Part shown: positions 1 through 64,000 of the stretch, piece by piece
How the letters are laid out: every line of letters starts with the position of its first letter
Position numbering within the stretch: the stretch's first letter is position 1
NCBI GenBank assembly: GCA_030917845.1
Contig: JAUPTY010000001.1
Coordinates: forward strand, 5,289 to 69,288
Reading direction: 5' to 3'
DNA length: 64,000 bases
Source: Actinomycetota bacterium
GTDB taxonomy: Bacteria > Actinomycetota > Thermoleophilia > Solirubrobacterales > 70-9
Notes under the pieces: generated by a model
The model's input: the letters and a program-made list of their open reading frames with translations, nothing else
Databases searched by the model: none
What the model was told of the DNA's origin: nothing
Position numbers and translations under genes: made by a program

Positions 1-975
1 GATCGGCAGGATCGTCAGCGCCGACACCACCACGGCTGCCACGCCGATCGCGGACCCGATACCCATCTTCCCGATCAGCGGGATTCCGATCACCAGCAAG
101 CCGGCAATCGCAACCATCACGATCAGGCCGGCCGCAACCACCGCCGATCCGGATGTCGCCGCCGATTTAGCGGCGGCATCCCTGACCGAATCGCCGGCAG
201 CGGATTGTTCCCGGAATCTCCCGATTATCAGGAGTGAATAGTCGATTCCGGCGCCGAGTCCGAGCATCAGTGCGATCGTCGCGGCGAACTCCGGCATGCC
301 GAGCGGGGCGGCAAGGATCACCAGCAGCATCTGACCGACCATCACGCCGATCAAGGCACCGACCAGGGTCGCGAACATCGCGGCGATCGAGCGGAAAAGC
401 AGTGACAGAAGGATGATCGCGAGGGCGACGCCGATCAGCTCACCGACCGGAGCTTCCTGCTGTGACGCGAGGTCGACGACGATGCCGCGCATGGAAACAT
501 CTACTCCCGCATCCTCGGCTCCCTGGGCGGCATCCTCGAGCTGCTCTCCCTGTTCCTTGGTCACGTCCCCGAACTCGAGGTCGTAGCGCACATCGGCGAA
601 AGCGATGCGACCGTTCTCGGATATCGCTCCGGAGTTCTCCGCGAACGGGTCGGTTACGGTCAGGACGTCGGGCAGGGCCTTGAGATCATCGAGCGTAGCC
701 TCGATTGCCTGTCTGCGCTCGGGCTGCTTCAGGTCTCCGTCACTGACGCTGAAGACGACCGTGGAGTCGACACCGGCGAGGGCCGGGCTGTGGGCGGAGA
801 AGAGGTCATAGGCCTTCTGGCTCTCGGTTCCCGGAATGTCGAAGTCATCCGGCGGCGGATCGCCGGCCGTGCCTGAAAGCACTCCAATTCCGAATACGGC
901 AACCAGAGCGATCACGAGGGACAGCTTCCAGTGACCGGTGATTGATCTGACTAGGCGAGCGAGAAGGTCGGACAT
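1..975 (-). CDS. MMPL family membrane transporter, N-terminal part (gene runs off the window start)
   Basis: Absent from the ORF track because it is open at the window edge. Reverse translation from the ATG at 975-973 gives MSDLLARLVRSITGHWKLSLVIALVAVFGIGVL...DFDIPGTESQKAYDLF...LGLGAGIDYSLLIIGRFRE. This is the MMPL pattern of TM1, a periplasmic loop and a TM bundle. A TetR gene lies divergent to it. Confidence 0.85.
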   Translation of the reverse strand, partial: MSDLLARLVRSITGHWKLSLVIALVAVFGIGVLSGTAGDPPPDDFDIPGTESQKAYDLFSAHSPALAGVDSTVVFSVSDGDLKQPERRQAIEATLDDLKALPDVLTVTDPFAENSGAISENGRIAFADVRYDLEFGDVTKEQGEQLEDAAQGAEDAGVDVSMRGIVVDLASQQEAPVGELIGVALAIILLSLLFRSIAAMFATLVGALIGVMVGQMLLVILAAPLGMPEFAATIALMLGLGAGIDYSLLIIGRFREQSAAGDSVRDAAAKSAATSGSAVVAAGLIVMVAIAGLLVIGIPLIGKMGIGSAIGVAAVVVSALTILPI

Positions 976-1015
976 TCGTCTCCAGGGGGGGTGAGGGGAG
1001 CAAGGGAACGCGGAA

Positions 1016-1064
1016 ATTAGCACAACGCCTGCAAACTTGCAGTCTATGCAGGTTTAGTGCTAAT
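1016..1064. promoter_or_regulatory. Nested inverted repeats in the MMPL/TetR divergent intergenic region (candidate TetR operator)
   Basis: Outer arms are ATTAGCAC (1016-1023) and GTGCTAAT (1057-1064). The inner palindrome is CTGCAA-ac-TTGCAG (1029-1042). Confidence 0.5.
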
Positions 1065-1072
1065 CTCCACTT

Positions 1073-1711
1073 GTGTTCACCGCTGCCCCCCAAAGCCTCA
1101 GGGAGCGCAAGAAGGCCAAGACAAGGGAGACGATCGTTCGGGTCGCACTCGACCTGTTTGCCCGGAACGGGTACAGCCGTACCACTATCGCCCAGATCGC
1201 CGAGGCAGCGGAGGTTTCTCCCCGCACCGTGTCCACATACTTCCCGGCCAAGGAAGACATCGTCTTCGACATCAGCACGGGGACAAAAGATCGCCTCTCG
1301 AACGCCATCCGTGAACGCCCCGAGGGACAGGACACGATGTCGGCTCTGCGGGACTGGCTGCTAACCGAACGAAAGTTTCTTGATGAAGACCACGAACTTC
1401 ATGTCTGCCAGCGGACGGTGATCGACCGGGAAGAGTCACTGATCGCTCATGAACACGCCCTGCTGCGTGAGTTCGAGGTTGTACTCGCCGACGGCATTGC
1501 GGCTGATCTCAAACTCGCGCACTCCGACCTTGAGCCCCGCATGGCCGCAGCGGCAGCGATGGCGGTGTTCGATCTGCTCCGGGCTGAAGGCGACTCATCG
1601 AGGACCGAAGGAGAGATCCCGGTGGTTGAGGAGCTGCTTGCGATGCTGGACCAGGCCTTCGCTTTCATCAGCGGTGGCGTTGCCGCCCTGAGCGCCCAGC
1701 GGCAGGCCTGA
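1073..1711 (+). CDS. TetR family transcriptional regulator
   Basis: 212-aa ORF with a GTG start. The N-terminal HTH reads RERKKAKTRETIVRVALDLFARNGYSRTTIAQIAEAAEVSPRTVSTYF. It is divergent from the MMPL gene. Confidence 0.9.
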   Translation: MFTAAPQSLRERKKAKTRETIVRVALDLFARNGYSRTTIAQIAEAAEVSPRTVSTYFPAKEDIVFDISTGTKDRLSNAIRERPEGQDTMSALRDWLLTERKFLDEDHELHVCQRTVIDREESLIAHEHALLREFEVVLADGIAADLKLAHSDLEPRMAAAAAMAVFDLLRAEGDSSRTEGEIPVVEELLAMLDQAFAFISGGVAALSAQRQA

Positions 1712-1728
1712 CACCCGTTCAACAACAC

Positions 1729-1751
1729 CGCCCCGGCGGGGGCCGGGGCGG
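1729..1751. terminator. Hairpin terminator between convergent genes
   Basis: Perfect 10-bp stem CCGCCCCGGC (1729-1738) / GCCGGGGCGG (1742-1751) with a 3-nt loop, followed by CTCTTTCC. Confidence 0.7.
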
Positions 1752-1776
1752 CTCTTTCCTCAGGGAGGGGAAATCT

Positions 1777-2364
1777 CTAGAAGCCGGCGGGGTGCCGTGC
1801 GCTGAAGCTGCCCGAAGTCGAGCGAAGGCTCTTGCTCCAGCCAGGACCGTTACCCGTGGTCATCGAGGTATCGAATCGGAGGCCGGCGACAACCATGTAC
1901 ATGTGTCCGGGGTTGGAGTAGACGGTGATCCACTTGCCCCGTCCGGGACGCTTCCATCTCATGTAGCCACCGGAAGCCATTGGCGAGCTGACGAAACGGC
2001 CGCCGCGAAGAGCGAAGCTGACCGAACCGGAGCAGTCGTAGCCGCGGTCGAAGAAGCTGCCATGGCCGCCACCGTAGATGTACGGCTTGTTGCGGATCCT
2101 GTTGGCCCAGGCGATTACCTTCTTGACCCGAGCCGGTGCACTGGCCGGTGCGAAAGCCTTGCCGCGAATCAGGCGGGCCTTGCGGATCGGCTTGCACTTG
2201 GTGCTGCCGACCGAGAGTCCGCCGCTCGATGACGAAGCGCAGGATGCCGCGGACTTGGAGGGCATGCCGACGGCGAAAATCAGGAAGCAGGCCAGCAGGC
2301 CGATGAGACCAAGCGCAAGGCTGCGTAAGAACGAAATGGAATTATGAGGGGAAGTGGAAATGAT
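1777..2364 (-). CDS. NlpC/P60 (C40) family cell-wall peptidase, secreted or membrane-anchored
   Basis: Contains YIYGGGHGSFFDRGYDCSGSVSFAL with the catalytic-Cys context. The frame stays open upstream of the first ATG (2265) and encodes a hydrophobic signal/anchor, SFLRSLALGLIGLLACFLIFAVG. The only start with a Shine-Dalgarno (AAGGAG, 2376-2371) is ATC at 2364 or ATT at 2361. The conservative alternative is 1777..2265. Confidence 0.65.
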   Translation of the reverse strand: MISTSPHNSISFLRSLALGLIGLLACFLIFAVGMPSKSAASCASSSSGGLSVGSTKCKPIRKARLIRGKAFAPASAPARVKKVIAWANRIRNKPYIYGGGHGSFFDRGYDCSGSVSFALRGGRFVSSPMASGGYMRWKRPGRGKWITVYSNPGHMYMVVAGLRFDTSMTTGNGPGWSKSLRSTSGSFSARHPAGF

Positions 2365-2380
2365 GCCGATCTCCTTTTTT

Positions 2381-2500
2381 GCCTGCGGGGTTAGCTGACG
2401 GGCTAGCGCTAAGGGAGTAGCGCTCTCACCATTTCTGGTGGGTTAGCCCCAAAAACCTGGTTCCCCCGCTTCCCGGACCTGAGGCCCGGAAACTCGGCGT
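2381..2500 (-). promoter_or_regulatory. ydaO/yuaA-type cyclic-di-AMP riboswitch (5' leader of the NlpC/P60 gene)
   Basis: The minus strand reads ACGCCGAG...GCGGGGGAACCAGG...GGGGCUAACCC...GCCCGUCAGCUAACCCCGCAGGC, followed by AAAAAAGGAG. The GGGGA(A/C)CCA and CCGUCAGCUAACC(U/C)CG(U/C)A(A/G)GC blocks match my memory of the ydaO consensus. Boundaries are approximate. Confidence 0.7.
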
Positions 2501-2577
2501 ATCGGTTTGCAGAATCACAAAGAGTAGGGCATTTCTTAACAGTATGCACACAAAGCACCCCAAGGTAAGCTCAACCC

Positions 2578-3285
2578 ATGAAACCGGCCAGGCACCGCGA
2601 GGTCAGCTTTGAAGCATTCGAAGCATCCTCCATTTCTTATTATGAAGCCAAATTCAAGGCAGCCGAGGAGGTCGCATCGCTGGCCGAATCGGGTCAGGTG
2701 ATCGGGGCCGGCTCGGGTTCCACAGCGTTTCTGGCGGTCCGTGCGATCGCCATGAGGGTGAGACACGGTGAACTTCACGATGTCCGTCTGATTCCGACTT
2801 CGCTTGAGTCGGAGTTGACGATCACCGGGCTCGGCCTGATCCAGGCCGATCTGGCTGAAGTGGCCCCCGACTGGCTGTTCGACGGCGCCGATGAAGTCGA
2901 CCCCGAAGGCAACATGATCAAGGGCAGGGGAGGGGCACTGTTTCGCGAGAAGCTGCTGTTTTCGTCCTGCCAGCTCAGGCGGGTGCTCATTGACCCTTCA
3001 AAAAGGGTCGATCAACTGGGAACGAATTTCCCCGTACCCGTAGAGGTTGTGCCCGGCGCAACTTCCGTCGTCATGGCCGGGCTGCGGAGTCTTGGCTCAA
3101 CGGAGATCACGATCCGTACCGGTTCAGGCAAGGACGGCCCGGTTCTGACAGAACATGGCAATCTGCTGCTCGACTGCCGGTTCGGGCAGATAGAAAACGG
3201 CCTCGAGGAAGGGATAAAGGGGCTGACCGGAGTCCTGGACTCCGGCCTCTTCCAGGGCTACGGTCCGGAGATCATCGAAGCCTGA
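2578..3285 (+). CDS. rpiA: Ribose-5-phosphate isomerase A
   Basis: 235 aa with RpiA-type blocks GAGSGSTAF, DGADEVDPEGNMIKGRGGALFREK and GPVLTEHGNLLLDC. Confidence 0.9.
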   Translation: MKPARHREVSFEAFEASSISYYEAKFKAAEEVASLAESGQVIGAGSGSTAFLAVRAIAMRVRHGELHDVRLIPTSLESELTITGLGLIQADLAEVAPDWLFDGADEVDPEGNMIKGRGGALFREKLLFSSCQLRRVLIDPSKRVDQLGTNFPVPVEVVPGATSVVMAGLRSLGSTEITIRTGSGKDGPVLTEHGNLLLDCRFGQIENGLEEGIKGLTGVLDSGLFQGYGPEIIEA

Positions 3286-3290
3286 GGGCC

Positions 3291-4067
3291 TCAGATGATC
3301 AGGCGGCTGGTCAGTCGCCTGATCGCGACCCGCCAGAGGACAATTGCCAGGGCCACCAAACCGGCGAAGCGCAGGATGTCGACAGCCTCGAGTCCGAAGC
3401 AGGCGCCCCTGACCAGTTCAACCAGTTGGTACAGAGGGTTGAACTGTGCCGCTATCTGGAACCCATCCGGCAACTGGTCGATCGGGAAAAAGGTGCCGGC
3501 AACCAGGAAGAGCGGCGTGATAACCAGCGTCGTTACATAGTTGAACTGGTCGATCTTCGAGACCGAAGCAGCCATGGTGATTCCGAACGCCGAGAAAGCC
3601 AGGGCGGTTACGAAAGCGAAGATCGGCACCAGCAGCATCGTGATCTTCGGCTCCAGCCCGAAGAACATTGTCACGATAAGCGGAAAGCAGCCAAAGACCG
3701 CGGAGCGCAAGCCGATCCAGAGCATTTCTGCGGTCACCAGTTCCTCGACATCGACCGGGGCCGCGAGGATCGCGTCATAAGTGCGCTGGAAACGCTCCTT
3801 GACGAAGGTGCCGAACATGGCCGGCAGGGCGGAGGAGAAGACGACCGCGGTGGCGACCAGTCCCGTGCCGACGAACTGGACGTATTCGATCCCGTCGACA
3901 TCGGTGACGAGAGTGGAACCGAGGCCAAGCCCGAAGGCGAACAGATAGACCACCGGCTCGAAGGTGCTGGTGAACGCTGTTGATTTCCAGAAAGTACGGA
4001 AGTTGGCGAACTCGCGGCCCATCACGGCCAGGATCACGGCCGGCTCGAGCCGGCGTACGGGCTTCAC
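3291..4067 (-). CDS. ABC-2 type transporter permease
   Basis: 258 aa and polytopic. A 4-nt start/stop overlap links it to the upstream ATPase gene. Confidence 0.85.
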   Translation of the reverse strand: MKPVRRLEPAVILAVMGREFANFRTFWKSTAFTSTFEPVVYLFAFGLGLGSTLVTDVDGIEYVQFVGTGLVATAVVFSSALPAMFGTFVKERFQRTYDAILAAPVDVEELVTAEMLWIGLRSAVFGCFPLIVTMFFGLEPKITMLLVPIFAFVTALAFSAFGITMAASVSKIDQFNYVTTLVITPLFLVAGTFFPIDQLPDGFQIAAQFNPLYQLVELVRGACFGLEAVDILRFAGLVALAIVLWRVAIRRLTSRLII

Positions 4068-4966
4068 TCTGCGTCCTCTCCGGTCAGCATCACGAAGACA
4101 TCTTCGAGAGAGCCGGCCCGGTGGATCGCATCCTCCGGAATGAGCCCGGGGGCTGCCGTTTCTGCGGCAACGATCGCGATAGCGGGGCCAGCCGGGCGAA
4201 CCCGAAGTCCGGCGTCTTCGACCATGCTTCTGACCTCCGCCAGGCGGTCGGGGGGCCCATAGACCTCGGCGGTGCTCTTGCCGGCGTGCTCGGCAATCAG
4301 CTCAGCCGGAGTAGCCCTGGCGATTACCTTGCCGTTCGCCATCACGGCCACTTCGTCGGCAAGCCGTTCGGCTTCCTCGATGTAGTGGGTGGACATCAGA
4401 ATTGTTGTGCCACTGGAGCGGAGTCTTTCGATCAGGGTCCACAACTCGGTCCGGATCTGCGGATCGAGACCGACAGTCGGTTCGTCCAGGAGGAGCAGTT
4501 TCGGGTCATGGACCAGGCCGCGGGCGAGCAGGAGACGGCGCCTCATCCCGCCGGAAAGCTTGTCAACGGCGTCTTTGCGTCGGTCGGTGAGTCGGGCAAT
4601 CTCGAGAGTACGGTCAACGGCCGCGCCGACGTCCTCGACCCGGTAGAGCCGGGCGAAGATCGCCAGGTTCTCCTCAACGGTGACGTCGATGTCGAGGTTG
4701 TCCAGCTGAGGAACCACGCCCATGCTGGCCCGGGCATTCTTGCCCTCGCTGGGCAGATCGAAGCCAAGCACCCTGATCTCGCCCGAGTCAGCGATCGCCT
4801 GTCCGGTGAGCATCTTCATCGTGGTGGATTTCCCGGCGCCGTTCGGGCCGAGCAGGCCAAGACAGACACCCTTGTCAACGACAAGGTCGAGACCATCCAC
4901 CGCCTTGATAGGGCCGAAGCTCTTGGTCAGGCCGTGGATTTCTATCGCGGGCACCAGAGCAGTCAA
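4064..4966 (-). CDS. ABC transporter ATP-binding protein (DrrA-like exporter ATPase)
   Basis: Walker A GPNGAGKST, signature LSGGMRRRL and Walker B LLLLDEPT. Confidence 0.92.
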   Translation of the reverse strand: MTALVPAIEIHGLTKSFGPIKAVDGLDLVVDKGVCLGLLGPNGAGKSTTMKMLTGQAIADSGEIRVLGFDLPSEGKNARASMGVVPQLDNLDIDVTVEENLAIFARLYRVEDVGAAVDRTLEIARLTDRRKDAVDKLSGGMRRRLLLARGLVHDPKLLLLDEPTVGLDPQIRTELWTLIERLRSSGTTILMSTHYIEEAERLADEVAVMANGKVIARATPAELIAEHAGKSTAEVYGPPDRLAEVRSMVEDAGLRVRPAGPAIAIVAAETAAPGLIPEDAIHRAGSLEDVFVMLTGEDAE

Positions 4967-5043
4967 TCAGACCAAGGTCTCCGGCAGAAATGAGCGTCGT
5001 AAATCATGCGGCTGCGGCAGCGGCAGCCAGGTCAGACAGGCGC

Positions 5044-6471
5044 TCAGAGAGGCTGAGCAGCCGCCAGTCTGCCCACCAGTTCGTAGTGGCGAAGGAGGCG
5101 ATGGACAGCAAGCAGGTCTGTCTTGACGGTCAGTCGGGCAGCCGCGCCCGTGCGCTCGGCCCTGGCCGGGTCGTCGAGCAAGCCGTCTATCGCGGCGGCA
5201 AAGGCGGGCAGATCCCTGGCGTCGTCGATCAGGACACCTGAGACTCCATCCTCGATCTGGTCCTGGATGCCGCCCAGCCGGCTCGCCACCATCGGCCTCG
5301 ACTTCCACATCGCTTCGGAAACCGTCAGGCCAAAACCCTCGGCAAGGCTCTTCTGGACGACCACATCGGCCCGGCGCTGGATCGCATTGACCATGAAGGC
5401 GTTCTCATCCAGATCCTCCATCGGCAGACTCACCAGATGAACCCGGGCGCGCATTTCTTCGGGCAGCGATTCCCACTGTTCGAGAATCTCCCGGTAAACG
5501 GCGGCGCCCTCGGGGTCATCATCGACTCCGGAGCTGTCGGGCCCGACCAGGGCGAGATGGGCATCGGAATCACGGAGATCCCGGCTGAAGAGGGTGAGGA
5601 GACCGGCATGATCCTTGAGCCGGTCCCACCTCGAAACCTGAATCACCAGAGGAGCATCCAGCGGAAGCCTGGAGTCCTGGACGATCGAGGCCCGGGACGT
5701 CACCTCTCCGACTCCTCCTTCGGCCCGGATGAATTCGGGATTGGTGCCGGGGTCCTCGCCACTCAACCCGATCCGCCCCAGCACTGCCACAACGGTTTCC
5801 TCATCCATCGCCTGGTTCTTCGGTGTGAAGGCGTCAATGCCAGGCGGGATGACTGTGGTCGCCGCCGGGTCGAGCGCCGGCCAGATGTACTGATCCCTTG
5901 AAAAGACACTGCCATCGGCTGCGCCGACCAGATCCCCAAGCAGATCCTGGGCGCCGAGGGCGATTTCATTCGGATCATCAATGCCGATGTGACACCGCCA
6001 GATGACCTTCGCCCCGGTCTCCCGGATTGCGGGAATCAGTCCCGCGGTCTGGGGATCATGCAATAAAACGACGTCGTCGGGGGACACCCGGGCGGCCAGC
6101 CGGGCTGCGCTGTCGGCCAGAAACGCCATGTACGCCTCCCGCTCGGCCGGGCCCAGAGGGCCGCCATCTCCGGGATCGCCATGAAGTTGATTGTGAATTC
6201 GCTTGGTCAGCAGGAAGAAGGAGGGGTCCTCCTGGAGGACAACCCACCGGGTGTCGACTCCGGCATCAAGTACGTAGGGCAAATAGGCACGGAGCATTTC
6301 CGCGACACCACCGCCCCGGGCGGTTGAGTTGACGTTCCAGACAACCCGGCCGCTCAGGCTTTCGCGGGCGGCCGCGGCGGCCGCGGCAATCGGTTCGTAC
6401 TCGTCCTCAAGCAGGTCGCGGTACCGCAGGAGCGGCTGGGGTCCGAGGGCAACGCGTTCAGGTTCTGCCAT
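5044..6471 (-). CDS. Glycosyltransferase family 4 protein (TreT-like trehalose synthase candidate)
   Basis: 475 aa. The N-terminus VNSTARGGGVAEMLRAYLPY...FFLLTKRIHNQLHG resembles TreT-type enzymes. The C-terminal GT-B motif is EGFGLTVSEAMW. Confidence 0.75.
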   Translation of the reverse strand: MAEPERVALGPQPLLRYRDLLEDEYEPIAAAAAAARESLSGRVVWNVNSTARGGGVAEMLRAYLPYVLDAGVDTRWVVLQEDPSFFLLTKRIHNQLHGDPGDGGPLGPAEREAYMAFLADSAARLAARVSPDDVVLLHDPQTAGLIPAIRETGAKVIWRCHIGIDDPNEIALGAQDLLGDLVGAADGSVFSRDQYIWPALDPAATTVIPPGIDAFTPKNQAMDEETVVAVLGRIGLSGEDPGTNPEFIRAEGGVGEVTSRASIVQDSRLPLDAPLVIQVSRWDRLKDHAGLLTLFSRDLRDSDAHLALVGPDSSGVDDDPEGAAVYREILEQWESLPEEMRARVHLVSLPMEDLDENAFMVNAIQRRADVVVQKSLAEGFGLTVSEAMWKSRPMVASRLGGIQDQIEDGVSGVLIDDARDLPAFAAAIDGLLDDPARAERTGAAARLTVKTDLLAVHRLLRHYELVGRLAAAQPL

Positions 6472-6501
6472 GGCAGAGATTCTCCCATTCGAATGAGTCA
6501 G

Positions 6502-6536
6502 GGGCGGCCCGGCACCGGCCGGAAGCCGGGCCGCCC
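6502..6536 (-). terminator. Hairpin terminator downstream of the aldehyde dehydrogenase gene
   Basis: 12-bp stem GGGCGGCCCGGC (6502-6513) / GCCGGGCCGCCC (6525-6536), 7 nt after the stop at 6544. Confidence 0.6.
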
Positions 6537-6543
6537 GAATTGT

Positions 6544-7914
6544 CTACTTGAGGGTGCGGATCAGCTTCTTGTTGACGAACTCCTGGATCCCGTAGGCACC
6601 GAGCTCGCGGCCGAAACCAGAGCGCTTGACTCCACCGAAGGGCAGCTCGGCCCCGTCGAGGCCGACTCCGTTGACGAAGACCATTCCGGTGTCGAGTTTC
6701 TCCGCCACCCGCTGTGCCTGTTCCGGGTCAGACGAAAACACGTACGACCCGAGCCCGAAGGGCGTGTCGTTTGCCAGTTCGATCGCCTCATCTTCACTGG
6801 CGACCTTGTAGACGGTGGCGACCGGACCGAAGAACTCTTCGCGGTAGGCATCGTTCTCCTCGGTCACTCCGGCGAGCACGGTGACCGGGAAGAAATTCCC
6901 GTCCCGCTCACCGCCAACGACAACTTCTGCGCCCTGGGCTATGGCCCGGTCGAGCTGATCCTGCAGCCGCTCGGCAGCGGTCGCCGACGAGAGCGGGCCG
7001 ATGGCCGTCTCGTCACTGGTCGGATCACCAGGTTGGACTGCGCCCATCTTCTCCGCGAAGCCACTGAGGAAATCGTCATAGAGATCCTCGGCCACGATGA
7101 ATCGCTTGGCTGCGTTGCATGACTGGCCGGTGTTGTCCAGGCGGGCATCGGTGGCTGCCTGTATCGCTTCATCGAGATCCTCGGAACCGAGCAGGATGAA
7201 CGGGTCAGAACCACCAAGCTCCAGCACGACCTTCTTCAGGTTGCGACCGGCAATCTCGGCGACCGCCGCGCCGGCCCGCTCGGAGCCGGTCAACGAGACG
7301 CCCCGGACGCGGGGGTCCGCGATCGCGTCTGCGATCTGGTCGTTGGTTGCGAGGATGGTCTGGTAGGCCTCGGCCGGCAGGCCGGCATCGGACATCATCT
7401 GCTGGATCGCTGCCGCGGACTCGGGGCACTGAGGGGCCGGCTTGAGCAGTACCGGGTTACCCACGATCAGATTGGGCCCGGCAAAACGAGCCACCTGGTA
7501 GTAAGGGAAATTCCAGGGCATGATGCCGATCAGTGGGCCCATTGCCGTCTTGCGGACCAGGGCAGTGCCGTCACCGGCAAGAAGGTCGATCGGCTCGTCG
7601 GCAAGGAACTTCTCAGCGTTATCGGCGTAGAACCCGTAGATGTCGCCACAGAAATCGATCTCGCCGAGGGCCTGCTCGCGGGGCTTGCCCATCTCGCGGA
7701 TGATGATGTCAGCCAGTTCCTCGCGACGCTCGACATGCATTTCGCCAACCCGCTTTATGATTGCTGCCCGCTCGGCGACCGTGCTGTGCTGCGACCAGTC
7801 CCGGAATGCTCCTTCTGCGGCTGCAATCGTCGTCTCGAGTTCGCTGTCCGTGATCGTCGGGTACTCCTGGACGGTCTCGCCGGTGGCCGGGTTCACAACT
7901 GCGTAGTCGCTCAT
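6544..7914 (-). CDS. gabD: NAD(P)-dependent succinate-semialdehyde dehydrogenase / aldehyde dehydrogenase family
   Basis: 456 aa. It has the catalytic Cys context GQSCNAAKRF, VLELGGSDP and EEFFGPV, with N-terminus MSDYAVVNPATGE. Confidence 0.85.
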   Translation of the reverse strand: MSDYAVVNPATGETVQEYPTITDSELETTIAAAEGAFRDWSQHSTVAERAAIIKRVGEMHVERREELADIIIREMGKPREQALGEIDFCGDIYGFYADNAEKFLADEPIDLLAGDGTALVRKTAMGPLIGIMPWNFPYYQVARFAGPNLIVGNPVLLKPAPQCPESAAAIQQMMSDAGLPAEAYQTILATNDQIADAIADPRVRGVSLTGSERAGAAVAEIAGRNLKKVVLELGGSDPFILLGSEDLDEAIQAATDARLDNTGQSCNAAKRFIVAEDLYDDFLSGFAEKMGAVQPGDPTSDETAIGPLSSATAAERLQDQLDRAIAQGAEVVVGGERDGNFFPVTVLAGVTEENDAYREEFFGPVATVYKVASEDEAIELANDTPFGLGSYVFSSDPEQAQRVAEKLDTGMVFVNGVGLDGAELPFGGVKRSGFGRELGAYGIQEFVNKKLIRTLK

Positions 7915-8000
7915 GAATCTCCAATCCTCGAATTACGGCTAATCGGACACCCGGAGGTGCCTGCGACCAGCCTAGTGGTTGAACGATCCCGAATGGAGCG

Positions 8001-8025
8001 GATTGAGAGAAATCCGGACGGGTAC
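8001..8025 (+). promoter_or_regulatory. SigB/SigF-type promoter candidate (csbD)
   Basis: GATT (8001-8004), N15, then GGGTAC (8020-8025). This is 30 nt upstream of the ATG. Confidence 0.5.
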
Positions 8026-8054
8026 CCGACCTTTGAACACTCAAAGGAGACCGA

Positions 8055-8228
8055 ATGACCAATCACAAGACAGATGTAGCAAAGGGCCGCGTCAAGGAAG
8101 CTACTGGCGCCGCAACCGGAGACGACAATCTCAAGAACGAAGGCAAGACCGATCAGGCCGCAGCCTCCGTGAAGGACAAGATCGAGGGCGCGGTCGACAA
8201 GGTGAAGGACAAGATCACCCGGAAGTAG
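8055..8228 (+). CDS. csbD: CsbD family general stress protein
   Basis: 57 aa, below the ORF-track cutoff: MTNHKTDVAKGRVKEATGAATGDDNLKNEGKTDQAAASVKDKIEGAVDKVKDKITRK. The SD is AAGGAG at 8044-8049. Confidence 0.85.
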   Translation: MTNHKTDVAKGRVKEATGAATGDDNLKNEGKTDQAAASVKDKIEGAVDKVKDKITRK

Positions 8229-8230
8229 GT

Positions 8231-8257
8231 GCATGCCCGGATAGGATCCGGGCATGC
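8231..8257 (+). terminator. Hairpin terminator after csbD
   Basis: 11-bp stem GCATGCCCGGA (8231-8241) / TCCGGGCATGC (8247-8257) with a 5-nt loop. Confidence 0.7.
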
Positions 8258-8282
8258 CTTCAATCGATCCGGAAGGGCCTGA

Positions 8283-9197
8283 GTGAGCGCGGCAGATCTT
8301 CGCGCCTGGCGTGAGCGCGGGCGCATGGTCGAGGCGACCCCGCTCGGTCACCAGGCTTTTCTGATCGACGAGGGAGATTCCGCAGCCGCCCCTGAGTCGA
8401 CGGTGGTGCTGCTTCATGGCTTCCCCGAGTCCTCTTACTCGTATTCCGGCGCCTTTCCGCTGCTCGGCGGAGCCTTTGAACGGGTCCTTTCCTTTGACTT
8501 CATCGGGTATGGCTTCTCGGCGAAGCCGGCTTCTGGCTACGCCTACTCGCTGATCGAGCAGGCCGATGTCGCACTTCGGCTGATCCGGGAATCAGCGATC
8601 ACCGGATGTCATTTCGTTGCTCACGACATGGGCGACTCGGTGATGACGGAGATCCTCGCGCGATTGAACTCGAATCGGCCCGACTGGTTCGAGGACGGCA
8701 TGCAGAGCGTCACCTTCACGAACGGGAGCATGGTTCTCGGGGACGCGAAGCTGAGGCTGGGTCAGAGAGCGCTCGTCTCGCCGGCCGGACCTCTGCTGGC
8801 CCGGGTAACCAGCAGTCTCAAGGTCTTCGAGAAACAGGTGGTGAGCGCCCAGGGCAACGGGAAACTGACTGAAGACCAGATCCTCGACATGTACTCGGCT
8901 TCGACCACCGGTGCTCCGCCCGGCCTGATGGCCGAGTTGATCAACTATCTGCGCGAGCGTCGTCGTTTCGAGGCGCCGCGATGGCTGCCGGCAGTGCGGG
9001 ACTGTGAAGCGCCTGTACATATCTGCTGGGGAGGCGATGATGCGGTCGCTCCGGTCGCGATCGCCAAGCGTCTCAAGGCCGAGGTCAAGCCGGAAGCGAA
9101 GCTGACGATCCTCGAAGGTCTCGGCCATTTCGCGCAGATTCAGGATCCCGAGGCCTGGTTCGGCGGCCTCGCACCTTTCTGGGAAGAGATCGCCTAG
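8283..9197 (+). CDS. Alpha/beta hydrolase (epoxide hydrolase / haloalkane dehalogenase-like)
   Basis: 304 aa with HGFPESSYSY and VAHDMGDS (Asp nucleophile context). The start is uncertain: GTG 8283 or ATG 8325. Confidence 0.8.
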   Translation: MSAADLRAWRERGRMVEATPLGHQAFLIDEGDSAAAPESTVVLLHGFPESSYSYSGAFPLLGGAFERVLSFDFIGYGFSAKPASGYAYSLIEQADVALRLIRESAITGCHFVAHDMGDSVMTEILARLNSNRPDWFEDGMQSVTFTNGSMVLGDAKLRLGQRALVSPAGPLLARVTSSLKVFEKQVVSAQGNGKLTEDQILDMYSASTTGAPPGLMAELINYLRERRRFEAPRWLPAVRDCEAPVHICWGGDDAVAPVAIAKRLKAEVKPEAKLTILEGLGHFAQIQDPEAWFGGLAPFWEEIA

Positions 9198-10048
9198 CTG
9201 GATCCGGTCCGCTCTTCCTGCTGCTGCCAGTAGCGGCCAAGGCCGGACCACATTCCTTCGAACGGCCCGGCCCGCCAATAGGTGTTGAGGTCCTCGTCAT
9301 TGACCTGGGCTCCGAGCCACTCACGGATCCAGGTCGCCATTCCCTCGGCGTCCGTCTCGCGGGCCTTGTCGGCGAAGAGATCGAGTGACTCATGCATCAT
9401 GTCGATCTGGCTCTCCACGTCTGTCGACTGTCCGAAGTGCTGAAACGCGATCCGCTCCGGTCGCCACGCACGCACTATCTCCAGTGATTCATGCCAGAGG
9501 GGAGGGTCGATGTCGGGCGGTGGGGTGGGCGGGAAGGCGGGTCCGCCCTCGATCCTGACCCCGGTTACGTCACCGGTGAAGGCGGTTCGGGTTGGCTCGT
9601 GGAAATAGCAGACGTGATGCTTGGCGTGGCCCGGCGTGTATTCGACCTGCCAGGGACCTTCCTTTTCGCCGCCCTTGAGGATCCTGATGTTCTTCTCCGG
9701 AACCGGCACCACCTCGCCCCAGAGCATGTCGAAGTGCTCGCCAAACACTTTCCGGGCGCTGGACACGAGCCGCTCCGGGTCGACCATGTGAGGGGCACCG
9801 GCTTCATGAACCCAGACTTCGACCTCCGGATACTTCTCGACCAGTCTTCCCGTCGCCCCGGCGTGGTCGAAGTGAATATGGGTGAGAAGGATCGCCTGCG
9901 GAACCTGGTCGCCAAGCGCCTCGATCAGGCGGTCGACTGTCTTCTCTGCTCCCGGATCGACGATTACTCTGTCAATCAGGTGGGCGGCGATGGACCCCGG
10001 TTGGTCGAAATGGAAGAGATCGACCGTAACCGGCCCCTGAACTTGCAT
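9194..10048 (-). CDS. MBL-fold metallo-hydrolase
   Basis: Contains LLTHIHFDHAG (HxHxDH). I start it at the internal ATG 10048 (MQVQGPVTVDLF...). The 534-aa track ORF extends antisense over the next gene with Arg/Val-rich junk. Confidence 0.85.
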   Translation of the reverse strand: MQVQGPVTVDLFHFDQPGSIAAHLIDRVIVDPGAEKTVDRLIEALGDQVPQAILLTHIHFDHAGATGRLVEKYPEVEVWVHEAGAPHMVDPERLVSSARKVFGEHFDMLWGEVVPVPEKNIRILKGGEKEGPWQVEYTPGHAKHHVCYFHEPTRTAFTGDVTGVRIEGGPAFPPTPPPDIDPPLWHESLEIVRAWRPERIAFQHFGQSTDVESQIDMMHESLDLFADKARETDAEGMATWIREWLGAQVNDEDLNTYWRAGPFEGMWSGLGRYWQQQEERTGSS

Positions 10049-10078
10049 AAGGGCGAAAATAAGACATAACCTTCCTGC

Positions 10079-12052
10079 GTGCTGCCTGGGGGCAAAGCCA
10101 AGAGGTCGGGAGTAACGGGAGTAAATGGACTGCTGCTCTTCTGTCTGTTGATTTTCGGGGCCTTTGGCGGGCATGCCGATGCGAGAGCCGCTACCAGCGA
10201 GTCTGCGGCCGCCCTTGAACTGGCCAAAAAGTACGTCCCGGTCATGATGATCCGCGAGCAGGAGGATCCGCTCTGCGGGATCGAAGGCGAGCAGTACCAG
10301 GTGATGAAGGTCGACGCGCTGTTCGGCAATCCGGACGTGTTGCTGATGCGGAACAACGACAAGCTCGACTCGACCCTGATCAAGAGAGCACCCGAGATCA
10401 GCGACCTTCGCAACCGCGGCGAGGAGGCTTACCTCGACCTGCGGGGCGACCCGCTCGGGGACACCTGCATCTACGCGAAGGACTTCGACGAGATGAAAGA
10501 TGAAGGGCGCGCCCCGGTTGCGGTGTACGCCCACATCGCCAGGGAAAAAGGCAGGTCCGGGATAGCTCTCCAGTACTGGTTCTACTGGTACTTCAACCAG
10601 TTCAACGATCTGCACGAGAGCGACTGGGAAGGCATGCAGATCACCTTCAAGGCGAACACGGCCAGGAAGGCCCTGGAGGAAGAGCCAGACCAGATGCTCC
10701 TCTTCCAGCACGCGGGAGGGGAGCGCGCCAACTGGACCGACGACAAGGTCGAGAAGGATGGCGACCATCCAGTCGTCTACCCGGCGGCCGGATCTCACGC
10801 GACCTTCTACCAGTCGGCGATCTACCCCCAGAACGGTTCAAAAGGTTCCGGAGTCGGCTGCGACAACACATCCGAACCACTTCGGGAGCTGAGGCCCGAG
10901 GCAGTGTTGTTGCCCTGGCAGCCCACCGACAAAGGCGAATTCGCCTGGCTTTCGTTTGACGGCCGCTGGGGACAGAAGGAAAAGAGTTTCAATAACGGCC
11001 CGACCGGTCCACAGACCAAGGATCAATGGGGCAAGCCGTTTTCCTGGATGGAACAGCAACGATGGTCTAGCCCCCGGATGCCGGGCGGAGGGATCGTGGG
11101 ACCAGAAGCGGTCAATGCCTTCTGCGGGGTGATCGCGGGGGTGACCGGGGTGATGAACCTTCAGCAGGCCGAGCCCTGGGCCGCATACGGGATCATCGCC
11201 GGGTTCATCCTGATTGTCTTCTTCGTCTTCTTCTACTCGAAGTGGCGCCCGGCCGACCCCGACCGACTCCAGCAGAAGCGGGCCTACGGTCAGATCGTTG
11301 GCGCCAGCCTCAAGCTCTATCGGCGAAATCTCGCAGCCTTTGCTGCCCTTGGCGCGATCGCGATACCGATCGTCGGGGGGACCCAGGCCCTGGGCGGCTG
11401 GTTGCGAGGCCGGTCAGGAAGCGACGATCTCCTTCAGGGCTTGTCGGACATCGTGCTGGGGGTGGGCAGCCCGGTGGCGCTGACCCTGGTCTCGGCGCTG
11501 GTGATCGTCTACATAAGGGATCTGGTCTGCGAAAGAGACGCAGGCATAAAGGGCTCGATTCATGGCACCCGGACTCTCTTCTGGCGAGTAGTGATCGCGA
11601 AGATGCTGAGTTTGACCGGGGTGTTTCTGTTAGCAATCACGGTGATCGGGATTCCCTTCGCTATCCGATTCCTCGTCACCTGGTCCTTCGTCCAGCAGGA
11701 AGTGATTTTCACGGACCGGTCGATCCGGGAAGCCTTCCTGGCCAGCACCGATCTGGTCAGAGGCCGCTGGTGGCACACGGTGCGCACGGTTGTTCCCCTG
11801 GGCGCCGTGCTCGCGGTCGCCGGCCCGATGCTCGGTCTGTTCCTGATTTTCACCCCCCTGCCTCTGGTGCTGGTCAATCTGATCGGCTCGGTCGTCTACG
11901 CCCTCGTAATCCCCTTCACGACCACCGGGACCACCCTGCTCTACTTCGATCTCCAGGCCCGACAGCGAGAAGGGTCGGCGGTGCCGAGGCGTTCCTGGGT
12001 GCCGTGGAAGCCGAACAGTTTCGGTCGTCGCATCGAACAGCCCGCCAGCTGA
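10079..12052 (+). CDS. Membrane protein with an N-terminal Vps62-like (DUF946) domain and a C-terminal polytopic domain
   Basis: 657 aa. A signal/anchor (LLLFCLLIFGAFGG) is followed by VAVYAHIAREKGRSGIALQYWFYWYFNQFNDLHESDWEGMQITF, the Vps62 signature. The last ~300 aa carry about 6 TM segments. Confidence 0.7.
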   Translation: MLPGGKAKRSGVTGVNGLLLFCLLIFGAFGGHADARAATSESAAALELAKKYVPVMMIREQEDPLCGIEGEQYQVMKVDALFGNPDVLLMRNNDKLDSTLIKRAPEISDLRNRGEEAYLDLRGDPLGDTCIYAKDFDEMKDEGRAPVAVYAHIAREKGRSGIALQYWFYWYFNQFNDLHESDWEGMQITFKANTARKALEEEPDQMLLFQHAGGERANWTDDKVEKDGDHPVVYPAAGSHATFYQSAIYPQNGSKGSGVGCDNTSEPLRELRPEAVLLPWQPTDKGEFAWLSFDGRWGQKEKSFNNGPTGPQTKDQWGKPFSWMEQQRWSSPRMPGGGIVGPEAVNAFCGVIAGVTGVMNLQQAEPWAAYGIIAGFILIVFFVFFYSKWRPADPDRLQQKRAYGQIVGASLKLYRRNLAAFAALGAIAIPIVGGTQALGGWLRGRSGSDDLLQGLSDIVLGVGSPVALTLVSALVIVYIRDLVCERDAGIKGSIHGTRTLFWRVVIAKMLSLTGVFLLAITVIGIPFAIRFLVTWSFVQQEVIFTDRSIREAFLASTDLVRGRWWHTVRTVVPLGAVLAVAGPMLGLFLIFTPLPLVLVNLIGSVVYALVIPFTTTGTTLLYFDLQARQREGSAVPRRSWVPWKPNSFGRRIEQPAS

Positions 12053-12081
12053 GCCGCGGACAGGGCCAGGCTCGCCGTCAG

Positions 12082-12756
12082 CTAGGAGAGGGTGGTGATC
12101 CCGTCGCCCATGAGCTTGGCGGCGATCACCACGAAGATCACCGCCATGATCAAGCCACCGTTGCGGGCCATGCTCTCCTTGAGCCAGCTCAGCAGTCCCT
12201 CGGCCCGGTCACCCATGAACAGGTAGATCCCGAGCGGCACGACCACCCCGAGGCTGGCGATGGCTGTGAAGACAAGCAGGGCGGCCACCTGGTCGCCTGC
12301 GAGGGTACCGGTTCCGGCGATCGCGGTTGCGGCACCCGCGACAAGAATGAGGTTCTTGGGGTTGACTGCGGCCAGGGCGATTCCGGCAACGGCTGACCTG
12401 GCCGCATCGAAGTCATCCAGCTTTGACATCCAGCCGGGCAGGTCCGGTTCTCCTTTGCTGGTCCGCCACTTCTTCAGCTGTCGATACGCGAAGATCAGCA
12501 GGATGAGCCCAAGTCCGATACTGGCGTAGCCGGTCCAGCCAGCGGGATCGCCCCCGCTGCTTGCGGCGGCGCTTCGGTTAAGCAGCAGTAGCAGCCCGCC
12601 GAGGGCCAGCAAGCCGATAATCCAGCCAGCAAGGAATGAAATCCCGTTGCTGCGTGCCTTTGCGGTCCCGAGGATTAGTACCGAGGCGATGATGCCGACC
12701 GGGCTGACAGCAATGGCCACTGCCAGCGGCAACGTCTGTCCGATCGCCTCTCCCAT
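12082..12756 (-). CDS. GAP family (Sap/DUF2910-like) membrane protein
   Basis: Starts MGEAIGQTLPLAVAIAVSPVGIIASVLILGT and is polytopic. I prefer the internal ATG 12756 to the track start 12816. Confidence 0.7.
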   Translation of the reverse strand: MGEAIGQTLPLAVAIAVSPVGIIASVLILGTAKARSNGISFLAGWIIGLLALGGLLLLLNRSAAASSGGDPAGWTGYASIGLGLILLIFAYRQLKKWRTSKGEPDLPGWMSKLDDFDAARSAVAGIALAAVNPKNLILVAGAATAIAGTGTLAGDQVAALLVFTAIASLGVVVPLGIYLFMGDRAEGLLSWLKESMARNGGLIMAVIFVVIAAKLMGDGITTLS

Positions 12757-12766
12757 CGAGTCCAGC

Positions 12767-13378
12767 TTAGCCGCGGGAGGAGAGCACGCCGCGCACGGCT
12801 GCCTCGAGTACCCCAAGTGGTTCGATTACACGTTCGCGGCGATTGATCAGGATTGCGGTGGGGAGGTCCACAACGCATATCGCGACGGTCTCCACCGAGG
12901 CTCGATCCCGCTTGCCCCACAAACCCCTTGCGAGGCGTGTAAGCACTGCGAGCAGCCTGTTATCGAGTTCCTGGAGTTCGGCTCGCAGGTCGGCTGAGAT
13001 CTCCTGACCGAGGATGTCGTCGCGCCGGTAGCGAAACAGGACGGTAGCGGTGTCTGGTGCCTGGGCCTGGATGACGGCGGGAACGGAGGCGACCGCCACG
13101 GTGGCTGCGACCGCTTCCTCGAAACCGTGCTCGTCCTCGTCCTCGAGCTCACGGTCGATTGCGGCTTCCTGTTCGGTGAGGAAGCGCTCAGCCGCCCTGA
13201 GCCACATCCGGCCGAGCAGGTCAGCCCGCGAACCAAAGGCGTGGTAGAGGGTGCCGCTCGGGGCGCCGGTCGCCTGGCCGAGGGCCCGGATAGTCACGGC
13301 AGAACTCCCACCTTCCGCCAGCAAGCGTTCGGCAGCATCAAGCAATGAATCAATGTCGTGGGTGCGGGGGCGGGCCAT
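12767..13378 (-). CDS. TetR family transcriptional regulator
   Basis: MARPRTHDIDSLLDAAERLLAEGGSSAVTIRALGQATGAPSGTLYHAFGSR. The start is ATG 13378; the longer track ORF is an upstream extension. Confidence 0.85.
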   Translation of the reverse strand: MARPRTHDIDSLLDAAERLLAEGGSSAVTIRALGQATGAPSGTLYHAFGSRADLLGRMWLRAAERFLTEQEAAIDRELEDEDEHGFEEAVAATVAVASVPAVIQAQAPDTATVLFRYRRDDILGQEISADLRAELQELDNRLLAVLTRLARGLWGKRDRASVETVAICVVDLPTAILINRRERVIEPLGVLEAAVRGVLSSRG

Positions 13379-13389
13379 GGTGCGAATAT

Positions 13390-13411
13390 ACTTTAGTTCT
13401 AGAACAAATGT
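13390..13411. promoter_or_regulatory. Palindromic operator candidate in the TetR / enoyl-CoA hydratase divergent region
   Basis: ACTTTAGTTCTAGAACAAATGT. The core GTTCTAGAAC (13396-13405) is a perfect palindrome within an AT-rich spacer. Confidence 0.55.
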
Positions 13412-13460
13412 GCTAAAACCTCGTGAGAGCTTCAATCCAACTCGAACACAGGAGACATCC

Positions 13461-14258
13461 ATGCCGGACCAGCCTGATTCATTGCCGAGCCTCAGTCGCA
13501 ACGGGGATGTATTCCTGCTTGATCTGGGCGACGGCGAGAACCGCTTCAATCCTGACCGCAACGGCATCATCGAGGAGCTCGTTTCCGGGTTGGAATCGGC
13601 CCCGGCTCCCCGGGCAATGGTCACGGTTGCCAGAGGAAAGATCTGGTCCAACGGCCTTGACCTCGAATGGTTTCAGGCCAATCCCGACCGGGTTCAGGAG
13701 GCGCTCGACCAGACCGAAAGGCTGATCGGAAGGATCCTCGGGCTTGGTGTACCGACCGTGGCCGCCATCCAGGGGCACTGCTTCGCAGGCGGCGCCATGC
13801 TCGCGCTCGCCCATGACTTCATCCTCATGCGAGAAGACAGGGGTTACTTCTGTCTGCCGGAGGCCGATCTCGGGTTACCCTTCACTCCCGGGATGAACTC
13901 CCTGCTCCTCAGCCGGCTTCCGCGACGCACCGCACACGAGGTGATGGTCACCGGCCGCCGTTTCGGGGGAGCCGAGGCTGCCGCGGCGGGGATCGTTGAC
14001 CAGACCGTCACCGAGAACGAACTGCTCCCCGCGGCGATCGAAAGGGCGGCAGGCCAGGCCCCGAAGAACCCCGAGACTCTCAAGGCGATCAAGTGCCGAA
14101 TCTACGAAGAGACGATCGATTTGCTCGAAACGTCTCATCCCCTGGGTACCTGGCAGGGCGCCCCTGGCAGGGCGCCGGGCGATATAAGGTCTTCGGCATG
14201 GCAGAGAAGCCCGCGCGCAATCGAGATGGCAGCCGAATCAACTCGCAGGAGTATGTGA
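13461..14258 (+). CDS. Enoyl-CoA hydratase/isomerase family protein
   Basis: The start is ATG 13461 with SD AGGAGA. Crotonase-fold block AAIQGHCFAGGAMLALAHDF. The 3' end is uncertain because of a 14-bp tandem duplication at 14149-14176. Confidence 0.8.
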   Translation: MPDQPDSLPSLSRNGDVFLLDLGDGENRFNPDRNGIIEELVSGLESAPAPRAMVTVARGKIWSNGLDLEWFQANPDRVQEALDQTERLIGRILGLGVPTVAAIQGHCFAGGAMLALAHDFILMREDRGYFCLPEADLGLPFTPGMNSLLLSRLPRRTAHEVMVTGRRFGGAEAAAAGIVDQTVTENELLPAAIERAAGQAPKNPETLKAIKCRIYEETIDLLETSHPLGTWQGAPGRAPGDIRSSAWQRSPRAIEMAAESTRRSM

Positions 14259-14404
14259 CCCTCGCGCTCTGCGTAATCGTGCCGATCATCGGCTTGCTCT
14301 TCGCGATATATGCCAAGTCCCAGCACGAGCCCTGGGCAAGCCGGGCAATCATCTTCGGAATCGTTGCCCTGATCGTCTGGACCGTCCTCATCTTCACTCT
14401 CTAG
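14198..14404 (+). CDS. Small two-TM membrane protein (hypothetical)
   Basis: 68 aa: MAEKPARNRDGSRINSQEYVTLALCVIVPIIGLLFAIYAKSQHEPWASRAIIFGIVALIVWTVLIFTL. It ends 2 nt before the SUI1 gene and overlaps the tail of the preceding ORF. Confidence 0.5.
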   Translation: MAEKPARNRDGSRINSQEYVTLALCVIVPIIGLLFAIYAKSQHEPWASRAIIFGIVALIVWTVLIFTL

Positions 14405-14406
14405 GG

Positions 14407-14772
14407 ATGCCGCGCGACTCCGAGCTCGTCTATTCAAGCGACGACGGTGACCTGCGCAAGTCACCAGGGAATCGGAAAGGGCAAAGGAAGCCCTCGCCCC
14501 GGCAGGAACCGGCACCAGGTCCGGCAGCTTCCGGTTCGACGATCAAGGTGAAGCGCGAAACTTCTGGCCGCAAGGGCAAGACGGCGACCACGATTTCCGG
14601 GATCCCCCTGGGTGAGTCAGACACCCGGACTCTCGCGAAACGACTGAAACAGCACTGCGGAGTTGGCGGTACGGCCCGCGGCTCGAGCATCGAGCTCCAG
14701 GGTGACCAGCGCGACAAGGTGATCGCCTTTCTCGAGAAGGAAGGCCACCGCGCCGTCCGGGCGGGTGGCTGA
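14407..14772 (+). CDS. yciH: SUI1/eIF1-family translation initiation factor homologue (YciH-like)
   Basis: 121 aa with IKVKRETSGRKGKTATTISGIPL...LAKRLKQHCGVGGTARGSSIELQGDQRDKVIAFLEKEG. Confidence 0.88.
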   Translation: MPRDSELVYSSDDGDLRKSPGNRKGQRKPSPRQEPAPGPAASGSTIKVKRETSGRKGKTATTISGIPLGESDTRTLAKRLKQHCGVGGTARGSSIELQGDQRDKVIAFLEKEGHRAVRAGG

Positions 14773-14814
14773 CCCTCGTCCCGAGGAACCCCAAGGAAGC
14801 GAAAGGAACCGAAA

Positions 14815-15351
14815 GTGATTTCAGTCAAAGCGCGGGAAGCCCGGGAAAGGGTCGTCCTGGATCATTTCGCTGATGAGGTGGCGCAGGACTGGGACGCCAC
14901 GCTGTCGACCTTTCCCCACCCGCGATACGAACTGGTGCCGACCGAAACCGTTCATGACGGTGGTGTCTCGGTTCGAAGCTACTACCACGACACGAGGATC
15001 GCCTTTCCCGACCAGCGACACGAGATGATTGCGCTCAGGCATGCTGATGACGCGGTAATCGTCGAGTTCTACCTGCTGGGAACTCATCTGGGACCGCTTG
15101 GGCCGGTGCCGCCGACCGGTGGGACGTTCAAGGTCCGGATGACCGCTTTCTTCGTATTCGACGAGAACGAAGTGCTGGTCACCGAAAGGGTTTACTTCGA
15201 TCAGCTGACCATGATGCGCCAGCTGCTCGGGGGAGTGAACCTCAAGTCGGTATCCGGGCTGATCCAGTTGGTCAGGATCCTTCGTGGCTTCGCGAAGATG
15301 GGTAAGGAGCCGAAAGACGAGATCCCGGCGGTGCCAGCCCGAACAGCCTGA
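14815..15351 (+). CDS. SnoaL-like / ester cyclase (NTF2 superfamily) protein
   Basis: 178 aa. It has a typical ester-cyclase layout (YYHDTRIAFPDQRHEM...FKVRMTAFFVFDENEVLVTERVYFD). Confidence 0.65.
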   Translation: MISVKAREARERVVLDHFADEVAQDWDATLSTFPHPRYELVPTETVHDGGVSVRSYYHDTRIAFPDQRHEMIALRHADDAVIVEFYLLGTHLGPLGPVPPTGGTFKVRMTAFFVFDENEVLVTERVYFDQLTMMRQLLGGVNLKSVSGLIQLVRILRGFAKMGKEPKDEIPAVPARTA

Positions 15352-15374
15352 TCCCGACCGGCCAGGACTGATAC

Positions 15375-15402
15375 TTGACATATACCCCATAGGGGTATAA
15401 TG
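15375..15402 (+). promoter_or_regulatory. Promoter with embedded CsoR operator palindrome (copper operon)
   Basis: TTGACA (15375-15380) is followed directly by TATACCCC-ata-GGGGTATA (15381-15399), a perfect 8-bp inverted repeat of the CsoR box type (GC-tract dyad). TATAAT-like hexamers at 15396-15401 and 15404-15409 lie only 2-9 nt from the ATG, giving a very short or absent leader. Confidence 0.75.
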
Positions 15403-15410
15403 TATAATTC

Positions 15411-16367
15411 ATGAGCACTCCGACCAAGCTTTTTCTCTTCGGAATCAGCCTGATGTTGATCTTCGGTTTCTCGTTTTTCGCCGGCAAGGCCCTGATTCCC
15501 GAAGAGACAGTCTCGACCTGGACCAGGGAGGCCGAGGATTCGGCCGACGACCACGGAGATTCGGGTGGCCACGAAGCGGACGCAGGCCATCGGCCCGCAA
15601 GTGCTACCCCCGAGCCCGTGAGCGGGCTCTCGATCGAGCAGGACGGTTACCGGATGACCGCGGTGAAGGCTCCGACGAGCGTCGTTGGCGGGGGTGAGCT
15701 CTCTTTCCAGATCCTCGATCCCGCGGGGGCTCCGCTGACCGACTTCACGACCAGTCACGAGAAGGACCTGCACCTGATCGTGGTCGGAAGCGACGGCTCC
15801 GGGTTCCGGCATGTACACCCACGGCTTGATCGTCGCTCGGGTACCTGGACGCTGCCATGGACATGGACAGACGGCGGCAGCTACCGGGTCTTCGCTGACT
15901 TCGTGCCAGCCGGGTCGAATGACGCTGCCAGCCTGACTCTTTCCCGCAGCGTTCAAGTCACTGGCAGCTTCAGCCCGGTTGTGCCGGTCCTGTCGAGAAC
16001 TGACAGGGTCGGCGGTTACAAAGTCAGACTTTCCGGCGAGCTGGAGGCAGGGGAGAGCCGCGATCTGACCGCGAAGATCACCGAGGACGGTGCCCCGGTT
16101 ACAGACCTGCAGCCCTACCTCGGGTCCTTCGGGCATCTGGTTGCCTTGCGTGAGGGTGACCTCGCCTATCTTCACGTCCACGCCGGAGCGGATCACGAGT
16201 CCGTTCAGGAGCAGCCATCCGATGGTCACGGTCATGGCACTCACTCGGCCGGCCCCGACATCGATTTCATGACCGCAGCACCTACCCCGGGTCGCTACCT
16301 GATGTACCTCGATTTCAAGGTTGACGGCGACGTACATACCGCTGAATTCGTACTGGAGGCAAAATGA
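15411..16367 (+). CDS. Secreted/anchored His-rich protein of unknown function, first gene of the copper operon
   Basis: 318 aa with an N-terminal TM ([19 protein letters not shown]). His/Asp tracts are [15 protein letters not shown] and [10 protein letters not shown]...DGHGHGTH. A 4-nt ATGA overlap links it to copA. Confidence 0.7.
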
Positions 16368-18688
16368 GCGCTCAGACAACCCGACCGGAAGTGGCCGGAG
16401 AGGATCTGGAACTGGAGATCGGCGGGATGACCTGCGCTTCCTGCGCCACCCGGATCGAGAAGAGGCTCAACAAGCTCGAAGGCGTCGACGCCAGCGTCAA
16501 CTACGCGACCGAAAAGGCCAGGGTCAATGCCCCGCATGGCACCGACCCGAACCTGCTGATCGCCGAGGTCGAGAAGACCGGCTACAGGGCGGCGGTCCCG
16601 AAGTCTGTCCATAGTCATGGTCACGATCATGACCATGGTGGACTGGCTGGTCCCGAGGACGACCGGGAGCAGGAATCGCTTCGGATCCGTTTGATCGTAT
16701 CGACACTTCTGGCGGTACCGGTCATCGCGATGGCGATGTTCGAGGCTCTCCAGTTCGAGTACTGGCAGTGGGCGTCTCTGACTCTTGCCGCACCGGTGGT
16801 CGTGTGGGGGGCCCTGCCATTTCACAGAGCCACCTGGCGGAACCTGCGTCACGGCGCGACAACCATGGACACCCTGGTCTCGATGGGTATCTCGGCGGCC
16901 TTCATCTGGTCGCTCTACGCGCTCTTCCTTGGCACGGCAGGCGAGCCCGGCATGACCCATCCATTCGAGATAACCGTGTCACCACAGAACGGCGCCGCGA
17001 ACATCTACCTCGAAGTCGCTGCGGGGGTGACGATGTTCCTGCTCGCCGGAAAGTTCTTTGAGGTTCGTTCCAAACGTCGGGCGAGTTCTGCGATGCGCGC
17101 CCTGCTCGAGCTGGGCGCCAGGGAAGCCACTCTGCTGAAGAATGGTGAGGAGGTCCGCGTTCCAGCCGACCAGCTGGTGGTGGGTGACGAGTTCGTGGTC
17201 CGCCCGGGTGAGAAAGTCGCGACCGACGGCCAGATCATTTCCGGTTCCTCGGCCGTCGACCAGTCGATGATTACCGGGGAGTCCCTTCCGGTAGAAGTTG
17301 GTGAAGGTGACGCAGTGACCGGCGCCACGGTGAATGTTGGCGGCCGTCTGGTGGTCCGGGTGACGAAGGTCGGATCCGACACCCAGCTGGCCCGCATGGC
17401 AAGAATGGTGGAGGACGCCCAGTCGGGCAAGGCGGATGTCCAGCGGCTCGCCGACCGGATCTCCGGGGTGTTCGTGCCGGTGGTCATCGCGATCGCGGCC
17501 GGAACTCTGGGGGCCTGGCTCGGTGCGGGCTTCCCGGTTGAAGCCGCCTTCACGGCCGCGGTGGCAGTGCTGATCATTGCCTGCCCTTGCGCCCTCGGAC
17601 TGGCGACTCCGACCGCACTTCTGGTCGGTACTGGCCGAGGCGCCAACATGGGAGTGTTGATCAAAGGTCCGGAGATCCTTGAATCCACACGGAAGGTGGA
17701 CACGATCGTCCTCGACAAGACCGGCACGGTGACCACCGGCCAGATGACCCTGACCGAGGTGGTCACGACGCCGGGAACCGGACGCAAGGAACTGCTGCGG
17801 CTGGCCGGTGCGCTTGAGAACGCTTCCGAACACCCGGTCGCCAGGGCGGTAACGGAAGCGGCGATCGCCGAAACCGGGGCCCTCCCTGACCCCGAAGGTT
17901 TCGCCAACGTCGAGGGCAGGGGAGTACAGGGCGTGGTCGAGGGACATGCGGTTCTGGTCGGACGAGAAGAGCTCCTCGCGGAGTGGTCGCAGCGACTTCC
18001 GGAAGAACTTGCTGAATCGAAACGGAAAGCAGAAAGCGAAGGCAGGACCGTCGTGATTGCCAGCTGGGATGGCGAGCCGCGGGGATTGCTCATGGTCGCC
18101 GACACGATAAAACCGACGAGCAGCCAGGCGGTAAGGCAGTTCAGGGAACTCGGACTCGACCCGGTATTGCTCACGGGCGACAACCCTGAAGTAGCCGGCC
18201 AGGTAGCGGCCGAGGTCGGTATCGAATCGGTGCGCTCGGAAGTTCTTCCCGGCGAGAAGGTCGAGGAGATCAAGCGGCTCCAGCAGAAGGGCAGGGTCGT
18301 CGCGATGGTGGGGGACGGAGTGAACGACGCCCCGGCTCTGGCCCAGGCCGACCTCGGACTGGCGATGGGCACCGGCACCGACATCGCGATCGAAGCGTCG
18401 GACATAACCCTCGTCCGGGGTGACCTGCGCAGCGCCGGGGACGCGATCCGGCTCTCCCGCCGGACGCTCGGCACGATCAAGGTGAATCTCTTCTGGGCCT
18501 TCGCCTACAACATCGCAGCGATACCTCTCGCGGCCCTGGGGCTGCTCAACCCGATGCTGGCTGGTGCCGCAATGGCTTTTTCCAGCGTTTTCGTCGTCGG
18601 CAACAGTCTGCGCCTTCGCTCCTTCAGAAGTACTGCGGAGGATTCTCCCGGTGATGCACCGAAAGGAACCAGAGATGACAGCAAGTGA
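16364..18688 (+). CDS. copA: Copper-translocating P1B-type ATPase
   Basis: HMA domain [24 protein letters not shown] motif [19 protein letters not shown] and [10 protein letters not shown]. Confidence 0.95.
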
Positions 18689-18977
18689 AGAACACACCCA
18701 CGGTTACCTCCACGACAAGGAGCGCTACCTCGCCCGGCTGAAGCGCATAGAGGGCCAGGCGCGCGGCATCCACCGTATGGTCGAGGAAGACAAGTACTGC
18801 ATTGACATCCTCACCCAGATCAGCGCTCTGACTTCTGCGCTGGAAGGCGTGGCGATCGGCCTGCTCGACGAGCATCTGAAGCACTGTGTGGTGGATGCGG
18901 CGAAGGAAGGCGGGGCGGAGGCCGACGAGAAGATGAAAGAAGCTTCAGACGCGATCGCCCGCCTGGTCAAATCCTGA
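18675..18977 (+). CDS. csoR: CsoR family copper-sensing transcriptional repressor
   Basis: 100 aa starting at ATG 18675, overlapping the copA end by 14 nt. [31 protein letters not shown]...EHLKHCV carries the C-H-C ligand pattern. Confidence 0.9.
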
Positions 18978-19052
18978 TCCGACACCGCGACGGTCTATGA
19001 TCGGCCTCACGGCGTGACCAGCAGGGGCGGCGTAACCGACAGGGAGTCATTC

Positions 19053-19514
19053 ATGAATTTCAAGGGGATCGCCAAGAGTGCGACCGTGATCGTCGTTGCC
19101 GTTGCCGCTTGTTTCGCGCTGGCCGCGCCGGCAACCTCGGCCAAGCAGTCAAAGCCACCGCTGGTGTGGATCGACATGTACGCACAGGCCGAGAAACACC
19201 CTGACTTCGTCTACTTCACGGCCAACTCGGGTGGGCAGGTTCACAGCCTCAAATGGACAGGCTGGGGCAGGCGCAAGGCTGTTGGTCGGGGGATCTACCG
19301 GGACACTTCCCCGAGCTATCCGGGCAAGCCGGACCTTGAAGGTCCCGCCAGGATCGTCGTGTGGAAGCCGATCAAGTGCGTTATCGCCTTTGGCGACAAC
19401 GAGGGCAAGACGTTCCGCATCTACCGTCACGCCCGGATGCTTCGTTCGGACAGCAGGGGCGGCAGGAAGTGGATCAACCTTAACGGCTACACCGGTCTCG
19501 GCGCCTGCAAGTAG
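19053..19514 (+). CDS. Secreted hypothetical protein
   Basis: ATG 19053 with SD AGGGAG. Signal peptide MNFKGIAKSATVIVVAVAACFALAAPATSA. No recognisable domain. Confidence 0.6.
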   Translation: MNFKGIAKSATVIVVAVAACFALAAPATSAKQSKPPLVWIDMYAQAEKHPDFVYFTANSGGQVHSLKWTGWGRRKAVGRGIYRDTSPSYPGKPDLEGPARIVVWKPIKCVIAFGDNEGKTFRIYRHARMLRSDSRGGRKWINLNGYTGLGACK

Positions 19515-19531
19515 CCGGTCGGATCAGTTGG

Positions 19532-19654
19532 CTACAGGTTCAGCCACTGCTTCGGAAGGTCGACGCTCACGTCCTTGAGGTTGTTGGCCCTGGCTCCAAC
19601 GACCCGGATCAGGTCATGACTGTCTGCCTCCCGGTCAGCTTCGGCTGCCGCCAT
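19532..19654 (-). pseudogene. Remnant of a UvrA-family (class II UvrA-like) ABC ATPase gene, first ~35 codons only
   Basis: 40-codon ORF starting 2 nt after the fadE stop: MAAAEADREADSHDLIRVVGARANNLKDVSVDLPKQWLNL*. The I-x-V-x-GAR-x-NNLK-x-V-x-(L/I)-PK block is the very N-terminus of UvrA-type proteins. The Walker A that should follow is missing. Confidence 0.55.
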
Positions 19655-19656
19655 CC

Positions 19657-21486
19657 TCAGAAAGCCTCTTCGCTCAGCTCCATCACGTCGTTGTCGATTC
19701 CTTCGATCGCTGTCCGGGTGGCTTCCAGGTTCGGCAGCATGGTCCGGGCGAAGAACTTCGCACCAGTGACCTTGCCTTCGTAATAAGGACGATCGCGATC
19801 GGAAGCGCCATTCTCGAGCGCGGCGGCCGCGATCTCGGCCTGGGTGATCAGCAGCCAGCCGATGATCAGGTCGCCGAAAGCCTTCAGGAACGGAACCGAA
19901 CCGAGCCCCACCTTGTACACGCTCTTCGGGTCCTCCTGTGAACCCATCAGGTAGCCCATCAAGGCCTGGTGCATCGCCTTGAGGTTCTCGACGGCCTCGC
20001 CAAGACGTATGCGTTCCTGGTCGAGACCTCCGCCCGAACCGTCTGCGGTGGCCTGGAACTTCTCCAGCAGATGGTTCAGAGACCGGCTCTCGTCCCGCAC
20101 TATCTTGCGGAAGAAGAAGTCCTGGGCCTGGATCGCCGTAGTGCCCTCATAGAGGCTGTCGATCTTGGCGTCGCGGATGTACTGCTCGATCGGGTAATCC
20201 TGAAGGAAGCCGGAGCCACCATAGGTCTGGAGCGATTCGGTCAGGATTTCATAGGCCCGTTCCGAGCCGACACCCTTGACGATCGGCAGCAGGAAGTCGT
20301 TTATCCTCGCCGCGAAATCTGCATCGACGCCCTGGGAAACCTGAGCTGCCGTCGGGTCGTGGTGAAGGGCGGTAAAGAGGTACAGCGCCCGGAGACCCTC
20401 GGCGTAGGTCTTCTGGGTCATCAGCGACCGACGCACGTCCGGATGGTGGATGACGGTGACCCGGGGCGCGGTCTTGTCCATGATCTGGGTCAGGTCGGCG
20501 CCCTGGACCCGTTCCTTCGCGTACTCGAGCGCGTTCAGGTAGCCGGTGGAGAGAGTTGCAATCGCCTTGGTGCCGACCATCATGCGGGCGAACTCGATCA
20601 CGTCGAACATCTGACGAATGCCATTGTGAACGTCACCGACCAGGTAGCCAACGGCCGGGTTGTCGCCGTCGCCGAAGGCCATGTCACAGGTAGCAGAGGC
20701 CTTGATGCCCATCTTGTGCTCGATGCTGGTCACATTGACGCCGTTACGGGCGCCGATCTCCCCGGTCTCGGAATCGAAGTGGTACTTCGGCACGACGAAG
20801 AGGCTCAGGCCCTTGGTGCCGGGACCGGCACCTTCGGGTCGAGCCAGCGTGTAGTGAAAAATGTTGTCAAAGAGATCGTCGGAGTCACCGGAGGTAATGA
20901 AGCGCTTCTCTCCCTCGATGTGCCAGGTGCCGTCGCCCTGATCGATCGCCTTGGCCCGGCCGGCACCGACGTCGGAGCCGGCCTCCGGCTCGGTCAGGAC
21001 CATGGTGGCGCCCCATCTCTTCTCCACTGCGAGCTGGGCCCAGTGCTGCTGTTCCTCGTTGCCGTTCTTGTAAAGCAGGCTGGCGAAGGCGGGTCCCGCG
21101 AGGTAGAAGAAGCCTGCCGGCAGGGCGCCGCACATGAACTCGTTGATTGCCCAGGAGACGGTGGCGGGGGCGGGGATGCCACCGACTTCCTCGATCAGGC
21201 CGATCTTCTCCCAGTCGGCTTCGGTCCAGGCGTAGACAGATTCCTTGAATTCCGACGGGAGGGTTACTTCATGGGTCTCGGGGTCGAAAGTAGGTGGAGT
21301 GCGGTCGCTTGACTCGAAAGCGGCCGCCACGGGACCCTCGGCCAGCTTGGAGGATTCCTCGAGCATGATCCTGACGGTGTCCGCGTCAAGGTCACCGAAG
21401 GCTCCGGTCTGGAGGATCTCATCGGTGTCGAAAACCTCGAAAAGGTTGAACTCGATGTCCCGGACATTGCTCTTGTAGTGACCCAA
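19657..21486 (-). CDS. Acyl-CoA dehydrogenase, long form with C-terminal extension
   Basis: 609 aa, starting [19 protein letters not shown], with ACAD middle and C-terminal domains ([23 protein letters not shown]). Confidence 0.9.
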
Positions 21487-21588
21487 CTGACTCTCCGTTC
21501 AAAGGCGCGTGACAGAAACTGTGCCCGGGAGCATCCCACCATTCGGAATCCGGTGCATCAGGGCAATGGCTTGTCCAACCCGTCCGCT

Positions 21589-22548
21589 TCAGCCGGGGAG
21601 CTTCTGCTGCGTCTCCAGCACCGGCTGGAAAGGGTGATCCCCACTCGAAAGCGAGTCGATAGCGGCATCGGGAGTGCAGGCCAGCAAGGACCGGTCATCA
21701 TTGTCCAGGGACCTCTCCAGAAGCTGCCAACTGACCGGGAACGAGACAGAGGGGCTAGGTGTGGCCCTCATCGAGTAGACGGCGACCGTGGTCTTGTGCC
21801 GGGAGTTCTGACTCCAGTCGATCAGGACTTTCCCTTTCCTCAGGCTCCTGGTCATTCTGGATACGACCTGATCAGGCAGTTCGCTCTCAAACCCGCGGGC
21901 GAGGCTGTGGGCGAAGGCACCGGTTCGCTCGAAGTCGATGTCTGGTGAGTTCAGCGGCAGATAGACCTGAATGCCTTTTGAGCCGGAGATCTTCGCGAAT
22001 GACCGGAGTCCCTGACGTTCGAAGGTTTCATTGATCAGCAAGGCGATCTCAGCGCAGTTAAGAATGCCTGCTGGAGATCCAGGGTCGAGGTCAAAGACGA
22101 CCGAGTCAGGGACAGTGGGGGTCTCGACCCGGGCCAGAGGGACATGGAGTTCGATCGAGGCGAGATTGGCCATCCAGATGAGAGTTGGCAGGTTGTTGAT
22201 CAGGCAGTACTCGATCGATCCGCCCCTGGAGTCGCTGCTGACAGTTGCGGTTTCGACCCAATCGGGGCGGTAGTCGGGACAGTGCTTCTCCCAGAATCCG
22301 GGTTCGCTCGTGCCATCAGGGAACCTCCGCATGGTCACCGGACGGTCGCGGAGGTGGGGGAGGAGCACGGGCGCAACGGCCGCGTAGTAATCGATCAGGT
22401 CCCGTTTGCGGAATCCCGACTCCTGGTAGAGAACCCGGTCCAGGTTGGAGAGCGTCATCGGCGTTCCGTCCACTTCCAGCTTCCATTTATCCGGACCACC
22501 GACCGCCTCTGAAGTGAGGCGACGATCATCGTAAAGATCAAGACTCAA
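21589..22548 (-). CDS. ligD: NHEJ polymerase/primase (stand-alone LigD Pol domain)
   Basis: 319 aa with a TTG start overlapping the ligase stop (TTGA). LSNLDRVLYQESGFRKRDLIDYYAAVAPVLLPHLRDRPVTMRRFPDG...FDLDPG is the LigD PolDom pattern. Confidence 0.88.
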   Translation of the reverse strand: MSLDLYDDRRLTSEAVGGPDKWKLEVDGTPMTLSNLDRVLYQESGFRKRDLIDYYAAVAPVLLPHLRDRPVTMRRFPDGTSEPGFWEKHCPDYRPDWVETATVSSDSRGGSIEYCLINNLPTLIWMANLASIELHVPLARVETPTVPDSVVFDLDPGSPAGILNCAEIALLINETFERQGLRSFAKISGSKGIQVYLPLNSPDIDFERTGAFAHSLARGFESELPDQVVSRMTRSLRKGKVLIDWSQNSRHKTTVAVYSMRATPSPSVSFPVSWQLLERSLDNDDRSLLACTPDAAIDSLSSGDHPFQPVLETQQKLPG

Positions 22549-23489
22549 GGCCGCTCCTCCCTGACGACCTCAGCCGGAGTCTTGTCCGGGCGAAATCCCA
22601 GGAACACGGGGTTTCGGACCCGGCCGTCATGGGTCCATTGCGTGAACCTGACCTCGATTGCGCACTCCGGTCGTGCCCAGCGGGCATTGGCAGGAATGCT
22701 GGCCCGGTCAGCGGTATCAAACGGGGACTCCAGCTGGCTCTTCTCCTCGAGATCCGCCGTGATCCGTGACAGCAGCTGGTCGTCGAAGCCCGTGCCCACA
22801 CGCCCGGCAAATCGCAGCCGGGCTGTTCCCGGCTCGTAGTAGCCAAGCAGCAGAGAGCCAAGCGTTCCCGACCGATGGCCTTTGCCCGGCAGCCAGCCGC
22901 CCACGACGAACTCCTGCCTTCTTGAGTTCTTCATCTTGATCCAGTGCCGGCTCCGCTTGCCTTCGAGGTAGGGGCTGTCAAGCTGCTTGGCGACGATGCC
23001 CTCCAGGCCCAGATCCGATGTGGCGGCCAGAACTTCAGACGGTTCGCCCGCGAGCCGGTCCGGCACGGACCAGCGCTTCCCTTCGATCCTGAGCGACTCG
23101 AGCTTCTCCCGTCGAGCTTCGTATGGCTGATCCCGGAGGTCGACACCGCCTGCCCAGAGCAAGTCAAAGATCAGGAAGGTTGACTTGAGATGCCGCTCGG
23201 TGCGCGACTGCATCAACTGGAAGTCGGGGTGGCCGAGATCATCGAAAACCACCAGTTCCCCATCAAGAATCGTCCCCCGGGCCGACTTGTCCTGACCAAG
23301 CTCATTCAACTCCGGAAACGACGGCGTGATGTCATTGAGCCGACGGCCCTGAAGCCGGAGACCGCGATCACAGAAGGCGATGGCCCGGTAACCATCCCAC
23401 TTGACCTCGCATTGCCAGCGTGAAGAATCGTCAGCCTCACCAAGGTGGGCTTTCATCGGTTCGATCCGGGATGGCATCCTGTTTGGCAC
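22545..23489 (-). CDS. ligD: ATP-dependent DNA ligase (stand-alone LigD ligase domain)
   Basis: 314 aa with the adenylation motif I CEVKWDGYRAIAF. The start is GTG 23489 or ATG 23477. Confidence 0.9.
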   Translation of the reverse strand: MPNRMPSRIEPMKAHLGEADDSSRWQCEVKWDGYRAIAFCDRGLRLQGRRLNDITPSFPELNELGQDKSARGTILDGELVVFDDLGHPDFQLMQSRTERHLKSTFLIFDLLWAGGVDLRDQPYEARREKLESLRIEGKRWSVPDRLAGEPSEVLAATSDLGLEGIVAKQLDSPYLEGKRSRHWIKMKNSRRQEFVVGGWLPGKGHRSGTLGSLLLGYYEPGTARLRFAGRVGTGFDDQLLSRITADLEEKSQLESPFDTADRASIPANARWARPECAIEVRFTQWTHDGRVRNPVFLGFRPDKTPAEVVREERP

Positions 23490-23502
23490 AGTGATTACCG
23501 GT

Positions 23503-23527
23503 TTACCCGTCCTGGTGTCAATGAACC
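23503..23527 (-). promoter_or_regulatory. SigB/SigF-type promoter candidate (ligase-polymerase operon)
   Basis: The minus strand reads GGTT (23527-23524), N15, then GGGTAA (23508-23503). Confidence 0.5.
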
Positions 23528-23540
23528 GGATTCGGGGTAC
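23515..23540 (+). promoter_or_regulatory. SigB/SigF-type promoter candidate (ku-ku operon)
   Basis: GTGT (23515-23518), N16, then GGGTAC (23535-23540). This is 10 nt upstream of the ku ATG and physically interleaved with the divergent ligase promoter. Confidence 0.5.
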
Positions 23541-23549
23541 TTAGACTCC

Positions 23550-24329
23550 ATGGCACCGCGCTCTATCTGGAACGGAACCCTCGCCTTCGGAATGGTTCGA
23601 GTGCCGATCAAGCTCTACTCGGCGATCGAGCCGAAGGGCATCGGCTTTCGCGAGATTCACACGAAGGACGAGTCGACTTTGCGTCACCGGCGAATCTGCA
23701 GGAAAGAAGGGAAGCCGGTCGACAAGGACCAGATCGGAAAGGGATACGAAATCTCATCCGGCGAGTACGTGCTGCTGGAACCGGACGAGATCAACGCCGC
23801 TGCGGGTGACGGAGCCAAGACCATCGAGATCGAGGAGTTCGTTGATGTCAGTTCGATCGATCCATTCCAGTTCAGCAAGACTTACTTCCTCGGTTGCCGC
23901 GAAGATGCCACACCATTCTCGGTTCTTTCCGCGGCCCTCGAGAAGACAGGCAGGGCAGGAATCGGCCGATTTTCTTTCCACAATCGCGAGTATCTGGTCG
24001 CGGTCAGGGCCTTTCAGGAACGGCTCGCGCTCCACACCCTGAGGTTCTCGGATGAGATCGTCGACGTCGGTGATCTCGACATGCCCGGGGGCGGAAAGAA
24101 GCCGACCGCCAAGGAAGTGAAGATGGCACGCCAACTCATTGCCGGGCTCACGGACGAGTTCGAGCCCGACGGCTTCCAGGACGAGTATCGCGCCGCAGTG
24201 ATGGACCTGATTGAGCGAAAGGCTGAAGGAAAGAAGCCGAAGAAGAGCAAGTCGAAGAAAAAGAAGCCAACCGGCGATCTTTCGAAAGCGCTCGAAGAGA
24301 GCCTTGCGGCTCAGGGAGCTTCGAACTGA
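23550..24329 (+). CDS. ku: Ku protein (NHEJ DNA-end binding), paralogue 1 with a Lys-rich tail
   Basis: Starts at ATG 23550: MAPRSIWNGTLAFGMVRVPIKLYSAIEPKGIGFREIH. The C-terminus is KKPKKSKSKKKKPTG. Confidence 0.92.
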   Translation: MAPRSIWNGTLAFGMVRVPIKLYSAIEPKGIGFREIHTKDESTLRHRRICRKEGKPVDKDQIGKGYEISSGEYVLLEPDEINAAAGDGAKTIEIEEFVDVSSIDPFQFSKTYFLGCREDATPFSVLSAALEKTGRAGIGRFSFHNREYLVAVRAFQERLALHTLRFSDEIVDVGDLDMPGGGKKPTAKEVKMARQLIAGLTDEFEPDGFQDEYRAAVMDLIERKAEGKKPKKSKSKKKKPTGDLSKALEESLAAQGASN

Positions 24330-25240
24330 TGCCGCGTCCGCTCTGGAAAGGGACTGTCTCCTTCGGTCTGGTCAGTGTGCCGGTCGAGCTCTACTCCGCG
24401 ATCACGGACCGGGGAGTTCACTTTCGCGAGATCCACACCAGCGACGGATCGCCGGTGAAGCATGTCCGGTACTGCGCTGCCGAGGACAAGCCGGTCGATC
24501 AGTCAGAAGTCGGTCGGGCCTACGAGCTTGATGACGGTCGGCTGATTCCGGTCACCGACGAGGAACTGGAGAACCTGGAACCCGAGAAGACCCAGACCAT
24601 CGAGATCGAAACCTTCGTCACCCGCACCGATGTCGATCCAATCCGGTTCGACCATCCCTATTACATGGTCCCGGGGAACAGGTCGGTCGGAACCCTGCGG
24701 GCCTACCGGCTGCTGGTCGAGGCAATGACCGAAGGGGACCTCCTGGCGATGGGGACCTTTGTAATGCGCAGCCGCGGGTATCTGGCGGCGATCCGGGTCA
24801 GGGGAGATGCGCTGGCACTTTCGACCATGCACTTCCCGGCCGAGATCAGGTCGATATCCGATCTGCCCGGGCCGGCCGACGCCAAGATCGCCGCCGCCGA
24901 GCTCGACGACATGGTCGCGATCGTCGGCGAGCTATCCGCAGACTGGGATCCGGATTCATACAGCGACCGCTACAGAGCCCGACTGAAGAAGGTGATCACC
25001 AGCAAGAAGAAGGGCCGCAAGATCAAGGCTCCTGCCGAACCTGAAGAAGCACCAACAGCCGCCCCGGACCTGATGGCAGCCCTGAAGGAGACGCTCGCCA
25101 GCTCGCGCCGGCGCAGCCGCAGGCCGAAGGACCTCGAGGGCCTGTCAAGGGATGACCTTTACGAGCTTGCCTCGAAACGGGGCCTGAAGGGAAGGTCGAA
25201 GATGAACAAGGGCCAGTTGATCGAGGCTCTCGGAGACTGA
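24329..25240 (+). CDS. ku: Ku protein, paralogue 2 with a C-terminal HeH/Rho_N (SAP-like) module
   Basis: MPRPLWKGTVSFGLVSVPVELYSAITDRGVHFREIH. Its start overlaps the ku1 stop by 1 nt (TGATG). The tail is LSRDDLYELASKRGLKGRSKMNKGQLIEALGD. Confidence 0.92.
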   Translation: MPRPLWKGTVSFGLVSVPVELYSAITDRGVHFREIHTSDGSPVKHVRYCAAEDKPVDQSEVGRAYELDDGRLIPVTDEELENLEPEKTQTIEIETFVTRTDVDPIRFDHPYYMVPGNRSVGTLRAYRLLVEAMTEGDLLAMGTFVMRSRGYLAAIRVRGDALALSTMHFPAEIRSISDLPGPADAKIAAAELDDMVAIVGELSADWDPDSYSDRYRARLKKVITSKKKGRKIKAPAEPEEAPTAAPDLMAALKETLASSRRRSRRPKDLEGLSRDDLYELASKRGLKGRSKMNKGQLIEALGD

Positions 25241-25263
25241 TTCATTCGTGAGGCGACGGGTAC
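25239..25263 (+). promoter_or_regulatory. SigB/SigF-type promoter candidate (small HeH protein)
   Basis: GATT (25239-25242), N15, then GGGTAC (25258-25263). Confidence 0.5.
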
Positions 25264-25325
25264 CCGCCTGGCAAGGTCGGGTTCGATCCTGACTCTGAAA
25301 ACAAGACGAGAAGGAGCTGATCAGG

Positions 25326-25592
25326 ATGCCAAAGGGCTCAGATCACGGACCGAGCGTCAAAGACGACAAGCTCTACGAAGAATTGCGCGAAGACAGTGCC
25401 AGCAAGGAGAAGGCAGCCCGGATCGCCAACGCGAAAGCTTCCTGTGAGAACGTCGGAAAGAAGGGCGGCGAAGCCGAGGACTACGAGGACCGCACCGTAG
25501 AGGAGTTGCGCGACCGGGCCGGGGAAGTCGGCATTGACGGCCGCTCAGACATGGACAAGAAGGAACTGATCAACGCCTTGCGCAACCACTGA
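25326..25592 (+). CDS. Small acidic protein with a C-terminal HeH/Rho_N-like module
   Basis: 88 aa with KDDKLYEELREDSASKEKAARIANA and RTVEELRDRAGEVGIDGRSDMDKKELINALRNH. Confidence 0.8.
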   Translation: MPKGSDHGPSVKDDKLYEELREDSASKEKAARIANAKASCENVGKKGGEAEDYEDRTVEELRDRAGEVGIDGRSDMDKKELINALRNH

Positions 25593-25609
25593 CCGGGCGG
25601 CAGGGCATC

Positions 25610-26197
25610 TCACCAGGCCGTTTCAAGGGCTCTTGCCACGGTAAGGAGATTGCCGGCAGCGGTGCGACCCGTTTCGTGTGACCAATCCCGGCCAGCTGTG
25701 CTGGTGAGATAGTCGTCGCCGGGCCCGGGACCACGGTTCCAGTAGGTCCAGGCTTGACCAGGGACGGTGTAACCAATGTCAATCAGCCCACCGGCAACTT
25801 CGGAGATCACGTGGTGGGCTCCGTCCTCGTTCCCGGTGACGACGACGCCGGCCACTCGCCCGTAGGCAACGGGGTTTCCTTGATCGTCGCTTTCGCTGAT
25901 CATCGCGTCCATTCGCTCGAGAACCCGCTTGGCAACGCTGGAAGGCTGTCCGAGCCAGGTCGGGGAAGCGATGATCAGGATGTGCGCTTCGAGTAGTCGT
26001 TCGTGGATCTGCGGCCAGCCGTCCCCTTCGCCTTCATCCGATGTGACACCCGGAAGAATCTCGTGGTCAACTGCCCGCAGCAACTCCGTCTCGACACCAT
26101 GGGATTCAAGCTCCTCCAGAACCACCCGGGTGAGGGCCGCGGTATTCGATTCTTCCGGGTCGGACTTCAGCGTGCAATTGATTGCCAGTGCTTTCAT
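25610..26197 (-). CDS. Flavodoxin-like fold NAD(P)H-dependent FMN reductase family protein
   Basis: 195 aa: MKALAINCTLKSDPEESNT...HILIIASPTWLGQPSSVAKRVLERMD. Confidence 0.8.
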   Translation of the reverse strand: MKALAINCTLKSDPEESNTAALTRVVLEELESHGVETELLRAVDHEILPGVTSDEGEGDGWPQIHERLLEAHILIIASPTWLGQPSSVAKRVLERMDAMISESDDQGNPVAYGRVAGVVVTGNEDGAHHVISEVAGGLIDIGYTVPGQAWTYWNRGPGPGDDYLTSTAGRDWSHETGRTAAGNLLTVARALETAW

Positions 26198-26207
26198 GGC
26201 TACACCG

Positions 26208-26233
26208 GTACCCGCAGTCCCGATCTCACAACC
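26208..26233 (-). promoter_or_regulatory. SigB/SigF-type promoter candidate (flavodoxin-like gene)
   Basis: The minus strand reads GGTT (26233-26230), N16, then GGGTAC (26213-26208). The -10 element ends 10 nt before the ATG, so the transcript would be near-leaderless. Confidence 0.45.
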
Positions 26234-26259
26234 GTCTCCGGCATCAGCCAGGGGGCGAC

Positions 26260-26487
26260 CTACATCGGCAGCCAGATCACACCCCCCGGTTCCGCCGCAA
26301 CTTCACCCACCAGGGCATAGATCCCTGCGCCGAGCACATCACCCAGAACGAAAAGTAAAGGCAGTTTGCCTGTGATGGCCCGGCCATCCCGGAGGTCCCT
26401 ATCGCCAATCTTCAGCCATGAAAGCAGGGTACCCGGGGCTCGGCCCGTTTCACTCTGCAGAAGTTCGGCAGACGGCCGCGCCGACAT
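26260..26487 (-). pseudogene. Truncated N-terminal remnant of an APC-family amino acid permease
   Basis: The ORF ends ...GKLPLLFVLGDVLGAGIYALVGEVAAEPGGVIWLPM*. This is the TM1 GxG region of APC permeases, but only ~75 codons exist before a stop and the next gene. Confidence 0.5.
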
Positions 26488-26489
26488 TC

Positions 26490-26514
26490 GTTTGACCGTC
26501 CAGCCAGCGGGTAG
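26490..26514 (+). promoter_or_regulatory. SigB/SigF-type promoter candidate (CBS gene)
   Basis: GTTT (26490-26493), N15, then GGGTAG (26509-26514). Confidence 0.55.
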
Positions 26515-26555
26515 CCAGAGCCAGCAGGAACCGACCAACTACAAGGAGGCAGGAA

Positions 26556-26978
26556 ATGAGCAAATCAGCAAGCGAAATCATGACCGGCGGCACCGAATGC
26601 GTCGGCGAGAATGACAGCGTTGCGGATGCGGCCACTCGCATGACCGAATTGAACGTGGGAGCGATGCCGATATGTGGCGAAGACAACCGTCTCAAAGGCA
26701 TGCTCACCGACCGGGATATTGTCACCGCCGTAGTCGCCAAGGGCAGGGACCCGCAGGAAGTGATGGCGGGCGAGCTTAGAGACGGAAAGCCGGTGACGAT
26801 CGGGGCTGACGACTCGATCGAAGAGGCCATCAGGACCATGAAGGAACATGCCGTCAGGCGACTGCCGGTGATTGACGGGCACGACCTCGTGGGCATCGTT
26901 AGCCAAGGCGACATCGCCAAGCAGGTTTCGGATGAAGCGACCGGAGATCTGATCGAAGCGATCTCTACAGCGTCTTGA
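26556..26978 (+). CDS. CBS-pair domain protein (Hrp1-like)
   Basis: 140 aa with two CBS repeats (IMTGGTECVGENDSVADAATRM..., GMLTDRDIV, AVRRLPVIDGHDLVGIVSQGDI). Confidence 0.88.
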   Translation: MSKSASEIMTGGTECVGENDSVADAATRMTELNVGAMPICGEDNRLKGMLTDRDIVTAVVAKGRDPQEVMAGELRDGKPVTIGADDSIEEAIRTMKEHAVRRLPVIDGHDLVGIVSQGDIAKQVSDEATGDLIEAISTAS

Positions 26979-26996
26979 GCGAACTTCGCCACAGGC

Positions 26997-27028
26997 GACC
27001 CGGGAGCCCTTCACCGGGCTCCCGGGTC
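26997..27028. terminator. Bidirectional hairpin terminator between the CBS gene and the sigma factor gene
   Basis: 13-bp stem GACCCGGGAGCCC (26997-27009) / GGGCTCCCGGGTC (27016-27028) with a 6-nt loop. Confidence 0.75.
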
Positions 27029-27036
27029 GTTTCCTG

Positions 27037-27852
27037 TCAGACGCTATGGGACAGCTGCCGGGATTCCTTTTCGGACTTTTCTTCGACCAACTCCTCGTTC
27101 AGGCTGTCGAAGATCTTGCGGAGCTTCCGTGAGACGTGCATCTGGGAACAGCCAATTCTCTCGGCAATCTGCGATTGCGAGAGCTCCTCGCGGTACCTGA
27201 GGATCACGATCTCGCGGTCATCCTGCTCGAGTGCCTCGAGGGCCTCCGTGAGCAGCATCTTTTCCTCGATCCTCTCGTAGCCGGGATCCTCGCTGCCGAG
27301 TACATCTTCCAGGGATGCCTCTTCTTCGCTTTCGGCAGACGCAAGGCCGATGGCGTGCCTCGTTCGAACCGCTTCCTTCGCTTCGAGCACCTGTTCGACC
27401 GGGCAGTCCATGGCGGCAGCGACTTCGGTCAGGCTCGCCGACCTGTCCAGCTCACCAGAAAGGTCACGTTCAACCGACTCGAGGCGGCCGATCCTCTCGT
27501 AGATTCCACGCGGGACCCTGATCGCAGACACGCGGTCGCGGAAATGCCGCTTCAGCTCGCCGTGAATGGTGGGGGAGGCGAAAGCGAGAAACGGAAGTCC
27601 CCGCTCGGGGTCGTACCGGTCGATCGCGTTGACCAGACCGAGACTCGCGATCTGGATCAGGTCATCGAGTGACTCGGCCTCCCCCCGGTACCTGATTGCA
27701 ATGCTCTTCGCGTAAGGAAGAAACCGCTCGGTCAACTCCCTCCGTACCGCCGGTTCATCTCTTCTTTGCCAAAGGTCTTCTTCGTCCAGAAGGCCCGGGT
27801 GATCCTGCCTGTGAATGCGCCGGTTCATGCCTGAATGCTCCTTGCTGCTCAA
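27037..27852 (-). CDS. SigB/SigF/SigG-family (group 3) RNA polymerase sigma factor
   Basis: 271 aa. LDDLIQIASLGLVNAIDRYDPERGLPFLAFASPTIHGELKRHFRDRVSAIRVPR covers region 2. The region 4 HTH is SQSQIAERIGCSQMHVSRKLRKI. Confidence 0.9.
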   Translation of the reverse strand: MSSKEHSGMNRRIHRQDHPGLLDEEDLWQRRDEPAVRRELTERFLPYAKSIAIRYRGEAESLDDLIQIASLGLVNAIDRYDPERGLPFLAFASPTIHGELKRHFRDRVSAIRVPRGIYERIGRLESVERDLSGELDRSASLTEVAAAMDCPVEQVLEAKEAVRTRHAIGLASAESEEEASLEDVLGSEDPGYERIEEKMLLTEALEALEQDDREIVILRYREELSQSQIAERIGCSQMHVSRKLRKIFDSLNEELVEEKSEKESRQLSHSV

Positions 27853-27931
27853 TTTGTCTCATGCCCTTGAGCCTCAATAAGTCTGGGCCGTGCACCTTCC
27901 AGCTATGTATTTCCGAATTCGTATTTTCTAA

Positions 27932-28462
27932 TCAACCTCGGCCCCGTTTCCATGTCCAGAGCCGTTTGGACCGTCGTTCAGCTTCCCTGGAAATGATCCT
28001 CTGGAAGTTCTTGCCTCCTCGATCAAACGTGCTGATCACTGCTTCCGGTGTGGCCGCGGAGTCAAAGTTGCACGGGATCCAGTCGGCGGCCCGGACCTGG
28101 TGTATCCCAGATCTTCCGGCGGCCTCGGAATCGTCATACCACCATGGACCGATCACTTTGCCGAGTCGAAAGACGTCATCCGAAGTGCGAGTCCAAACCA
28201 GGCTTCCTTCGGGCAGACCAGCGAAACGGACGAGCATGCGCGCGGCCTTGTCTCCGTGACTCTCGGCCGTCCGGTTCACCGCCTCCTCGAGCGTCTCGGG
28301 AACTGCTTCCAGCGGTTCACCGATACCGACAATCCCGCGTTCCGTCCCCAGCCGGGATCCCTGGAAGGCCCCCGAATCGAAACTCCGGGCTCGCATCGGA
28401 GCCCGAAATACGCACGGTGCTTCGTCATTGAATTGTCTATCAGCCAAGGCGTTCTGCTTCAC
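27932..28462 (-). CDS. Hypothetical protein upstream of and co-directional with the sigma factor gene
   Basis: 176-aa ORF with a GTG start. I recognise no motif (it is not HATPase/RsbW-like or STAS-like). Coding is supported by composition and by its position filling the gap. Confidence 0.55.
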   Translation of the reverse strand: MKQNALADRQFNDEAPCVFRAPMRARSFDSGAFQGSRLGTERGIVGIGEPLEAVPETLEEAVNRTAESHGDKAARMLVRFAGLPEGSLVWTRTSDDVFRLGKVIGPWWYDDSEAAGRSGIHQVRAADWIPCNFDSAATPEAVISTFDRGGKNFQRIISREAERRSKRLWTWKRGRG

Positions 28463-28504
28463 GAGGGTTCCCGCACCGCGGGGCTACGAAACCGCGTCTC
28501 TTCT

Positions 28505-28530
28505 GAGTCGGCCCGGACCGAACCGGGTAC
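28505..28530 (+). promoter_or_regulatory. SigB/SigF-type promoter candidate (PfpI/DJ-1 gene)
   Basis: GAGT (28505-28508), N16, then GGGTAC (28525-28530). Confidence 0.45.
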
Positions 28531-28561
28531 TCCAGACATGAACCGACAATGAAAGGACCTC

Positions 28562-29107
28562 ATGAGTAGCAGACTGAAAGGCAAGAGAATTGCGATCCTC
28601 GCCGACAACGAAGGCGTAGAGGAGATCGAACTGAAGGGTCCGCTCCAGGCCCTGAAGGATGCGGGTGCCTCGGTGGAGGTCCTGGCGCCGGAAGAAGGAG
28701 AAGTTCAGGCCTTCAACCACCTGGACAAGGGAAGCCGCTTCACTGTGGACCGCAAGGTCACGGACGCTTCCGTGGACGATTACGCGGCCCTGGTGTTGCC
28801 AGGCGGAGTTGCAAATCCGGACAATCTGAGAACCGATCCGGAAGCAGTCGGATTCGTCCGTGAGTTCTTCGACAACGGCAAGACAGTCGGAGCAATCTGC
28901 CACGCTCCCTGGACCCTGATTGAGGCGGGTGTGATTGATGGCCGGACACTTACTTCATGGCCCAGCCTGAGGACTGACATCGAAAACGCCGGCGGTACTT
29001 GGGTCGATCAAGAGGTTCACATCGAAAATGACCTGATCACCAGCCGCAAGCCAGACGACCTGGAGATCTTTTGCCACGAAGTCGTGGAAGCAGTCGCTGC
29101 GGACTGA
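28562..29107 (+). CDS. DJ-1/PfpI family protein (type 1 glutamine amidotransferase-like)
   Basis: 181 aa: KRIAILADNEGVEEIEL..., ALVLPGGVANPDNLR, and the nucleophile elbow GKTVGAICHAPW. Confidence 0.9.
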   Translation: MSSRLKGKRIAILADNEGVEEIELKGPLQALKDAGASVEVLAPEEGEVQAFNHLDKGSRFTVDRKVTDASVDDYAALVLPGGVANPDNLRTDPEAVGFVREFFDNGKTVGAICHAPWTLIEAGVIDGRTLTSWPSLRTDIENAGGTWVDQEVHIENDLITSRKPDDLEIFCHEVVEAVAAD

Positions 29108-29116
29108 TCAGCGCTG

Positions 29117-29575
29117 CTAGCCATACCGGGCCCGGAGCGGGAAGTAGAGCCAGATCATCCCGAAAGCCGCGAGTGAGGTCACACCAGCGGCAATTGTCGG
29201 GATGGACCCGTACAGGTAGTCCGTAATCAAAGTCACCGCACCCGTCACCGCCAGCGCAAGGAAGGCGAGCCCCCAGATCATGAACCGGTTGGCGAACAGG
29301 AGGAGCCTTTCCTTCTGCTGGCGGCGAAAGGTGAGCCGATGGAAGGCGGTCGGCGCGATGAGAAGAAGTGAGGAACAAGCGGTGAATATCAGGGTTGCGA
29401 AGTAGAGCGACTCCTGAAACCCGGTGACCGAACCGAAACGTGACTGGAAGGGGACGGCCAGCAGAAAGGCGAAGAGAACCTGGACCCCGGGCAACGCCAC
29501 ACGCAGCTCCTGGAGCAGGTCGTTGAGATTGCGGTCGGTGCGCTCCCACGATTCTTCGTGGCGTGGATTGGTCAT
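29117..29575 (-). CDS. DUF6328-like membrane protein
   Basis: MTNPRHEESWERTDRNLNDLLQELRVALPGVQVLFAFLLAVPFQSRF. I prefer ATG 29575 (SD GAGG); ATG 29593 is an alternative. Confidence 0.7.
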   Translation of the reverse strand: MTNPRHEESWERTDRNLNDLLQELRVALPGVQVLFAFLLAVPFQSRFGSVTGFQESLYFATLIFTACSSLLLIAPTAFHRLTFRRQQKERLLLFANRFMIWGLAFLALAVTGAVTLITDYLYGSIPTIAAGVTSLAAFGMIWLYFPLRARYG

Positions 29576-29642
29576 TTGAGCCTCGGAAGGCATGGTTCCC
29601 GGCCTGACCGGCTTGAAACGGAACTTTCGTCCAGGCTCGCCC

Positions 29643-29668
29643 GGTTGGAGCCGCCGCCACGGGGGTAC
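29643..29668 (+). promoter_or_regulatory. SigB/SigF-type promoter candidate (HAD hydrolase gene)
   Basis: GGTT (29643-29646), N16, then GGGTAC (29663-29668). Confidence 0.45.
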
Positions 29669-29702
29669 ATCCAACTGGCAAAAGACGATCTGAAAGGAAG
29701 GG

Positions 29703-30395
29703 ATGCCCGAAAAAAGCGATGAAATAGAAGCGCTGATAGTGGACATCGACGGGACTCTCGTCGACTCGAACTACCAGCATGTTCTGGCATGGCAACGGGC
29801 CTTCGCCGCCTTCGACATAGCTGCAGAAGCCTGGAAGGTCCATCGCTACGTAGGCAAAGGTGGCGACCAGATGGTGGCTTCGGTGGCCGGGGAAACCGCC
29901 GAGCAGGCACATGGAGATGAGATCAGGGAAGCCGAGTCCGAGAATTTTCAGGAGCTGATCGATGAAGTCAGGCCGTTCGAGGACGCCTCGGGATTCCTGA
30001 ACGAAATGCACGGACGTGGCCTTCGACTGATACTCGCCAGTTCTGCCAAGGGAAACGAGGTTGATCACTATCTGGGTTTGCTCGATGCCACCGAGGCCAT
30101 TCACGGCCACACCAACTCCTCTGATGTTGACGCGACCAAGCCGGAGCCTGACCTGGTTCTGGCGGCGCTCTCAAAACGCGAAGGGCGGAAGGCACTAATG
30201 ATCGGCGACTCGATCTGGGACGTGGAGTCCTCGAAGCGGGCGGAAATCGACTGCCTCGCAGTGCTGACAGGTGGCTTTTCCAAGGCCGAGCTCCGCTCGG
30301 CCGGGGCGAAGGAAATCCAGCCTTCGCTCAGCGATCTGATTCAGCTGCCGGCTGGGAGGGTCGCTAGGGACCGCACCGATCGAATCTCGGGTTGA
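29703..30395 (+). CDS. HAD family hydrolase (phosphatase)
   Basis: 230 aa with motif I VDIDGTLVDS and motif IV IGDSIWDVES. Confidence 0.85.
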   Translation: MPEKSDEIEALIVDIDGTLVDSNYQHVLAWQRAFAAFDIAAEAWKVHRYVGKGGDQMVASVAGETAEQAHGDEIREAESENFQELIDEVRPFEDASGFLNEMHGRGLRLILASSAKGNEVDHYLGLLDATEAIHGHTNSSDVDATKPEPDLVLAALSKREGRKALMIGDSIWDVESSKRAEIDCLAVLTGGFSKAELRSAGAKEIQPSLSDLIQLPAGRVARDRTDRISG

Positions 30396-30400
30396 TCCCG

Positions 30401-30425
30401 GTGTAGCTCACCCCCTCGCGGGTAC
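30401..30425 (+). promoter_or_regulatory. SigB/SigF-type promoter candidate (interrupted helical-protein gene)
   Basis: GTGT (30401-30404), N15, then GGGTAC (30420-30425). Confidence 0.5.
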
Positions 30426-30464
30426 CTCCTGCATGGAAAAGGAAGCAACCGAAAGGACACCGAC

Positions 30465-30944
30465 ATGGCAGAAATCACGACAGTCGAAGAGAAGCTCGCG
30501 GAAGTAACCGGCCTGGCGCAGGCCGCGCAGGGCGCGATCGAGAAGGTCGCTCCGACGATCGAAGACGAGCAGGCTTTGTCTTCTCTCGAGACGATGAAGA
30601 GCGAGGCTGAGCAGACCGAAGAGCGCTGCACCTCGGTGATCGACAAGCGGGATGGGTCGAAGACCGCAATCCTCGACAAGGCCCGGGAAACCAAACAGGA
30701 AGCCACCGAGATGATGTCCACCTATCTGGGTGACGACTCGGATGGACTCGACGGAGTCGAATTCATGACGATGGCCGAAGCGGGTTAAGTGGGTCACTGG
30801 GAAATCCTCGGCGAGCTGAGCCGCAGAAGCGGAGAGCCTGAGCTTCAGGAACTCGTTCAGTGGGCGCTCCCGATCCAGGAGCGTCACCTGTCTGACGTCC
30901 GCAGCGGTTCCCTCGCCCTCGCTGGTCAGGTAGACACCGAATAG
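30465..30944 (+). pseudogene. Helical (ferritin-like?) stress protein gene interrupted by an in-frame TAA
   Basis: The 107-aa ORF ends ...FMTMAEAG-TAA (30786-30788). The same frame then continues directly as VGHWEILGELSRRSGEPELQELVQWALPIQERHLSDVRSGSLALAGQVDTE* to 30944. One G-to-T change of GAA would explain the stop. Confidence 0.6.
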
Positions 30945-30971
30945 CAGCCGGTTCCTTTAACGAACCGTCCG

Positions 30972-31002
30972 CAAAGGGCGGCGCTGGGGTCGCCGCCCTT
31001 TG
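30972..31002 (+). terminator. Hairpin terminator
   Basis: 12-bp stem CAAAGGGCGGCG (30972-30983) / CGCCGCCCTTTG (30991-31002) with a 7-nt loop, followed by TCTTCCCTTCC. Confidence 0.75.
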
Positions 31003-31207
31003 TCTTCCCTTCCGGAAGGAGAGTCGAACTCGAAAGAGGCAGCGCTTGATAGCCTCGCTCGCGGTGTGCCGGGAAGACTGGTCGGCGTCCAGCAGCCGTG
31101 CCCGAAAGACGACCCGTGAAACGACACCAACTCTCCGCATTCCCGCCCCTTGGCGACCATGACGTCACCCCGCGCCTGAAGCGCAGCGAACCGGGAGCAT
31201 CCCCCCG

Positions 31208-32410
31208 GTGAGGGCCAAGGTCAAGGACAAGGTCATTGATCCGCTCACGGACTTCCTCGACGACGAGGTCCTGGGCGGAGTCGTACTGCTCCTGGCGGCG
31301 ATAGCAGCGCTGGTCTGGGCGAACTCGCCCTGGAGTGACTCCTACTTCAGCTTCTGGAGTTCCTACATTTCAGTCGGATCCGGGAGCTTCGAGATCAATC
31401 TGGATCTCCAGCACTGGATCAACGACCTCTTCATGGCGGTCTTCTTTTTCATCGTCGGAGTCGAGATCAAGCGTGAACTGGTCTCCGGGGAACTGAAGGA
31501 GAGAAAGGACGCCATGGTCCCGGTCGTGGCGGCGATCGGCGGTGTCGCCCTCCCGGCAGTGCTTTTCACTCTGATCGCCGGTGGGGGAGCGGGTGCCGAC
31601 GGATGGGCGATCCCGGCAGCCACCGACATCGCCTTCGCGGTGGGGATCCTGGCCTTGCTTGGCGATCGCGTTTCGACCGGGGTTCGGGTATTTCTGCTTA
31701 CGATCGCGATCGTCGACGACATTATCGCCATCGCGATAATCGCCGCCTTCTACAGCGGCGGTGTCTCGCTCGGCTGGCTTGCACTTGCGGTCGGTGGGCT
31801 GTTGTGTGTGTTTGCTTTCCAGAAGTTCGGGATCTGGCGAATCTGGCCTTATGTCCCGCTTGCCGCGGTGGTCTGGCTCGCAACTTATGAGTCTGGGGTT
31901 CACGCGACGATTGCCGGGGTGGCGCTCGGGCTGATGGTTCCGGTCCGGCCTTTTAGGGGCCGCGAGGTTCACCGCAAGCTCGAACATGCACTTCACCCGG
32001 TCAGTGCTTTCCTGATCATCCCGCTGTTTGCTTTGGCCAACGCCGGCATCGATCTCGGTGGAGGGGTGCTGGGTGATGCCCTCAGAAGCGAAGTCACCTG
32101 GGCGGTCATCGTGGGACTGGTGGTCGGAAAGATCTTCGGCATATCCGGGGCAGCGCTTCTAGCCCTCAAACTTGGTTCCGGAACTCTCCCGCAAGGGATG
32201 CGACCGGCTCAGGTCTGGGGAGTCGGCGCGTTGGGTGGAATCGGGTTCACCGTCTCACTATTCATCACCGACCTGGCGTTCAGTGATGTCGCGCTGACCG
32301 ATGCCGCAAAGATCGGCATTTTCCTCGGCTCGATCCTCAGTGGTTTGATCGGTGCAACCCTGCTGCTGAGAATCCGCGATCCCGCCGAGAGTGAAGAGGC
32401 TCCTGGTTGA
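31208..32410 (+). CDS. nhaA: Na+/H+ antiporter NhaA
   Basis: 400 aa with a GTG start. DPLTDFLDDEVLGGVVLLLAAIAALVWANSPW... and the conserved VDDIIAIAIIA (DD pair). Confidence 0.92.
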   Translation: MRAKVKDKVIDPLTDFLDDEVLGGVVLLLAAIAALVWANSPWSDSYFSFWSSYISVGSGSFEINLDLQHWINDLFMAVFFFIVGVEIKRELVSGELKERKDAMVPVVAAIGGVALPAVLFTLIAGGGAGADGWAIPAATDIAFAVGILALLGDRVSTGVRVFLLTIAIVDDIIAIAIIAAFYSGGVSLGWLALAVGGLLCVFAFQKFGIWRIWPYVPLAAVVWLATYESGVHATIAGVALGLMVPVRPFRGREVHRKLEHALHPVSAFLIIPLFALANAGIDLGGGVLGDALRSEVTWAVIVGLVVGKIFGISGAALLALKLGSGTLPQGMRPAQVWGVGALGGIGFTVSLFITDLAFSDVALTDAAKIGIFLGSILSGLIGATLLLRIRDPAESEEAPG

Positions 32411-32423
32411 AAGACCGTCGCGG

Positions 32424-33839
32424 ATGACCGATTCGAGCTCGCTCGGGGGCCTGGGGCTTGAGAAATGGATAACCCTCGTCGTGGCGTCCGTCGCGACCGC
32501 GATTCTGCTGCTCGATGTGACGATCGTCTACGTCGCCCTGCCTTCGGTCCGGGCTGACCTCGGGGCGACTTTTGACGAGGCACAATGGGTGATCGATGCC
32601 TACACGGTGGTAATGGCCGCTACCCTGCTCGCCTGCGGGTCGCTTGCCGACCGGATCGGCCGCAGGCGGGTCTTCTCCGCCGGCCTGATCGTATTCACTG
32701 TCTGTTCGGCAATCGCAGGAGCAGCTGGCAACGCCCTCGTACTTGACATCGCCAGAGGATTCCAGGGCCTTGGCGCCGCAGCCATGTACGCCGCGTCCCT
32801 GGCTCTGCTGGCCAACGAGTTTCAGGGGAAGCAGCGTGGACTGGCTTTCGGAGTGTGGGGTGCGGTCACCGGGGCTGCGCTTGCGGTCGGTCCCCTGGTC
32901 GGCGGATTGGTGATCGACGGATTGAGCTGGCGCTGGATATTCCTGGTCAACGTTCCGATCGGCGTCCTCACCCTGGCTGGCACCTTGCTGTTCGTCCGGG
33001 AATCACGCGAACCAAAATCCTCACGCTTCGACCTCGCCGGCACAGTTCTCTTTGCGGCCTCCGCTTTCCTTCTGGTCCTTGGCCTGATCCGGGGTAACGA
33101 AGACGGCTGGGGGAGTCCCCTGATCCTCGGAACCTTCCTGGTCAGTGCCCTGCTCGCGGCCGCCTTCATCCGGGTCGAATTGAAATCAGCCGACCCGATG
33201 CTGCCTCTCCGCTTCTTCAAGTCGAAGCCATTCACCGGCACCGCAATCGTTTCCCTTGCCCAGTCGATCGCGATCTACCCCTTGCTGCTTTTTCTGGCGA
33301 TCTATCTCCAGGAAGGCCTCGGATTCGGGCCCACTGAGGCCGGTCTCCGGCTGCTGCCAATGACTCTTTCGATATTCCTGGTCGCCCCGTTTGCGGGACG
33401 CCTGACTTCACGGGTGACGATCCGGCTTCCGCTGGCTTCGGGCCTCGCGCTGCTGGCCGTCAGCCTCATGCCTATTTACGGGATCGACGCCGATGACGCC
33501 TGGACCCGGCTCCTGCCGGGGATCATCGTCGGCGGAATATCGATCGGGCTGATCAGCCCTTCACTGGCGGCAGCGATGGTCAGTGTGCTTCCGGTTGAGA
33601 AGAGCGGTCTTGCCTCGGGCATAAACAACTCTGGCCGGCAACTTGGAATCGCGATCGGAATCGCCGGTCTCGGGGCGATCTTCGATCATCAAGTCAACTC
33701 CGGGGCGAGCGTTCTCGCGGGAATCGCCTCTGGTCTGAATGCGGTGATTCTGGTCGCCGCAAGCACCGCAGCTCTCGCAGCTATCGTCTGCTGGCCGCTG
33801 CTTGGCCGCCAGAAGTCAAGCGAAAACGTCGAGCTCTAG
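32424..33839 (+). CDS. MFS transporter, DHA2 (EmrB/QacA-like, 14-TM) family
   Basis: MTDSSSLGGLGLEKWITLVVASVATAILLLDVTIVYVALPS, LADRIGRRRVF. I prefer ATG 32424 to track start 32391, which overlaps nhaA. Confidence 0.88.
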   Translation: MTDSSSLGGLGLEKWITLVVASVATAILLLDVTIVYVALPSVRADLGATFDEAQWVIDAYTVVMAATLLACGSLADRIGRRRVFSAGLIVFTVCSAIAGAAGNALVLDIARGFQGLGAAAMYAASLALLANEFQGKQRGLAFGVWGAVTGAALAVGPLVGGLVIDGLSWRWIFLVNVPIGVLTLAGTLLFVRESREPKSSRFDLAGTVLFAASAFLLVLGLIRGNEDGWGSPLILGTFLVSALLAAAFIRVELKSADPMLPLRFFKSKPFTGTAIVSLAQSIAIYPLLLFLAIYLQEGLGFGPTEAGLRLLPMTLSIFLVAPFAGRLTSRVTIRLPLASGLALLAVSLMPIYGIDADDAWTRLLPGIIVGGISIGLISPSLAAAMVSVLPVEKSGLASGINNSGRQLGIAIGIAGLGAIFDHQVNSGASVLAGIASGLNAVILVAASTAALAAIVCWPLLGRQKSSENVEL

Positions 33840-35092
33840 ACCGGAGCCAGAGCTGGCCCTGATCCCTTTCCTTCCGCAGGGAGCCACAGTGAAATGGTCG
33901 CGGCTATGAGCACGAACGCAACCGAGAACCACAGGCATCCTTCGAGTCCAAGCCACTGGTAGACGGCACCGGAAAGGATCGTGCCGATCAGGCGACCGCC
34001 GGCATTCGCCATGTAGTAGAAGCCGACGTTCTTGGCGACGTTCCTGTCGTCGGTGTAGGAAAGCACCAGGAACGAGTGGACGGCCGAGTTGAAGGCGAAT
34101 ATGACCCCGAATGCGATTAGTCCAACAACAAGGACCAGGGTCGGATCGACATTTGCGGCGAGGGAGATTGCGATCGCAGCCGGGAACGCCGCCAGCAGAA
34201 AGGCCAGCCTTGCGGCGGTGCGCCCGGTCGGGGTATGCCCGGTTTCCGCACTCCGACGCGCGAACAGGACGGGCGCACTCGCCTGGACTGCGCCGTAGCC
34301 AATTACCCAGACGGCGAGAAAGGCGCCAGCTTCCCAGAAGCTCCAGCCGAGGACGCTGCGAAGGTAAACCGGCAGGGCCACTACGAACCAGACGTCACGT
34401 GACGCGAACAAAAAGAGGCGGGCGGCCGCCAGGAGGTTGATCTCCCGGGTGTTGGAGAACATGTGCCGGAACCTTGCGCCCATGTCCGCGTAGCCGAGGC
34501 TGCCGCGCATGAGCAGGGAGGTCGTGATCAGGGCACTCGCGACGATTGCGAGCAGGATCAGCATCGCGGTCTGGAAACCGACCAGACCGAGAAGCAGCCC
34601 TCCGAGGAAAAATCCGACTCCTTTCAGCGCATTCTTGGAGCCGGTCAGGATCGCGACCCACTTGAACAGGGCGGAATCGGAGTCTTCGGGCACCACAAGC
34701 TTGACCGCGCTCTTCGAGCTCATCTTGGTCAGGTCCTTGGCGATGCCTGAAAGGGCCTGCGATGCCATCACATACGGAACGACCAGCCAGTCTTCGGGTG
34801 CGAAACCCAGCATCCCCAGAGCCAGGATCTGGATCCCGAGGCCCGAGAAAAGAGTGGCTTTCAGCCCGAGCCGGGTGGCGATCCAGCCGCCGAAGAGGTT
34901 GGTGAGGATCCCGAAGAACTCGTAGAAGAGGAACAGCGTGGCCACTTCGAGCGCGCTGTAGCCGAGCTGGTAGAAGAAGAACAGGACGAGGATGCGGCTG
35001 GCCCCGTCGGCAAGCGTGTCGGCCCAGTAGGCAGCCGTGACCAGGACGTAGTTCCTGAGGTCACCTTCTCTGCGTGCAGAGCCGACCATCAA
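33836..35092 (-). CDS. arsJ: MFS transporter ArsJ (organoarsenical / 1-arseno-3-phosphoglycerate efflux)
   Basis: 418-aa MFS protein immediately downstream of a GAPDH gene, with no spacer. The pair sits beside arsR-arsM, the diagnostic arsJ-gapdh synteny. Confidence 0.75.
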   Translation of the reverse strand: MMVGSARREGDLRNYVLVTAAYWADTLADGASRILVLFFFYQLGYSALEVATLFLFYEFFGILTNLFGGWIATRLGLKATLFSGLGIQILALGMLGFAPEDWLVVPYVMASQALSGIAKDLTKMSSKSAVKLVVPEDSDSALFKWVAILTGSKNALKGVGFFLGGLLLGLVGFQTAMLILLAIVASALITTSLLMRGSLGYADMGARFRHMFSNTREINLLAAARLFLFASRDVWFVVALPVYLRSVLGWSFWEAGAFLAVWVIGYGAVQASAPVLFARRSAETGHTPTGRTAARLAFLLAAFPAAIAISLAANVDPTLVLVVGLIAFGVIFAFNSAVHSFLVLSYTDDRNVAKNVGFYYMANAGGRLIGTILSGAVYQWLGLEGCLWFSVAFVLIAATISLWLPAEGKGSGPALAPV

Positions 35093-36130
35093 TCATTCCC
35101 CGGCGGGAAGTGTCCGGGCGATCATTTCTGCGATGTCGACCATCCGGTTCGCGTAACCCCACTCGTTGTCGTAGAAGGCAAGGATCTTCACCTGGGTTCC
35201 GTTGATCACCCTGGTCGATGTGGCATCGACAATCCCCGACCTCGGATCGCCCTTGAAGTCGACCGAAACCAGCGGGCGTGATTCGAACCCGAGAATTCCT
35301 TCGAGCTCGCCCTCCGAAGCGGAGCGGAGCAGGTCGTTGACTCTCTCCTTCGTGGTCGGCTCTTCTACTTCAAAGCAGCAGTCGGTGATGGAGGAGTTGA
35401 GCAGCGGAACCCGGACTGCGAGGCCGTCGAGACGGCCATCAAGCTCCGGAAAGATAAATCCGATCGCGGTTGCCGACCCGGTCGAGGTAGGGATCAGGGA
35501 GGTTCCGGCGGAGCGCGCCCGGCGCAGATCCTTGTGGTGGGCATCCACAACGACCTGGGTGTTGGTCAGATCATGGAGAGTGGTGATCGATCCGTGCCGG
35601 ATGCCGATCCCCTCCTTAATGACTTTGACCACCGGAGCAAGGCAGTTGGTGGTACAGGACGCCGCGGTGAGTAAGCGATCGCGTCCGGGCTTGTAATCGT
35701 CGTGATTGATCCCGTAGACGATGTTGAGGGCTTCCTCCTTCACCGGAGCCGCAACCAGGACTTCCCGAACCCCGTGATCGAAGTGGGGGGAGAGGAGATC
35801 CGGGGTGCGAAAGGCACCGGTCGCTTCGATGACCAGGTCGACACCGGACTGCTCCCAGGGAATTTTGCCGGGAGACTTGTGGGAGGTATAAGCGAGTTCC
35901 TTTTCACCGATTCGAATAGTGGTGCTGGCCGAACCGATTTCTTCGTCTTTCCAGCGGCCATGAACCGAGTCGAATGCGAGGAGGTGGGCCGCCGAACCAG
36001 CGTCGCCGGAGATCTCGTTCACATGGGCGAATTCGAGTAAGTCGCTGTCCCAGCCAGCGCGGAGGGCAAGCCTGCCCATCCGCCCAAAACCGTTTATCCC
36101 GACGCTGAGGGGCCTGCCCCTGGATTCCAT
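35093..36130 (-). CDS. gap: Type I glyceraldehyde-3-phosphate dehydrogenase (ars-associated paralogue)
   Basis: 345 aa with INGFGRMGR and the catalytic [10 protein letters not shown]. Confidence 0.92.
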
Positions 36131-36185
36131 TGATGGTAATCGTATCTATTGACAAATATGAATGGAACTGTTTTGATGGATATCG

Positions 36186-36539
36186 ATGAGCTCTGAACTG
36201 ACGCTGACCCCTAAACAGAAGAGTCCGAACGGCGAGCCCTGTTGCGAGCCGGTCGTCTATCCCGACGTGGAGAGGGCGGAGGCCGAGCGGATGGCGGAAA
36301 TCGCCAAGGCCCTGGGTGACCCGATCCGCCTGACCCTGATCGACGTGCTTCGCAAGCACGCCGGCAAGGTCTGCGTCTGCGAGCTGGTCCCGCTGTTCGA
36401 CGTCAGCCAGTCGACGCTTTCCCATCACCTCAAGAAGCTGCGGGTGGCAGGAATAGTCGACTCGGAACGTCAGGGACTCTGGGCCTACTACTACGTGAAC
36501 CCCGAGGCACTGGAGGAACTTTCCGCATGGCTGAGTTGA
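36186..36539 (+). CDS. arsR: ArsR/SmtB family metalloregulator
   Basis: 117 aa with KALGDPIRLTLIDVLRKHAGKVCVCELVPLFDVSQSTLSHHLKKL, plus an N-terminal CC pair. Confidence 0.9.
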   Translation: MSSELTLTPKQKSPNGEPCCEPVVYPDVERAEAERMAEIAKALGDPIRLTLIDVLRKHAGKVCVCELVPLFDVSQSTLSHHLKKLRVAGIVDSERQGLWAYYYVNPEALEELSAWLS

Positions 36540-37306
36540 AGACAGACGATCTGACCGAAGACGAAATGCGCGACTACGTTCGGGACCGATATGCCGAGGC
36601 GGCCAAGGGCAGCTGCGGTACGGGTTGCTGCAGCGGCCAGGAGGTAAAACTTGAGAACGTCGAGGGCGAGCAGGTCTTCGGATCCTCGCTCTACGACAAG
36701 TCGACAGGAGATTCCTGCTGCTCATCTGCAGTTGAATCATCTCTCGGCTGCGGCGTCCCCACCGAGGTCGCGGACCTGAGCCAAGGGGAGACAGTGCTCG
36801 ACCTTGGATCCGGTGGTGGGGCTGACGTCCTGATCAGCGCAAAGCGGGTCGGACCGACGGGAGAGGCCATCGGCCTTGACATGACCGACGAGATGCTTGA
36901 GCTTGCGCGCAAACACGCTTCCGAATCGGGTGTGGAGAACGCCCGGTTCGTCAAGGGGTACATCGAGGAGATTCCGCTACCTGACAACAGCGTTGACGTG
37001 GTTATCTCCAACTGCGTGATCAATCTGTCCTCACGAAAAACCGAGGTCTTCAACGAGATCCACCGGGTGCTGAAGCCGGGCGCTCGTTTCGCTGTGTCGG
37101 ATGTAATTGCCGACCCCGACATGTCAGACGCAGAGCGCAAGGATCTGGCCGGCTGGGCGGGCTGCATCGCCGGTGCCCTGACCGAGGACGACTTCCGGAG
37201 CGCCCTGGAAGGATCTGGGATGACCGATGTCTCGTTCCGTGAAAGCCACCGCGTTCATGACCACGCGTCATCGATGATTGTGCGGGCGAGGAAGCCCTTG
37301 AACTGA
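36527..37306 (+). CDS. arsM: Arsenite S-adenosylmethionine methyltransferase
   Basis: 259 aa with VRDRYAEAAKGSCGTGCC, SAM motif VLDLGSGGGADV and VISNCVINLS. It overlaps arsR by 13 nt. Confidence 0.88.
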   Translation: MAELKTDDLTEDEMRDYVRDRYAEAAKGSCGTGCCSGQEVKLENVEGEQVFGSSLYDKSTGDSCCSSAVESSLGCGVPTEVADLSQGETVLDLGSGGGADVLISAKRVGPTGEAIGLDMTDEMLELARKHASESGVENARFVKGYIEEIPLPDNSVDVVISNCVINLSSRKTEVFNEIHRVLKPGARFAVSDVIADPDMSDAERKDLAGWAGCIAGALTEDDFRSALEGSGMTDVSFRESHRVHDHASSMIVRARKPLN

Positions 37307-37326
37307 CTCCAGGGCGCCCGGTCAGG

Positions 37327-37351
37327 GTTTCATCGCGACGACACGGGGTAG
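37327..37351 (+). promoter_or_regulatory. SigB/SigF-type promoter candidate (CDGSH gene)
   Basis: GTTT (37327-37330), N15, then GGGTAG (37346-37351). It ends 9 nt before the ATG, so the transcript would be near-leaderless. Confidence 0.55.
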
Positions 37352-37360
37352 CTCCGGGGT

Positions 37361-37579
37361 ATGTCGAGCGATCAGGAAGTCACAGTCATTACGCCTTACC
37401 GAAACGGGCCCTACCTGGTCCGCGGACCTTTCCGAATCGCTGACCAGGACGGCAAAGAGATCGAGATGAACCGCGAGGTCGTTGCTCTTTGCCGCTGCGG
37501 CAAGTCCAGGATCCGGCCACTCTGTGACGGCACCCACAAGACCATCGGATTCGAGTCTGAGAGCAACCGCGAGGACTGA
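37361..37579 (+). CDS. CDGSH iron-sulfur domain protein
   Basis: 72 aa with CRCGKSRIRPLCDGTH. Confidence 0.9.
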   Translation: MSSDQEVTVITPYRNGPYLVRGPFRIADQDGKEIEMNREVVALCRCGKSRIRPLCDGTHKTIGFESESNRED

Positions 37580-37616
37580 GCCGGGGTCCGCGAACGCCGG
37601 TCCGGGGTCGCCAGCC

Positions 37617-38666
37617 TCAGCTCAGTAGAGAAGTTCGGTCCTGCTCCCAGCAACCGAGCAGGTGGACAGCCAGACGCTGCTCGAGAAGGATCAGGGCACG
37701 CGCCCCGAACTGAATGTCACTCGTGAGCTCGGGCTCCAGCATCGCGAGTCCCTGGGCGAGGTCGTAGGCGGCAATGTTCTCGTGGACCGAATCGGCTTCG
37801 ACGTGCTCGTCGAAGAAGCGTGTCACCGGTTCGTCAAATCCGAGTCGCCTCAGACCGTTGCCGTAGCTTCGATTGGGGATTGCGGAACTCATCTCGAACA
37901 TCGCGAGATGGCCGGTGATTGCCCCTCGCCGGGATCGCTTCTTCCCCAAGGCTGACATCAGATTGACGGTTGCCAGAGTGGGGGCGGGTATCCGGTCCAG
38001 GTAAGCGTTCTCCGAGGAGTCGAGCCCGACCCCTTCCATGGCGCTGGCGAAAAGCCTCGAATGCATCCGCTCAGGATCGCCACCCCCGTACTCATCGGTC
38101 TGCACTTCCACCAGCGCCGCTTTCGGCTTTCCGGCGAGGCGTGGAATCGCCCAGGTATGGGGATCGGCTTCCTTCAGCTGGTAGAGCGAACGGTGCACCA
38201 TGAATTCACGAAACTGGTGGACATCAGCGCTGAACTCGAGGTATCTGGAGAGTCCCGGGCCTTCATCTTCTCTTTCGAGCCGGAAGAGCTCATCACCGAC
38301 TGCCCCCGGAATGACTGGTTCGAAGCCGCCGACTGCCGTCTCAAGGCTCCCCAGGAAGGCAGCATCGAGAAAGTTCCGGAGCTCGAAGATCTCCACGTCC
38401 TCTTCCCAGGAGTCTCCGATTCCGGGAATCGAGCGGTAGTCCAACTCGTGCAGTAGGTACTGGGTGAGTTGGAAGTCTCCACTTCCGGGGTCCGTGGCCG
38501 CCGCGAGAATCTGTTGGCTGTGAATGGAGATCAGATCACTGCCGCCGGGTTCGGAAAGATGCTCGATTACTGCTTCGCTGATTGGGCCCCGGGGCGTGAT
38601 CTCGAAGATGACCGGGGTGCCTTCGATTATTGCTTCTGATGCTGTCAACGAAACGGTGCCTTTCAT
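37617..38666 (-). CDS. Iron-containing redox enzyme family protein (heme-oxygenase-like fold)
   Basis: 349 aa with EVQTDEYGGGDPERMHSRLF and FDEHVEADSVHENI, two E/H-rich helices typical of the Haem_oxygenase_2 family. Confidence 0.7.
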   Translation of the reverse strand: MKGTVSLTASEAIIEGTPVIFEITPRGPISEAVIEHLSEPGGSDLISIHSQQILAAATDPGSGDFQLTQYLLHELDYRSIPGIGDSWEEDVEIFELRNFLDAAFLGSLETAVGGFEPVIPGAVGDELFRLEREDEGPGLSRYLEFSADVHQFREFMVHRSLYQLKEADPHTWAIPRLAGKPKAALVEVQTDEYGGGDPERMHSRLFASAMEGVGLDSSENAYLDRIPAPTLATVNLMSALGKKRSRRGAITGHLAMFEMSSAIPNRSYGNGLRRLGFDEPVTRFFDEHVEADSVHENIAAYDLAQGLAMLEPELTSDIQFGARALILLEQRLAVHLLGCWEQDRTSLLS

Positions 38667-38696
38667 TCGAGATACCTGATGCCGGGCAGGGAACGG

Positions 38697-38721
38697 GTAC
38701 CCGTTATTAGCCGAACTACAC
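38697..38721 (-). promoter_or_regulatory. SigB/SigF-type promoter candidate (heme-oxygenase-like gene)
   Basis: The minus strand reads GTGT (38721-38718), N15, then GGGTAC (38702-38697). Confidence 0.5.
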
Positions 38722-38724
38722 CGG

Positions 38725-39963
38725 TCAGACGAGTTGAAAGATGGCTCCCGCGATGCCTGCGCCGAGGATCACCAGAACCATGGTCAGCTTTCCCTGGAAA
38801 CGGTAGAGAACCGCGAACGAAACGAGGGCGATGATCAACGCAGATCCGTCAGTGATGCTCTCGCGGAGTATCTGGACGGTCACCGCCGCGATCAGACCGA
38901 TCACCCCGGCCGCGACTCCGAGCAGAAAGGGCCTTATCACCGGGTTTTCTGCCGTTGCCACCAGCTGGTGATGAAAAAAGATCGGGAGCACGAAGGCCGG
39001 TAGAAAGATGCCCAGCGTCATCAGCAGCGCCCCGGAAAGACCGCCCGCGAGGTAACCGACAAAGGTCGAGAAGATGATGAGTGGCGCTGGCAGCACCCCG
39101 CTGATCGCGATCCCGTCGAGAAACTCGTCATTGGTCAACCAGCCCTGGTTGTCGACGGCAACGTCCTGCAGGAAGGGGACCACTGTGTAGGCGCCACCGA
39201 ACGTGAGCAAACCGGCCTTCAGCCCCTCGAGGAAGATCGTCGCACCAAGCGGCAAGCTCACCGCAGCGAGCAGGCCCAACACCAGCCAGCCGCCCGGGAG
39301 GGCGACGGAGGTGGCTCCCCTGAAGAACAGACCCCTTTCGATCCAGGCCCAATAGGCAAGACCGGCCAGAACCAGAACCAGAAAAAAGGAGAGCCCTGCG
39401 CCGAGGGTCAGAGCGAGGCTCGCTATCGCTATCAGGGCGAGGGGGACGTCGTTTATGAACTTGCGTCCGAGCCGCACGATGGCCATTGCCATCAGGGCAC
39501 CGACCGCGGCCTGGACTCCAAAAAATGCCTCCTCGAAGCGTTCGCTGAGCCCGGCCTTCACATAGAGCACAGAAAACCCGAGCATGAGCAGGAAACCGGG
39601 GAGCATGAAGCCGAGACCGGCGAGAAAGCCACCGAGTTTGCCTCCGCGAATCCTCCCGAAGTAGACACAGAGCTCATGGGCCTCGGGACCCGGCAGCACT
39701 TGATAGACAGCGAGAGTCTTCTTGAAAGTTTCCTGGTCGACCCAGCCCTCATCCTCGACGCACTCCTTCGAGATCATCGCGATCTGCGCTGCCGGCCCGC
39801 CCCAGGCGAGTGACCCGAACTTCAGGAAACGCAGAAAGATCGAAGCCGGAGAATCATGCCCCGCCGAGGACAGGGGAGCTACCGGAGGAGGGGGGAGGGG
39901 CATCGGTTCGCCAACAGTATTTGTTCCCCTGACCAGACTCGTGAACGAAATGAGACTTTGCAC
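38725..39963 (-). CDS. chrA: Chromate efflux transporter ChrA (fused two-CHR-domain form)
   Basis: FLRFLKFGSLAWGGPAAQIAMISKECVEDEGWVDQETFKKTLAVYQVLPGPEAHEL, with a second repeat GLLTFGGAYTVVPFLQ. The start may instead be the internal ATG (MPLPPPP). Confidence 0.88.
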   Translation of the reverse strand: MQSLISFTSLVRGTNTVGEPMPLPPPPVAPLSSAGHDSPASIFLRFLKFGSLAWGGPAAQIAMISKECVEDEGWVDQETFKKTLAVYQVLPGPEAHELCVYFGRIRGGKLGGFLAGLGFMLPGFLLMLGFSVLYVKAGLSERFEEAFFGVQAAVGALMAMAIVRLGRKFINDVPLALIAIASLALTLGAGLSFFLVLVLAGLAYWAWIERGLFFRGATSVALPGGWLVLGLLAAVSLPLGATIFLEGLKAGLLTFGGAYTVVPFLQDVAVDNQGWLTNDEFLDGIAISGVLPAPLIIFSTFVGYLAGGLSGALLMTLGIFLPAFVLPIFFHHQLVATAENPVIRPFLLGVAAGVIGLIAAVTVQILRESITDGSALIIALVSFAVLYRFQGKLTMVLVILGAGIAGAIFQLV

Positions 39964-40062
39964 GCTGGCGATTCCTGTGACCAGCCATTGCGCGAGGGAT
40001 ATTGAAACGAGTTGAAGCTACGAGCAATAGGGTCATTGAATGACTGAAGGATCTGAAACCTC

Positions 40063-40833
40063 ATGAGCTCGACCGATACCTGGGCATGCCTGGATCGAAC
40101 CGGTCCGGTCGCCACGATCACCCTCCAGGCACCGACTGGTCCCAGCCGCATCAACGTTGATAGTGCCCGCGAGTGGCTCGCGGCGTTGCGCGAAGCTGAT
40201 GCTGACCCGGAAGTCCGGGTGATCGTGAACAGGGCGGAGGGTCCGGTCTGGAGTGCAGGCGGTGATCTGCCGGCATTCCGGGACCACGGGGAGGAAGCCC
40301 ATGACTTCGTTCGGGAGATCGGTAGCTGGATCAATGCCGTGGTCGCCCTCCTGTACGAATCAAGCAAGCTGACCGTTGCTTCGGTGCACGGCGCCGTGGC
40401 CGGTGGAGGTCTGGGGGCGATGCTGGCCTGTGATCTGGTGATCGCTTCGAAGGAGACTGCCTTCACGCTCGGTTACGCGAAACTCGCGACCAATCCGGAC
40501 GCTGGCGTGAGCTGGTTTCTCCCTCGCATCGTCGGATACCGGAAGGCGCTCGAGCTTTACCTGACTTCGCAACGACTCTCGGCCACGGAAGCGCTGGATC
40601 TTGGCTTGATCAATTACGTCGTCCCGCCAGAAGAACTGACATCGGCGACCGGGAATCTGGTGGAGGAGCTTGCCCTTCTCGCGCCGAACGCGGTCGCTTC
40701 AACCAAGCAGCTGCTTCAGGCAAGCGAGAGCTCGACACTTGAGCGACACGCGGACGCCGAGATCCGCGCCTTCGCCGACAACACAAGGTCGTCGACCTTC
40801 GCCGAAGGTGTCGCTGCGTTTCTGAAGAAGTGA
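40063..40833 (+). CDS. Enoyl-CoA hydratase/isomerase family protein
   Basis: 256 aa with a crotonase fold (VASVHGAVAGGGLGAMLACDL). Confidence 0.88.
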   Translation: MSSTDTWACLDRTGPVATITLQAPTGPSRINVDSAREWLAALREADADPEVRVIVNRAEGPVWSAGGDLPAFRDHGEEAHDFVREIGSWINAVVALLYESSKLTVASVHGAVAGGGLGAMLACDLVIASKETAFTLGYAKLATNPDAGVSWFLPRIVGYRKALELYLTSQRLSATEALDLGLINYVVPPEELTSATGNLVEELALLAPNAVASTKQLLQASESSTLERHADAEIRAFADNTRSSTFAEGVAAFLKK

Positions 40834-40858
40834 TCCCGTACTTGCCGAAAGGACTCCG

Positions 40859-41278
40859 ATGACCATCCGGCTCAACCCGCACCTGAATTTCAAGGACAAC
40901 GCCCGCGAGGCAATGACCTTCTACCACTCGATCCTCGGAGGGGAGATCACCTTCTCCACTTTTGGCGAGTTCGGCCTCAGCGAGGACCCGGCCGAGCAGG
41001 ACAAGATCATGCATTCGATGATCACTACTCCCGACGGTATGGTCCTGATGGGCTCGGACACGCCCAGCCATATCGACTCCGGCGGGGGTCACTCGGGCTA
41101 CTCCGTGACGATCAACGGCGACGAAGAAGAAGGGCTGGGGGGTTTTTTCGAAAAGCTGAGCGGAGGCGGGACCGTGACCACGCCCTTCGGAGAGGCGCCC
41201 TGGGGAGCGATCTTCGGCATGTGTGTCGACAGGTTCGGCATCGACTGGATGATCAATTGCCAGAAAATGGGGGCTTGA
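40859..41278 (+). CDS. VOC (glyoxalase/PhnB-like) family protein
   Basis: 139 aa with LNFKDNAREAMTFYHSILGGE and FGMCVDRFGIDWMI. Confidence 0.8.
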   Translation: MTIRLNPHLNFKDNAREAMTFYHSILGGEITFSTFGEFGLSEDPAEQDKIMHSMITTPDGMVLMGSDTPSHIDSGGGHSGYSVTINGDEEEGLGGFFEKLSGGGTVTTPFGEAPWGAIFGMCVDRFGIDWMINCQKMGA

Positions 41279-41284
41279 GTCAGC

Positions 41285-41887
41285 TTGGACACGACCTGCC
41301 ACGTGTCTGTATCGCTCGACGGCTTCGTCGCCGGGCCGGAACAGAGTGAAGAGGATCCGCTCGGCAAGCGAGGGAAAGAAGTCCACGCCTGGCACCTTGG
41401 CGGCGACCGCGTAAACGATGCGAACAGGACGGCGGCCGGCTGGCTCATGCGTCCGCGCGGTGCCTACGTCATGGGGCGCAACATGTTCGGACCAACCCGC
41501 GGCGAATGGGAAAAAGACTGGCGCGGCTGGTGGGGGCCTGAGCCGCCGTACCACGCGCCAGTTTTCGTGCTTACCCATTACGCCCGCCAACCGATCGAGA
41601 TGGAGGGCGGCACGACCTTCTACTTCGTCACCGAGGGCTTCGACGCGGCCTACGCACAGGCGCTGGAGACGGCCGGAGAAAACGGTGTTGACATCGCCGG
41701 CGGAGCTTCGACCGTTCGACAGGCCCTGATCGCCGGGGTCATCGACGAGCTTACGCTTGACATCAGGCCGGTCCTGCTGGGATCCGGAGAGCGCATCTTC
41801 GACGGAGTTGAGTCATTCGACATGGAGCCGGTGGAGGTTCTGCATTCACCGCTGGCCACACACATCCGCTATCGCCGCACCGGGTGA
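41285..41887 (+). CDS. Dihydrofolate reductase family protein (RibD C-terminal domain type)
   Basis: 200 aa with a TTG start. HVSVSLDGFVAGPEQ, TFYFVTEG, LIAGVIDELTLDIRPVLLGSGERIF. Confidence 0.8.
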   Translation: MDTTCHVSVSLDGFVAGPEQSEEDPLGKRGKEVHAWHLGGDRVNDANRTAAGWLMRPRGAYVMGRNMFGPTRGEWEKDWRGWWGPEPPYHAPVFVLTHYARQPIEMEGGTTFYFVTEGFDAAYAQALETAGENGVDIAGGASTVRQALIAGVIDELTLDIRPVLLGSGERIFDGVESFDMEPVEVLHSPLATHIRYRRTG

Positions 41888-42133
41888 ACGGAAGGACAGC
41901 CATAGCCAACGCCATTGAGCTCAACTTTCCAAGTTGACATAAGACACATTATCGAGCATAGGGCGAGAATTGGCATGGTTGGCGGGAAACCGGCTCCCAC
42001 GCGGATCTCGCATTACAAACTTCGTCTTCGATCACGCTCGTCGAAGGTCGCCGTTCACCACGGTTCCGGCAAGAACTGAGAATTTTTGGGACAGCTGTAA
42101 CGCTGGGCGCGCCCAAACCATTCAGTAGTAGAC

Positions 42134-42670
42134 GTGAAGATCAAGAGCAAAGAAACCCCCGGGTTCGAGGCTGTGGAGCAGCTGCGGCCCATGATTGCCG
42201 CCTATTGCAGGCGGCGAGGAAGCAGGGATCCGGAAGGAATCACCGCCGAAGTGATCGCCATTGCCTGGGCGCAACGCGAAGATCTGAACCTCAAGCATTG
42301 CCGGGCCTGGTTGATTACCACCGCTCGCAACCTCCTGTTTGACGAATACCGGGCCCGCAGCCGAACCTTTCCGGTCGACCCTGCAACCATCACCAAGTTC
42401 GACTCTCGGAGGGAACCTGACTTCGAGATTGAATCTCTCGATTCCGAGCTGAGTCACGCCCTCCAGTCCTTGTCACCGAAAGATCGGGAAGCGGTGCTTC
42501 TGATCGCTTGGGAGGAACTGACGCCCGCAGAGGCCTCGAGATCCCTCGGCCTGTCTTCTACGGCCTTTCGGGTTCGACTTCATCGTGCTCGTCACCGACT
42601 CAGGCGATCACTGGAACAAAGCGCCACCTCGCTCGAAGCGAGGGTCAGCCAAGTGGAGGAACCGATATGA
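42134..42670 (+). CDS. ECF-type RNA polymerase sigma factor
   Basis: 178 aa with a GTG start. Region 2 is AEVIAIAWAQRE...WLITTARNLLFDEYR. Region 4 is LSPKDREAVLLIAWEELTPAEASRSLGLSSTAFRVRLHRARHRL. Confidence 0.88.
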   Translation: MKIKSKETPGFEAVEQLRPMIAAYCRRRGSRDPEGITAEVIAIAWAQREDLNLKHCRAWLITTARNLLFDEYRARSRTFPVDPATITKFDSRREPDFEIESLDSELSHALQSLSPKDREAVLLIAWEELTPAEASRSLGLSSTAFRVRLHRARHRLRRSLEQSATSLEARVSQVEEPI

Positions 42671-43449
42671 CCAACGCGCAACTGAACGCAAGGCTCCGGG
42701 CAGCGAATCCCGTTCCCGTCGAGAGCGTGCCGCCAGGCCTCGGACATTCGAGGATGAACAGGTTCATGCAAGTAGCTTTGGCCGTTCTGGCCGCGATGTC
42801 CGTCGGTGTAGGAGCCGCCTGGGCCACCAGCGGCACGAACCCCTTCTCCTCCCTCTTCTCCAATACCGTGAAGCTGAGTGAATCCGAAGTAGGTCGCGAA
42901 TCGATTTCGGCGCTGCAGCCGATGACCCAGGAGTCGCTCGAAACACTGGAACCAAGAATTGCCGAGACGGCAGTGGTCCGGGCCGCTGGTGAGACCGCGA
43001 GGCAGATGCGACTTGAGGGACAGGCTCCCCTGAGCCTTCGCAAGGCAGCCTCCGAGCCCGACCCCACGACGATCTCCGCGTTCGCACAGGTGAAGACGAA
43101 CCTCGGAACACCTGCCATTTTGCTGGTCGTGGACGACACGATCTGCTCCTTCACCGGACCCGAAAGCTACGGAGTGAGCGACTGCGCCGCCCTGGACGAC
43201 GTCGGAGAAGGTGAGGTAATCACCTGGCGCTCGGAAACAGATAGTCCAAATCTGAAACACGTGACCGGCCTCTTCGATGATCAGGTAGCCGCGATCGATG
43301 TTGCGGGCGACGCGAAACCGCCGATTCGAATTTCCGGCAATGTCCTTGAACTCAGGAACGTTGACTCACGAAGTATCTCCCTCGTTGGATTTGACGATCG
43401 CGGAAGAGAACTATTTCGTAACAAAACCACACTGAGTTCAAGCCCCTAG
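42667..43449 (+). CDS. Single-pass membrane protein downstream of the ECF sigma (putative anti-sigma factor)
   Basis: ATG 42667 overlaps the sigma stop (ATGA). It has a short cytoplasmic N-terminus, the TM FMQVALAVLAAMSVGVGAAWA, and an extracytoplasmic domain of ~200 aa. Confidence 0.6.
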   Translation: MTNAQLNARLRAANPVPVESVPPGLGHSRMNRFMQVALAVLAAMSVGVGAAWATSGTNPFSSLFSNTVKLSESEVGRESISALQPMTQESLETLEPRIAETAVVRAAGETARQMRLEGQAPLSLRKAASEPDPTTISAFAQVKTNLGTPAILLVVDDTICSFTGPESYGVSDCAALDDVGEGEVITWRSETDSPNLKHVTGLFDDQVAAIDVAGDAKPPIRISGNVLELRNVDSRSISLVGFDDRGRELFRNKTTLSSSP

Positions 43450-43537
43450 AGGTTTTTTATAGGCCCACGGCCATTCGTAAGTAAACAAACAAACATATGT
43501 GGATTTACGGTTCTAGTCCCCCCTTGGGCGGATCAAA

Positions 43538-43565
43538 TTGACATTGCACAAATTCGGTTTATATA
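43538..43565 (+). promoter_or_regulatory. Housekeeping-type promoter candidate in an AT-rich spacer
   Basis: TTGACA (43538-43543), a 16-nt spacer, then TATATA (43560-43565). Confidence 0.4.
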
Positions 43566-43662
43566 CCTTTCAACAAGACCGGAAACCTCGACACATTAAT
43601 GCTAAGCTCGATCTGAGTTAGTGGCGGGCACATATTTCGGGGAACGGAGGAGTTGAGCACCA

Positions 43663-44106
43663 ATGAACTCATGCCAAAGGGGATCTGTAGCTATTTCCAG
43701 GCTTCGGGCCGCGACACTTCTGGCAATAGCGATACTGGCGTCCATGATCGCTCTGGGACGAGCTCAGGAGGCCAAGGCTCACAACGATTCCTGTGCGGGG
43801 CTGGCAAGCGTCTGGTGGTGTGAGTGGTACGACAATTCGCTTCCAACCACCACCCGTCACTGGTTCAATGCCGACGTGACCAAACGAAATTGGCTAATGG
43901 GACAGGTCTGGGACGTTTACCCGAACTCCATGCAGAAAAAGTGTGTTGCGATCAAGGACGATGGAGGCACGATCTTTCAGGTTGCATGCGGAACCGGTAG
44001 CCCAAGTGGCAACATTCCGCCTAGTTGGAGGCCCGGCTGGATGTTTAATTATCACTGGGCAGATGGCAACCGCTATATCGGCTCTAACGCAACCCACCCC
44101 CGGTGA
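43663..44106 (+). CDS. Secreted Trp/Cys-rich protein of unknown function
   Basis: 147 aa with a signal peptide ending AQEAKA. The mature part has 4 Cys and many Trp (SVWWCEWYDN, PSWRPGWMFNYHWADG). Its GC is visibly lower than the flanking DNA. Confidence 0.65.
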   Translation: MNSCQRGSVAISRLRAATLLAIAILASMIALGRAQEAKAHNDSCAGLASVWWCEWYDNSLPTTTRHWFNADVTKRNWLMGQVWDVYPNSMQKKCVAIKDDGGTIFQVACGTGSPSGNIPPSWRPGWMFNYHWADGNRYIGSNATHPR

Positions 44107-44771
44107 TCAGGAGATCGATGAACATGACACTTTCCAGGCGAGACAAGTATTCCCTGATTGCATTCATGGCAGTGCTGGCAGCCTTCGGAGCATTCATGCT
44201 TGACCGGCCAGGTGGTATTGCGTCGGCCGGAACCGAGTCCGAGGAGCCTTCGCTGGCGGTTATTGAGCCAGCAAGCGAGAGCACAATCAGTGAGCAACCA
44301 GAGGCTGTGCGAGAGCAGCTCGAACTGGTGACGGACGGTGTAGCTGCGAGAAGCCCGACGGAGCCGGTTGAGGTCACCGGAATCGGCGACACCGTGATTC
44401 CCGGTGAGGGCAAGGTGTCAGTCGCGCAGGTTGGTGAAGAAGTGTGTGCCTTCCAGGTCTACGAGATCGGCAGCTGCGCTGACGAAGCGGAGATAGCCAT
44501 GGGCAGGATTTTCACCGCGACTCCCGCCGGTTGTGAGCACTACGACGTTCTGGGGATCGTCGGCAACGACATTGAGTCGATTCTTGTGTCTCCGGAAGGG
44601 GAATCAGGCTACCGACTGGACGTGGTCGAAAACATCTATCTCGGGACGTTCGCCGCTGTCCAGACTGCCATCACCGGGCTGGATGCTTCGGGCAACACGG
44701 CTTTAACGAATCTCCTTCCCCTGGGTGAGTACCTGGAGCAGAACGAAGCCTGTCAGCAGCGCACCGGGTAG
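44103..44771 (+). CDS. Membrane-anchored protein of unknown function
   Basis: 222 aa. A GTGA overlap links it to the preceding gene. TM YSLIAFMAVLAAFGAFML. The C-terminal domain resembles that of the 42667 protein. Confidence 0.6.
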   Translation: MIRRSMNMTLSRRDKYSLIAFMAVLAAFGAFMLDRPGGIASAGTESEEPSLAVIEPASESTISEQPEAVREQLELVTDGVAARSPTEPVEVTGIGDTVIPGEGKVSVAQVGEEVCAFQVYEIGSCADEAEIAMGRIFTATPAGCEHYDVLGIVGNDIESILVSPEGESGYRLDVVENIYLGTFAAVQTAITGLDASGNTALTNLLPLGEYLEQNEACQQRTG

Positions 44772-44772
44772 C

Positions 44773-46131
44773 TCAGCGTTTGCTGACAGTGATGCGTCGC
44801 TTAGCGCTCTTGCTGCCTGCGTTCCCTGAACTCACCTTGAAAGTGAGCTGACCCCGGCCTCCCCTTTCCGGTTTCAGTTTCAGCTTGAGGGTCTTCGCAG
44901 ATCTGGCTGGAATCGAGCCGACCGGGCTAATGGCGCTCGCCCCCATGCCTATGACCCGGAGTCTCACTCCGGTGGCTCGGTCCTTTCCTGAGTTTGTGAC
45001 CCTGACCCCGAAGGTGGCTTCGTTGCCCAGCTTGAGCTTGCTCGGCCCCTTGACGACAACTGCGCTGATCCAGGCCTTCGGATTCGGGGATCCGTCGGTA
45101 TCGACCCTGAAGGTGCGGGTGGCGGGACTCTGGTCTTGGTTTCCGACGACCGCGTGCTCGGCCCGGAAAGCGACCGAGTGGCGCCCTTCACTCAGCGAAG
45201 TGAAAGTCATCGGTGAGGAGCAGTCAGAAAACTCACCCGAGTCAAGCTTGCACTCGAAGCCCGCCGTATTGGCAGGTTCGCTGGAACTGAACGCGTAAGT
45301 CGCCTCGTCGGTGGTGATCTTCCCGGTCGGGCCCGAATCGATAATGGTGTCGGGGGCAGTGATCTCCGGATCCGGCGAGTCGAAATTGATGTCTATGCCC
45401 GTTATGGCTGAACCCATGCCGACCGATATCGGTGCGGCCGCCGCCAGTGACGCCTGGTCCCTGAAGAACTCGGTGCGGTCGTAAGTTTCAGTTACCGGCA
45501 TCCACCCGCAGTAGATGGAGGCTTTCAGCCGGTATGAGCTGCCGGGCTTCAGTTTCTCCACCTTGAACTTGATCGGATAGCCCGGCATGCTGGCGCTGGA
45601 GATTTCAGGAAAGTCGTCCGTCTCAACCAGGTCTCCCCCCACATCGAGAGCAGAGACTCCGCCAAAGCACAGGTATGGAGCAAATGTGGGCCCGTTGCCC
45701 GTGACAGTTCCTGAAATCGAGACGCCACGCTCAAGCTGTCCGTCGATGCCCGGCGTGTCTGCACCTGCCGTGACCGGTACCGGCGTCGCCTCGGCGCGGG
45801 ATCCCTTGTCCGGGTAATACTCGCGAGCGACGTTCTCGCTGGAATCACACCGGCTGAAGGCGACGAAATACTCGCCGGGTTCCAGACCGATGATGCTGAA
45901 ATTCCCGTTCGAATCGGATTGGGCGGAGCCCGAGTCGAAGCTGTCCGTGTCGTAGGCGTCCACGCAGGTGTTGGAATGTGGATTGTCGGCCGTGTTCAGG
46001 ACCTGGCCCGAGATCGAGCCGGTGTCGGCGGCACCGGCCTGGACCGGCACGAAAGCGAGCAGGGTCACAGCCAGGACTGCGATCAGCAAGCCTCCTGCCG
46101 AAGATCGGACGCCGCGTGACCCTGAACTCAT
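44773..46131 (-). CDS. Secreted multidomain protein (carboxypeptidase-regulatory-like plus Ig-like/CARDB-like domains)
   Basis: I prefer ATG 46131 (SD GGAGAG). Signal peptide LLIAVLAVTLLAFVPVQAGA. SGQVLN...SDSNGNFSIIGLEPGEYFVAF is CarboxypepD_reg-like. The PDTIIDSGPTG...FECKLDSGEFSDCSSP...GRHSVAFRA module follows, then a C-terminal CARDB-like beta domain. Confidence 0.7.
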   Translation of the reverse strand: MSSGSRGVRSSAGGLLIAVLAVTLLAFVPVQAGAADTGSISGQVLNTADNPHSNTCVDAYDTDSFDSGSAQSDSNGNFSIIGLEPGEYFVAFSRCDSSENVAREYYPDKGSRAEATPVPVTAGADTPGIDGQLERGVSISGTVTGNGPTFAPYLCFGGVSALDVGGDLVETDDFPEISSASMPGYPIKFKVEKLKPGSSYRLKASIYCGWMPVTETYDRTEFFRDQASLAAAAPISVGMGSAITGIDINFDSPDPEITAPDTIIDSGPTGKITTDEATYAFSSSEPANTAGFECKLDSGEFSDCSSPMTFTSLSEGRHSVAFRAEHAVVGNQDQSPATRTFRVDTDGSPNPKAWISAVVVKGPSKLKLGNEATFGVRVTNSGKDRATGVRLRVIGMGASAISPVGSIPARSAKTLKLKLKPERGGRGQLTFKVSSGNAGSKSAKRRITVSKR

Positions 46132-46209
46132 TTCCGTCTCTCCATCCCGTTCGACCTCCGAATACCGGCAGCTTACCGGCCGGTGTTCTGGCGCATTGGG
46201 CAAGAGCCC

Positions 46210-46659
46210 TCAGCGCGGTTCAAGGACCACGATCGGGATCTTACGATCGGTGCGGTCCTGGTACTGCTGGTACGACGGGTAAACCTTGACCGCTTTGGGC
46301 CAGAGTCGCTTGCGTTCGGCCTCGTCGGCGACGTGAGCTCTTACCGGTCGAACTTCCTTGCCGATCTGGACTGTCGTGTCCGGGTTCGCCTTGAGGTTGT
46401 AGAACCAGGCTGGACTCTTCTCGTAGCCGCCCTTTGAAGCGATGATCACGACGTTCTCGCCGTCTTCGATGTAGAACAACGGACTCGTGCGCTTCTTGCC
46501 GCTCTTGGCGCCGACATGATCAATCAGACACATCGGCGGGACCCCGGGGATGTGATGACCGACCCGGCCTCCGGTCAGCCGGTAGACGCGAGCGTGGCCA
46601 CCCATGAGCTTGCTGAGCACAGGCCAGGTCTTGTCGGCGATCCGTAGTTGAAGGTCCAT
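46210..46659 (-). CDS. F420H2-dependent nitroreductase-family protein (Ddn/DUF385-like)
   Basis: 149 aa with VYRLTGGRVG, KSGKKRTSPLFYIEDGENVVIIASKGGYEKSPAWFYNLKANP. Confidence 0.88.
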   Translation of the reverse strand: MDLQLRIADKTWPVLSKLMGGHARVYRLTGGRVGHHIPGVPPMCLIDHVGAKSGKKRTSPLFYIEDGENVVIIASKGGYEKSPAWFYNLKANPDTTVQIGKEVRPVRAHVADEAERKRLWPKAVKVYPSYQQYQDRTDRKIPIVVLEPR

Positions 46660-46728
46660 GCGTTCAACCTACCTGGTCGAAAGCGGCATCAAGCGCAGGA
46701 TCGAGGCCGGCTGTCTTCGGCCACCTGT

Positions 46729-47646
46729 TCAGGCTTCCAGAGTCGCGCCCCAGGTAGCGGTGGTTCTTCCGCCGGGCTCCAGCCGGATCAGTCCCTCGCC
46801 GTTATTGAAGGCATCCGGAGCGCAGGTCATCGGCTCGGTGCCAAGCCCCCGCCTGGCCAGGTCGGGCGCCAGGGTGTGGCCGGTGTAGAGCTCGACCAGC
46901 GGGTAGCTCTCATCGAGCCAGATCGAAGCGGTCTTGCCGTCGGGACCTTCGAGGCGGGTCCAGGCGCGGCCGGCTTCGTCTCGGACGAGGTCCGTGAAAG
47001 CGAAGTCGATCTCGGCTCCCTCGATTCTCTGCGGTTCGCCGAAATCGAAGGGCGTGCCGGACACTCTTTCGCGGCCAGCCGGAAGCTGGCGATCGCCGGT
47101 CAGGATCCTGACCGTCCCGGGATGCTGCAGCAGACAGTCGTCAATCAAACCCCCACCGGCGGAAAGGTACGGGTGCTGGCCGTGACCGACCGGACAGGTG
47201 CGGTCACCCCGGTTCATGATCTCGGTGGTCACCTCGAGGCCCTCGTCGCCGAGCCGGTAGGCCACTGACACATCGAGGCTGAACGGGTACCCCGGTCTCG
47301 GCGCTACTCGTGCTGACATCGTCACCGCGTCCGGTTCGTGAACGTCGGCCGACCAGGGAACCCAGCGCAGGAAGCCGTGAATCGCATTGTTCTGCTCGGG
47401 CTCGGTAAGGGGGAGCTGGAACTTCTCCCCCTCGAACCGGAAACTACCGTGATCGAGCCGGTTTGGCCAGGGAATCAGGGGGGTTCCGTGGGCTCCTCCG
47501 CAGATCTGGTCAACCGGGTACGGGTCGAGCACCGGTCTCCCGCCCACCTCGTAGGTCCGGACTCCGCCACCGATCTCCACGATCGTGGCTTTCTGATCAC
47601 CGCATGAGATCTCGAACTGCTCGCCTGAAGGACTAAAGGGAATCAC
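46729..47646 (-). CDS. Aldose 1-epimerase family protein
   Basis: 305 aa with PWPNRLDHGSFRFEGEKFQLPLTEPEQNNAIHGF and HPYL. Confidence 0.85.
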   Translation of the reverse strand: MIPFSPSGEQFEISCGDQKATIVEIGGGVRTYEVGGRPVLDPYPVDQICGGAHGTPLIPWPNRLDHGSFRFEGEKFQLPLTEPEQNNAIHGFLRWVPWSADVHEPDAVTMSARVAPRPGYPFSLDVSVAYRLGDEGLEVTTEIMNRGDRTCPVGHGQHPYLSAGGGLIDDCLLQHPGTVRILTGDRQLPAGRERVSGTPFDFGEPQRIEGAEIDFAFTDLVRDEAGRAWTRLEGPDGKTASIWLDESYPLVELYTGHTLAPDLARRGLGTEPMTCAPDAFNNGEGLIRLEPGGRTTATWGATLEA

Positions 47647-47652
47647 GGGTGT

Positions 47653-48666
47653 CTATTCCCCGGACGGACCGCCCGATTTGTCCTTCGGGGGGTGGTTGCG
47701 CAGTGACCCGGCATGTGCCTTGACTGACGGGTCACGCTTGGACTTGACCAGGCTGGCAACAGTAGTGACCGTTAGGACGACAGCGATGACCCCGAGTGAA
47801 AGCGTGGTCGAGATCTCGGGGACACTGTCGTTCTGGATGTGGCCCCAGTGCAGTGCGAGCTTGACCCCGATGAAGGCGAGGATCAGGGCGAGCCCGGTTG
47901 AAAGGTAGACCAGTCGCTCAAGCAGTCCGGTGACCAGGAAGAAAAGGGCGCGAAGGCCGAGCAGGGCAAAAGCGTTTGCCGCGAAGACGATGAAGACTTC
48001 CTGCGTGACTCCAAAAATCGCCGGAATCGAGTCGAGAGCGAAGAGGATGTCGACGCTTCCGATCGCCAGGAGCACCAGAAAGAGTGGTGTGAAGAAGCGC
48101 TTGCCGTCGATCTTGGTGACGAGCTTCCCCTCGTGGTAGTCGTCGGTGATCGGCAGCCGCTTCCGGGCGAGGCTGACCACGACGTTGTCCTCGATCGACG
48201 GATCCTGCTCGCGATGGCGGAACAGCTGGATCGCCGTGAACAGGAGCAGCAACCCGAAGAGCAGGAACATGATCGAGAAGCTCTCGAGCAGCGCGGAGCC
48301 GAGCAGTATGAAGATCACTCTGAGGACCAGCGCCAGGAAGATGCCGATGATCAGCACCCGTTGCTGGTGCTGTTTGGGCACCGCGAAGGTGGTCATGATC
48401 ACCACGAAAACGAAGAGGTTGTCTACCGAGAGGCTCTTCTCGAGGATGTAACCGGCGAAGTACTCCCCTCCCCACTCCCAGCCGGCGATGAACCCGAAAG
48501 CGACGCCGAAACCAAGGGCCACCGCGATGTAGAAGACCGAGGCAAGTGCCGCTTCGCGGAAGTGGACTTCATGAGGACGAAGGATCGCCTGGCCCAGATC
48601 CACCGTGAAGAGGGCCAGGACCACTCCGACCGTTACCAGCCACGCCGTTGTCGAGACATCAAGCAC
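47653..48666 (-). CDS. TerC family integral membrane protein
   Basis: 337 aa with YILEKSLSVDNLFVFVVI and the second repeat GSVDILFALDSIPAIFGVT. Confidence 0.9.
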   Translation of the reverse strand: MLDVSTTAWLVTVGVVLALFTVDLGQAILRPHEVHFREAALASVFYIAVALGFGVAFGFIAGWEWGGEYFAGYILEKSLSVDNLFVFVVIMTTFAVPKQHQQRVLIIGIFLALVLRVIFILLGSALLESFSIMFLLFGLLLLFTAIQLFRHREQDPSIEDNVVVSLARKRLPITDDYHEGKLVTKIDGKRFFTPLFLVLLAIGSVDILFALDSIPAIFGVTQEVFIVFAANAFALLGLRALFFLVTGLLERLVYLSTGLALILAFIGVKLALHWGHIQNDSVPEISTTLSLGVIAVVLTVTTVASLVKSKRDPSVKAHAGSLRNHPPKDKSGGPSGE

Positions 48667-48800
48667 GACCGGAATAATCGCACTTTGCCTGCGCCGGCAA
48701 CCTCCGGGGCGAGTCCCCGGGGAAGCGTGATCTCTTAACCACAGCCGCCCCCGGGTTCACCGGAGGCGGCTGATCGACACTTCCCCGAAAGGGGTTCGAG

Positions 48801-49409
48801 CTACTGAACCGGGATGGCCAGGATGTCGCCCGAGACGCCGGCGATCTGGTTGCCCGCGGCGCAGCCGAGAGTGATCGCGGTGACGTTGGCGTTCTCGGTC
48901 ACAAACTGAACCGGGATCGTGGTCCGGCCGCCGCCGTCGTTGTCGTAGGTGCTGCTGTTTTCGCCGCCGCTGTTGTTGGCGGAGACGCCACAGCTGACGG
49001 AGTTGGTGGCGTTGGTGGTGATCGAGACGTTGGCGGTCACGATGTACCTGCCGGCCGGAACGTTGAGCGTGGTGATACCCAGTTCCGTGTCAGCCGGGAC
49101 ATTGACGCTGCCGGAATCGGTGTAGAGCGGAGAAACGACACCGTCCGCACCGGGGTCACCCTGATTGCCCTGGGGACCCTGGGCACCCTTCTGGCCCTTC
49201 AGTGCCTTGATCGTCTTCGGGGCGAGCTTGTTCTTGGTGATCGTTTTGTTCTTCAGCTTCTTGCCGGTCACCGTGTTGTTCTTGATGTTCTTGCCGTTGA
49301 TCAGGCCGGACGCCGCTGTCGCGGTGCCGCCGACGGCTACGAACAGCGCCAGGATGGCGATGACGGTGGCGGGACGAAGCTGCTTGATGGTGTCGACTGC
49401 GTTCTTCAT
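48801..49409 (-). CDS. Anchored surface protein with a Lys-rich repeat, a short collagen-like (GXY)6-7 tract and a C-terminal beta domain
   Basis: I prefer ATG 49409 (SD GGAGA). The TM/signal is ATVIAILALFVAVGGTATA. The Lys-rich repeat is NIKNNTVTGKKLKNKTITKNKLAPKTIKALKG. The collagen-like tract is GQKGAQGPQGNQGDPGADG. A ~120-aa Ser/Thr/Asn-rich domain follows. Confidence 0.7.
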   Translation of the reverse strand: MKNAVDTIKQLRPATVIAILALFVAVGGTATAASGLINGKNIKNNTVTGKKLKNKTITKNKLAPKTIKALKGQKGAQGPQGNQGDPGADGVVSPLYTDSGSVNVPADTELGITTLNVPAGRYIVTANVSITTNATNSVSCGVSANNSGGENSSTYDNDGGGRTTIPVQFVTENANVTAITLGCAAGNQIAGVSGDILAIPVQ

Positions 49410-49510
49410 TTGAATCTCCATTCGGGTTTGTTTATTGACGCTTCTATGGAGATAACGAAGAGGTCCGGAGAAACTTACGCGGATGTCAAAAGTTTTCTCG
49501 GAATTGTGGT

Positions 49511-50146
49511 TTACGGCTTACCAGCAGTCTTTGGATGCTTAGACAGGCGCTCCTCCAGACCCAATTTCACGGTTGACCACTCGGAATCGAGGACCGAGAA
49601 GACGACCGTGTCACGGATCGTGCCGTCTCGCCAGAGCATGTGGTTACGGAGGATGCCGTCCTGTCTGGCCCCTAGCCGGGCGATCGCCTCGCGCGACTGC
49701 CAGTTGTGAAAGTGAGTCCGGAACTCGACCGCGATGCAATCCAGTACCTCGAAGGCACGGGTCATGAGGAGGAGTTTTGCCGCCGGGTTTATTCCGGTTC
49801 CCTGGGCGGTGGTCGCCATCCATGTGGAGCCGATTTCGAGGCGCCTGTTTTCCTCGTCGATATTCATGTAGGTCGTCATGCCGACTACCCTGTCCGTGGT
49901 TGGATCGACGATCCCCCAGGGGGCCATCTCCCCCGCCCTCTGGAGCGCGAGCCTGCGCTGGATCTCGGCCTCGACTTCTTTCGGGGCTGGTACGTGGGTG
50001 TACCAGGTACGCCAGAGATCCCCCTCGGCCGCCACCCTCGCCAGATCGGACTCTTGCGTGGAGTCAAGCTGCTCGAGACGAACCAGCTGGTTCTCCAGCG
50101 TCGGGGCCTGAACGAATGACCGCTCCTCTCCGGTTTCGGAACTCAT
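49511..50146 (-). CDS. GNAT family N-acetyltransferase (RimJ/RimL-like)
   Basis: 211 aa. Layout and motif A region (QGTGINPAAKLLLMTRAFE) fit the acetyltransferase family. Confidence 0.75.
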   Translation of the reverse strand: MSSETGEERSFVQAPTLENQLVRLEQLDSTQESDLARVAAEGDLWRTWYTHVPAPKEVEAEIQRRLALQRAGEMAPWGIVDPTTDRVVGMTTYMNIDEENRRLEIGSTWMATTAQGTGINPAAKLLLMTRAFEVLDCIAVEFRTHFHNWQSREAIARLGARQDGILRNHMLWRDGTIRDTVVFSVLDSEWSTVKLGLEERLSKHPKTAGKP

Positions 50147-50205
50147 GCTTTCCGATTATCGGTGAACCGGCCGGGGCCTGCTGCGCAACGAATAGCATTA
50201 GCCGC

Positions 50206-50550
50206 ATGCCCACCCGTGAGGACAATGACCTCACAAGAACTCGACTTGCCGGAGAACGAACCCAGCTCGCCTGGGTCAGAACCGGACTCACCGCAATTGC
50301 AGTCGGCGTCGGTCTGGCCCGTGTCGTGCCCCTGCTTGACACTGCGGTGATCGAGTGGCCTTACGTTTTTCTCGGTGTCGCCTATTGCGTTTTCGGTGTC
50401 GGGCTTATCTTCTTTGGCGTTCAGAGGGGCAAGCTGTCGGCCGATCGAGATCCCGAAAAACCGGTAGTTCCGGGCAGCGGCATCTTCCTGGCCGGAGGGG
50501 GAATTCTTCTCGGCATCGCGACCATCGCCGTGGTCGCGCTGGCGCGCTAA
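50206..50550 (+). CDS. DUF202 (YidH-like) membrane protein
   Basis: ATG 50206. LAGERTQLAWVRTGLTAIAVGVGL plus two further TM segments. The longer track ORF is an antisense extension. Confidence 0.75.
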   Translation: MPTREDNDLTRTRLAGERTQLAWVRTGLTAIAVGVGLARVVPLLDTAVIEWPYVFLGVAYCVFGVGLIFFGVQRGKLSADRDPEKPVVPGSGIFLAGGGILLGIATIAVVALAR

Positions 50551-51461
50551 CTGCCCTCGGGCTTCAGTCCGAAATCACCGAATGGCTCGTCACGTTCGCG
50601 GACGGCCTGCATGAAACCGGCCTCGGCGGCCCGCTGCTGGAAGGCGTAGCCTTCAGGGGTGTGGCGGGTGATCCCGTCGAAGACGGTGCCGATGATCTGG
50701 GTCTGATGCAGACCTTGGGCGTATAGGGACTGGTTGACCAGAAGCTTCATCATCTGGAGCTGGTTCAGGGGCAGCATGGCAATTCTGGCCGCCAGATCAT
50801 CGACCGCCTGATCCAGCTCACCGGCTGGATGCGATTCGATCGCCAGGCCGGCTTCGGCGGCTTCCTTTCCGCTGAGACTGTCGCCAGTGAAGAGCAGGCG
50901 CTTGGCCCGCTGCGCCCCGAGTCGGTAGGCCCAGAGCGAGGTTGTCGGTGAGCCCCATGCCCGGGCGGGCGGGTAACCGATCTTGGCGTCATCCGAGATC
51001 AGGAGCAGGTCACTGCAGAGGGCCAGGTCGGTGCCGCCGGCAACGCAGAAACCGTGCACCTTGCAGATGACCGGCTTGGTGCAGTGGAAAAGCGACATGA
51101 AGGCCTTCACGTTCCGGCTCATGCCGGCGTAATCGACCATCGGATCCCAGGTCTTCGAGGGGTCGTGGTTTTCGGCCTGGACCCTGGCATCGACCGGAGA
51201 TCCTTCCGGTGCATCCTCTGAACCGAACTCTCCCTCCAGCATATTCTCGGCGCTGGCCACGAGGTCATAACCGCCACAGAAACCGGTACCGTTGCCGGCC
51301 AGGACCATGACCCTGACTTCAGGGTCGAGATCGAGATGCTCCACCGTCTCTGCGAGTTCACTGATCAATTGCGGCGTGAGGCCGTTGCCGCGTTCGGGCC
51401 GGTTCAGGGTGATGCGTCCGATCCCCTCCTCCGTCTCACAGATCATCGTCTCCAGATCCAT
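50547..51461 (-). CDS. Enoyl-CoA hydratase (crotonase) family protein
   Basis: 304 aa with ITLNRPERGNGLT and VLAGNGTGFCGGYDL. Confidence 0.88.
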   Translation of the reverse strand: MDLETMICETEEGIGRITLNRPERGNGLTPQLISELAETVEHLDLDPEVRVMVLAGNGTGFCGGYDLVASAENMLEGEFGSEDAPEGSPVDARVQAENHDPSKTWDPMVDYAGMSRNVKAFMSLFHCTKPVICKVHGFCVAGGTDLALCSDLLLISDDAKIGYPPARAWGSPTTSLWAYRLGAQRAKRLLFTGDSLSGKEAAEAGLAIESHPAGELDQAVDDLAARIAMLPLNQLQMMKLLVNQSLYAQGLHQTQIIGTVFDGITRHTPEGYAFQQRAAEAGFMQAVRERDEPFGDFGLKPEGS

Positions 51462-51473
51462 GGTTCTCCCCGT

Positions 51474-52943
51474 TCAGACAGTCCGGGCGGCAGCCAGCAG
51501 CAGGTCCAGTTCCGACTGCATTCCGTCGACAAGGGTCTGGACTTCCGGTGTCTGTTCACGGTCGGCAGTGATGCCGATGTCAATCGAGTCGCGGTAGCTC
51601 ATGATCGTCACGTTCAGGCCGATCCCGTCGGAGATGATCGAGAGCGGGAACATCGCCTCCAGCTTTGCCCCGGCGAAGTAAAGGTCGATTGGCGGACCGG
51701 GCACATTGGAAATGATCACGTTCCACGGGGGCCGGGTGAAGCGGCCGGCGAGCTGGGTGACCACCCTTGCGGCCCGGGCATGAAGCGCGGGTGGAACGAA
51801 GGCCGTCAGGTCCCTGAGGGTCTCGGCCGGGAGGGCGTCGTGGCCATCCTTGGCAACCCTCATCACCGAGTGGATGTACTCGAGCCGTTCGGCCGGATCC
51901 TCAATGTGGGTCGGCAGCGGAGCGATCATGGCGGAAACCTTGTTGCCGAAAGTGCCCCGCTCTTCCTCGGTCCGGACCGAGACCGGAATCATTCCCAGGA
52001 GAGGCTCATCGGGCAGCTCACGGTTGAAGATCAGGTCCTGCCTAACTGCGCCGGCGACCAGGCAGATCACCACGTCATTCACCTTCACACCGAAGGTGTT
52101 CTTCACGACCTTCACGTCCTCCAGCGAGACCGAGCCGAGTCCGAAAACCCGATGGGGCGAAAGCGAAGCTCCGTACGGTCCCTTCGGGGCCTTCATCGGC
52201 GGTCTCTCAATCACGTGATCCTCGTCGGCGCCCAGTCTGATCCGGACCCTCGACATGACCCTGCTGATCTGCCGGCTGCCAGGCAAGCCAAAGGCGGCGA
52301 CCGCCATGTCAACATGAGGGACCACCGTGGTCACACGGTCGAAGACATTGAGAGGTGCCCGCGGAATCCCCTTTATCCAGGCTGCCAGCAGGTCACGACC
52401 GTCGGGAGCAGAGTGATCCTCTTCTCCATCGGAAGGTTCCACTTCGCGAGGCTCTGGAGTGATGTCATAAAGCGCGGAAAGGATTTCGCTGCCGGACATC
52501 CCGTCGATAGCCGCATGGTGGGTCTTGGAAAGCAGGGCGACCTTGCCCCCTTCGAGACCGTGAATCAGATAAATCTCCCAGAGTGGCCGGGAGCGATCGA
52601 GGCGCCGTGAATAGATCCGGCCGACCTGTTCGACCAGCTGTTCCTTGCTGCCTGGATCGGGCAGGGCGATCTCGCGGCAGTGATAGCCGATGTCGAAATG
52701 CTCGTCTCTGGTCCAGTAGGGCCAGTCGATGCTGAACGGCACCGAAACAAGACGCTGAGTGAACGGATCGACCAGGTGAAGACGATCGAGGATCAGCTGC
52801 TTCAGGTCCTCGATGGTCAGCTTGCCGCCCGGTGCAGTAGAGGGGTCGAGAATCGCAAGGCCACCGACATGCCCGTAGTTGCGATCGGTTTCGATCGCCA
52901 GGAACTGGGCGTCGAGTGCGGTGAGCTGCCTGAGGTCCGCCAT
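51474..52943 (-). CDS. Wax ester synthase / diacylglycerol acyltransferase (WS/DGAT)
   Basis: 489 aa. N-terminus LTALDAQFLAIE and catalytic HHAAIDG (HHxxxDG). Confidence 0.92.
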   Translation of the reverse strand: MADLRQLTALDAQFLAIETDRNYGHVGGLAILDPSTAPGGKLTIEDLKQLILDRLHLVDPFTQRLVSVPFSIDWPYWTRDEHFDIGYHCREIALPDPGSKEQLVEQVGRIYSRRLDRSRPLWEIYLIHGLEGGKVALLSKTHHAAIDGMSGSEILSALYDITPEPREVEPSDGEEDHSAPDGRDLLAAWIKGIPRAPLNVFDRVTTVVPHVDMAVAAFGLPGSRQISRVMSRVRIRLGADEDHVIERPPMKAPKGPYGASLSPHRVFGLGSVSLEDVKVVKNTFGVKVNDVVICLVAGAVRQDLIFNRELPDEPLLGMIPVSVRTEEERGTFGNKVSAMIAPLPTHIEDPAERLEYIHSVMRVAKDGHDALPAETLRDLTAFVPPALHARAARVVTQLAGRFTRPPWNVIISNVPGPPIDLYFAGAKLEAMFPLSIISDGIGLNVTIMSYRDSIDIGITADREQTPEVQTLVDGMQSELDLLLAAARTV

Positions 52944-52944
52944 T

Positions 52945-53745
52945 TCAGGCGGCCTGGAGTTCCTCGGACATCTTCAGCCAGACCTCGGAGTCGAGGCCCA
53001 TACCGAGGTGACTGCTCTCGATTTCGATCTGCTCGGCGGCGCCGTGGAGGCAGGCCTGGTAGCGCACGATGTTGTCCCCTCTGGAGTAGAAGGAAATGAA
53101 ACGTACCTCTTTGGGGAACGGTCGGCCGTAGGCGATTCTCGTCTCCTTGCAGCAGTCGCCCTGGGCGCAGTCAGGGCTCAGGAAGCCGGGGATGCCGAGC
53201 TGACCGAGACCCCCGATGATGCCGATTCCGAACCAGACCCTGGGGTGAAATTCGAAGTGATCGTTGAGGGGCGATCCGAGGGTTACGAGAGTGTCGACCA
53301 GGTCAGGCCGGCGCACGGACATCACCTTGCCCATTGCCCCTCCCCTGCTTTGTCCGACGAGCAGTGCCTTTTTGCCGGTCTGTCCGACCACCGTTTCAAG
53401 CCTGGCTTCAATCGCCTCGATCGTTGACTGGGTGCAGTTCACATTCCAGTTAACGCCGCTCTTGGCCATTGTCCAGTCACCCCGTTTCAGCCAGCGCGCC
53501 ATCGGCGCGAGGCTAGGATCCCCGGCGAGAAAGCCGGGAATCAGCATCGCGGGCCGGCCATCACCCTGCGGTGGCTCGGGCCAGGTGGCCGGGTCACGGG
53601 TAGAAACCCACTCGTCGTAAAGCCTGTTGTGTGGCAGTTTCAGGCGATCAGCTACAGCCGTCGCACTATCGACGAGCCAGTTCGCTCCGTCTGTGATCGA
53701 TGGAACCTTCTCCATCGATGGAAACCCACCCAAAGGCAATCCCAT
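52945..53745 (-). CDS. Alpha/beta hydrolase (lipase/esterase-like), co-transcribed with WS/DGAT
   Basis: 266 aa with the nucleophile elbow LVGQSRGG. It ends 1 nt before the WS/DGAT start. Confidence 0.75.
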   Translation of the reverse strand: MGLPLGGFPSMEKVPSITDGANWLVDSATAVADRLKLPHNRLYDEWVSTRDPATWPEPPQGDGRPAMLIPGFLAGDPSLAPMARWLKRGDWTMAKSGVNWNVNCTQSTIEAIEARLETVVGQTGKKALLVGQSRGGAMGKVMSVRRPDLVDTLVTLGSPLNDHFEFHPRVWFGIGIIGGLGQLGIPGFLSPDCAQGDCCKETRIAYGRPFPKEVRFISFYSRGDNIVRYQACLHGAAEQIEIESSHLGMGLDSEVWLKMSEELQAA

Positions 53746-53808
53746 TGAGGGGATGTTACTCCGAAGAACAGCGGAGTTGATGCGCGTCGCCTTTTGGCGA
53801 TCAATGAT

Positions 53809-54450
53809 TCAGTTCCCCTTGCCCATCTGCCCCGAGTCGTGCATCATGGGCATGTCGCCGGAAGTTGAGATTTCGCCGTACCACTGCTTTCGCCACCGGT
53901 TCATCTGACTGATCTCGGCCGACTGGGCAGCGATGATTCGTCTGGACAGGCTCTTCAGCTCTCCGTCTGAACCTTCAGACAGCTGCAATTCGGCCATTCT
54001 GATCGCTCCCTGGTGGTGAGGAACCATCATGTCGATGAACTCGCGCTCGAAGGGTTCGGCGCCGCGAAGATCGTCGGGATCCATGTCCATGCCCATTTCA
54101 TCGGAGCTCATCCCCATCACTCCGTGGTCCATTCCTCCGCCGGGACTTTCGTCAGGGTCGAACTCCTCCCCCGCAATTCGTTCGTAGGCCGCGCTGAGTT
54201 CGATGATCTCGGCCTGCTGACTGGTGATTATCGAATTGGCAAGTTGGCGGATCTCGGGCCGGTCAGATTCCTTCAGGGCTATCCGGGCCATTTCCACTGC
54301 CGACTCGTGATGCGGAACCATTCCGGCTGAGAAAGCAACGTCGGTTTCCTTCGCGGAGCTGGTATTGCTGTCCTCATCTGAGCCACAGCCGGCCAGAAAG
54401 GCCACGCCAACAACAAACGCCAGGGCGGCGAACCACCTCGATCTGAACAT
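53809..54450 (-). CDS. DUF305 family (copper-stress associated) lipoprotein
   Basis: 213 aa with lipobox FLAGCGS and two MVPHH(E/Q)(S/G)A(V/I)xMA repeats. Confidence 0.85.
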   Translation of the reverse strand: MFRSRWFAALAFVVGVAFLAGCGSDEDSNTSSAKETDVAFSAGMVPHHESAVEMARIALKESDRPEIRQLANSIITSQQAEIIELSAAYERIAGEEFDPDESPGGGMDHGVMGMSSDEMGMDMDPDDLRGAEPFEREFIDMMVPHHQGAIRMAELQLSEGSDGELKSLSRRIIAAQSAEISQMNRWRKQWYGEISTSGDMPMMHDSGQMGKGN

Positions 54451-54459
54451 GAACTGAGC

Positions 54460-54483
54460 CTACCCAAGTGGGACTGTCGAGAC
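54460..54483 (-). promoter_or_regulatory. SigB/SigF-type promoter candidate (DUF305 gene)
   Basis: The minus strand reads GTCT (54483-54480), N14, then GGGTAG (54465-54460). It ends 9 nt before the ATG. Confidence 0.4.
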
Positions 54484-54489
54484 GCGAGG

Positions 54490-55890
54490 TCATCCCACCG
54501 GGCGCCAGCCTCCGAGACCGTCCTCGAGTGCTGTTGCTGTTGCCAAAGCCAGTTCATCCCTTCCGGGGCCGGCGACGACCTGAACCGCGAGCGGCAGGCC
54601 ATTTGCGGTCCAGTAGGCAGGCAGCACGACCACGGGCAATCCGGTCATGTTGAAGGGCACCGCCATTGGAATCTGGGCCAGCGGGAGCCATGTAGCCCCG
54701 TGTCTGAGGGGCCTGGTCAGGAGCAGCGGACAGACCAGAACTCCGTCGCCCACGGCTTCGAACACCTGTTGCCTGAGACGGGCCAGGGTCTCGAGACTGT
54801 CGCCGGGACCCGGCTTCAGACGACCTCCGTACGCGATGTAGCCGTAGACGCTGAGGGCTTCGGCGCTGATTCGCGCATCTCCCCGGATAGCCCGTTTCAT
54901 CTCGGCTGGCCAACTGAAACCCTGGCCACCTCCAAGCTGGAGTTCGATCTCCGGCATGCCGTACTCGCGAAGCAGGTTCGAGTAAAGGACTCCCATCCTC
55001 TGGATCGGCAGGGATGGACTCTTCTCGGTTCGCATCCCTGCCTGGGCCAGCGCGGCGCCGGCCCGTTTCACCGCGGCCTTCACTTCGGGGCTGACCAGCA
55101 TCGACCGGTTGCCGGTGAACACCCGGCAGGTCACACCCTCTATATCGGGCAGGGTCACCTCGCCGCCCCCATCGAGAACCCCGAGAGCCAATGCCAGATC
55201 TTCCACCCTTCTGGCCAGCGGGCCGGCGTGGTTCCAGGGTCGCAACTGGTCTGGCACCTCGGGAACGTGGTCGTCGTCCGGAACCCGTCCGGTGCTTGGC
55301 TTCAGCGAAACGCAACCGTTGTTGGCAGCGGGATTCCTGAGGCTGCCGCCGATGTCGCTCCCGAGTCCGAGGGCGGAGCCTCCGGCGGCGATTATCGCTG
55401 CCTCGCCACCGCTGCTCCCTCCTGCCGAGTAGCCCGCTCCACGGGCACTCTCGGTCCGGCCGAAGACCGGGTTGACGGACTCAAAGCCCCAGCACATGTC
55501 CGGCAGGTTGGTCTTGCCGAGAATTATCGCTCCCGCTTCCCTCAGCCTGGTCACAGCAGGAGCGTCGTGATCGGCTACATCGTCGCGATGGAACCATGAG
55601 CCGGCCGTGAACCTGGCTCCTTTGACTGGGAAACAGTCTTTGATCGTGATCGGAACCCCGAAGAGTGGCGGCAGTCCCTCTGCGCCCTGCTCGGTGATCC
55701 TGTAATCGGCGTCGGCCGCCTCCCGCCGGGCCGAGTCAAAGGTCGTGGTCACGACTGCGTTCAGGTCCGGGTTGACCTGCTCGATCCGGCTGATCGCTGC
55801 TTCGACGGCTTCGGTCGGGGTGATCTGCCCCGCCCTGATCTGCCTGGCTATCCCGACGGCCCCCGTCTCGGTGATCGCGGAGGAATCCAT
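54490..55890 (-). CDS. Amidase (amidase-signature family)
   Basis: 466 aa with GGSSGGEAAIIAAGGSALGLGSDIGGSLRNPA. Confidence 0.92.
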   Translation of the reverse strand: MDSSAITETGAVGIARQIRAGQITPTEAVEAAISRIEQVNPDLNAVVTTTFDSARREAADADYRITEQGAEGLPPLFGVPITIKDCFPVKGARFTAGSWFHRDDVADHDAPAVTRLREAGAIILGKTNLPDMCWGFESVNPVFGRTESARGAGYSAGGSSGGEAAIIAAGGSALGLGSDIGGSLRNPAANNGCVSLKPSTGRVPDDDHVPEVPDQLRPWNHAGPLARRVEDLALALGVLDGGGEVTLPDIEGVTCRVFTGNRSMLVSPEVKAAVKRAGAALAQAGMRTEKSPSLPIQRMGVLYSNLLREYGMPEIELQLGGGQGFSWPAEMKRAIRGDARISAEALSVYGYIAYGGRLKPGPGDSLETLARLRQQVFEAVGDGVLVCPLLLTRPLRHGATWLPLAQIPMAVPFNMTGLPVVVLPAYWTANGLPLAVQVVAGPGRDELALATATALEDGLGGWRPVG

Positions 55891-55892
55891 GC

Positions 55893-57689
55893 CTAGAACC
55901 AGGCCTCCTCCATCTCGAGGGTGGTCCTGTCAAGGCTCGTCAGCAGGTCGAACTGAGGCCCGGTCTTCGGCAGTTCGAAACGGAAGAAGTAGCGGGCGGC
56001 CTGGCGCTTGCCTTCGTAGAAGTCACCTTCCTTGCCGGCCGCAGCAAGGAACTGCTCCAGCCAGATCCAGGCGAGCACCACATGACCGGCAGCCTCGAGG
56101 TAGACGGTCGCGTTGGCGAGCGCGAGCTCCGGGTCACGGTCGGCCCAGAGCGCACCAGTCGTCTCGGCCAGACGCGCCAGGGCCGCCTGAAGCGCGGCGG
56201 CCAGTGCGGCAGCCTCGCCCCCTGCGGATTCAGCTTCGGAAATCGTCGTGGAGATCGACTCGAACAGAGCCCCGAATGCGGCGCCTCCCTGCATCGTGAC
56301 TTTCCGGCCGAGCAGGTCGAGGGCCTGGATCCCGTGGGTGCCTTCATGAATCGGGTTCAGCCGGTTGTCGCGGTAGTGCTGCTCAACGTCGTATTCGCGG
56401 GCGTAGCCGTATCCGCCGTGGACCTGGATCGCCAGCGAGTTCGCTTCCAGACACCACTGTGAGGGCCAGCTCTTGGCGATCGGGGTGAGGATCTCCAGCA
56501 GAAGTGCTGCCCGGTCGCGGTCTGCCTCTTCGGGGGCGGTCATCTCGTCGTCGACGAGGCTCGAGCAGTAGAGCTCGAGACCGAGGGCACCTTCGACGTA
56601 GCTCTTCTGGGCGAGCAGCATCCGCTTGACGTCGGTGTGCTCCGAGATCGGGATCTGGGGATCCTCCGGGTTCTTCGAGGCGAGCGGTCGGCCTTGCGGA
56701 CGCTCCCGGGCGTAGCGGAGCGACTTGAGAAAGCCGGTGTAGCCGAGAGCAGTGGCTCCAAGTCCGACCCCGATCCTGGCCTCGTTCATCATGTGGAACA
56801 TGTAGGCCAGACCGCGGTTCGGCTCACCGATCAGGTACCCGACCGCTCCCGCTTCCCCACCGGGGGTGTGAACACCCTCGCCGAAGTTCAGCACCGTGTT
56901 CACGGTGCCACGGAAACCCATCTTGTGGTTGACGCCGGCCAGGACGACGTCGTTCGCTTCTCCGAATCCGCCCTCCTCTTCAAGCAGAAAACGGGGAACG
57001 ATGAAGAGGCTGATCCCCTTCACCCCCGGAGGACTACCCGGGATCTTCGCGAGCACGAGGTGGACGATGTTTTCACCGAGTTCGTGCTCACCGGCACTGA
57101 TCCACATCTTGTTGCCGGTCACCCGGTAGGTGCCGTCATCCCGGGGCACCGCCTTGGTGGTGATATCCGAGAGTGAACTTCCGGCCTGGGTTTCGGAGAG
57201 GCACATCGTTCCGTGGAACCGACCCTCGACCATCGGCTGGACCCAGGTCTGCACCTGCTCTTCGGAACCGTTGGCGATCAGCAGGTTGATCGCACCCGCG
57301 GTCAGCATCGGGTAGGCGGCGGTACCGACGTTGGCGCCATGAAGCCAGGCGAAGATCGCGCTCGAGATGGTCATCGGCAGCGCCATGCCTCCGACCTCTT
57401 CGGGCATCGCCGCAGCCATCAGTCCCGTTTCCTTCAGCACTTCCAGCGCCTCGGCCACTTCCGGGATCAGAACGACCTTCCCGTCCTCCCCGACAGCCGG
57501 TTCGTTCAGGTCAGCCTTGCGGTTATGCGGCTGGAATTGGTCCGTGGCAACCTGTTCGGCAAGGGTGAGCACGTCATTCCAGTCATTGGCGGTCTGGCCA
57601 TGAAAGCGATCACGCTCGGTCAGCCGTTCGACATCAAGCCATTCGTTGAGCAGGAACTGGACGTCACGGCGCGAGAGGATGTCGGTCAT
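55893..57689 (-). CDS. Acyl-CoA dehydrogenase, long form
   Basis: 598 aa. N-terminus ILSRRDVQFLLNEWLDVE, then SETQAGSSLSD and YRDNRLNPIHEGTHGIQ. Confidence 0.9.
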   Translation of the reverse strand: MTDILSRRDVQFLLNEWLDVERLTERDRFHGQTANDWNDVLTLAEQVATDQFQPHNRKADLNEPAVGEDGKVVLIPEVAEALEVLKETGLMAAAMPEEVGGMALPMTISSAIFAWLHGANVGTAAYPMLTAGAINLLIANGSEEQVQTWVQPMVEGRFHGTMCLSETQAGSSLSDITTKAVPRDDGTYRVTGNKMWISAGEHELGENIVHLVLAKIPGSPPGVKGISLFIVPRFLLEEEGGFGEANDVVLAGVNHKMGFRGTVNTVLNFGEGVHTPGGEAGAVGYLIGEPNRGLAYMFHMMNEARIGVGLGATALGYTGFLKSLRYARERPQGRPLASKNPEDPQIPISEHTDVKRMLLAQKSYVEGALGLELYCSSLVDDEMTAPEEADRDRAALLLEILTPIAKSWPSQWCLEANSLAIQVHGGYGYAREYDVEQHYRDNRLNPIHEGTHGIQALDLLGRKVTMQGGAAFGALFESISTTISEAESAGGEAAALAAALQAALARLAETTGALWADRDPELALANATVYLEAAGHVVLAWIWLEQFLAAAGKEGDFYEGKRQAARYFFRFELPKTGPQFDLLTSLDRTTLEMEEAWF

Positions 57690-57842
57690 GGCAGCAAGTG
57701 TTTCGCAAATCGGGTGAAGGGCGCAACGAACGGCAGGTCTGATGCAACCCGGACCGCACCTTCCTGTGCTTTAGCGGGTTCAGGAGTAGAGTTTCCGGGT
57801 CGGATCAACCGACTGACTTTCAGAAATTAATGGAGAGAGAAC

Positions 57843-59093
57843 TTGACGCTTGAAATGAACCGCCTGCGCACCATCGTGCTCGCAGTGGCGATGCTGCTCA
57901 CCGCAGCCCTGCTGGTTGGGACGGCCAGTCCGGCCGGCGCCGACGCAGCCGCCAAGAAGACCAAGAAGGCCAATAAGGGACCGAAGCAGGGCCCGGCCGG
58001 GCTGAACTTCTACAAGCCGAAGGGCAAGCTGCCTTCAGCACACGGAAAGCTGATCTGGCAGCGAAAGGCAGCCGGCAGCGTGCCGTTGAAGAGCGCCGCT
58101 TCGACCAAGCTGGTCCTCTACACCTCGAAGTCGGCCGCCGGCAAGACCGTGGCAGTTTCCGGCTCTGTCAGCGTTCCCAAGGGCAAAGCGCCCAAGGGCG
58201 GCTGGCCGATCGTCAGCTACGGACATGGCACCACCGGCATCGCTGACAAGTGCGCTCCTTCGCGGAACACCAAGGGCGGAGTGGCCGACGGTTACATCTC
58301 CTACACCGATCCGATCATGAACCAGTGGCTGCGGGCCGGTTACGCCGTCGCCCGTACCGACTACCAGGGCCTCGGCACTCCGGGCGATCATCCTTTCCTG
58401 GTCGGTAAGTCTTCCGGTCGCGGCGTACTCGACATCGTCCGCGCTGCCCGTCAGCTTGGTTCGAAGATCAGCAACAAGTTCCTTATCGCCGGCCATTCCC
58501 AGGGCGGCCACGCTGCGCTCTTCGCGGCAGGCCAGGCAGCCAAATGGACTCCCGAGCTGAAGCTCAGGGGAACAGTGGCCTACGCACCGGCATCGCATTT
58601 CAAGCTCCAGGCGCAGGTTCTGCCCGGCCTGACCGATCCGAACGGCCTGACCGCGCTGGCCAGCCTGCTGGTCCGCGGCATGTCTGTGGAGTACCCGCAG
58701 ATCAACGCACAGGAGCTGCTCTCGGACACCGTCCTGCCGTATTACCCGCTCACGCGGACCAAGTGCCTGTCGGAAATCTCGGGACCGGACAGCCTCGGCG
58801 GGATCGCCCCGTCCGAGCTTCTCCGTGACGGAGTTGACCTCGAGCCGCTCTACGGCATCCTCGATGCCCAGAATCCGGCCGTCACCACGGCAGCACCGAT
58901 CCTGCTTGCCCAGGGCACCGCTGACGGGACCACGCCCAAGTTCTTGACTGACACGCTCAACGGCGAGCTGGTCGCACTCGGGGATTCGGTCGATTACAAG
59001 ACATACGAAGGTGTCGAGCACGGACCCATCGTGGCCGCGGCCCAGCCTGACGTAATGGACTTCTTCGAGCAGCGCCTCCCGGGCGGCAAGTAA
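57843..59093 (+). CDS. Secreted lipase (LIP-family alpha/beta hydrolase)
   Basis: 416 aa. The TTG start lies 6 nt after GGAGAG. Signal peptide ...LLVGTASPAGA. Nucleophile elbow AGHSQGGHAALFA. Confidence 0.8.
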   Translation: MTLEMNRLRTIVLAVAMLLTAALLVGTASPAGADAAAKKTKKANKGPKQGPAGLNFYKPKGKLPSAHGKLIWQRKAAGSVPLKSAASTKLVLYTSKSAAGKTVAVSGSVSVPKGKAPKGGWPIVSYGHGTTGIADKCAPSRNTKGGVADGYISYTDPIMNQWLRAGYAVARTDYQGLGTPGDHPFLVGKSSGRGVLDIVRAARQLGSKISNKFLIAGHSQGGHAALFAAGQAAKWTPELKLRGTVAYAPASHFKLQAQVLPGLTDPNGLTALASLLVRGMSVEYPQINAQELLSDTVLPYYPLTRTKCLSEISGPDSLGGIAPSELLRDGVDLEPLYGILDAQNPAVTTAAPILLAQGTADGTTPKFLTDTLNGELVALGDSVDYKTYEGVEHGPIVAAAQPDVMDFFEQRLPGGK

Positions 59094-59111
59094 GCCTCAG
59101 GAAGTCACAAC

Positions 59112-59144
59112 AAAAAAGGGCCCCGGAACCGGGGCCCTTTTTTG
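59112..59144. terminator. Bidirectional rho-independent terminator
   Basis: AAAAAA-GGGCCCCGG-aa-CCGGGGCCC-TTTTTT. This is the cleanest intrinsic terminator in the window. Confidence 0.9.
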
Positions 59145-59161
59145 TTGCAGTGAGGCAGGCT

Positions 59162-59586
59162 TCAGGATCCGTGCTGCTCCTGGATCTTTGCGTCCGGAGC
59201 GGCGTCCCTCTCCTGAAGTTCGGGCGTGTATTCCTCACCAAAGTCTTCAGCTTCGAAGACCTGGCGGATCTCTACGCCCTCGCCGTGGGTGAAGGGGATT
59301 CGCCTGGCCCATTCGATCGCTTCCTCGAATGACCCGACTTCCCAGATCCAGTAGCCGGCAATCAGCTCTTTGGTCTCCGCGAAGGGACCGTCAGTGACCT
59401 GGGCTTCTTCGTCGCCATATTCGAGGCGGGCCCCTTGGTGCTGGCATGGAGACCGGCGCCGTCCAGCATCACGCCGGCATCGACCAGCTCTTCGTTGTAG
59501 GCACCCATTTCGGCCAGATCCTTCTCCGAGGGCAGCACTCCCGCTTCCGAGTCGGCAGTTGCCTTGACGATCACCATGCAGCGCAT
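59162..59586 (-). pseudogene. YCII-related (DGPF) domain protein gene with an apparent -1 frameshift
   Basis: The N-terminal half MRCMVIVKATADSEAGVLPSEKDLAEMGAYNEELVDAGVMLDGAGLHASTKG lies in one frame. The C-terminal half ARLEYGDEEAQVTDGPFAETKELIAGYWIWEV...RQVFEAEDFGEEYTPEL lies in the adjacent frame. The junction is at the C4 run 59431-59434; one extra base would restore a single ~140-aa protein. Confidence 0.7.
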
Positions 59587-59629
59587 TGAAGTCTCCTTTT
59601 CCGGGGCCGGCGAATCCGGCCTGTGTCAA

Positions 59630-60810
59630 CTAGACGAACGGCCGGGGCCTGAATCGACAACAGCCGGCAAATTCTTTTGCTTTCTCCGCCCGGGCTTCCA
59701 GTACCCGCCGTTCCTGTTCGTTACCCGTCATCGCCGCGGCCTGGCTGAACTCTTCAGCGGCCTCTTCGCCACGATCGAGCTTCTCCAGAAGGTCACCCCG
59801 AACGGCAGGAAGCAGATGGTAGCTCTGAAGCCTCCGATCTGTCCCCAGCTGATCAACGATGTCCAGAGCCCCCTCAGGGTCACCTGACATTGATACCGCG
59901 ACCGCCCGGTTCAGGCGGGTGACCGGCGAATCGCGCAGCTCAAGCAGTGAATCGTAATGCCCGAGGATCTCGTTCCAATCGGTGTCTTCAGGGTGGCAGC
60001 ACTTGCGTGACAGGCGGCGATAGAGGCCTGAAGGAAGTACGAGCCGGAGCCTCCCAGACTCCGGGCCATCTCGAGTCTTTCAAGACCGCGGCGGATCAAC
60101 AGGCGGTCCCACCTGCTTCGGTCCTGATCCATCAGCAGCACCGGCTCCCCGTCCGGCCCGATCCTCGCCGGGAATCGTGAAGCCTGGATTTCCATCAGCG
60201 AGACCAGTCCGTGGACTTCCGGTTCGGCGGGTGCGAGGCCAGCCAGGATACGGCCGAGCCGGAGAGCCTCGGCCGACAGGTCGGTGCGCATCCACTGCTC
60301 CCCGGCCTTCAATGTGAGGGCGACCTGGCTTTCCGTGGTCAGGGCGAGATGGCAGGCAGTGAATAGCAACGTGAGAACGTCATCGCCGATTTGCTCCTGA
60401 TCGAATACAGATTCTTCCGGGCCTGGCTCCGGGTCGCTCCGCTCCAGTTCACCCGCGAGGAGACCGTACTTATCCTGCAGCACCCCGTCCCGTCGGATTC
60501 GGTCGATTCCCCGATTCTTCGCCGTGGTCAGAAGCCAGGCTGATGGGTTGTCGGGCACCCCGGTCTCTGGCCATTGCTCAAGTGCCCTGACCATTGCTTC
60601 CTGGGCCATTTCCTCGGCCAGTCCGACATCCCCGGCCCAGCGGGAAAGCGAAGCGACCAGACGGACCGATTCGATGCGCCAGACAGCTTCGACCGTGGCG
60701 GCCGTGGCCTGGCGGGTGCCGGTTTCAATCGCGGATCCGTCGACGGACCCACGATAAGGGTCAGCGCCGGATTCGCCGCTCGTAGGCTTCCCGGGCGCTG
60801 CCATCAACAT
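59630..60810 (-). pseudogene. ECF-type sigma factor with a long C-terminal (DUF6596/TPR-like) extension, apparent -1 frameshift
   Basis: The 299-aa ORF carries VWRIESVRLVASLSRWAGDVGLAEEMAQEAMVRALEQWPETGVPDNPSAWLLTTAKNRGIDRIRR. It loses frame after ...IAACHASAAT. The adjacent frame continues PEDTDWNEILGHYDSLLELRDSPVTRLNRAVAVSMSGDPEGALDIVDQL...YHLLPAVRGDLLEKL. The junction is at the G3 run 59991-59993. The start overlaps the upstream SDR gene by 44-50 nt. Confidence 0.65.
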
Positions 60811-61594
60811 CCGTATAGATGCGATCGATCTTCGTCCAGCGGCCGACCTTGATGCCGAAACCGGCGGGAAGAATCGAAGTCAATCTGGCGAGGAACCAGC
60901 TCGACCGCGGCAGGGCGACCCTTTCCTTGCCGCTCTCGATCGCTTCGGCGATGCCCATGGCCATCTCTTCCGGGCTCAGCATCGAGACCAGAGGCGATGA
61001 CGAGGTTCCGTCCATCATTCCGGTCGACACCGGCCCTGGCATGACCACGGTGAATCCAATTCCGGAATCATCGAACTCCATCCGCACCGACTCCGTGAAG
61101 CCGACCACTCCGAACTTGGAGGCCGCATAGGCGGCCAGGCCCGGAACGCCCATCAGCCCGGCGAGCGATGCGACGTTGACGATCCGGCCGCGACGGCGTG
61201 GCTCCATCAGCTTGAGTGCCTCGATGGTCCCGTTCATGACGCCCTTGAGGTTGATGTCAATGGTGCGCTCGGTGATCTCGGGATCCTGAGCGAGGATGTT
61301 CGGCGAGGCCGAGGCGATCCCGGCGTTGTTCACGAGCACGTCGATCGGTCCGACATCGGCCTCGACCGAGGCAAGGTGTTCCCTGAAGGCCTCCCGGTCG
61401 GTGACGTCGAGCGCGAAGCCGCTTGCGCCACTGCCGATCGCCGAGGCCTCGCTGACAGCCAGTTCTCCGTCGATGTCGGACATCACGATTCGGTGCCCGC
61501 GAGCGGCGAGGATGCGGGTAGTCGCCAGTCCGATGCCCCGCGCTGCGCCGGTGATCACGATCGTCTTCGGAATGGCTGCCTGAGAGTCGCTCAT
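60761..61594 (-). CDS. SDR family oxidoreductase
   Basis: 277 aa with TGAARGIGLAT, NNAGI and YAASK. Confidence 0.9.
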   Translation of the reverse strand: MSDSQAAIPKTIVITGAARGIGLATTRILAARGHRIVMSDIDGELAVSEASAIGSGASGFALDVTDREAFREHLASVEADVGPIDVLVNNAGIASASPNILAQDPEITERTIDINLKGVMNGTIEALKLMEPRRRGRIVNVASLAGLMGVPGLAAYAASKFGVVGFTESVRMEFDDSGIGFTVVMPGPVSTGMMDGTSSSPLVSMLSPEEMAMGIAEAIESGKERVALPRSSWFLARLTSILPAGFGIKVGRWTKIDRIYTDVDGSAREAYERRIRR

Positions 61595-61642
61595 GCGGCA
61601 ATTCTCGCAGGTTTGACACGAACCGTTGTCAGTTTCTGCGAT

Positions 61643-62308
61643 CTATTCGTAGAGCTGGCCGGCGACCGCGGTGAAAGCGGCGATCTGGTTTTCGATCAGG
61701 TCCTCGAGAGATATTTCGAGGTAGCCGAGCACGTAGTCGATCAGCTGTTCGTTGACCGACCCGACCAGGCCGAGCGCGAGCACGTCCAGACGAAGGGGTC
61801 CGATCTTCTCCTTGCCGCCAAGCTCCCTGGTGCGGTCGGCGACAATCGCGGCGAAGGCGTGGATCGCTTCCCGGCGTTTTCTCTCCAGCTCGGGGCTCAC
61901 TCCTACCGCTTCGATCTCCTGGATCCGGGCCCGACGTGGATCCCGGGTCAGCTCGTGGGCGAAAGCCGTCAACCCGGCCCGCATCGAAGCACCCAGCTCG
62001 TCGGTGGAGTTTTCAATCGCGTCCATTGTGGCGCGACGGCAGTCGGCGATCAGGATTTCGAAAATCTGGTCCAGCAGGGCTTCGCGGTCCTCGAAGGCTT
62101 CATAGAAATACCGTTCGGTCAGCCCGGCTTCCTCGCAGATCGCTTTGACCGGCGTGTTCGCATAACCCCGGGTACCGAATAGCTCGATTCCCGCTTCGAT
62201 CAGACGATCGCGGCGATCGCTCTGCCGTTCCTGCGTGGTCTGGCCACGCCAGGTCCGGCCGGAGTCGTTTGCTGTCTCGGCCATGGCGAGAGTATGACCG
62301 CTACCCAC
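61643..62308 (-). CDS. TetR family transcriptional regulator
   Basis: RRDRLIEAGIELFGTRGYANTPVKAICEEAGLTERYFYEAF. The start may instead be the internal ATG 62287. Confidence 0.88.
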   Translation of the reverse strand: MGSGHTLAMAETANDSGRTWRGQTTQERQSDRRDRLIEAGIELFGTRGYANTPVKAICEEAGLTERYFYEAFEDREALLDQIFEILIADCRRATMDAIENSTDELGASMRAGLTAFAHELTRDPRRARIQEIEAVGVSPELERKRREAIHAFAAIVADRTRELGGKEKIGPLRLDVLALGLVGSVNEQLIDYVLGYLEISLEDLIENQIAAFTAVAGQLYE

Positions 62309-62328
62309 AGACGGTCAGGCCGGAGACC

Positions 62329-64000
<1,672 letters not shown>

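Follow-up and report, generated by a model that had tools for sequence, protein, structure and literature searches.

Genes for DNA end-joining repair, redox functions and stress form a compact island in the genome of an uncultured soil-type actinobacterium, a relative of the Solirubrobacterales, and the gene of a SigB/SigF-type stress sigma factor lies inside it. Judged from its sequence, the island reads as a genuine SigB/SigF-type regulon, and our analysis of the 64-kb window (the whole stretch of DNA under study) supports the original prediction of a stress regulon of this type around the sigma factor. We consider it likely, at a probability of roughly 0.8, that the sites described here are promoters of the SigB/SigF class and that their reader is, most plausibly, the product of the sigma gene at 27037-27828. 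RNA polymerase carrying this group-3 sigma factor would recognize G(T/G/A)(T/G)T as its -35 element and, across a spacer of 15 ± 1 nt, GGGTA(C/G) as its -10 element, and one stress-type sigma factor would govern the whole compact island.

All 12 motifs originally listed were found on checking the sequence, at exactly the coordinates and in the orientations given, and the gene identities of the motif-bearing units were confirmed with Pfam. The non-homologous end joining (NHEJ) content consists of a ligase, a primase-polymerase and two Ku proteins. GGTT-N15-GGGTAA (23503-23527, minus strand) precedes a minus-strand operon in which, correcting the order first proposed, the ligase gene (22545-23489, GTG start) comes first and the primase-polymerase gene (21589-22548) second. 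Overlapping this site back to back is GTGT-N16-GGGTAC (23515-23540, plus strand), which precedes the ku genes (23550-24329 and 24329-25240, plus strand). The redox and detoxification genes encode an FMN reductase (25610-26197, minus strand; site GGTT-N16-GGGTAC, 26208-26233), a DJ-1/PfpI protein (28562-29107, plus strand; GAGT-N16-GGGTAC, 28505-28530), a CDGSH iron-sulfur protein (37361-37579, plus strand; GTTT-N15-GGGTAG, 37327-37351) and a heme-oxygenase-like protein of family Haem_oxygenas_2 (37617-38666, minus strand; GTGT-N15-GGGTAC, 38697-38721). The small stress proteins are CsbD, whose name stands for "controlled by sigma B" (coding sequence 8055-8228; GATT-N15-GGGTAC, 8001-8025, plus strand), a CBS pair (26556-26978, plus strand; GTTT-N15-GGGTAG, 26490-26514) and the DUF7218/HeH (Rho_N) protein (25326-25592, plus strand; GATT-N15-GGGTAC, 25239-25263). 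Further sites precede a HAD hydrolase gene (29703-30395, plus strand; GGTT-N16-GGGTAC, 29643-29668) and a conserved 159-codon gene (30465-30944, plus strand; GTGT-N15-GGGTAC, 30401-30425); in the latter an in-frame TAA codon (30786-30788) breaks the reading frame, where relatives have GAA and a full-length frame. The twelfth, GTCT-N14-GGGTAG (54460-54483, minus strand), is a weak site ahead of a DUF305 gene (53809-54450, minus strand); the same-strand genes downstream of DUF305 include one for a wax-ester synthase/diacylglycerol acyltransferase (51474-52943).

The other two transcription units in the island have GTTT-N15/16-GGGAAC variants upstream: GTTT-N15-GGGAAC (29595-29619, minus strand; 15.5 bits with a position weight matrix, PWM) at a DUF6328 gene (29117 to about 29593 or 29575, minus strand), and GTTT-N16-GGGAAC (28467-28492, minus strand; 14.1 bits) at Hyp176 and the sigma gene. 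A GC-rich, terminator-like hairpin, not assigned to a strand, lies at the end of the island (30965-31000). The island's intergenic regions contain no sigma-70-type promoters. A clear sigma-A-type TTGACA-N17-TATAAT is present at the copper operon elsewhere in the window (15370-15405), and the housekeeping promoter type thus differs from the GGGTA type.

The placement of these motifs is non-random. G..T-N14-16-GGGTA occurs at 21 distinct places in the window, of which 14 fall within sense start zones (-110 to +110 around gene starts, or 11.5% of both strands; binomial p = 3.6e-9), and this bears out the earlier claim of an excess over chance. By this measure GGGTA ranks first of all 1024 pentamers, the runner-up being CGGGT (p = 3.5e-4), which overlaps it. 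Near gene starts, the motif is confined to the sense strand. A GNNT accompanies GGGTA in 14 of 18 cases within the zones and in 7 of 54 elsewhere (Fisher p = 7e-7), and the latter background of 13% is close to the one in six originally guessed. With an independent PWM, trained on sites from relatives only, the window contains 15 matches scoring 14 bits or more, where Markov-simulated sequences give an expectation of 0.9. The csbD site is its best match (22.4 bits), the DUF7218 and CBS sites reach 21.3 bits each, and the ligase, FMN reductase, PfpI, HAD, 159-codon, CDGSH and heme-oxygenase-like sites are likewise recognized by both motif and matrix. Of the 12 sites, 11 lie within the top 13 window matches; the DUF305 site, at no more than 5 bits, is weak. 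The information content of the -35 element is low. The motif was not found upstream of the window's genes for GAPDH, rpiA, SUI1, enoyl-CoA hydratases and acyl-CoA dehydrogenases.

The distance to the start codon is short at several promoters. GGGTA is followed by ATG after 10 nt at ku, CDGSH and DUF305 and after 11 nt at the FMN reductase gene, and the GTG start of the ligase operon lies 14 nt past GGGTA; these distances, at four to five promoters, imply leaderless mRNAs. Transcription is predicted to start a few bases 3' of the -10 element. At ku, FMN reductase, CDGSH and DUF305, and very nearly at the ligase operon, this position would coincide with the start codon or immediately precede it, and the remaining seven genes would have 5' leaders of about 20-55 nt. 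An AAGGAG-like ribosome-binding site can be read upstream of csbD (AAGGAG), CBS, PfpI, HAD and the 159-codon gene; the heme-oxygenase-like gene showed none. Some originally proposed gene starts needed correction, to 23550 for Ku1, with which the 255-259 aa length of its relatives is consistent, and to 8055 for csbD.

In Solirubrobacterales-like contigs (numbered with an L), the -35 and -10 boxes are kept at orthologous genes and the spacers are divergent. The motif is present in all upstream regions of HAD (7/7), heme-oxygenase-like (5/5, as GTGT-N15-GGGTAC), Ku1 (4/4, L050-L053) and DUF7218 orthologues (3/3, GTTT-N15-GGGTAG in L050, L052 and L053), and GGGTAC-N9-ATGGC is invariant at ku in L050-L053. 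The ligase orthologues (4/4) comprise three canonical sites (L051-L053) and a GGGAAA variant (L050). Both informative CBS regions have GTTT-N15-GGGTAC (L052, L053), as three of five csbD regions have GATT-N15-GGGTAC (L017, L018, L020). In counted regions, the motif occurs at 2/2 orthologues of the 159-codon gene (carried by L018, L021 and L055) and 3/4 of PfpI (carried by L002, L052, L053 and L055). GATT-N16-GGGTAC precedes the FMN reductase orthologue of L050 and the DUF6328 gene of L053, where ATG lies 10 nt past GGGTA. The CDGSH gene of L001 shows the same motif geometry as in the window; no such motif was seen in L017 or L029. Because some loci are near-identical pairs, the independent lineages are fewer than these counts suggest. 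In control regions of relatives, no GGGTA-type site was seen at the operon-internal Ku2, the primase-polymerase gene or nhaA, and a lone GGGAAC match in three operon-internal controls lies within coding sequence.

The proposal of a SigB/F/G sigma gene at 27037-27852 (minus strand) stands as to family, and its start probably needs revision. Pfam identifies sigma regions 2, 3 and 4, and the top family match is TIGR02980 SigBFG, at 212.6 bits just under the curated cut-off of 234.35. The likely start codon is the ATG at 27828, which follows AAGGAG, and the product would have 263 aa; the database protein P0001, also 263 aa, is 100% identical. The best PDB matches are SigF (1l0o_C) and, at the top, 8x6g_H, a 256-aa sigma factor whose entry is without name or species and whose region 4.2 recognition helix, SQMHVSR, is identical to ours. 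RsbW, RsbV and PP2C partners are not encoded within the 64 kb, so the earlier description of the sigma factor as an orphan is fair for the window. The inducing signal and the restraint on the sigma factor's activity we likewise infer, and a "dormancy" label would be a reading from gene content only.

Directly upstream of the sigma gene on the same strand is Hyp176 (27932-28462), a conserved gene of no assigned function without a match in Pfam or NCBIfam. It has 15 homologues, and its AlphaFold2 model (pLDDT 87.8) shows a weak YTH/EVE-like fold match (TM-score 0.41-0.48). Its synteny with sigma is kept in L001, L002, L017, L018, L020 and L055 and is absent in Patulibacter L054. The GTTT-N16-GGGAAC site ahead of the pair, also seen in L001, L002 and L055, is possibly an autoregulatory promoter, which would give positive autoregulation.

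That the sites depend on this sigma factor, rather than on a paralogue encoded elsewhere, is the more inferential part of our reading. Paralogues are common (L004 has two SigB/F members within 10 kb) and S. coelicolor SigB homologues cross-recognize promoters (PMC8346170), so the reader may be another sigma. The local factor would then be a regulon member or a redundant reader, an arrangement also favoured by the degeneracy of its own proximal promoter (GATT-N15-GGAAAT, 27909-27933, minus strand, recognized by alignment with relatives) and by a 64-kb window that leaves most of the genome beyond view. We give this alternative a small chance, since sigma orthologues of 55-77% identity remain physically linked across relatives to motif-bearing HAD, csbD, heme-oxygenase-like and Hyp176 genes, several relatives have canonical motifs upstream of the sigma gene (at the proximal position, GATT-N15-GGGTAT in L055 and GAGT-N15-GGGTAA in L001), and the GGGAAC variant ahead of Hyp176 is conserved. 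It is very improbable that GGGTACC(C) is instead the half-palindromic operator of a transcription factor: the palindrome GGGTACCC does occur at three of the 12 sites, with GGGTACC at two more, and at many sites of relatives, but seven sites are non-palindromic (GGGTAG, GGGTAA, GGGTACT, GGGTACA), the G..T lying 15 ± 1 nt upstream is strand-specific, in every case directed at the gene, the constant 10-11 nt to start codons suits a -10 element, and no candidate regulator gene is conserved alongside the sites. Slimmer still is the chance of a composition or codon-usage artefact or a housekeeping promoter of the lineage: GGGTA is in excess window-wide (72 observed, 39.6 expected), which would favour it, but 20 same-composition control pentamers reach at most 7 in-zone matches against 14, variant pentamers show no enrichment, and the simulated sequences, the motif-free genes named above and the copper operon promoter all speak against it.

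The motif also agrees with published systems, as originally claimed for the consensus. M. smegmatis SigF recognizes GTTT-N14-19-GGGTA, many of its promoters are only 8-11 nt away from the start codon and imply leaderless mRNAs, GGGAA and GGGCA -10 variants occur, including at the sigma operon, and a dense regulon block (MSMEG_1758-1804) adjoins sigF (PMC4694148). The window sites share with those of M. smegmatis and M. tuberculosis SigF the -35 and -10 words, spacing, start-codon distance and -10 variants; however, C or G predominates at the sixth -10 position in the window, and mycobacterial sigF adjoins the anti-sigma gene rsbW/usfX, which has no counterpart in the window. The S. coelicolor SigB-homologue consensus, GNNT/GTTT ... 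GGGTAC/T, shares with our sites a loose GNNT -35, a near-invariant GGG, an A at -10 position 5 and frequent GGGTAC, although SigB and its eight homologues form a nine-member cross-recognizing family serving osmotic stress and differentiation (PMC8346170). The B. subtilis sigma-B consensus, GTTTAA-N12-14-GGG(A/T)A(A/T) (quoted in PMC8346170), also matches ours. csbD is a member of both regulons, but sigma-B is controlled by adjacent RsbV/RsbW/RsbU partner-switching genes, none of which was found in the window.

Control of ku and ligD by a stress or dormancy sigma factor likewise has precedents, as B. subtilis sigma-G controls ykoU/ykoV and Sinorhizobium meliloti RpoE2 controls ku3-ku4/ligD4, again with a two-ku operon and a separately transcribed ligD (PMC6379672, PMC3656841). 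The promoter words differ from those here, RpoE2 being an EcfG-type ECF sigma factor and sigma-G having another consensus, and unlike in those systems the window has separate ligase and polymerase genes, divergent from ku-ku, with overlapping back-to-back promoters. The published M. smegmatis SigF table is without Ku and LigD, whereas the motif sites of the window include both functions. That a known scheme of regulation extends to this unstudied lineage is well supported, though unsurprising, and the most useful novelty lies in the placement of NHEJ in a SigB/SigF-type regulon.

Our analysis supports the view that the gene cluster at about 21.5-31 kb of the window is a SigB/SigF-type regulon island in an unstudied lineage; a literature search for SigB/F promoters in Thermoleophilia found no paper. 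The original prediction had described motifs of the form G..T-N14-16-GGGTA before 12 transcription units and read them as SigB/SigF-type promoters. All 12 were found at the positions and strands given for them, and the interpretation is supported by their consensus, placement, conservation and geometry. Each carries a -10 element GGGTA[C/G/A], as do 44 sites collected from relatives, and each has a GTTT/GNNT -35 element upstream on the same strand, within the 14-17 nt spacing of the class (the spacing is 15 in 32 of the 44 sites from relatives). This agrees with the -10 element of the SigB/SigF class, GGGTA(T/C), in which GGG and the fifth-position A are nearly invariant (PMC8346170). The consensus equals that of Mycobacterium smegmatis SigF, GTTT-N14-19-GGGTA with GGGAA and GGGCA variants, for which a dense regulon block lies beside sigF (PMC4694148), and that of the SigB homologues of Streptomyces coelicolor, which use GNNT/GTTT with GGGTAC at cross-recognised promoters (PMC8346170).

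The window contains more copies of GGGTA than expected (72 versus 39.6), and the informative signal, beyond this excess, is where GGGTA sits. The full motif occurs at 21 distinct places, 14 of which fall within a sense-strand zone of -110 to +110 around longest-ORF starts that makes up 11.5% of both strands (binomial p = 3.6e-9), in sense orientation upstream of genes and at promoter-compatible distances. When the same placement test was applied to all 1024 pentamers, GGGTA came first by five orders of magnitude, and the runner-up, CGGGT, overlaps it. A correctly placed GNNT accompanies GGGTA in 14/18 cases inside the zone versus 7/54 elsewhere (Fisher p = 7e-7), and this measured background of 13% is near the one-in-six chance rate that had been guessed. 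The variant -10 words GGGAA, GGGCA, GGGTT, GGGTG, GGGTC, GGTAT and GGGGA are, as classes, not enriched near gene starts, and just two conserved GGGAAC sites among them were retained. A search for sigma-70-type promoters in 21.4-31.2 kb found two matches, a chance-level number, both of them within genes and none in the island's intergenic regions. Elsewhere in the window, a TTGACA-N17-TATAAT sigma-70-type promoter at 15370-15405 (+), with an embedded palindrome ATACCCCATAGGGGTAT that we take to be CsoR-operator-like, precedes a 318-aa gene and a copper-type P-type ATPase (16364-18688), and is conserved in the related contig L001 (~19886) beside a Trns_repr_metal gene.

A matrix scan had been proposed as a check on the motif; here, a two-block weight matrix was built from the 44 sites of related contigs only and used to scan the window, and the observed density was well above that of Markov-simulated sequence, with 15 hits of at least 14 bits versus 0.9 expected (simulated maximum 2). 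Eleven of the 12 predicted sites are within the top 13 hits; the exception is the DUF305 site, which scores only 5 bits and is supported only by its GGGTA-N10-ATG geometry. High scores were also obtained by two variant sites on the minus strand, GTTT-N15-GGGAAC before DUF6328 (29619-29595) and GTTT-N16-GGGAAC before the Hyp176-sigma pair (28492-28467), Hyp176 being a conserved gene directly upstream of the local sigma gene. When these GGGAAC variants are counted, every transcription unit in 21.5-31 kb has a site of the SigB/SigF class. The intergenic region of FMN reductase and CBS contains an additional site, GAGT-N17-GGGTACCC (26410-26434, minus strand, 16.6 bits), that has no obvious gene downstream. 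After it come an ATG 10 nt past GGGTA, an ORF of 6 codons and a hairpin resembling a terminator (26359-26371, minus strand). The same intergenic region holds, on the opposite strand, a second copy of the 12-mer GCCATGAAAGCA found at the FMN reductase start. Two more in-zone matches were seen on the minus strand: GTGT-N14-GGGTAC (12809-12831, 8.9 bits) at the start of an SfLAP-family membrane protein gene, with a GTG 12 nt past GGGTA, and GGGT-N16-GGGTAC (59702-59726, 11.4 bits) ahead of a YCII gene and shortly after an ECF-like sigma gene with DUF6596.

The distances from GGGTA to the start codon form two groups, of 10-14 nt and 30-63 nt. The long group comprises csbD (30, with its start corrected to 8055), the heme-oxygenase-like gene (31), PfpI (32), HAD (35), an interrupted 159-codon gene (40), CBS (42) and DUF7218 (63); the leaders of csbD, CBS, PfpI, HAD and the 159-codon gene contain a recognisable AAGGAG-like ribosome-binding site, and none was seen before the heme-oxygenase-like gene. 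The short group consists of ku, CDGSH and DUF305 (10 each), FMN reductase (11) and ligase (14), and such distances predict mRNAs with no leader or almost none. The arrangement GGGTAC-N9-ATGGC at ku is invariant in four relatives, and a start at 23550 is favoured over the longer ORF, with Ku relatives of 255-259 aa. Many promoters in the M. smegmatis SigF table likewise lie 8-11 nt from the start codon (PMC4694148). This start-codon geometry is hard to explain by any cause other than a -10 element. The fixed GGGTA-N10/11-ATG spacing also gives indirect support to the transcription start predicted for this promoter class, about 6-9 nt past the -10 element.

Pfam confirmed the gene identities first proposed for the window (G+C ~62%, ~50 transcription units by a strict gap criterion), and the start codons of Ku1, csbD, sigma and DUF6328 were corrected. 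The island comprises a primase-polymerase (LigD_Prim-Pol, 21589-22548, -), an ATP-dependent ligase (DNA_ligase_A_M/C, 22545-23489, -), two Ku genes (23550-24329 and 24329-25240, +), DUF7218 with Rho_N (25326-25592, +), FMN reductase (25610-26197, -), a CBS pair (26556-26978, +), sigma (27037-27852, -), Hyp176 (27932-28462, -), which the Pfam scan left unassigned to a family, DJ-1/PfpI (28562-29107, +), DUF6328 (29117-29746, -, before correction of its start) and HAD (29703-30395, +); CsbD, CDGSH, Haem_oxygenas_2 and DUF305 lie further out, outside the main cluster. The locus thus holds the Ku beta-barrel, ATP-dependent ligase and primase-polymerase modules of non-homologous end joining (NHEJ), with ligase and polymerase as separate open reading frames and no phosphoesterase domain seen by Pfam. 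Two genes of storage or desiccation type have no convincing motif of their own: a wax-ester synthase/diacylglycerol acyltransferase (51474-52943, -), which shares the strand of DUF305 and lies downstream of it, and a TreT-type trehalose synthase (5044-6471, -) after an aldehyde dehydrogenase. The latter operon was rejected as a regulon member, its sole candidate site, GGCT-N16-GGGTGT, having a matrix score below 0.

Related contigs, obtained from exact-protein look-ups and a metagenome scan (a genome-contig scan with the sigma protein gave two close relatives only), carry sigma orthologues of 55-77% identity and Ku orthologues of 65-69%. They preserve two blocks of synteny. One runs from HAD, divergent from Hyp176, through (csbD), sigma, (the 159-codon gene) and the heme-oxygenase-like gene to CDGSH, and the other pairs primase-polymerase and ligase divergently with ku-ku, with DUF7218, PfpI, DUF6328 and CBS close by. 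In orthologous upstream regions the motif precedes the first genes of transcription units: HAD (7/7), the heme-oxygenase-like gene (5/5), Ku1 (4/4), ligase (4/4, one a GGGAAA variant), DUF7218 (3/3), the 159-codon gene (2/2), CBS (2/2 informative regions), PfpI (3/4), csbD (3/5) and CDGSH (1/3), these counts corresponding to about eight independent lineages, given the near-identical contig pairs L052/L053, L017/L018 and L020/L029. The promoter boxes are conserved and the spacers have diverged. No GGGTA-type site was found in the relatives' control regions, taken upstream of the operon-internal Ku2, the primase-polymerase gene and nhaA; in three of these regions there is a single GGGAAC match, located within coding sequence. 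Many genes are fragmented in L001 and L055 (ENA sample ERZ25039597), among them the sigma gene of L055 and the heme-oxygenase-like gene of L001, which suggests frameshift-rich assemblies; these two contigs were used for DNA motifs only.

The sigma protein is SigB/F/G-like and not a curated member of that family. It has Sigma70_r2, r3 and r4 domains in 263-271 aa, with no region 1.1/1.2 extension, and its top NCBIfam model is TIGR02980 (SigB/F/G), at 212.6 bits just under the cut-off of 234.35; SigF PRK07122 gives 195.7 against a cut-off of 372. Homologues of ~50% identity are named SigB, SigF or SigG by NCBI. The best PDB match is 8x6g_H, a 256-aa sigma (E 1e-37), followed by SigF 1l0o_C, and the region 4.2 recognition helix 'SQMHVSR' is identical in sigma and 8x6g_H, as for a SigB/F-type factor. 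A 100% identical database entry has 263 aa, in agreement with a likely start at the ATG at 27828, which has AAGGAG ahead of it; the next relatives are Solirubrobacterales MAGs, an affiliation to which Ku relatives also point. Two ECF-type sigma genes (42134-42670 and 59911-60810) lie in the window, and ECF promoter words differ from the GNNT/GGGTA motif. Which sigma factor would read the sites, which signal would induce them and whether 'dormancy' suits the regulon as a label are matters of inference.

The description of sigma as an orphan holds for the 64 kb, since no RsbW/UsfX-type anti-sigma kinase (HATPase_c_2), STAS or PP2C protein is present among the ~65 proteins scanned, and the adjacent anti-sigma and STAS antagonist of SigB/F/G partner switching are therefore missing from the window. 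RsbW, STAS and PP2C genes might be encoded outside the window. Hyp176 was considered as a dedicated anti-sigma and rejected. Its family is small and conserved (15 homologues found). It has no Pfam, NCBIfam or PDB sequence match, and its confident AlphaFold2 model (pLDDT 87.8) bears a weak likeness to YTH/EVE (PUA-like) domains (TM-scores 0.41-0.48), leaving a 'GAF domain' annotation of one homologue unsupported. Its linkage to sigma is inconstant: csbD intervenes in L017, L018 and L020, L003 and L038 have no Hyp176 between HAD and sigma, and a Patulibacter contig has a Hyp176 homologue with no neighbouring SigB-like sigma and no GGGTA-type site in 12.5 kb. Hyp176 is more likely a regulon member than a dedicated anti-sigma. 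The GTTT-N16-GGGAAC site before it, which might serve autoregulation of sigma, recurs in L001, L002 and L055. In the window, the site immediately ahead of sigma is a degenerate GATT-N15-GGAAAT (27933-27909), the aligned position reads GATT-N15-GGGTAT in L055 and GAGT-N15-GGGTAA in L001, and the more distant L017 and L018 have a canonical GGTTT-N15-GGGTAC upstream of sigma.

L001 and L055 carry an almost unchanged copy of a noncoding block of ~95 nt (31045-31135) that diverges from nhaA (31208, +). The block opens with a promoter-like GTTT-N15-GGGCAC (31122-31098, -), whose -10 element is GGGTAC in both relatives, and its minus strand would give a predicted RNA of ~100-130 nt ending at a hairpin at 30965-31000. 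Possible roles for the block, which has no Rfam match, are as a sigma-dependent small RNA or as a control region for nhaA. Elsewhere in the window, a c-di-AMP riboswitch (RF00379, 77 bits; 2366-2509, -) lies upstream of a 162-aa ORF (1777-2265) that has no Pfam family. The 159-codon gene (30465-30944), whose full-length 159-residue product has no Pfam family, contains an in-frame TAA at 30786-30788 where relatives have GAA, and this may reflect either a genuine nonsense mutation or a fault in the assembly; contig L021 has a different in-frame stop, likewise at a glutamate codon. It is possible, although in our view improbable, that the SigB/F-like sigma of this lineage operates without an adjacent partner-switching module, in a conserved, self-contained island that co-regulates NHEJ and redox defence, with Hyp176 and the ~95-nt block perhaps being parts of its control circuit.

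Reading the cluster as a SigB/SigF-type regulon island, we consider its most useful content to be the conserved sigma-type control of NHEJ, together with a set of predicted leaderless genes. NHEJ regulation is described in the literature as poorly known beyond sigma-G of B. subtilis and RpoE2 of S. meliloti (PMC6379672; PMC3656841), and the M. smegmatis SigF table, unlike the island here, is without Ku and LigD. The sites also provide a promoter model that can be used directly to annotate Thermoleophilia metagenome bins, both for stress regulons and for leaderless genes. The conserved back-to-back SigB/F-type promoters on ligase/polymerase and ku-ku, across Solirubrobacterales-like genomes, yield a testable prediction: in these soil actinobacteria, abundant and barely cultured, one stress sigma would switch on end-joining repair together with redox and desiccation-type defences.

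Follow-up and report, generated by a model that had tools for sequence, protein, structure and literature searches.

The window, the whole stretch of DNA analysed here, is 64 kb from an uncultured member of the Solirubrobacterales (class Thermoleophilia, Actinomycetota), a soil actinobacterium. [quoted passage not shown]

21589..22548, minus strand: PolDom gene, 319 aa, TTG start (PF21686, TIGR02778)
22545..23489, minus strand: LigDom gene, 314 aa with start GTG 23489, 310 aa with start ATG 23477 (PF01068 and PF04679, TIGR02779)
23503..23527, minus strand: ligase-arm candidate promoter, SigB/F-type; GGTT (23527-24), N15, GGGTAA (23508-03)
23515..23540, plus strand: ku-arm candidate promoter, SigB/F-type; GTGT (23515-18), N16, GGGTAC (23535-40)
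23550..24329, plus strand: ku1, short tail, 259 aa, start ATG 23550 (PF02735, TIGR02772)
24329..25240, plus strand: ku2, basic extended tail with HEH/Rho_N, 303 aa (PF02735 and PF07498, TIGR02772)
25239..25263, plus strand: SigB/F-type candidate promoter 5′ of the DUF7218 gene, GATT-N15-GGGTAC, from sequence
25326..25592, plus strand: DUF7218 small protein with C-terminal HEH/Rho_N, 88 aa (PF23855, E = 2e-19; PF07498)
27037..27852, minus strand: SigB/SigF/SigG-family (group 3) sigma gene, candidate regulator (TIGR02980, 213 bits; Sigma70 regions 2, 3 and 4)

The ORFs, overlaps, domain identities and promoter elements described for this locus in an initial annotation are borne out, and its interpretation is supported overall, the comparative data strengthening inferences that it had hedged. 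GTG 23445, given as the ku1 start in a mechanical ORF list, creates a spurious extension, and ATG 23550 is taken as the start. The DUF7218/HEH gene lies within the annotation's end coordinate, 25592, yet is absent from its text.

The ligase-polymerase arm

The polymerase is a LigD-type PolDom (PF21686, E = 8e-81; TIGR02778, 264 bits, cut-off 215) with an N-terminal extension (RLTS..GGP.K..) that is conserved among relatives. Its best PDB match is the PolDom of Mycobacterium tuberculosis LigD, 2iru, at 186 bits; 6sa0 and 5op0, which we take to be mycobacterial Prim-PolC structures, reach 143 bits. The ligase is likewise a LigD-type LigDom (PF01068 and PF04679; TIGR02779, 273 bits, cut-off 228), with M. 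tuberculosis LigDom 1vs0 its best PDB match (211 bits) and only 128 bits against the LigC-type model NF006078, for which the cut-off is 296. That the two are separate genes coupled by a TTGA overlap, as first described, is correct, the TTG start of the polymerase gene sharing bases with the TGA stop of the ligase gene, and the coupling is kept in relatives, where a -4 overlap, ATGA or TTGA, recurs (L009-L012, L014 and L017).

A phosphoesterase (PE) domain gene had not been seen, and tblastn at E < 0.1 detected none in the 64 kb window. This negative is meaningful because identical queries do find PE in 9 related loci. In other Thermoleophilia, orthologous ligase and polymerase domains are fused with PE as a full LigD beside the same ku pair.

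The length of the divergent spacer, given earlier as 60 bp, depends on where the ligase starts. Its conserved N-terminus, MPxxIEPMKA, begins at ATG 23477, and with that start the distance to ku1 is 72 bp, not 60 bp. The shorter value is nevertheless credible, with GTG 23489 as a leaderless start, since an in-frame open GTG or ATG is present 10-14 nt past the ligase-arm GGGTA in 7/7 close relatives; in the window the distance is 14 nt, longer than in the relatives (10-13 nt).

The paired ku genes

Ku1 and Ku2 each score 265 bits against TIGR02772 (cut-off 150) and are 37% identical to each other. Their genes are joined, as had been noted, at TGATG with one base common to both. Phylogenetic profiling of paired ku genes, a check proposed with the initial annotation, was carried out on 80 species-level Thermoleophilia loci fetched using Ku1 (counts of 81 below include the window). 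A Ku1 orthologue is followed immediately by a Ku2 orthologue, in the same order, in 80/80, and the pair is apparently the only type of ku locus met in the sampled class. The junction is -1 nt in 31/81 and 0 to +5 nt in 46/81, together 77/81. The 3′ end of ku1 contains a Shine-Dalgarno (SD) sequence for ku2, with a median pairing energy of -8.1 kcal/mol against -4.0 for controls (p = 3e-21 versus coding controls).

The two proteins are old paralogues. The Ku1 clade is monophyletic at 100% and the Ku2 clade at 99.5%, with mirrored topologies, and the two are sisters at 80% neighbor-joining bootstrap with a small outgroup set. The Ku3-like and Ku4-like clades of alphaproteobacteria lie apart from both, and the tree in this way shows an origin independent of Ku3/Ku4. 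Ten alignment columns, E27/R26 among them, are fixed differently between the clades; most DNA-pore residues are kept in both, so neither paralogue is degenerate, and with full cores each could in principle homodimerise.

The minimal Ku C-terminus binds LigD, and the basic extension governs threading and bridging (PMC4889933). The tails of Ku1 and Ku2 differ consistently throughout the class. The Ku1 tail is always short (median protein length 257 aa; HEH domain in 0/80), in the window ending just past the minimal C-terminal motif DL..AL..SL, while the Ku2 tail is basic and extended and carries a SAP-like HEH domain in 33/80 (in the window PF07498 at aa 268-301, 26.8 bits, cut-off 24.9).

The proposal that the two are co-produced gains support from the conserved pair, order and tight junction across the 80 loci, the embedded SD, the distinct tails and the fixed residue differences. 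Pair conservation, coupling and tail asymmetry also point to a possible Ku1-Ku2 heterodimer, keeping in mind that co-occurrence and coupling would equally fit two co-expressed homodimers. The accompanying premise, that bacterial Ku is a homodimer from one gene, overlooked the published Sinorhizobium meliloti Ku3-Ku4/RpoE2 precedent (PMC6379672).

Candidate promoters and the neighbouring sigma gene

SigB/SigF-type sites have the form GTTT/GNNT ... GGGTA (PMC4694148, PMC8346170). In the window 9 nt separate GGGTAC from the ku1 ATG, a leaderless geometry, though the -35 element there (GTGT) is a weak, degenerate match. In about 56/81 loci GNNT-N16-GGGTA is present 10-12 nt 5′ of the ku1 start, which implies a leaderless ku1 mRNA; transcription from mapped Streptomyces coelicolor SigB-type promoters starts 7-10 nt past the -10 hexamer (PMC8346170). 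The motif keeps a fixed spacing amid otherwise unconserved DNA. When 58 loci are aligned on GGGTA, a selection that itself makes the T and A after GGG invariant, the only other clear upstream signals are G at -20 and T at -17, each in 44/58. A subclade of relatives has TAGCCT or TAGACT instead of GGGTA 5′ of ku1, and so control by a stress sigma would not be universal.

On the ligase arm, a reverse-complement GGGTA with G-N-N-T 15-16 nt upstream is found in all 11 loci with a divergent ligase, and the seven closest species have a mirror-image element whose distance to the conserved ATG is 22-26 nt. Reading of the sequence confirms that the two candidates interdigitate as had been described, the ligase -35 (GGTT 23527-24) falling within the ku-arm spacer. 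Across the window G[GT]TT-N14-17-GGGTA occurs 7 times, against 0.62 +/- 0.77 in shuffles, and there are 7 sites with the GGGTA-N9-13-start geometry where 1.5 are expected. Neighbouring stress-type genes carry the same motif upstream, the bipartite form also being present 30-70 nt from the starts of the DUF7218, CBS, DJ-1, HAD and haem-oxygenase-like genes in the window.

Among other genes with the motif, 3.5 kb away, is a sigma gene whose product is, by its profile matches, of the SigB/F/G family, with 213 bits against TIGR02980, slightly under the cut-off of 234, and 196 bits against the SigF model NF005514. In 12/80 related loci a homologous sigma gene is found no further than 6 kb from the ku pair. 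The conserved ku motif, the mirror ligase element and this nearby gene together suggest that both arms may be under one alternative sigma factor. The SigG consensus differs from the SigB/SigF-type motif. The parallel first drawn with the Bacillus subtilis SigG-controlled genes stands as far as the family of the sigma protein is concerned; as a promoter, the motif here is SigB/SigF-type (PMC4694148, PMC8346170).

The HEH of the DUF7218 protein is 40% identical to that of Ku2. In L011-L014 and L022 a DUF7218 gene is likewise found no more than 6 kb from the ku genes. The protein is possibly an accessory DNA-binding stress protein.

Proposed mechanism, alternatives and closest known systems

With moderate confidence we regard the locus as an NHEJ module induced by stress or in dormancy, combining stress-sigma promoters, a coupled Ku1-Ku2 heterodimer and a split LigD. 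The 60-72 bp spacer would hold two interdigitated promoters, placed back to back, for a SigB/SigF-type sigma, probably the product of the gene 3.5 kb away. From the rightward promoter a leaderless ku1-ku2 mRNA would be made, on which ku2 is predicted to be translated through coupling to ku1, since the ku2 ATG and the ku1 stop overlap and the ku2 SD lies in the ku1 end; it is proposed that Ku1 and Ku2 are in this way co-produced at near-equal levels. From the leftward promoter a leaderless or short-leader ligase-polymerase mRNA would arise, translationally coupled via TTGA. Ku1 and Ku2 would most likely form an asymmetric heterodimeric ring binding DNA ends, its single DNA-tethering arm coming from Ku2 (basic tail and SAP-like HEH), with Ku1 contributing the minimal C-terminus. 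The ring would then recruit the separate LigD-type ligase and polymerase, with no 3′-phosphoesterase encoded locally.

An unlikely but substantial alternative is that each paralogue pairs only with itself and has a specialised role of its own, for instance a Ku2 homodimer with its basic/HEH arms in DNA bridging or nucleoid tethering and a tail-less Ku1 homodimer in end threading and LigD recruitment, the operon and coupling then serving co-expression only. The cores of both paralogues are complete, score above the cut-off of the Ku_bact equivalog model and retain the E65-equivalent interface residue as well as most DNA-pore residues, the solved bacterial Ku that match them are all described as homodimers in two structure papers, and Streptomyces Ku-like proteins guard DNA ends and boost ligation in vitro (PMC5124664). 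Yet 80/80 co-occurrence in fixed order with an overlap or a gap of at most 5 nt exceeds the needs of co-expression, complementary tail asymmetry is kept over the whole class, and for the sole analogous bacterial case there is genetic evidence for a single shared pathway (PMC6379672).

Two other readings, of regulation and of the ligase arm, have much lower probability. It is improbable that the GGGTA 5′ of ku1 acts in translation, as an SD-like G-run, or is the site of another factor, with transcription constitutive or from another type of promoter. Neither ku nor ligD is named in the text of a paper on the SigF regulon of M. smegmatis, the window ku -35 is degenerate, and the subclade hexamers at a similar position were read as resembling a housekeeping -10. 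Because a G-rich -10 can pair with the anti-SD, energetics alone leave room for a translational role, and upstream regions that contain GGGTA do pair moderately (median -6.2 kcal/mol, controls -4.0). Against this, the 10-12 nt from motif to start is long for an SD, and the distances of the motif from the other window starts are too far for it to act as one; the independent G and T at N16 fit a SigB-type -35 and have no translational rationale, the bipartite motif is enriched, and the locus has a linked sigma gene of the SigB/F/G family. Stand-alone mycobacterial ligase and Prim-Pol operons (LigC/Prim-PolC) act in base excision repair, and with PE absent the ligase-polymerase pair could be a module of that kind merely adjoining ku instead of an NHEJ partner. 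This is the least probable reading, as the ligase passes the LigDom model and is far under the LigC-type cut-off, the polymerase is nearer to LigD PolDom than to 6sa0 or 5op0, the orthologues are part of full LigD by the same ku pair in other Thermoleophilia, and the ligase arm and ku share an interdigitated promoter region.

The stress-induced module favoured here has lower novelty in that the concept is already published for S. meliloti, where ku3-ku4 and ligD4 are under the general-stress sigma RpoE2 and there is genetic evidence for a Ku3-Ku4 heterodimer (Dupuy et al. 2019, PMC6379672). There too, one operon holds two ku paralogues of different clades, which occur together throughout a taxon without exception, the tails are asymmetric (Ku3 Lys-rich, Ku4 not), a ligase gene is adjacent, putative general-stress sigma sites precede the ku operon as well as the ligase gene, and a heterodimer is proposed. 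Judged from the sequences, the Thermoleophilia system is one that evolved independently. The duplication is separate, Ku1 and Ku2 being 25-30% identical to Ku3-like and Ku4-like proteins; the sigma is ECF EcfG/RpoE2 there and group 3 SigB/F-type here; and leaderless geometry, the SAP-like HEH on Ku2, and split LigD functions with no local PE are features of the window. In S. meliloti the pathway is secondary, beside its Ku2, whereas here the pair is apparently the sole ku locus type in the sampled class. In the ku-ku-lig operon of Rhizobium etli p42e (L092), examined as an alphaproteobacterial example, a 12-nt gap is present between the ku genes in place of the 1-nt overlap.

With Ku1/Ku2, a pair in the style of Ku70/Ku80 seems to have arisen a second time in bacteria. 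The eukaryotic pair and this one both involve two paralogous Ku-core subunits from duplication, one of which (Ku70; Ku2 here) has a C-terminal SAP/HEH on a flexible basic linker. In contrast, vWA domains, the Ku80 C-terminal DNA-PKcs-binding region and orthology are all absent here, the heterodimer is putative, and the HEH is confined to just 33 of the 80 Ku2 orthologues.

With canonical NHEJ (M. tuberculosis Rv0937c/Rv0938; B. subtilis YkoV/YkoU) the locus shares divergent or adjacent ku and ligase genes, LigD-type LigDom and PolDom closest to M. tuberculosis LigD, and Ku closest to the solved bacterial structures 8v53, 9i91 and 9vnq. B. subtilis NHEJ expression is tied to SigG, a SigB/F/G-family sigma (PMC5124664, PMC6379672). 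The canonical systems have one Ku homodimer and a multidomain LigD, unlike the two paralogues, separate ligase and polymerase, lack of PE and SigB/SigF-type motif here. The 'non-conventional' NHEJ of Streptomyces, also Actinomycetota, has kuA/kuB/kuC and separate ligase, polymerase and nuclease genes, expressed in late growth phase and spores (Hoff et al. 2016, PMC5124664). It is similar in having LigD domains as separate genes and several Ku paralogues, some with a C-terminal HEH/SAP-like tail (L093, L094; PMC4889933), but the Ku1+Ku2 clade does not include its Ku proteins.

A split LigD beside a conserved ku pair

The locus consists of four genes in two divergent arms:

21589-22548, (-) strand: polymerase gene (pol, Prim-Pol), with a TTG start
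22545-23489, (-) strand: ATP-dependent ligase gene, whose TGA stop overlaps the pol TTG (TTGA)
23550-24329, (+) strand: ku1, with its real ATG at 23550 (a GTG at 23445 in a mechanical ORF list is spurious)
24329-25240, (+) strand: ku2, with one base in common with the ku1 stop (TGATG)

All four proteins pass curated Pfam and NCBIfam cut-offs. Ku1 and Ku2 both match Ku_bact (TIGR02772) as a full-length Ku core, at 264.6 and 264.8 bits (cut-off 150), and PF02735 at E = 1e-38 and 1e-42, respectively. Pol belongs to LigD_Prim-Pol/ligD_pol (TIGR02778, 263.9 bits, cut-off 214.7) and the ligase to NHEJ_ligase_lig (TIGR02779, 273 bits, cut-off 227.75). The initial annotation had described the open reading frames, their order, the TTGA overlap of ligase and pol, the TGATG junction of the ku genes and the layout of the promoters, and all of these are present, at the coordinates that it gave. 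An assignment of ligase and pol to the excision-repair pair LigC/Prim-PolC was considered and rejected. The ligase is closest to the ligase domain of Mycobacterium tuberculosis LigD (1vs0, 211 bits) and is well under the cut-off of the LigC-type model; pol is closest to the polymerase domain of the same LigD (2iru, 186 bits), with 143 bits for 6sa0 and 5op0, which we take to be mycobacterial Prim-PolC structures. By these matches the two genes make up a LigD in split form, as opposed to a pair for excision repair.

A fusion of the ligase (LIG) and polymerase (POL) domains is absent, their ORFs being distinct, in different frames and overlapping by 4 nt. That no gene for the phosphoesterase (PE) domain is visible locally, also part of the initial annotation, holds for the 64 kb window, where tblastn with two PE-containing LigD queries found no PE domain at E < 0.1. 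This negative is meaningful because the identical queries detect PE in nine related loci at 40-56% identity. Conventional LigD has PE, LIG and POL in one protein, and the architecture in the window is 'non-conventional NHEJ' under the definition of Sharda et al. 2020 (PMC7719229), a category over-represented in Actinobacteria. Two features support the TTG start of pol: its N-terminal extension is conserved, and relatives have overlaps of ATGA or TTGA. The conserved N-terminus of the ligase, MPxxIEPMKA, starts at ATG 23477, an alternative to GTG 23489.

A genome scan with the Ku1 alignment yielded 80 species-representative loci, all from Thermoleophilia, and in all 80 the gene directly after the Ku1 orthologue, in the same orientation, encodes a Ku2 orthologue. 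A whole deep-branching actinobacterial class, as sampled by these 80 loci, keeps two ku genes that are differentiated and coupled in translation. Counting the window as well (81 loci), stop and start overlap by 1 nt in 31 and are 0-5 nt apart in 46; the distance exceeds 5 nt in one only. Ahead of ku2 starts, the 3′-terminal part of ku1 contains an embedded Shine-Dalgarno (SD) sequence (median -8.1 vs -4.0 kcal/mol for coding controls, p = 3e-21). One locus, L045, was left out of the statistics; at its 6001-7594 the Ku1 frame runs open to the end of the contig and Ku2 is in another frame, probably through an assembly indel and not a genuine extension of Ku1. Soil-metagenome contigs carry identical ku2 genes in an unchanged gene order, and among named homologues the nearest come from MAGs of Solirubrobacterales and Thermoleophilaceae.

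Where ligD lies and how it is built varies among the Thermoleophilia loci. The clade of the window has the PE-less Lig/Pol pair divergent from ku. Elsewhere ligD is downstream of the ku pair, as split PE, Lig and Pol genes (L016, L020), with 4-nt overlaps in the fully split form, as a Lig-Pol fusion (L065) or as fused PE-Lig-Pol (L077, L083, L088). In L022 ligase and pol read as a single continuous ORF, by fusion or frameshift.

Divergent promoter candidates and leaderless geometry

The spacer between ku1 and the ligase gene holds two promoter candidates:

23515-18 (GTGT), N16, 23535-40 (GGGTAC), then 9 nt to the ATG, (+) strand: ku-arm promoter candidate
23527-24 (GGTT), N15, 23508-03 (GGGTAA), (-) strand: ligase-arm promoter candidate

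Both arms carry the bipartite motif of SigB/SigF type (GTTT/GNNT, N14-17, GGGTA) and, as had been noticed at the outset, they interdigitate, with the ligase -35 falling between the ku -35 (23515-18) and the ku -10. G[GT]TT-N14-17-GGGTA occurs seven times in the window vs 0.62 expected, and GGGTA alone 72 times vs 41 +/- 6. A scan of the locus for the sigma-70 consensus gave one weak site only, inside the ligase coding region (23401-23428), and terminators were not found within the locus. The seven closest species, with a spacer of 71-78 bp when counted from the conserved ATG of the ligase, have both elements in the same interdigitated layout.

GGGTA stands 10-12 nt before the ku1 start in about 56 of the 81 loci, and the flanking DNA is not conserved. 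When 58 loci are aligned on GGGTA, the only other clear information upstream is at G(-20) and T(-17), each in 44 of the 58, giving the profile GNNT-N16-GGGTA. This agrees with the motifs of Mycobacterium smegmatis SigF (consensus GTTT-N14-19-GGGTA; PMC4694148) and of the Streptomyces coelicolor SigB homologues (-35 GNNT or GTTT; PMC8346170). The text of the paper on the M. smegmatis SigF regulon makes no mention of ku or ligD (PMC4694148), and ku of Bacillus subtilis is under SigG (noted in PMC6379672).

Geometry was taken as leaderless where the -10 lies about 7-12 nt upstream of ATG or GTG, a distance that gives an SD no room, and ku1 in the window, with GGGTA-N10-ATG, has this arrangement. 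Mapped transcription starts of S. coelicolor SigB-type promoters are 7-10 nt past the -10 hexamer (PMC8346170), and as the ku1 ATG is 9 nt from its hexamer, a leaderless ku1-ku2 mRNA is the simplest reading of the sequence. SD energetics did not separate leaderless from SD-led translation of ku1, since the anti-SD also pairs with the G-rich -10; so far as sequence can speak to it, the question is answered by the position-specific profile of the GGGTA-aligned loci. All seven close relatives have an in-frame open GTG or ATG 10-14 nt past the ligase-arm GGGTA, and so the ligase mRNA is probably leaderless too, starting at GTG 23489. A ligase start solely at ATG 23477 was set aside in view of these in-frame starts conserved at leaderless distance from the -10, and both starts were kept.

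In one subclade (L065, L073, L076, L077, L080-L083, L087, L088) there is no GGGTA upstream of ku1 (~5900-6000); TAGCCT or TAGACT is found 7-10 nt before the ku1 ATG. The ku promoter has apparently been swapped there for a housekeeping-like leaderless one, in which case the putative stress-sigma control has been replaced at least once.

The sigma gene and its surroundings

The genome encodes a sigma factor of the SigB/F family, near the ku pair:

27037-27852, (-) strand: SigB/SigF/SigG-family sigma gene (TIGR02980)

Its match to the SigBFG model TIGR02980 has E = 6e-63 and 213 bits, a little short of the cut-off of 234 bits, and the next best models are those of SigF and SigB. A homologous sigma gene is at most 6 kb from the ku pair in 12 of the 80 loci, in varied arrangements. 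The promoter motif, with GGGTA or GGGAA as the -10, is also upstream of the genes for a DUF7218 protein with a SAP-like helix-extended-helix (HEH) domain, a CBS pair, DJ-1/PfpI, DUF6328, a HAD hydrolase and an FMN reductase (GGGTA-N11-ATG) and of a 154-aa gene preceding the sigma gene; farther off, it is upstream of those for a CDGSH protein (GGGTA-N10-ATG), a haem-oxygenase-like enzyme and DUF305. GGGTA-N9-13-ATG/GTG opening ORFs of at least 60 aa has seven sites vs 1.5 +/- 1.2 expected. The candidates are dense around the sigma gene, at 23.4-30.5 kb, one of them precedes a 107-aa ORF, several have the leaderless geometry GGGTA-N10-11-ATG, and further ones are at 37326-37350, 38697-38721 and 54450. 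From its sequence the cluster beside the sigma gene looks like a general-stress island.

The 154-aa ORF (27932-28396, (-) strand) immediately precedes the sigma gene in the same orientation, has GTTT-N16-GGGAA before it and lacks a Pfam match. An anti-sigma factor (RsbW/UsfX) is usually encoded directly upstream of such a sigma gene, and because the ORF sits at this position it could be an unrecognised regulator, and the sigma operon could be autoregulated. The DUF7218 gene (25326-25592, (+) strand) has its own candidate, GATT-N15-GGGTAC at 25239-25263, and encodes 88 aa whose C-terminal Rho_N/HEH domain shares 40% identity with the HEH of Ku2; it is near the ku pair in L011-L014 and L022 also, and its product may bind DNA in an accessory role under stress. 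The window has no tRNA genes, and the sole Rfam match is a c-di-AMP riboswitch at 2366-2509, (-) strand (RF00379, 77 bits vs a gathering score of 38).

Two Ku clades and the case for a heterodimer

In neighbour-joining trees (Kimura distances, 200 bootstraps) the Thermoleophilia orthologues of ku1 and ku2 form monophyletic clades, at 100% for Ku1 and 99.5% for Ku2, with internal topologies that mirror each other. The two are sister clades in 80% of replicates, and Ku of Streptomyces, Firmicutes and proteobacteria fall outside them. Ku1 and Ku2 are 37% identical in the window and 31-44% within one genome (20 genomes sampled). Ku3-like and Ku4-like proteins of alphaproteobacteria (from the Rhizobium etli p42e locus L092, Paracoccus and Sinorhizobium meliloti) make up clades of their own, with 25-30% identity to Ku1/Ku2, so the tree points to an old duplication that appears independent of the alphaproteobacterial one. 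The ku-ku-lig operon of R. etli p42e served as the comparison instead of S. meliloti ku3-ku4. Two S. meliloti loci tried for the latter were rejected; L089 (pSymA 215-260 kb) has one ku beside SMa0424, which Dupuy et al. list as a ligC gene (PMC6379672), and L091 (the pSymB match) holds a ligD-ku pair.

The two proteins differ most at their C-termini. Ku1 (median 257 aa) terminates directly after the minimal C-terminal motif DL..AL..SL, and Ku2 (median 303 aa) has a K/R-rich basic region and an extended basic tail; the tail has a median of 32 aa (2 K, 1 R) in Ku1 and of 78 aa (8 K, 8 R) in Ku2. The linker of Ku1 in the window clade is also Lys-rich, yet it has no extension beyond the minimal motif, and the asymmetric basic extension is on Ku2 only. 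Every inspected sequence, Ku1 or Ku2, shows DL..AL..SL in its tail, with a strict regular expression matching 41% of Ku1 and 30% of Ku2. An HEH domain is present in 33 of 80 Ku2, including that of the window (PF07498, 26.8 bits, cut-off 24.9), and in none of 80 Ku1. [quoted passage not shown]

Within the core, ten alignment columns are fixed differently between the clades, with a charge reversal among them (Ku1 E27 vs Ku2 R26, window numbering). At H144 vs R147 and V171 vs R174, Ku2 has the Arg of most other fetched Ku and Ku1 has no basic residue. Complementary degeneration was sought among the dimer salt-bridge and DNA-contact residues of mycobacterial Ku (mKu), and most are retained in both paralogues. 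The position of the DNA contact Y21 is Tyr in 71 of 80 Ku1 and variable in Ku2. At those of R46, R62 and R88 most Ku1 and most Ku2 proteins have a basic residue, and E65 is conserved. As most residues of the DNA pore, as defined for mKu in PMC12784962, are kept in both, neither Ku1 nor Ku2 is degenerate.

Bacterial Ku is usually described as a homodimer from one gene, and the only challenge found to this view is genetic evidence from one alphaproteobacterium (PMC6379672). There, in S. meliloti, ku3 and ku4 are an operon acting in one pathway with ligD4, and Ku3-Ku4 is proposed as a eukaryote-like heterodimer; ku3 and ku4 always co-occur in alphaproteobacteria, and their tails are asymmetric and Lys-rich (Dupuy et al. 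2019, PMC6379672). The Thermoleophilia pair has in common with that system two ku genes of different clades, a single operon, taxon-wide co-occurrence and a basic C-terminal extension confined to one subunit. Ku1/Ku2 are not orthologous to Ku3/Ku4, so the likeness is one of working and not of descent. In contrast to the Ku3-Ku4/RpoE2 system, the locus of the window comes from a different duplication and has a candidate sigma factor of another family, tighter coupling and leaderless geometry; one of its subunits bears a SAP-like domain, and the pair is fixed across the class. Streptomyces is known to have several Ku proteins and LigD domains on separate genes (PMC5124664), and no report on NHEJ in Thermoleophilia was found in the literature.

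The interpretation of the locus in the initial annotation is supported at the level of sequence. Its fuller form is put forward tentatively, with a chance a little short of even: the standard NHEJ end-binder of Thermoleophilia would be an obligate asymmetric Ku1-Ku2 heterodimer, with Ku1 Ku80-like and Ku2 Ku70-like, a third independent invention of heterodimeric Ku after those of eukaryotes and alphaproteobacteria, and the whole kit would be switched on at dormancy or desiccation from leaderless interdigitated SigB/F-type promoters. That the pair instead makes two specialised Ku homodimers is the rival reading and is considered less likely than a heterodimer. The class-wide pair, together with the apparently independent duplication, suggests that selection has repeatedly favoured an asymmetric Ku ring, which might for instance offer one arm for tethering DNA or one geometry for docking LigD. 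The locus is no new category; as a clean and independently evolved example that lends itself to experiment, it is relevant to why Ku rings turn heterodimeric and to how stress responses and end-joining are linked. Ku1 and Ku2 (~260 + 300 aa) offer a minimal system for the question of why eukaryotic Ku is a heterodimer, and GNNT-N16-GGGTA-N10-ATG is a testable putative link from a general-stress sigma factor to mutagenic end-joining in abundant, rarely cultured soil bacteria, with a bearing on desiccation survival and stress-induced genome change.

Prokaryotic Ku has been said to be without a SAP domain save for one S. coelicolor protein (PMC4889933). The Ku proteins of two Streptomyces plasmids (L093 395-1381, L094 401-1417) end in an HEH-like sequence, L.K.ELY..A....I.GRS.M...EL, and with these and Ku2, SAP/HEH-tailed Ku is commoner in Actinomycetota than that lone case.
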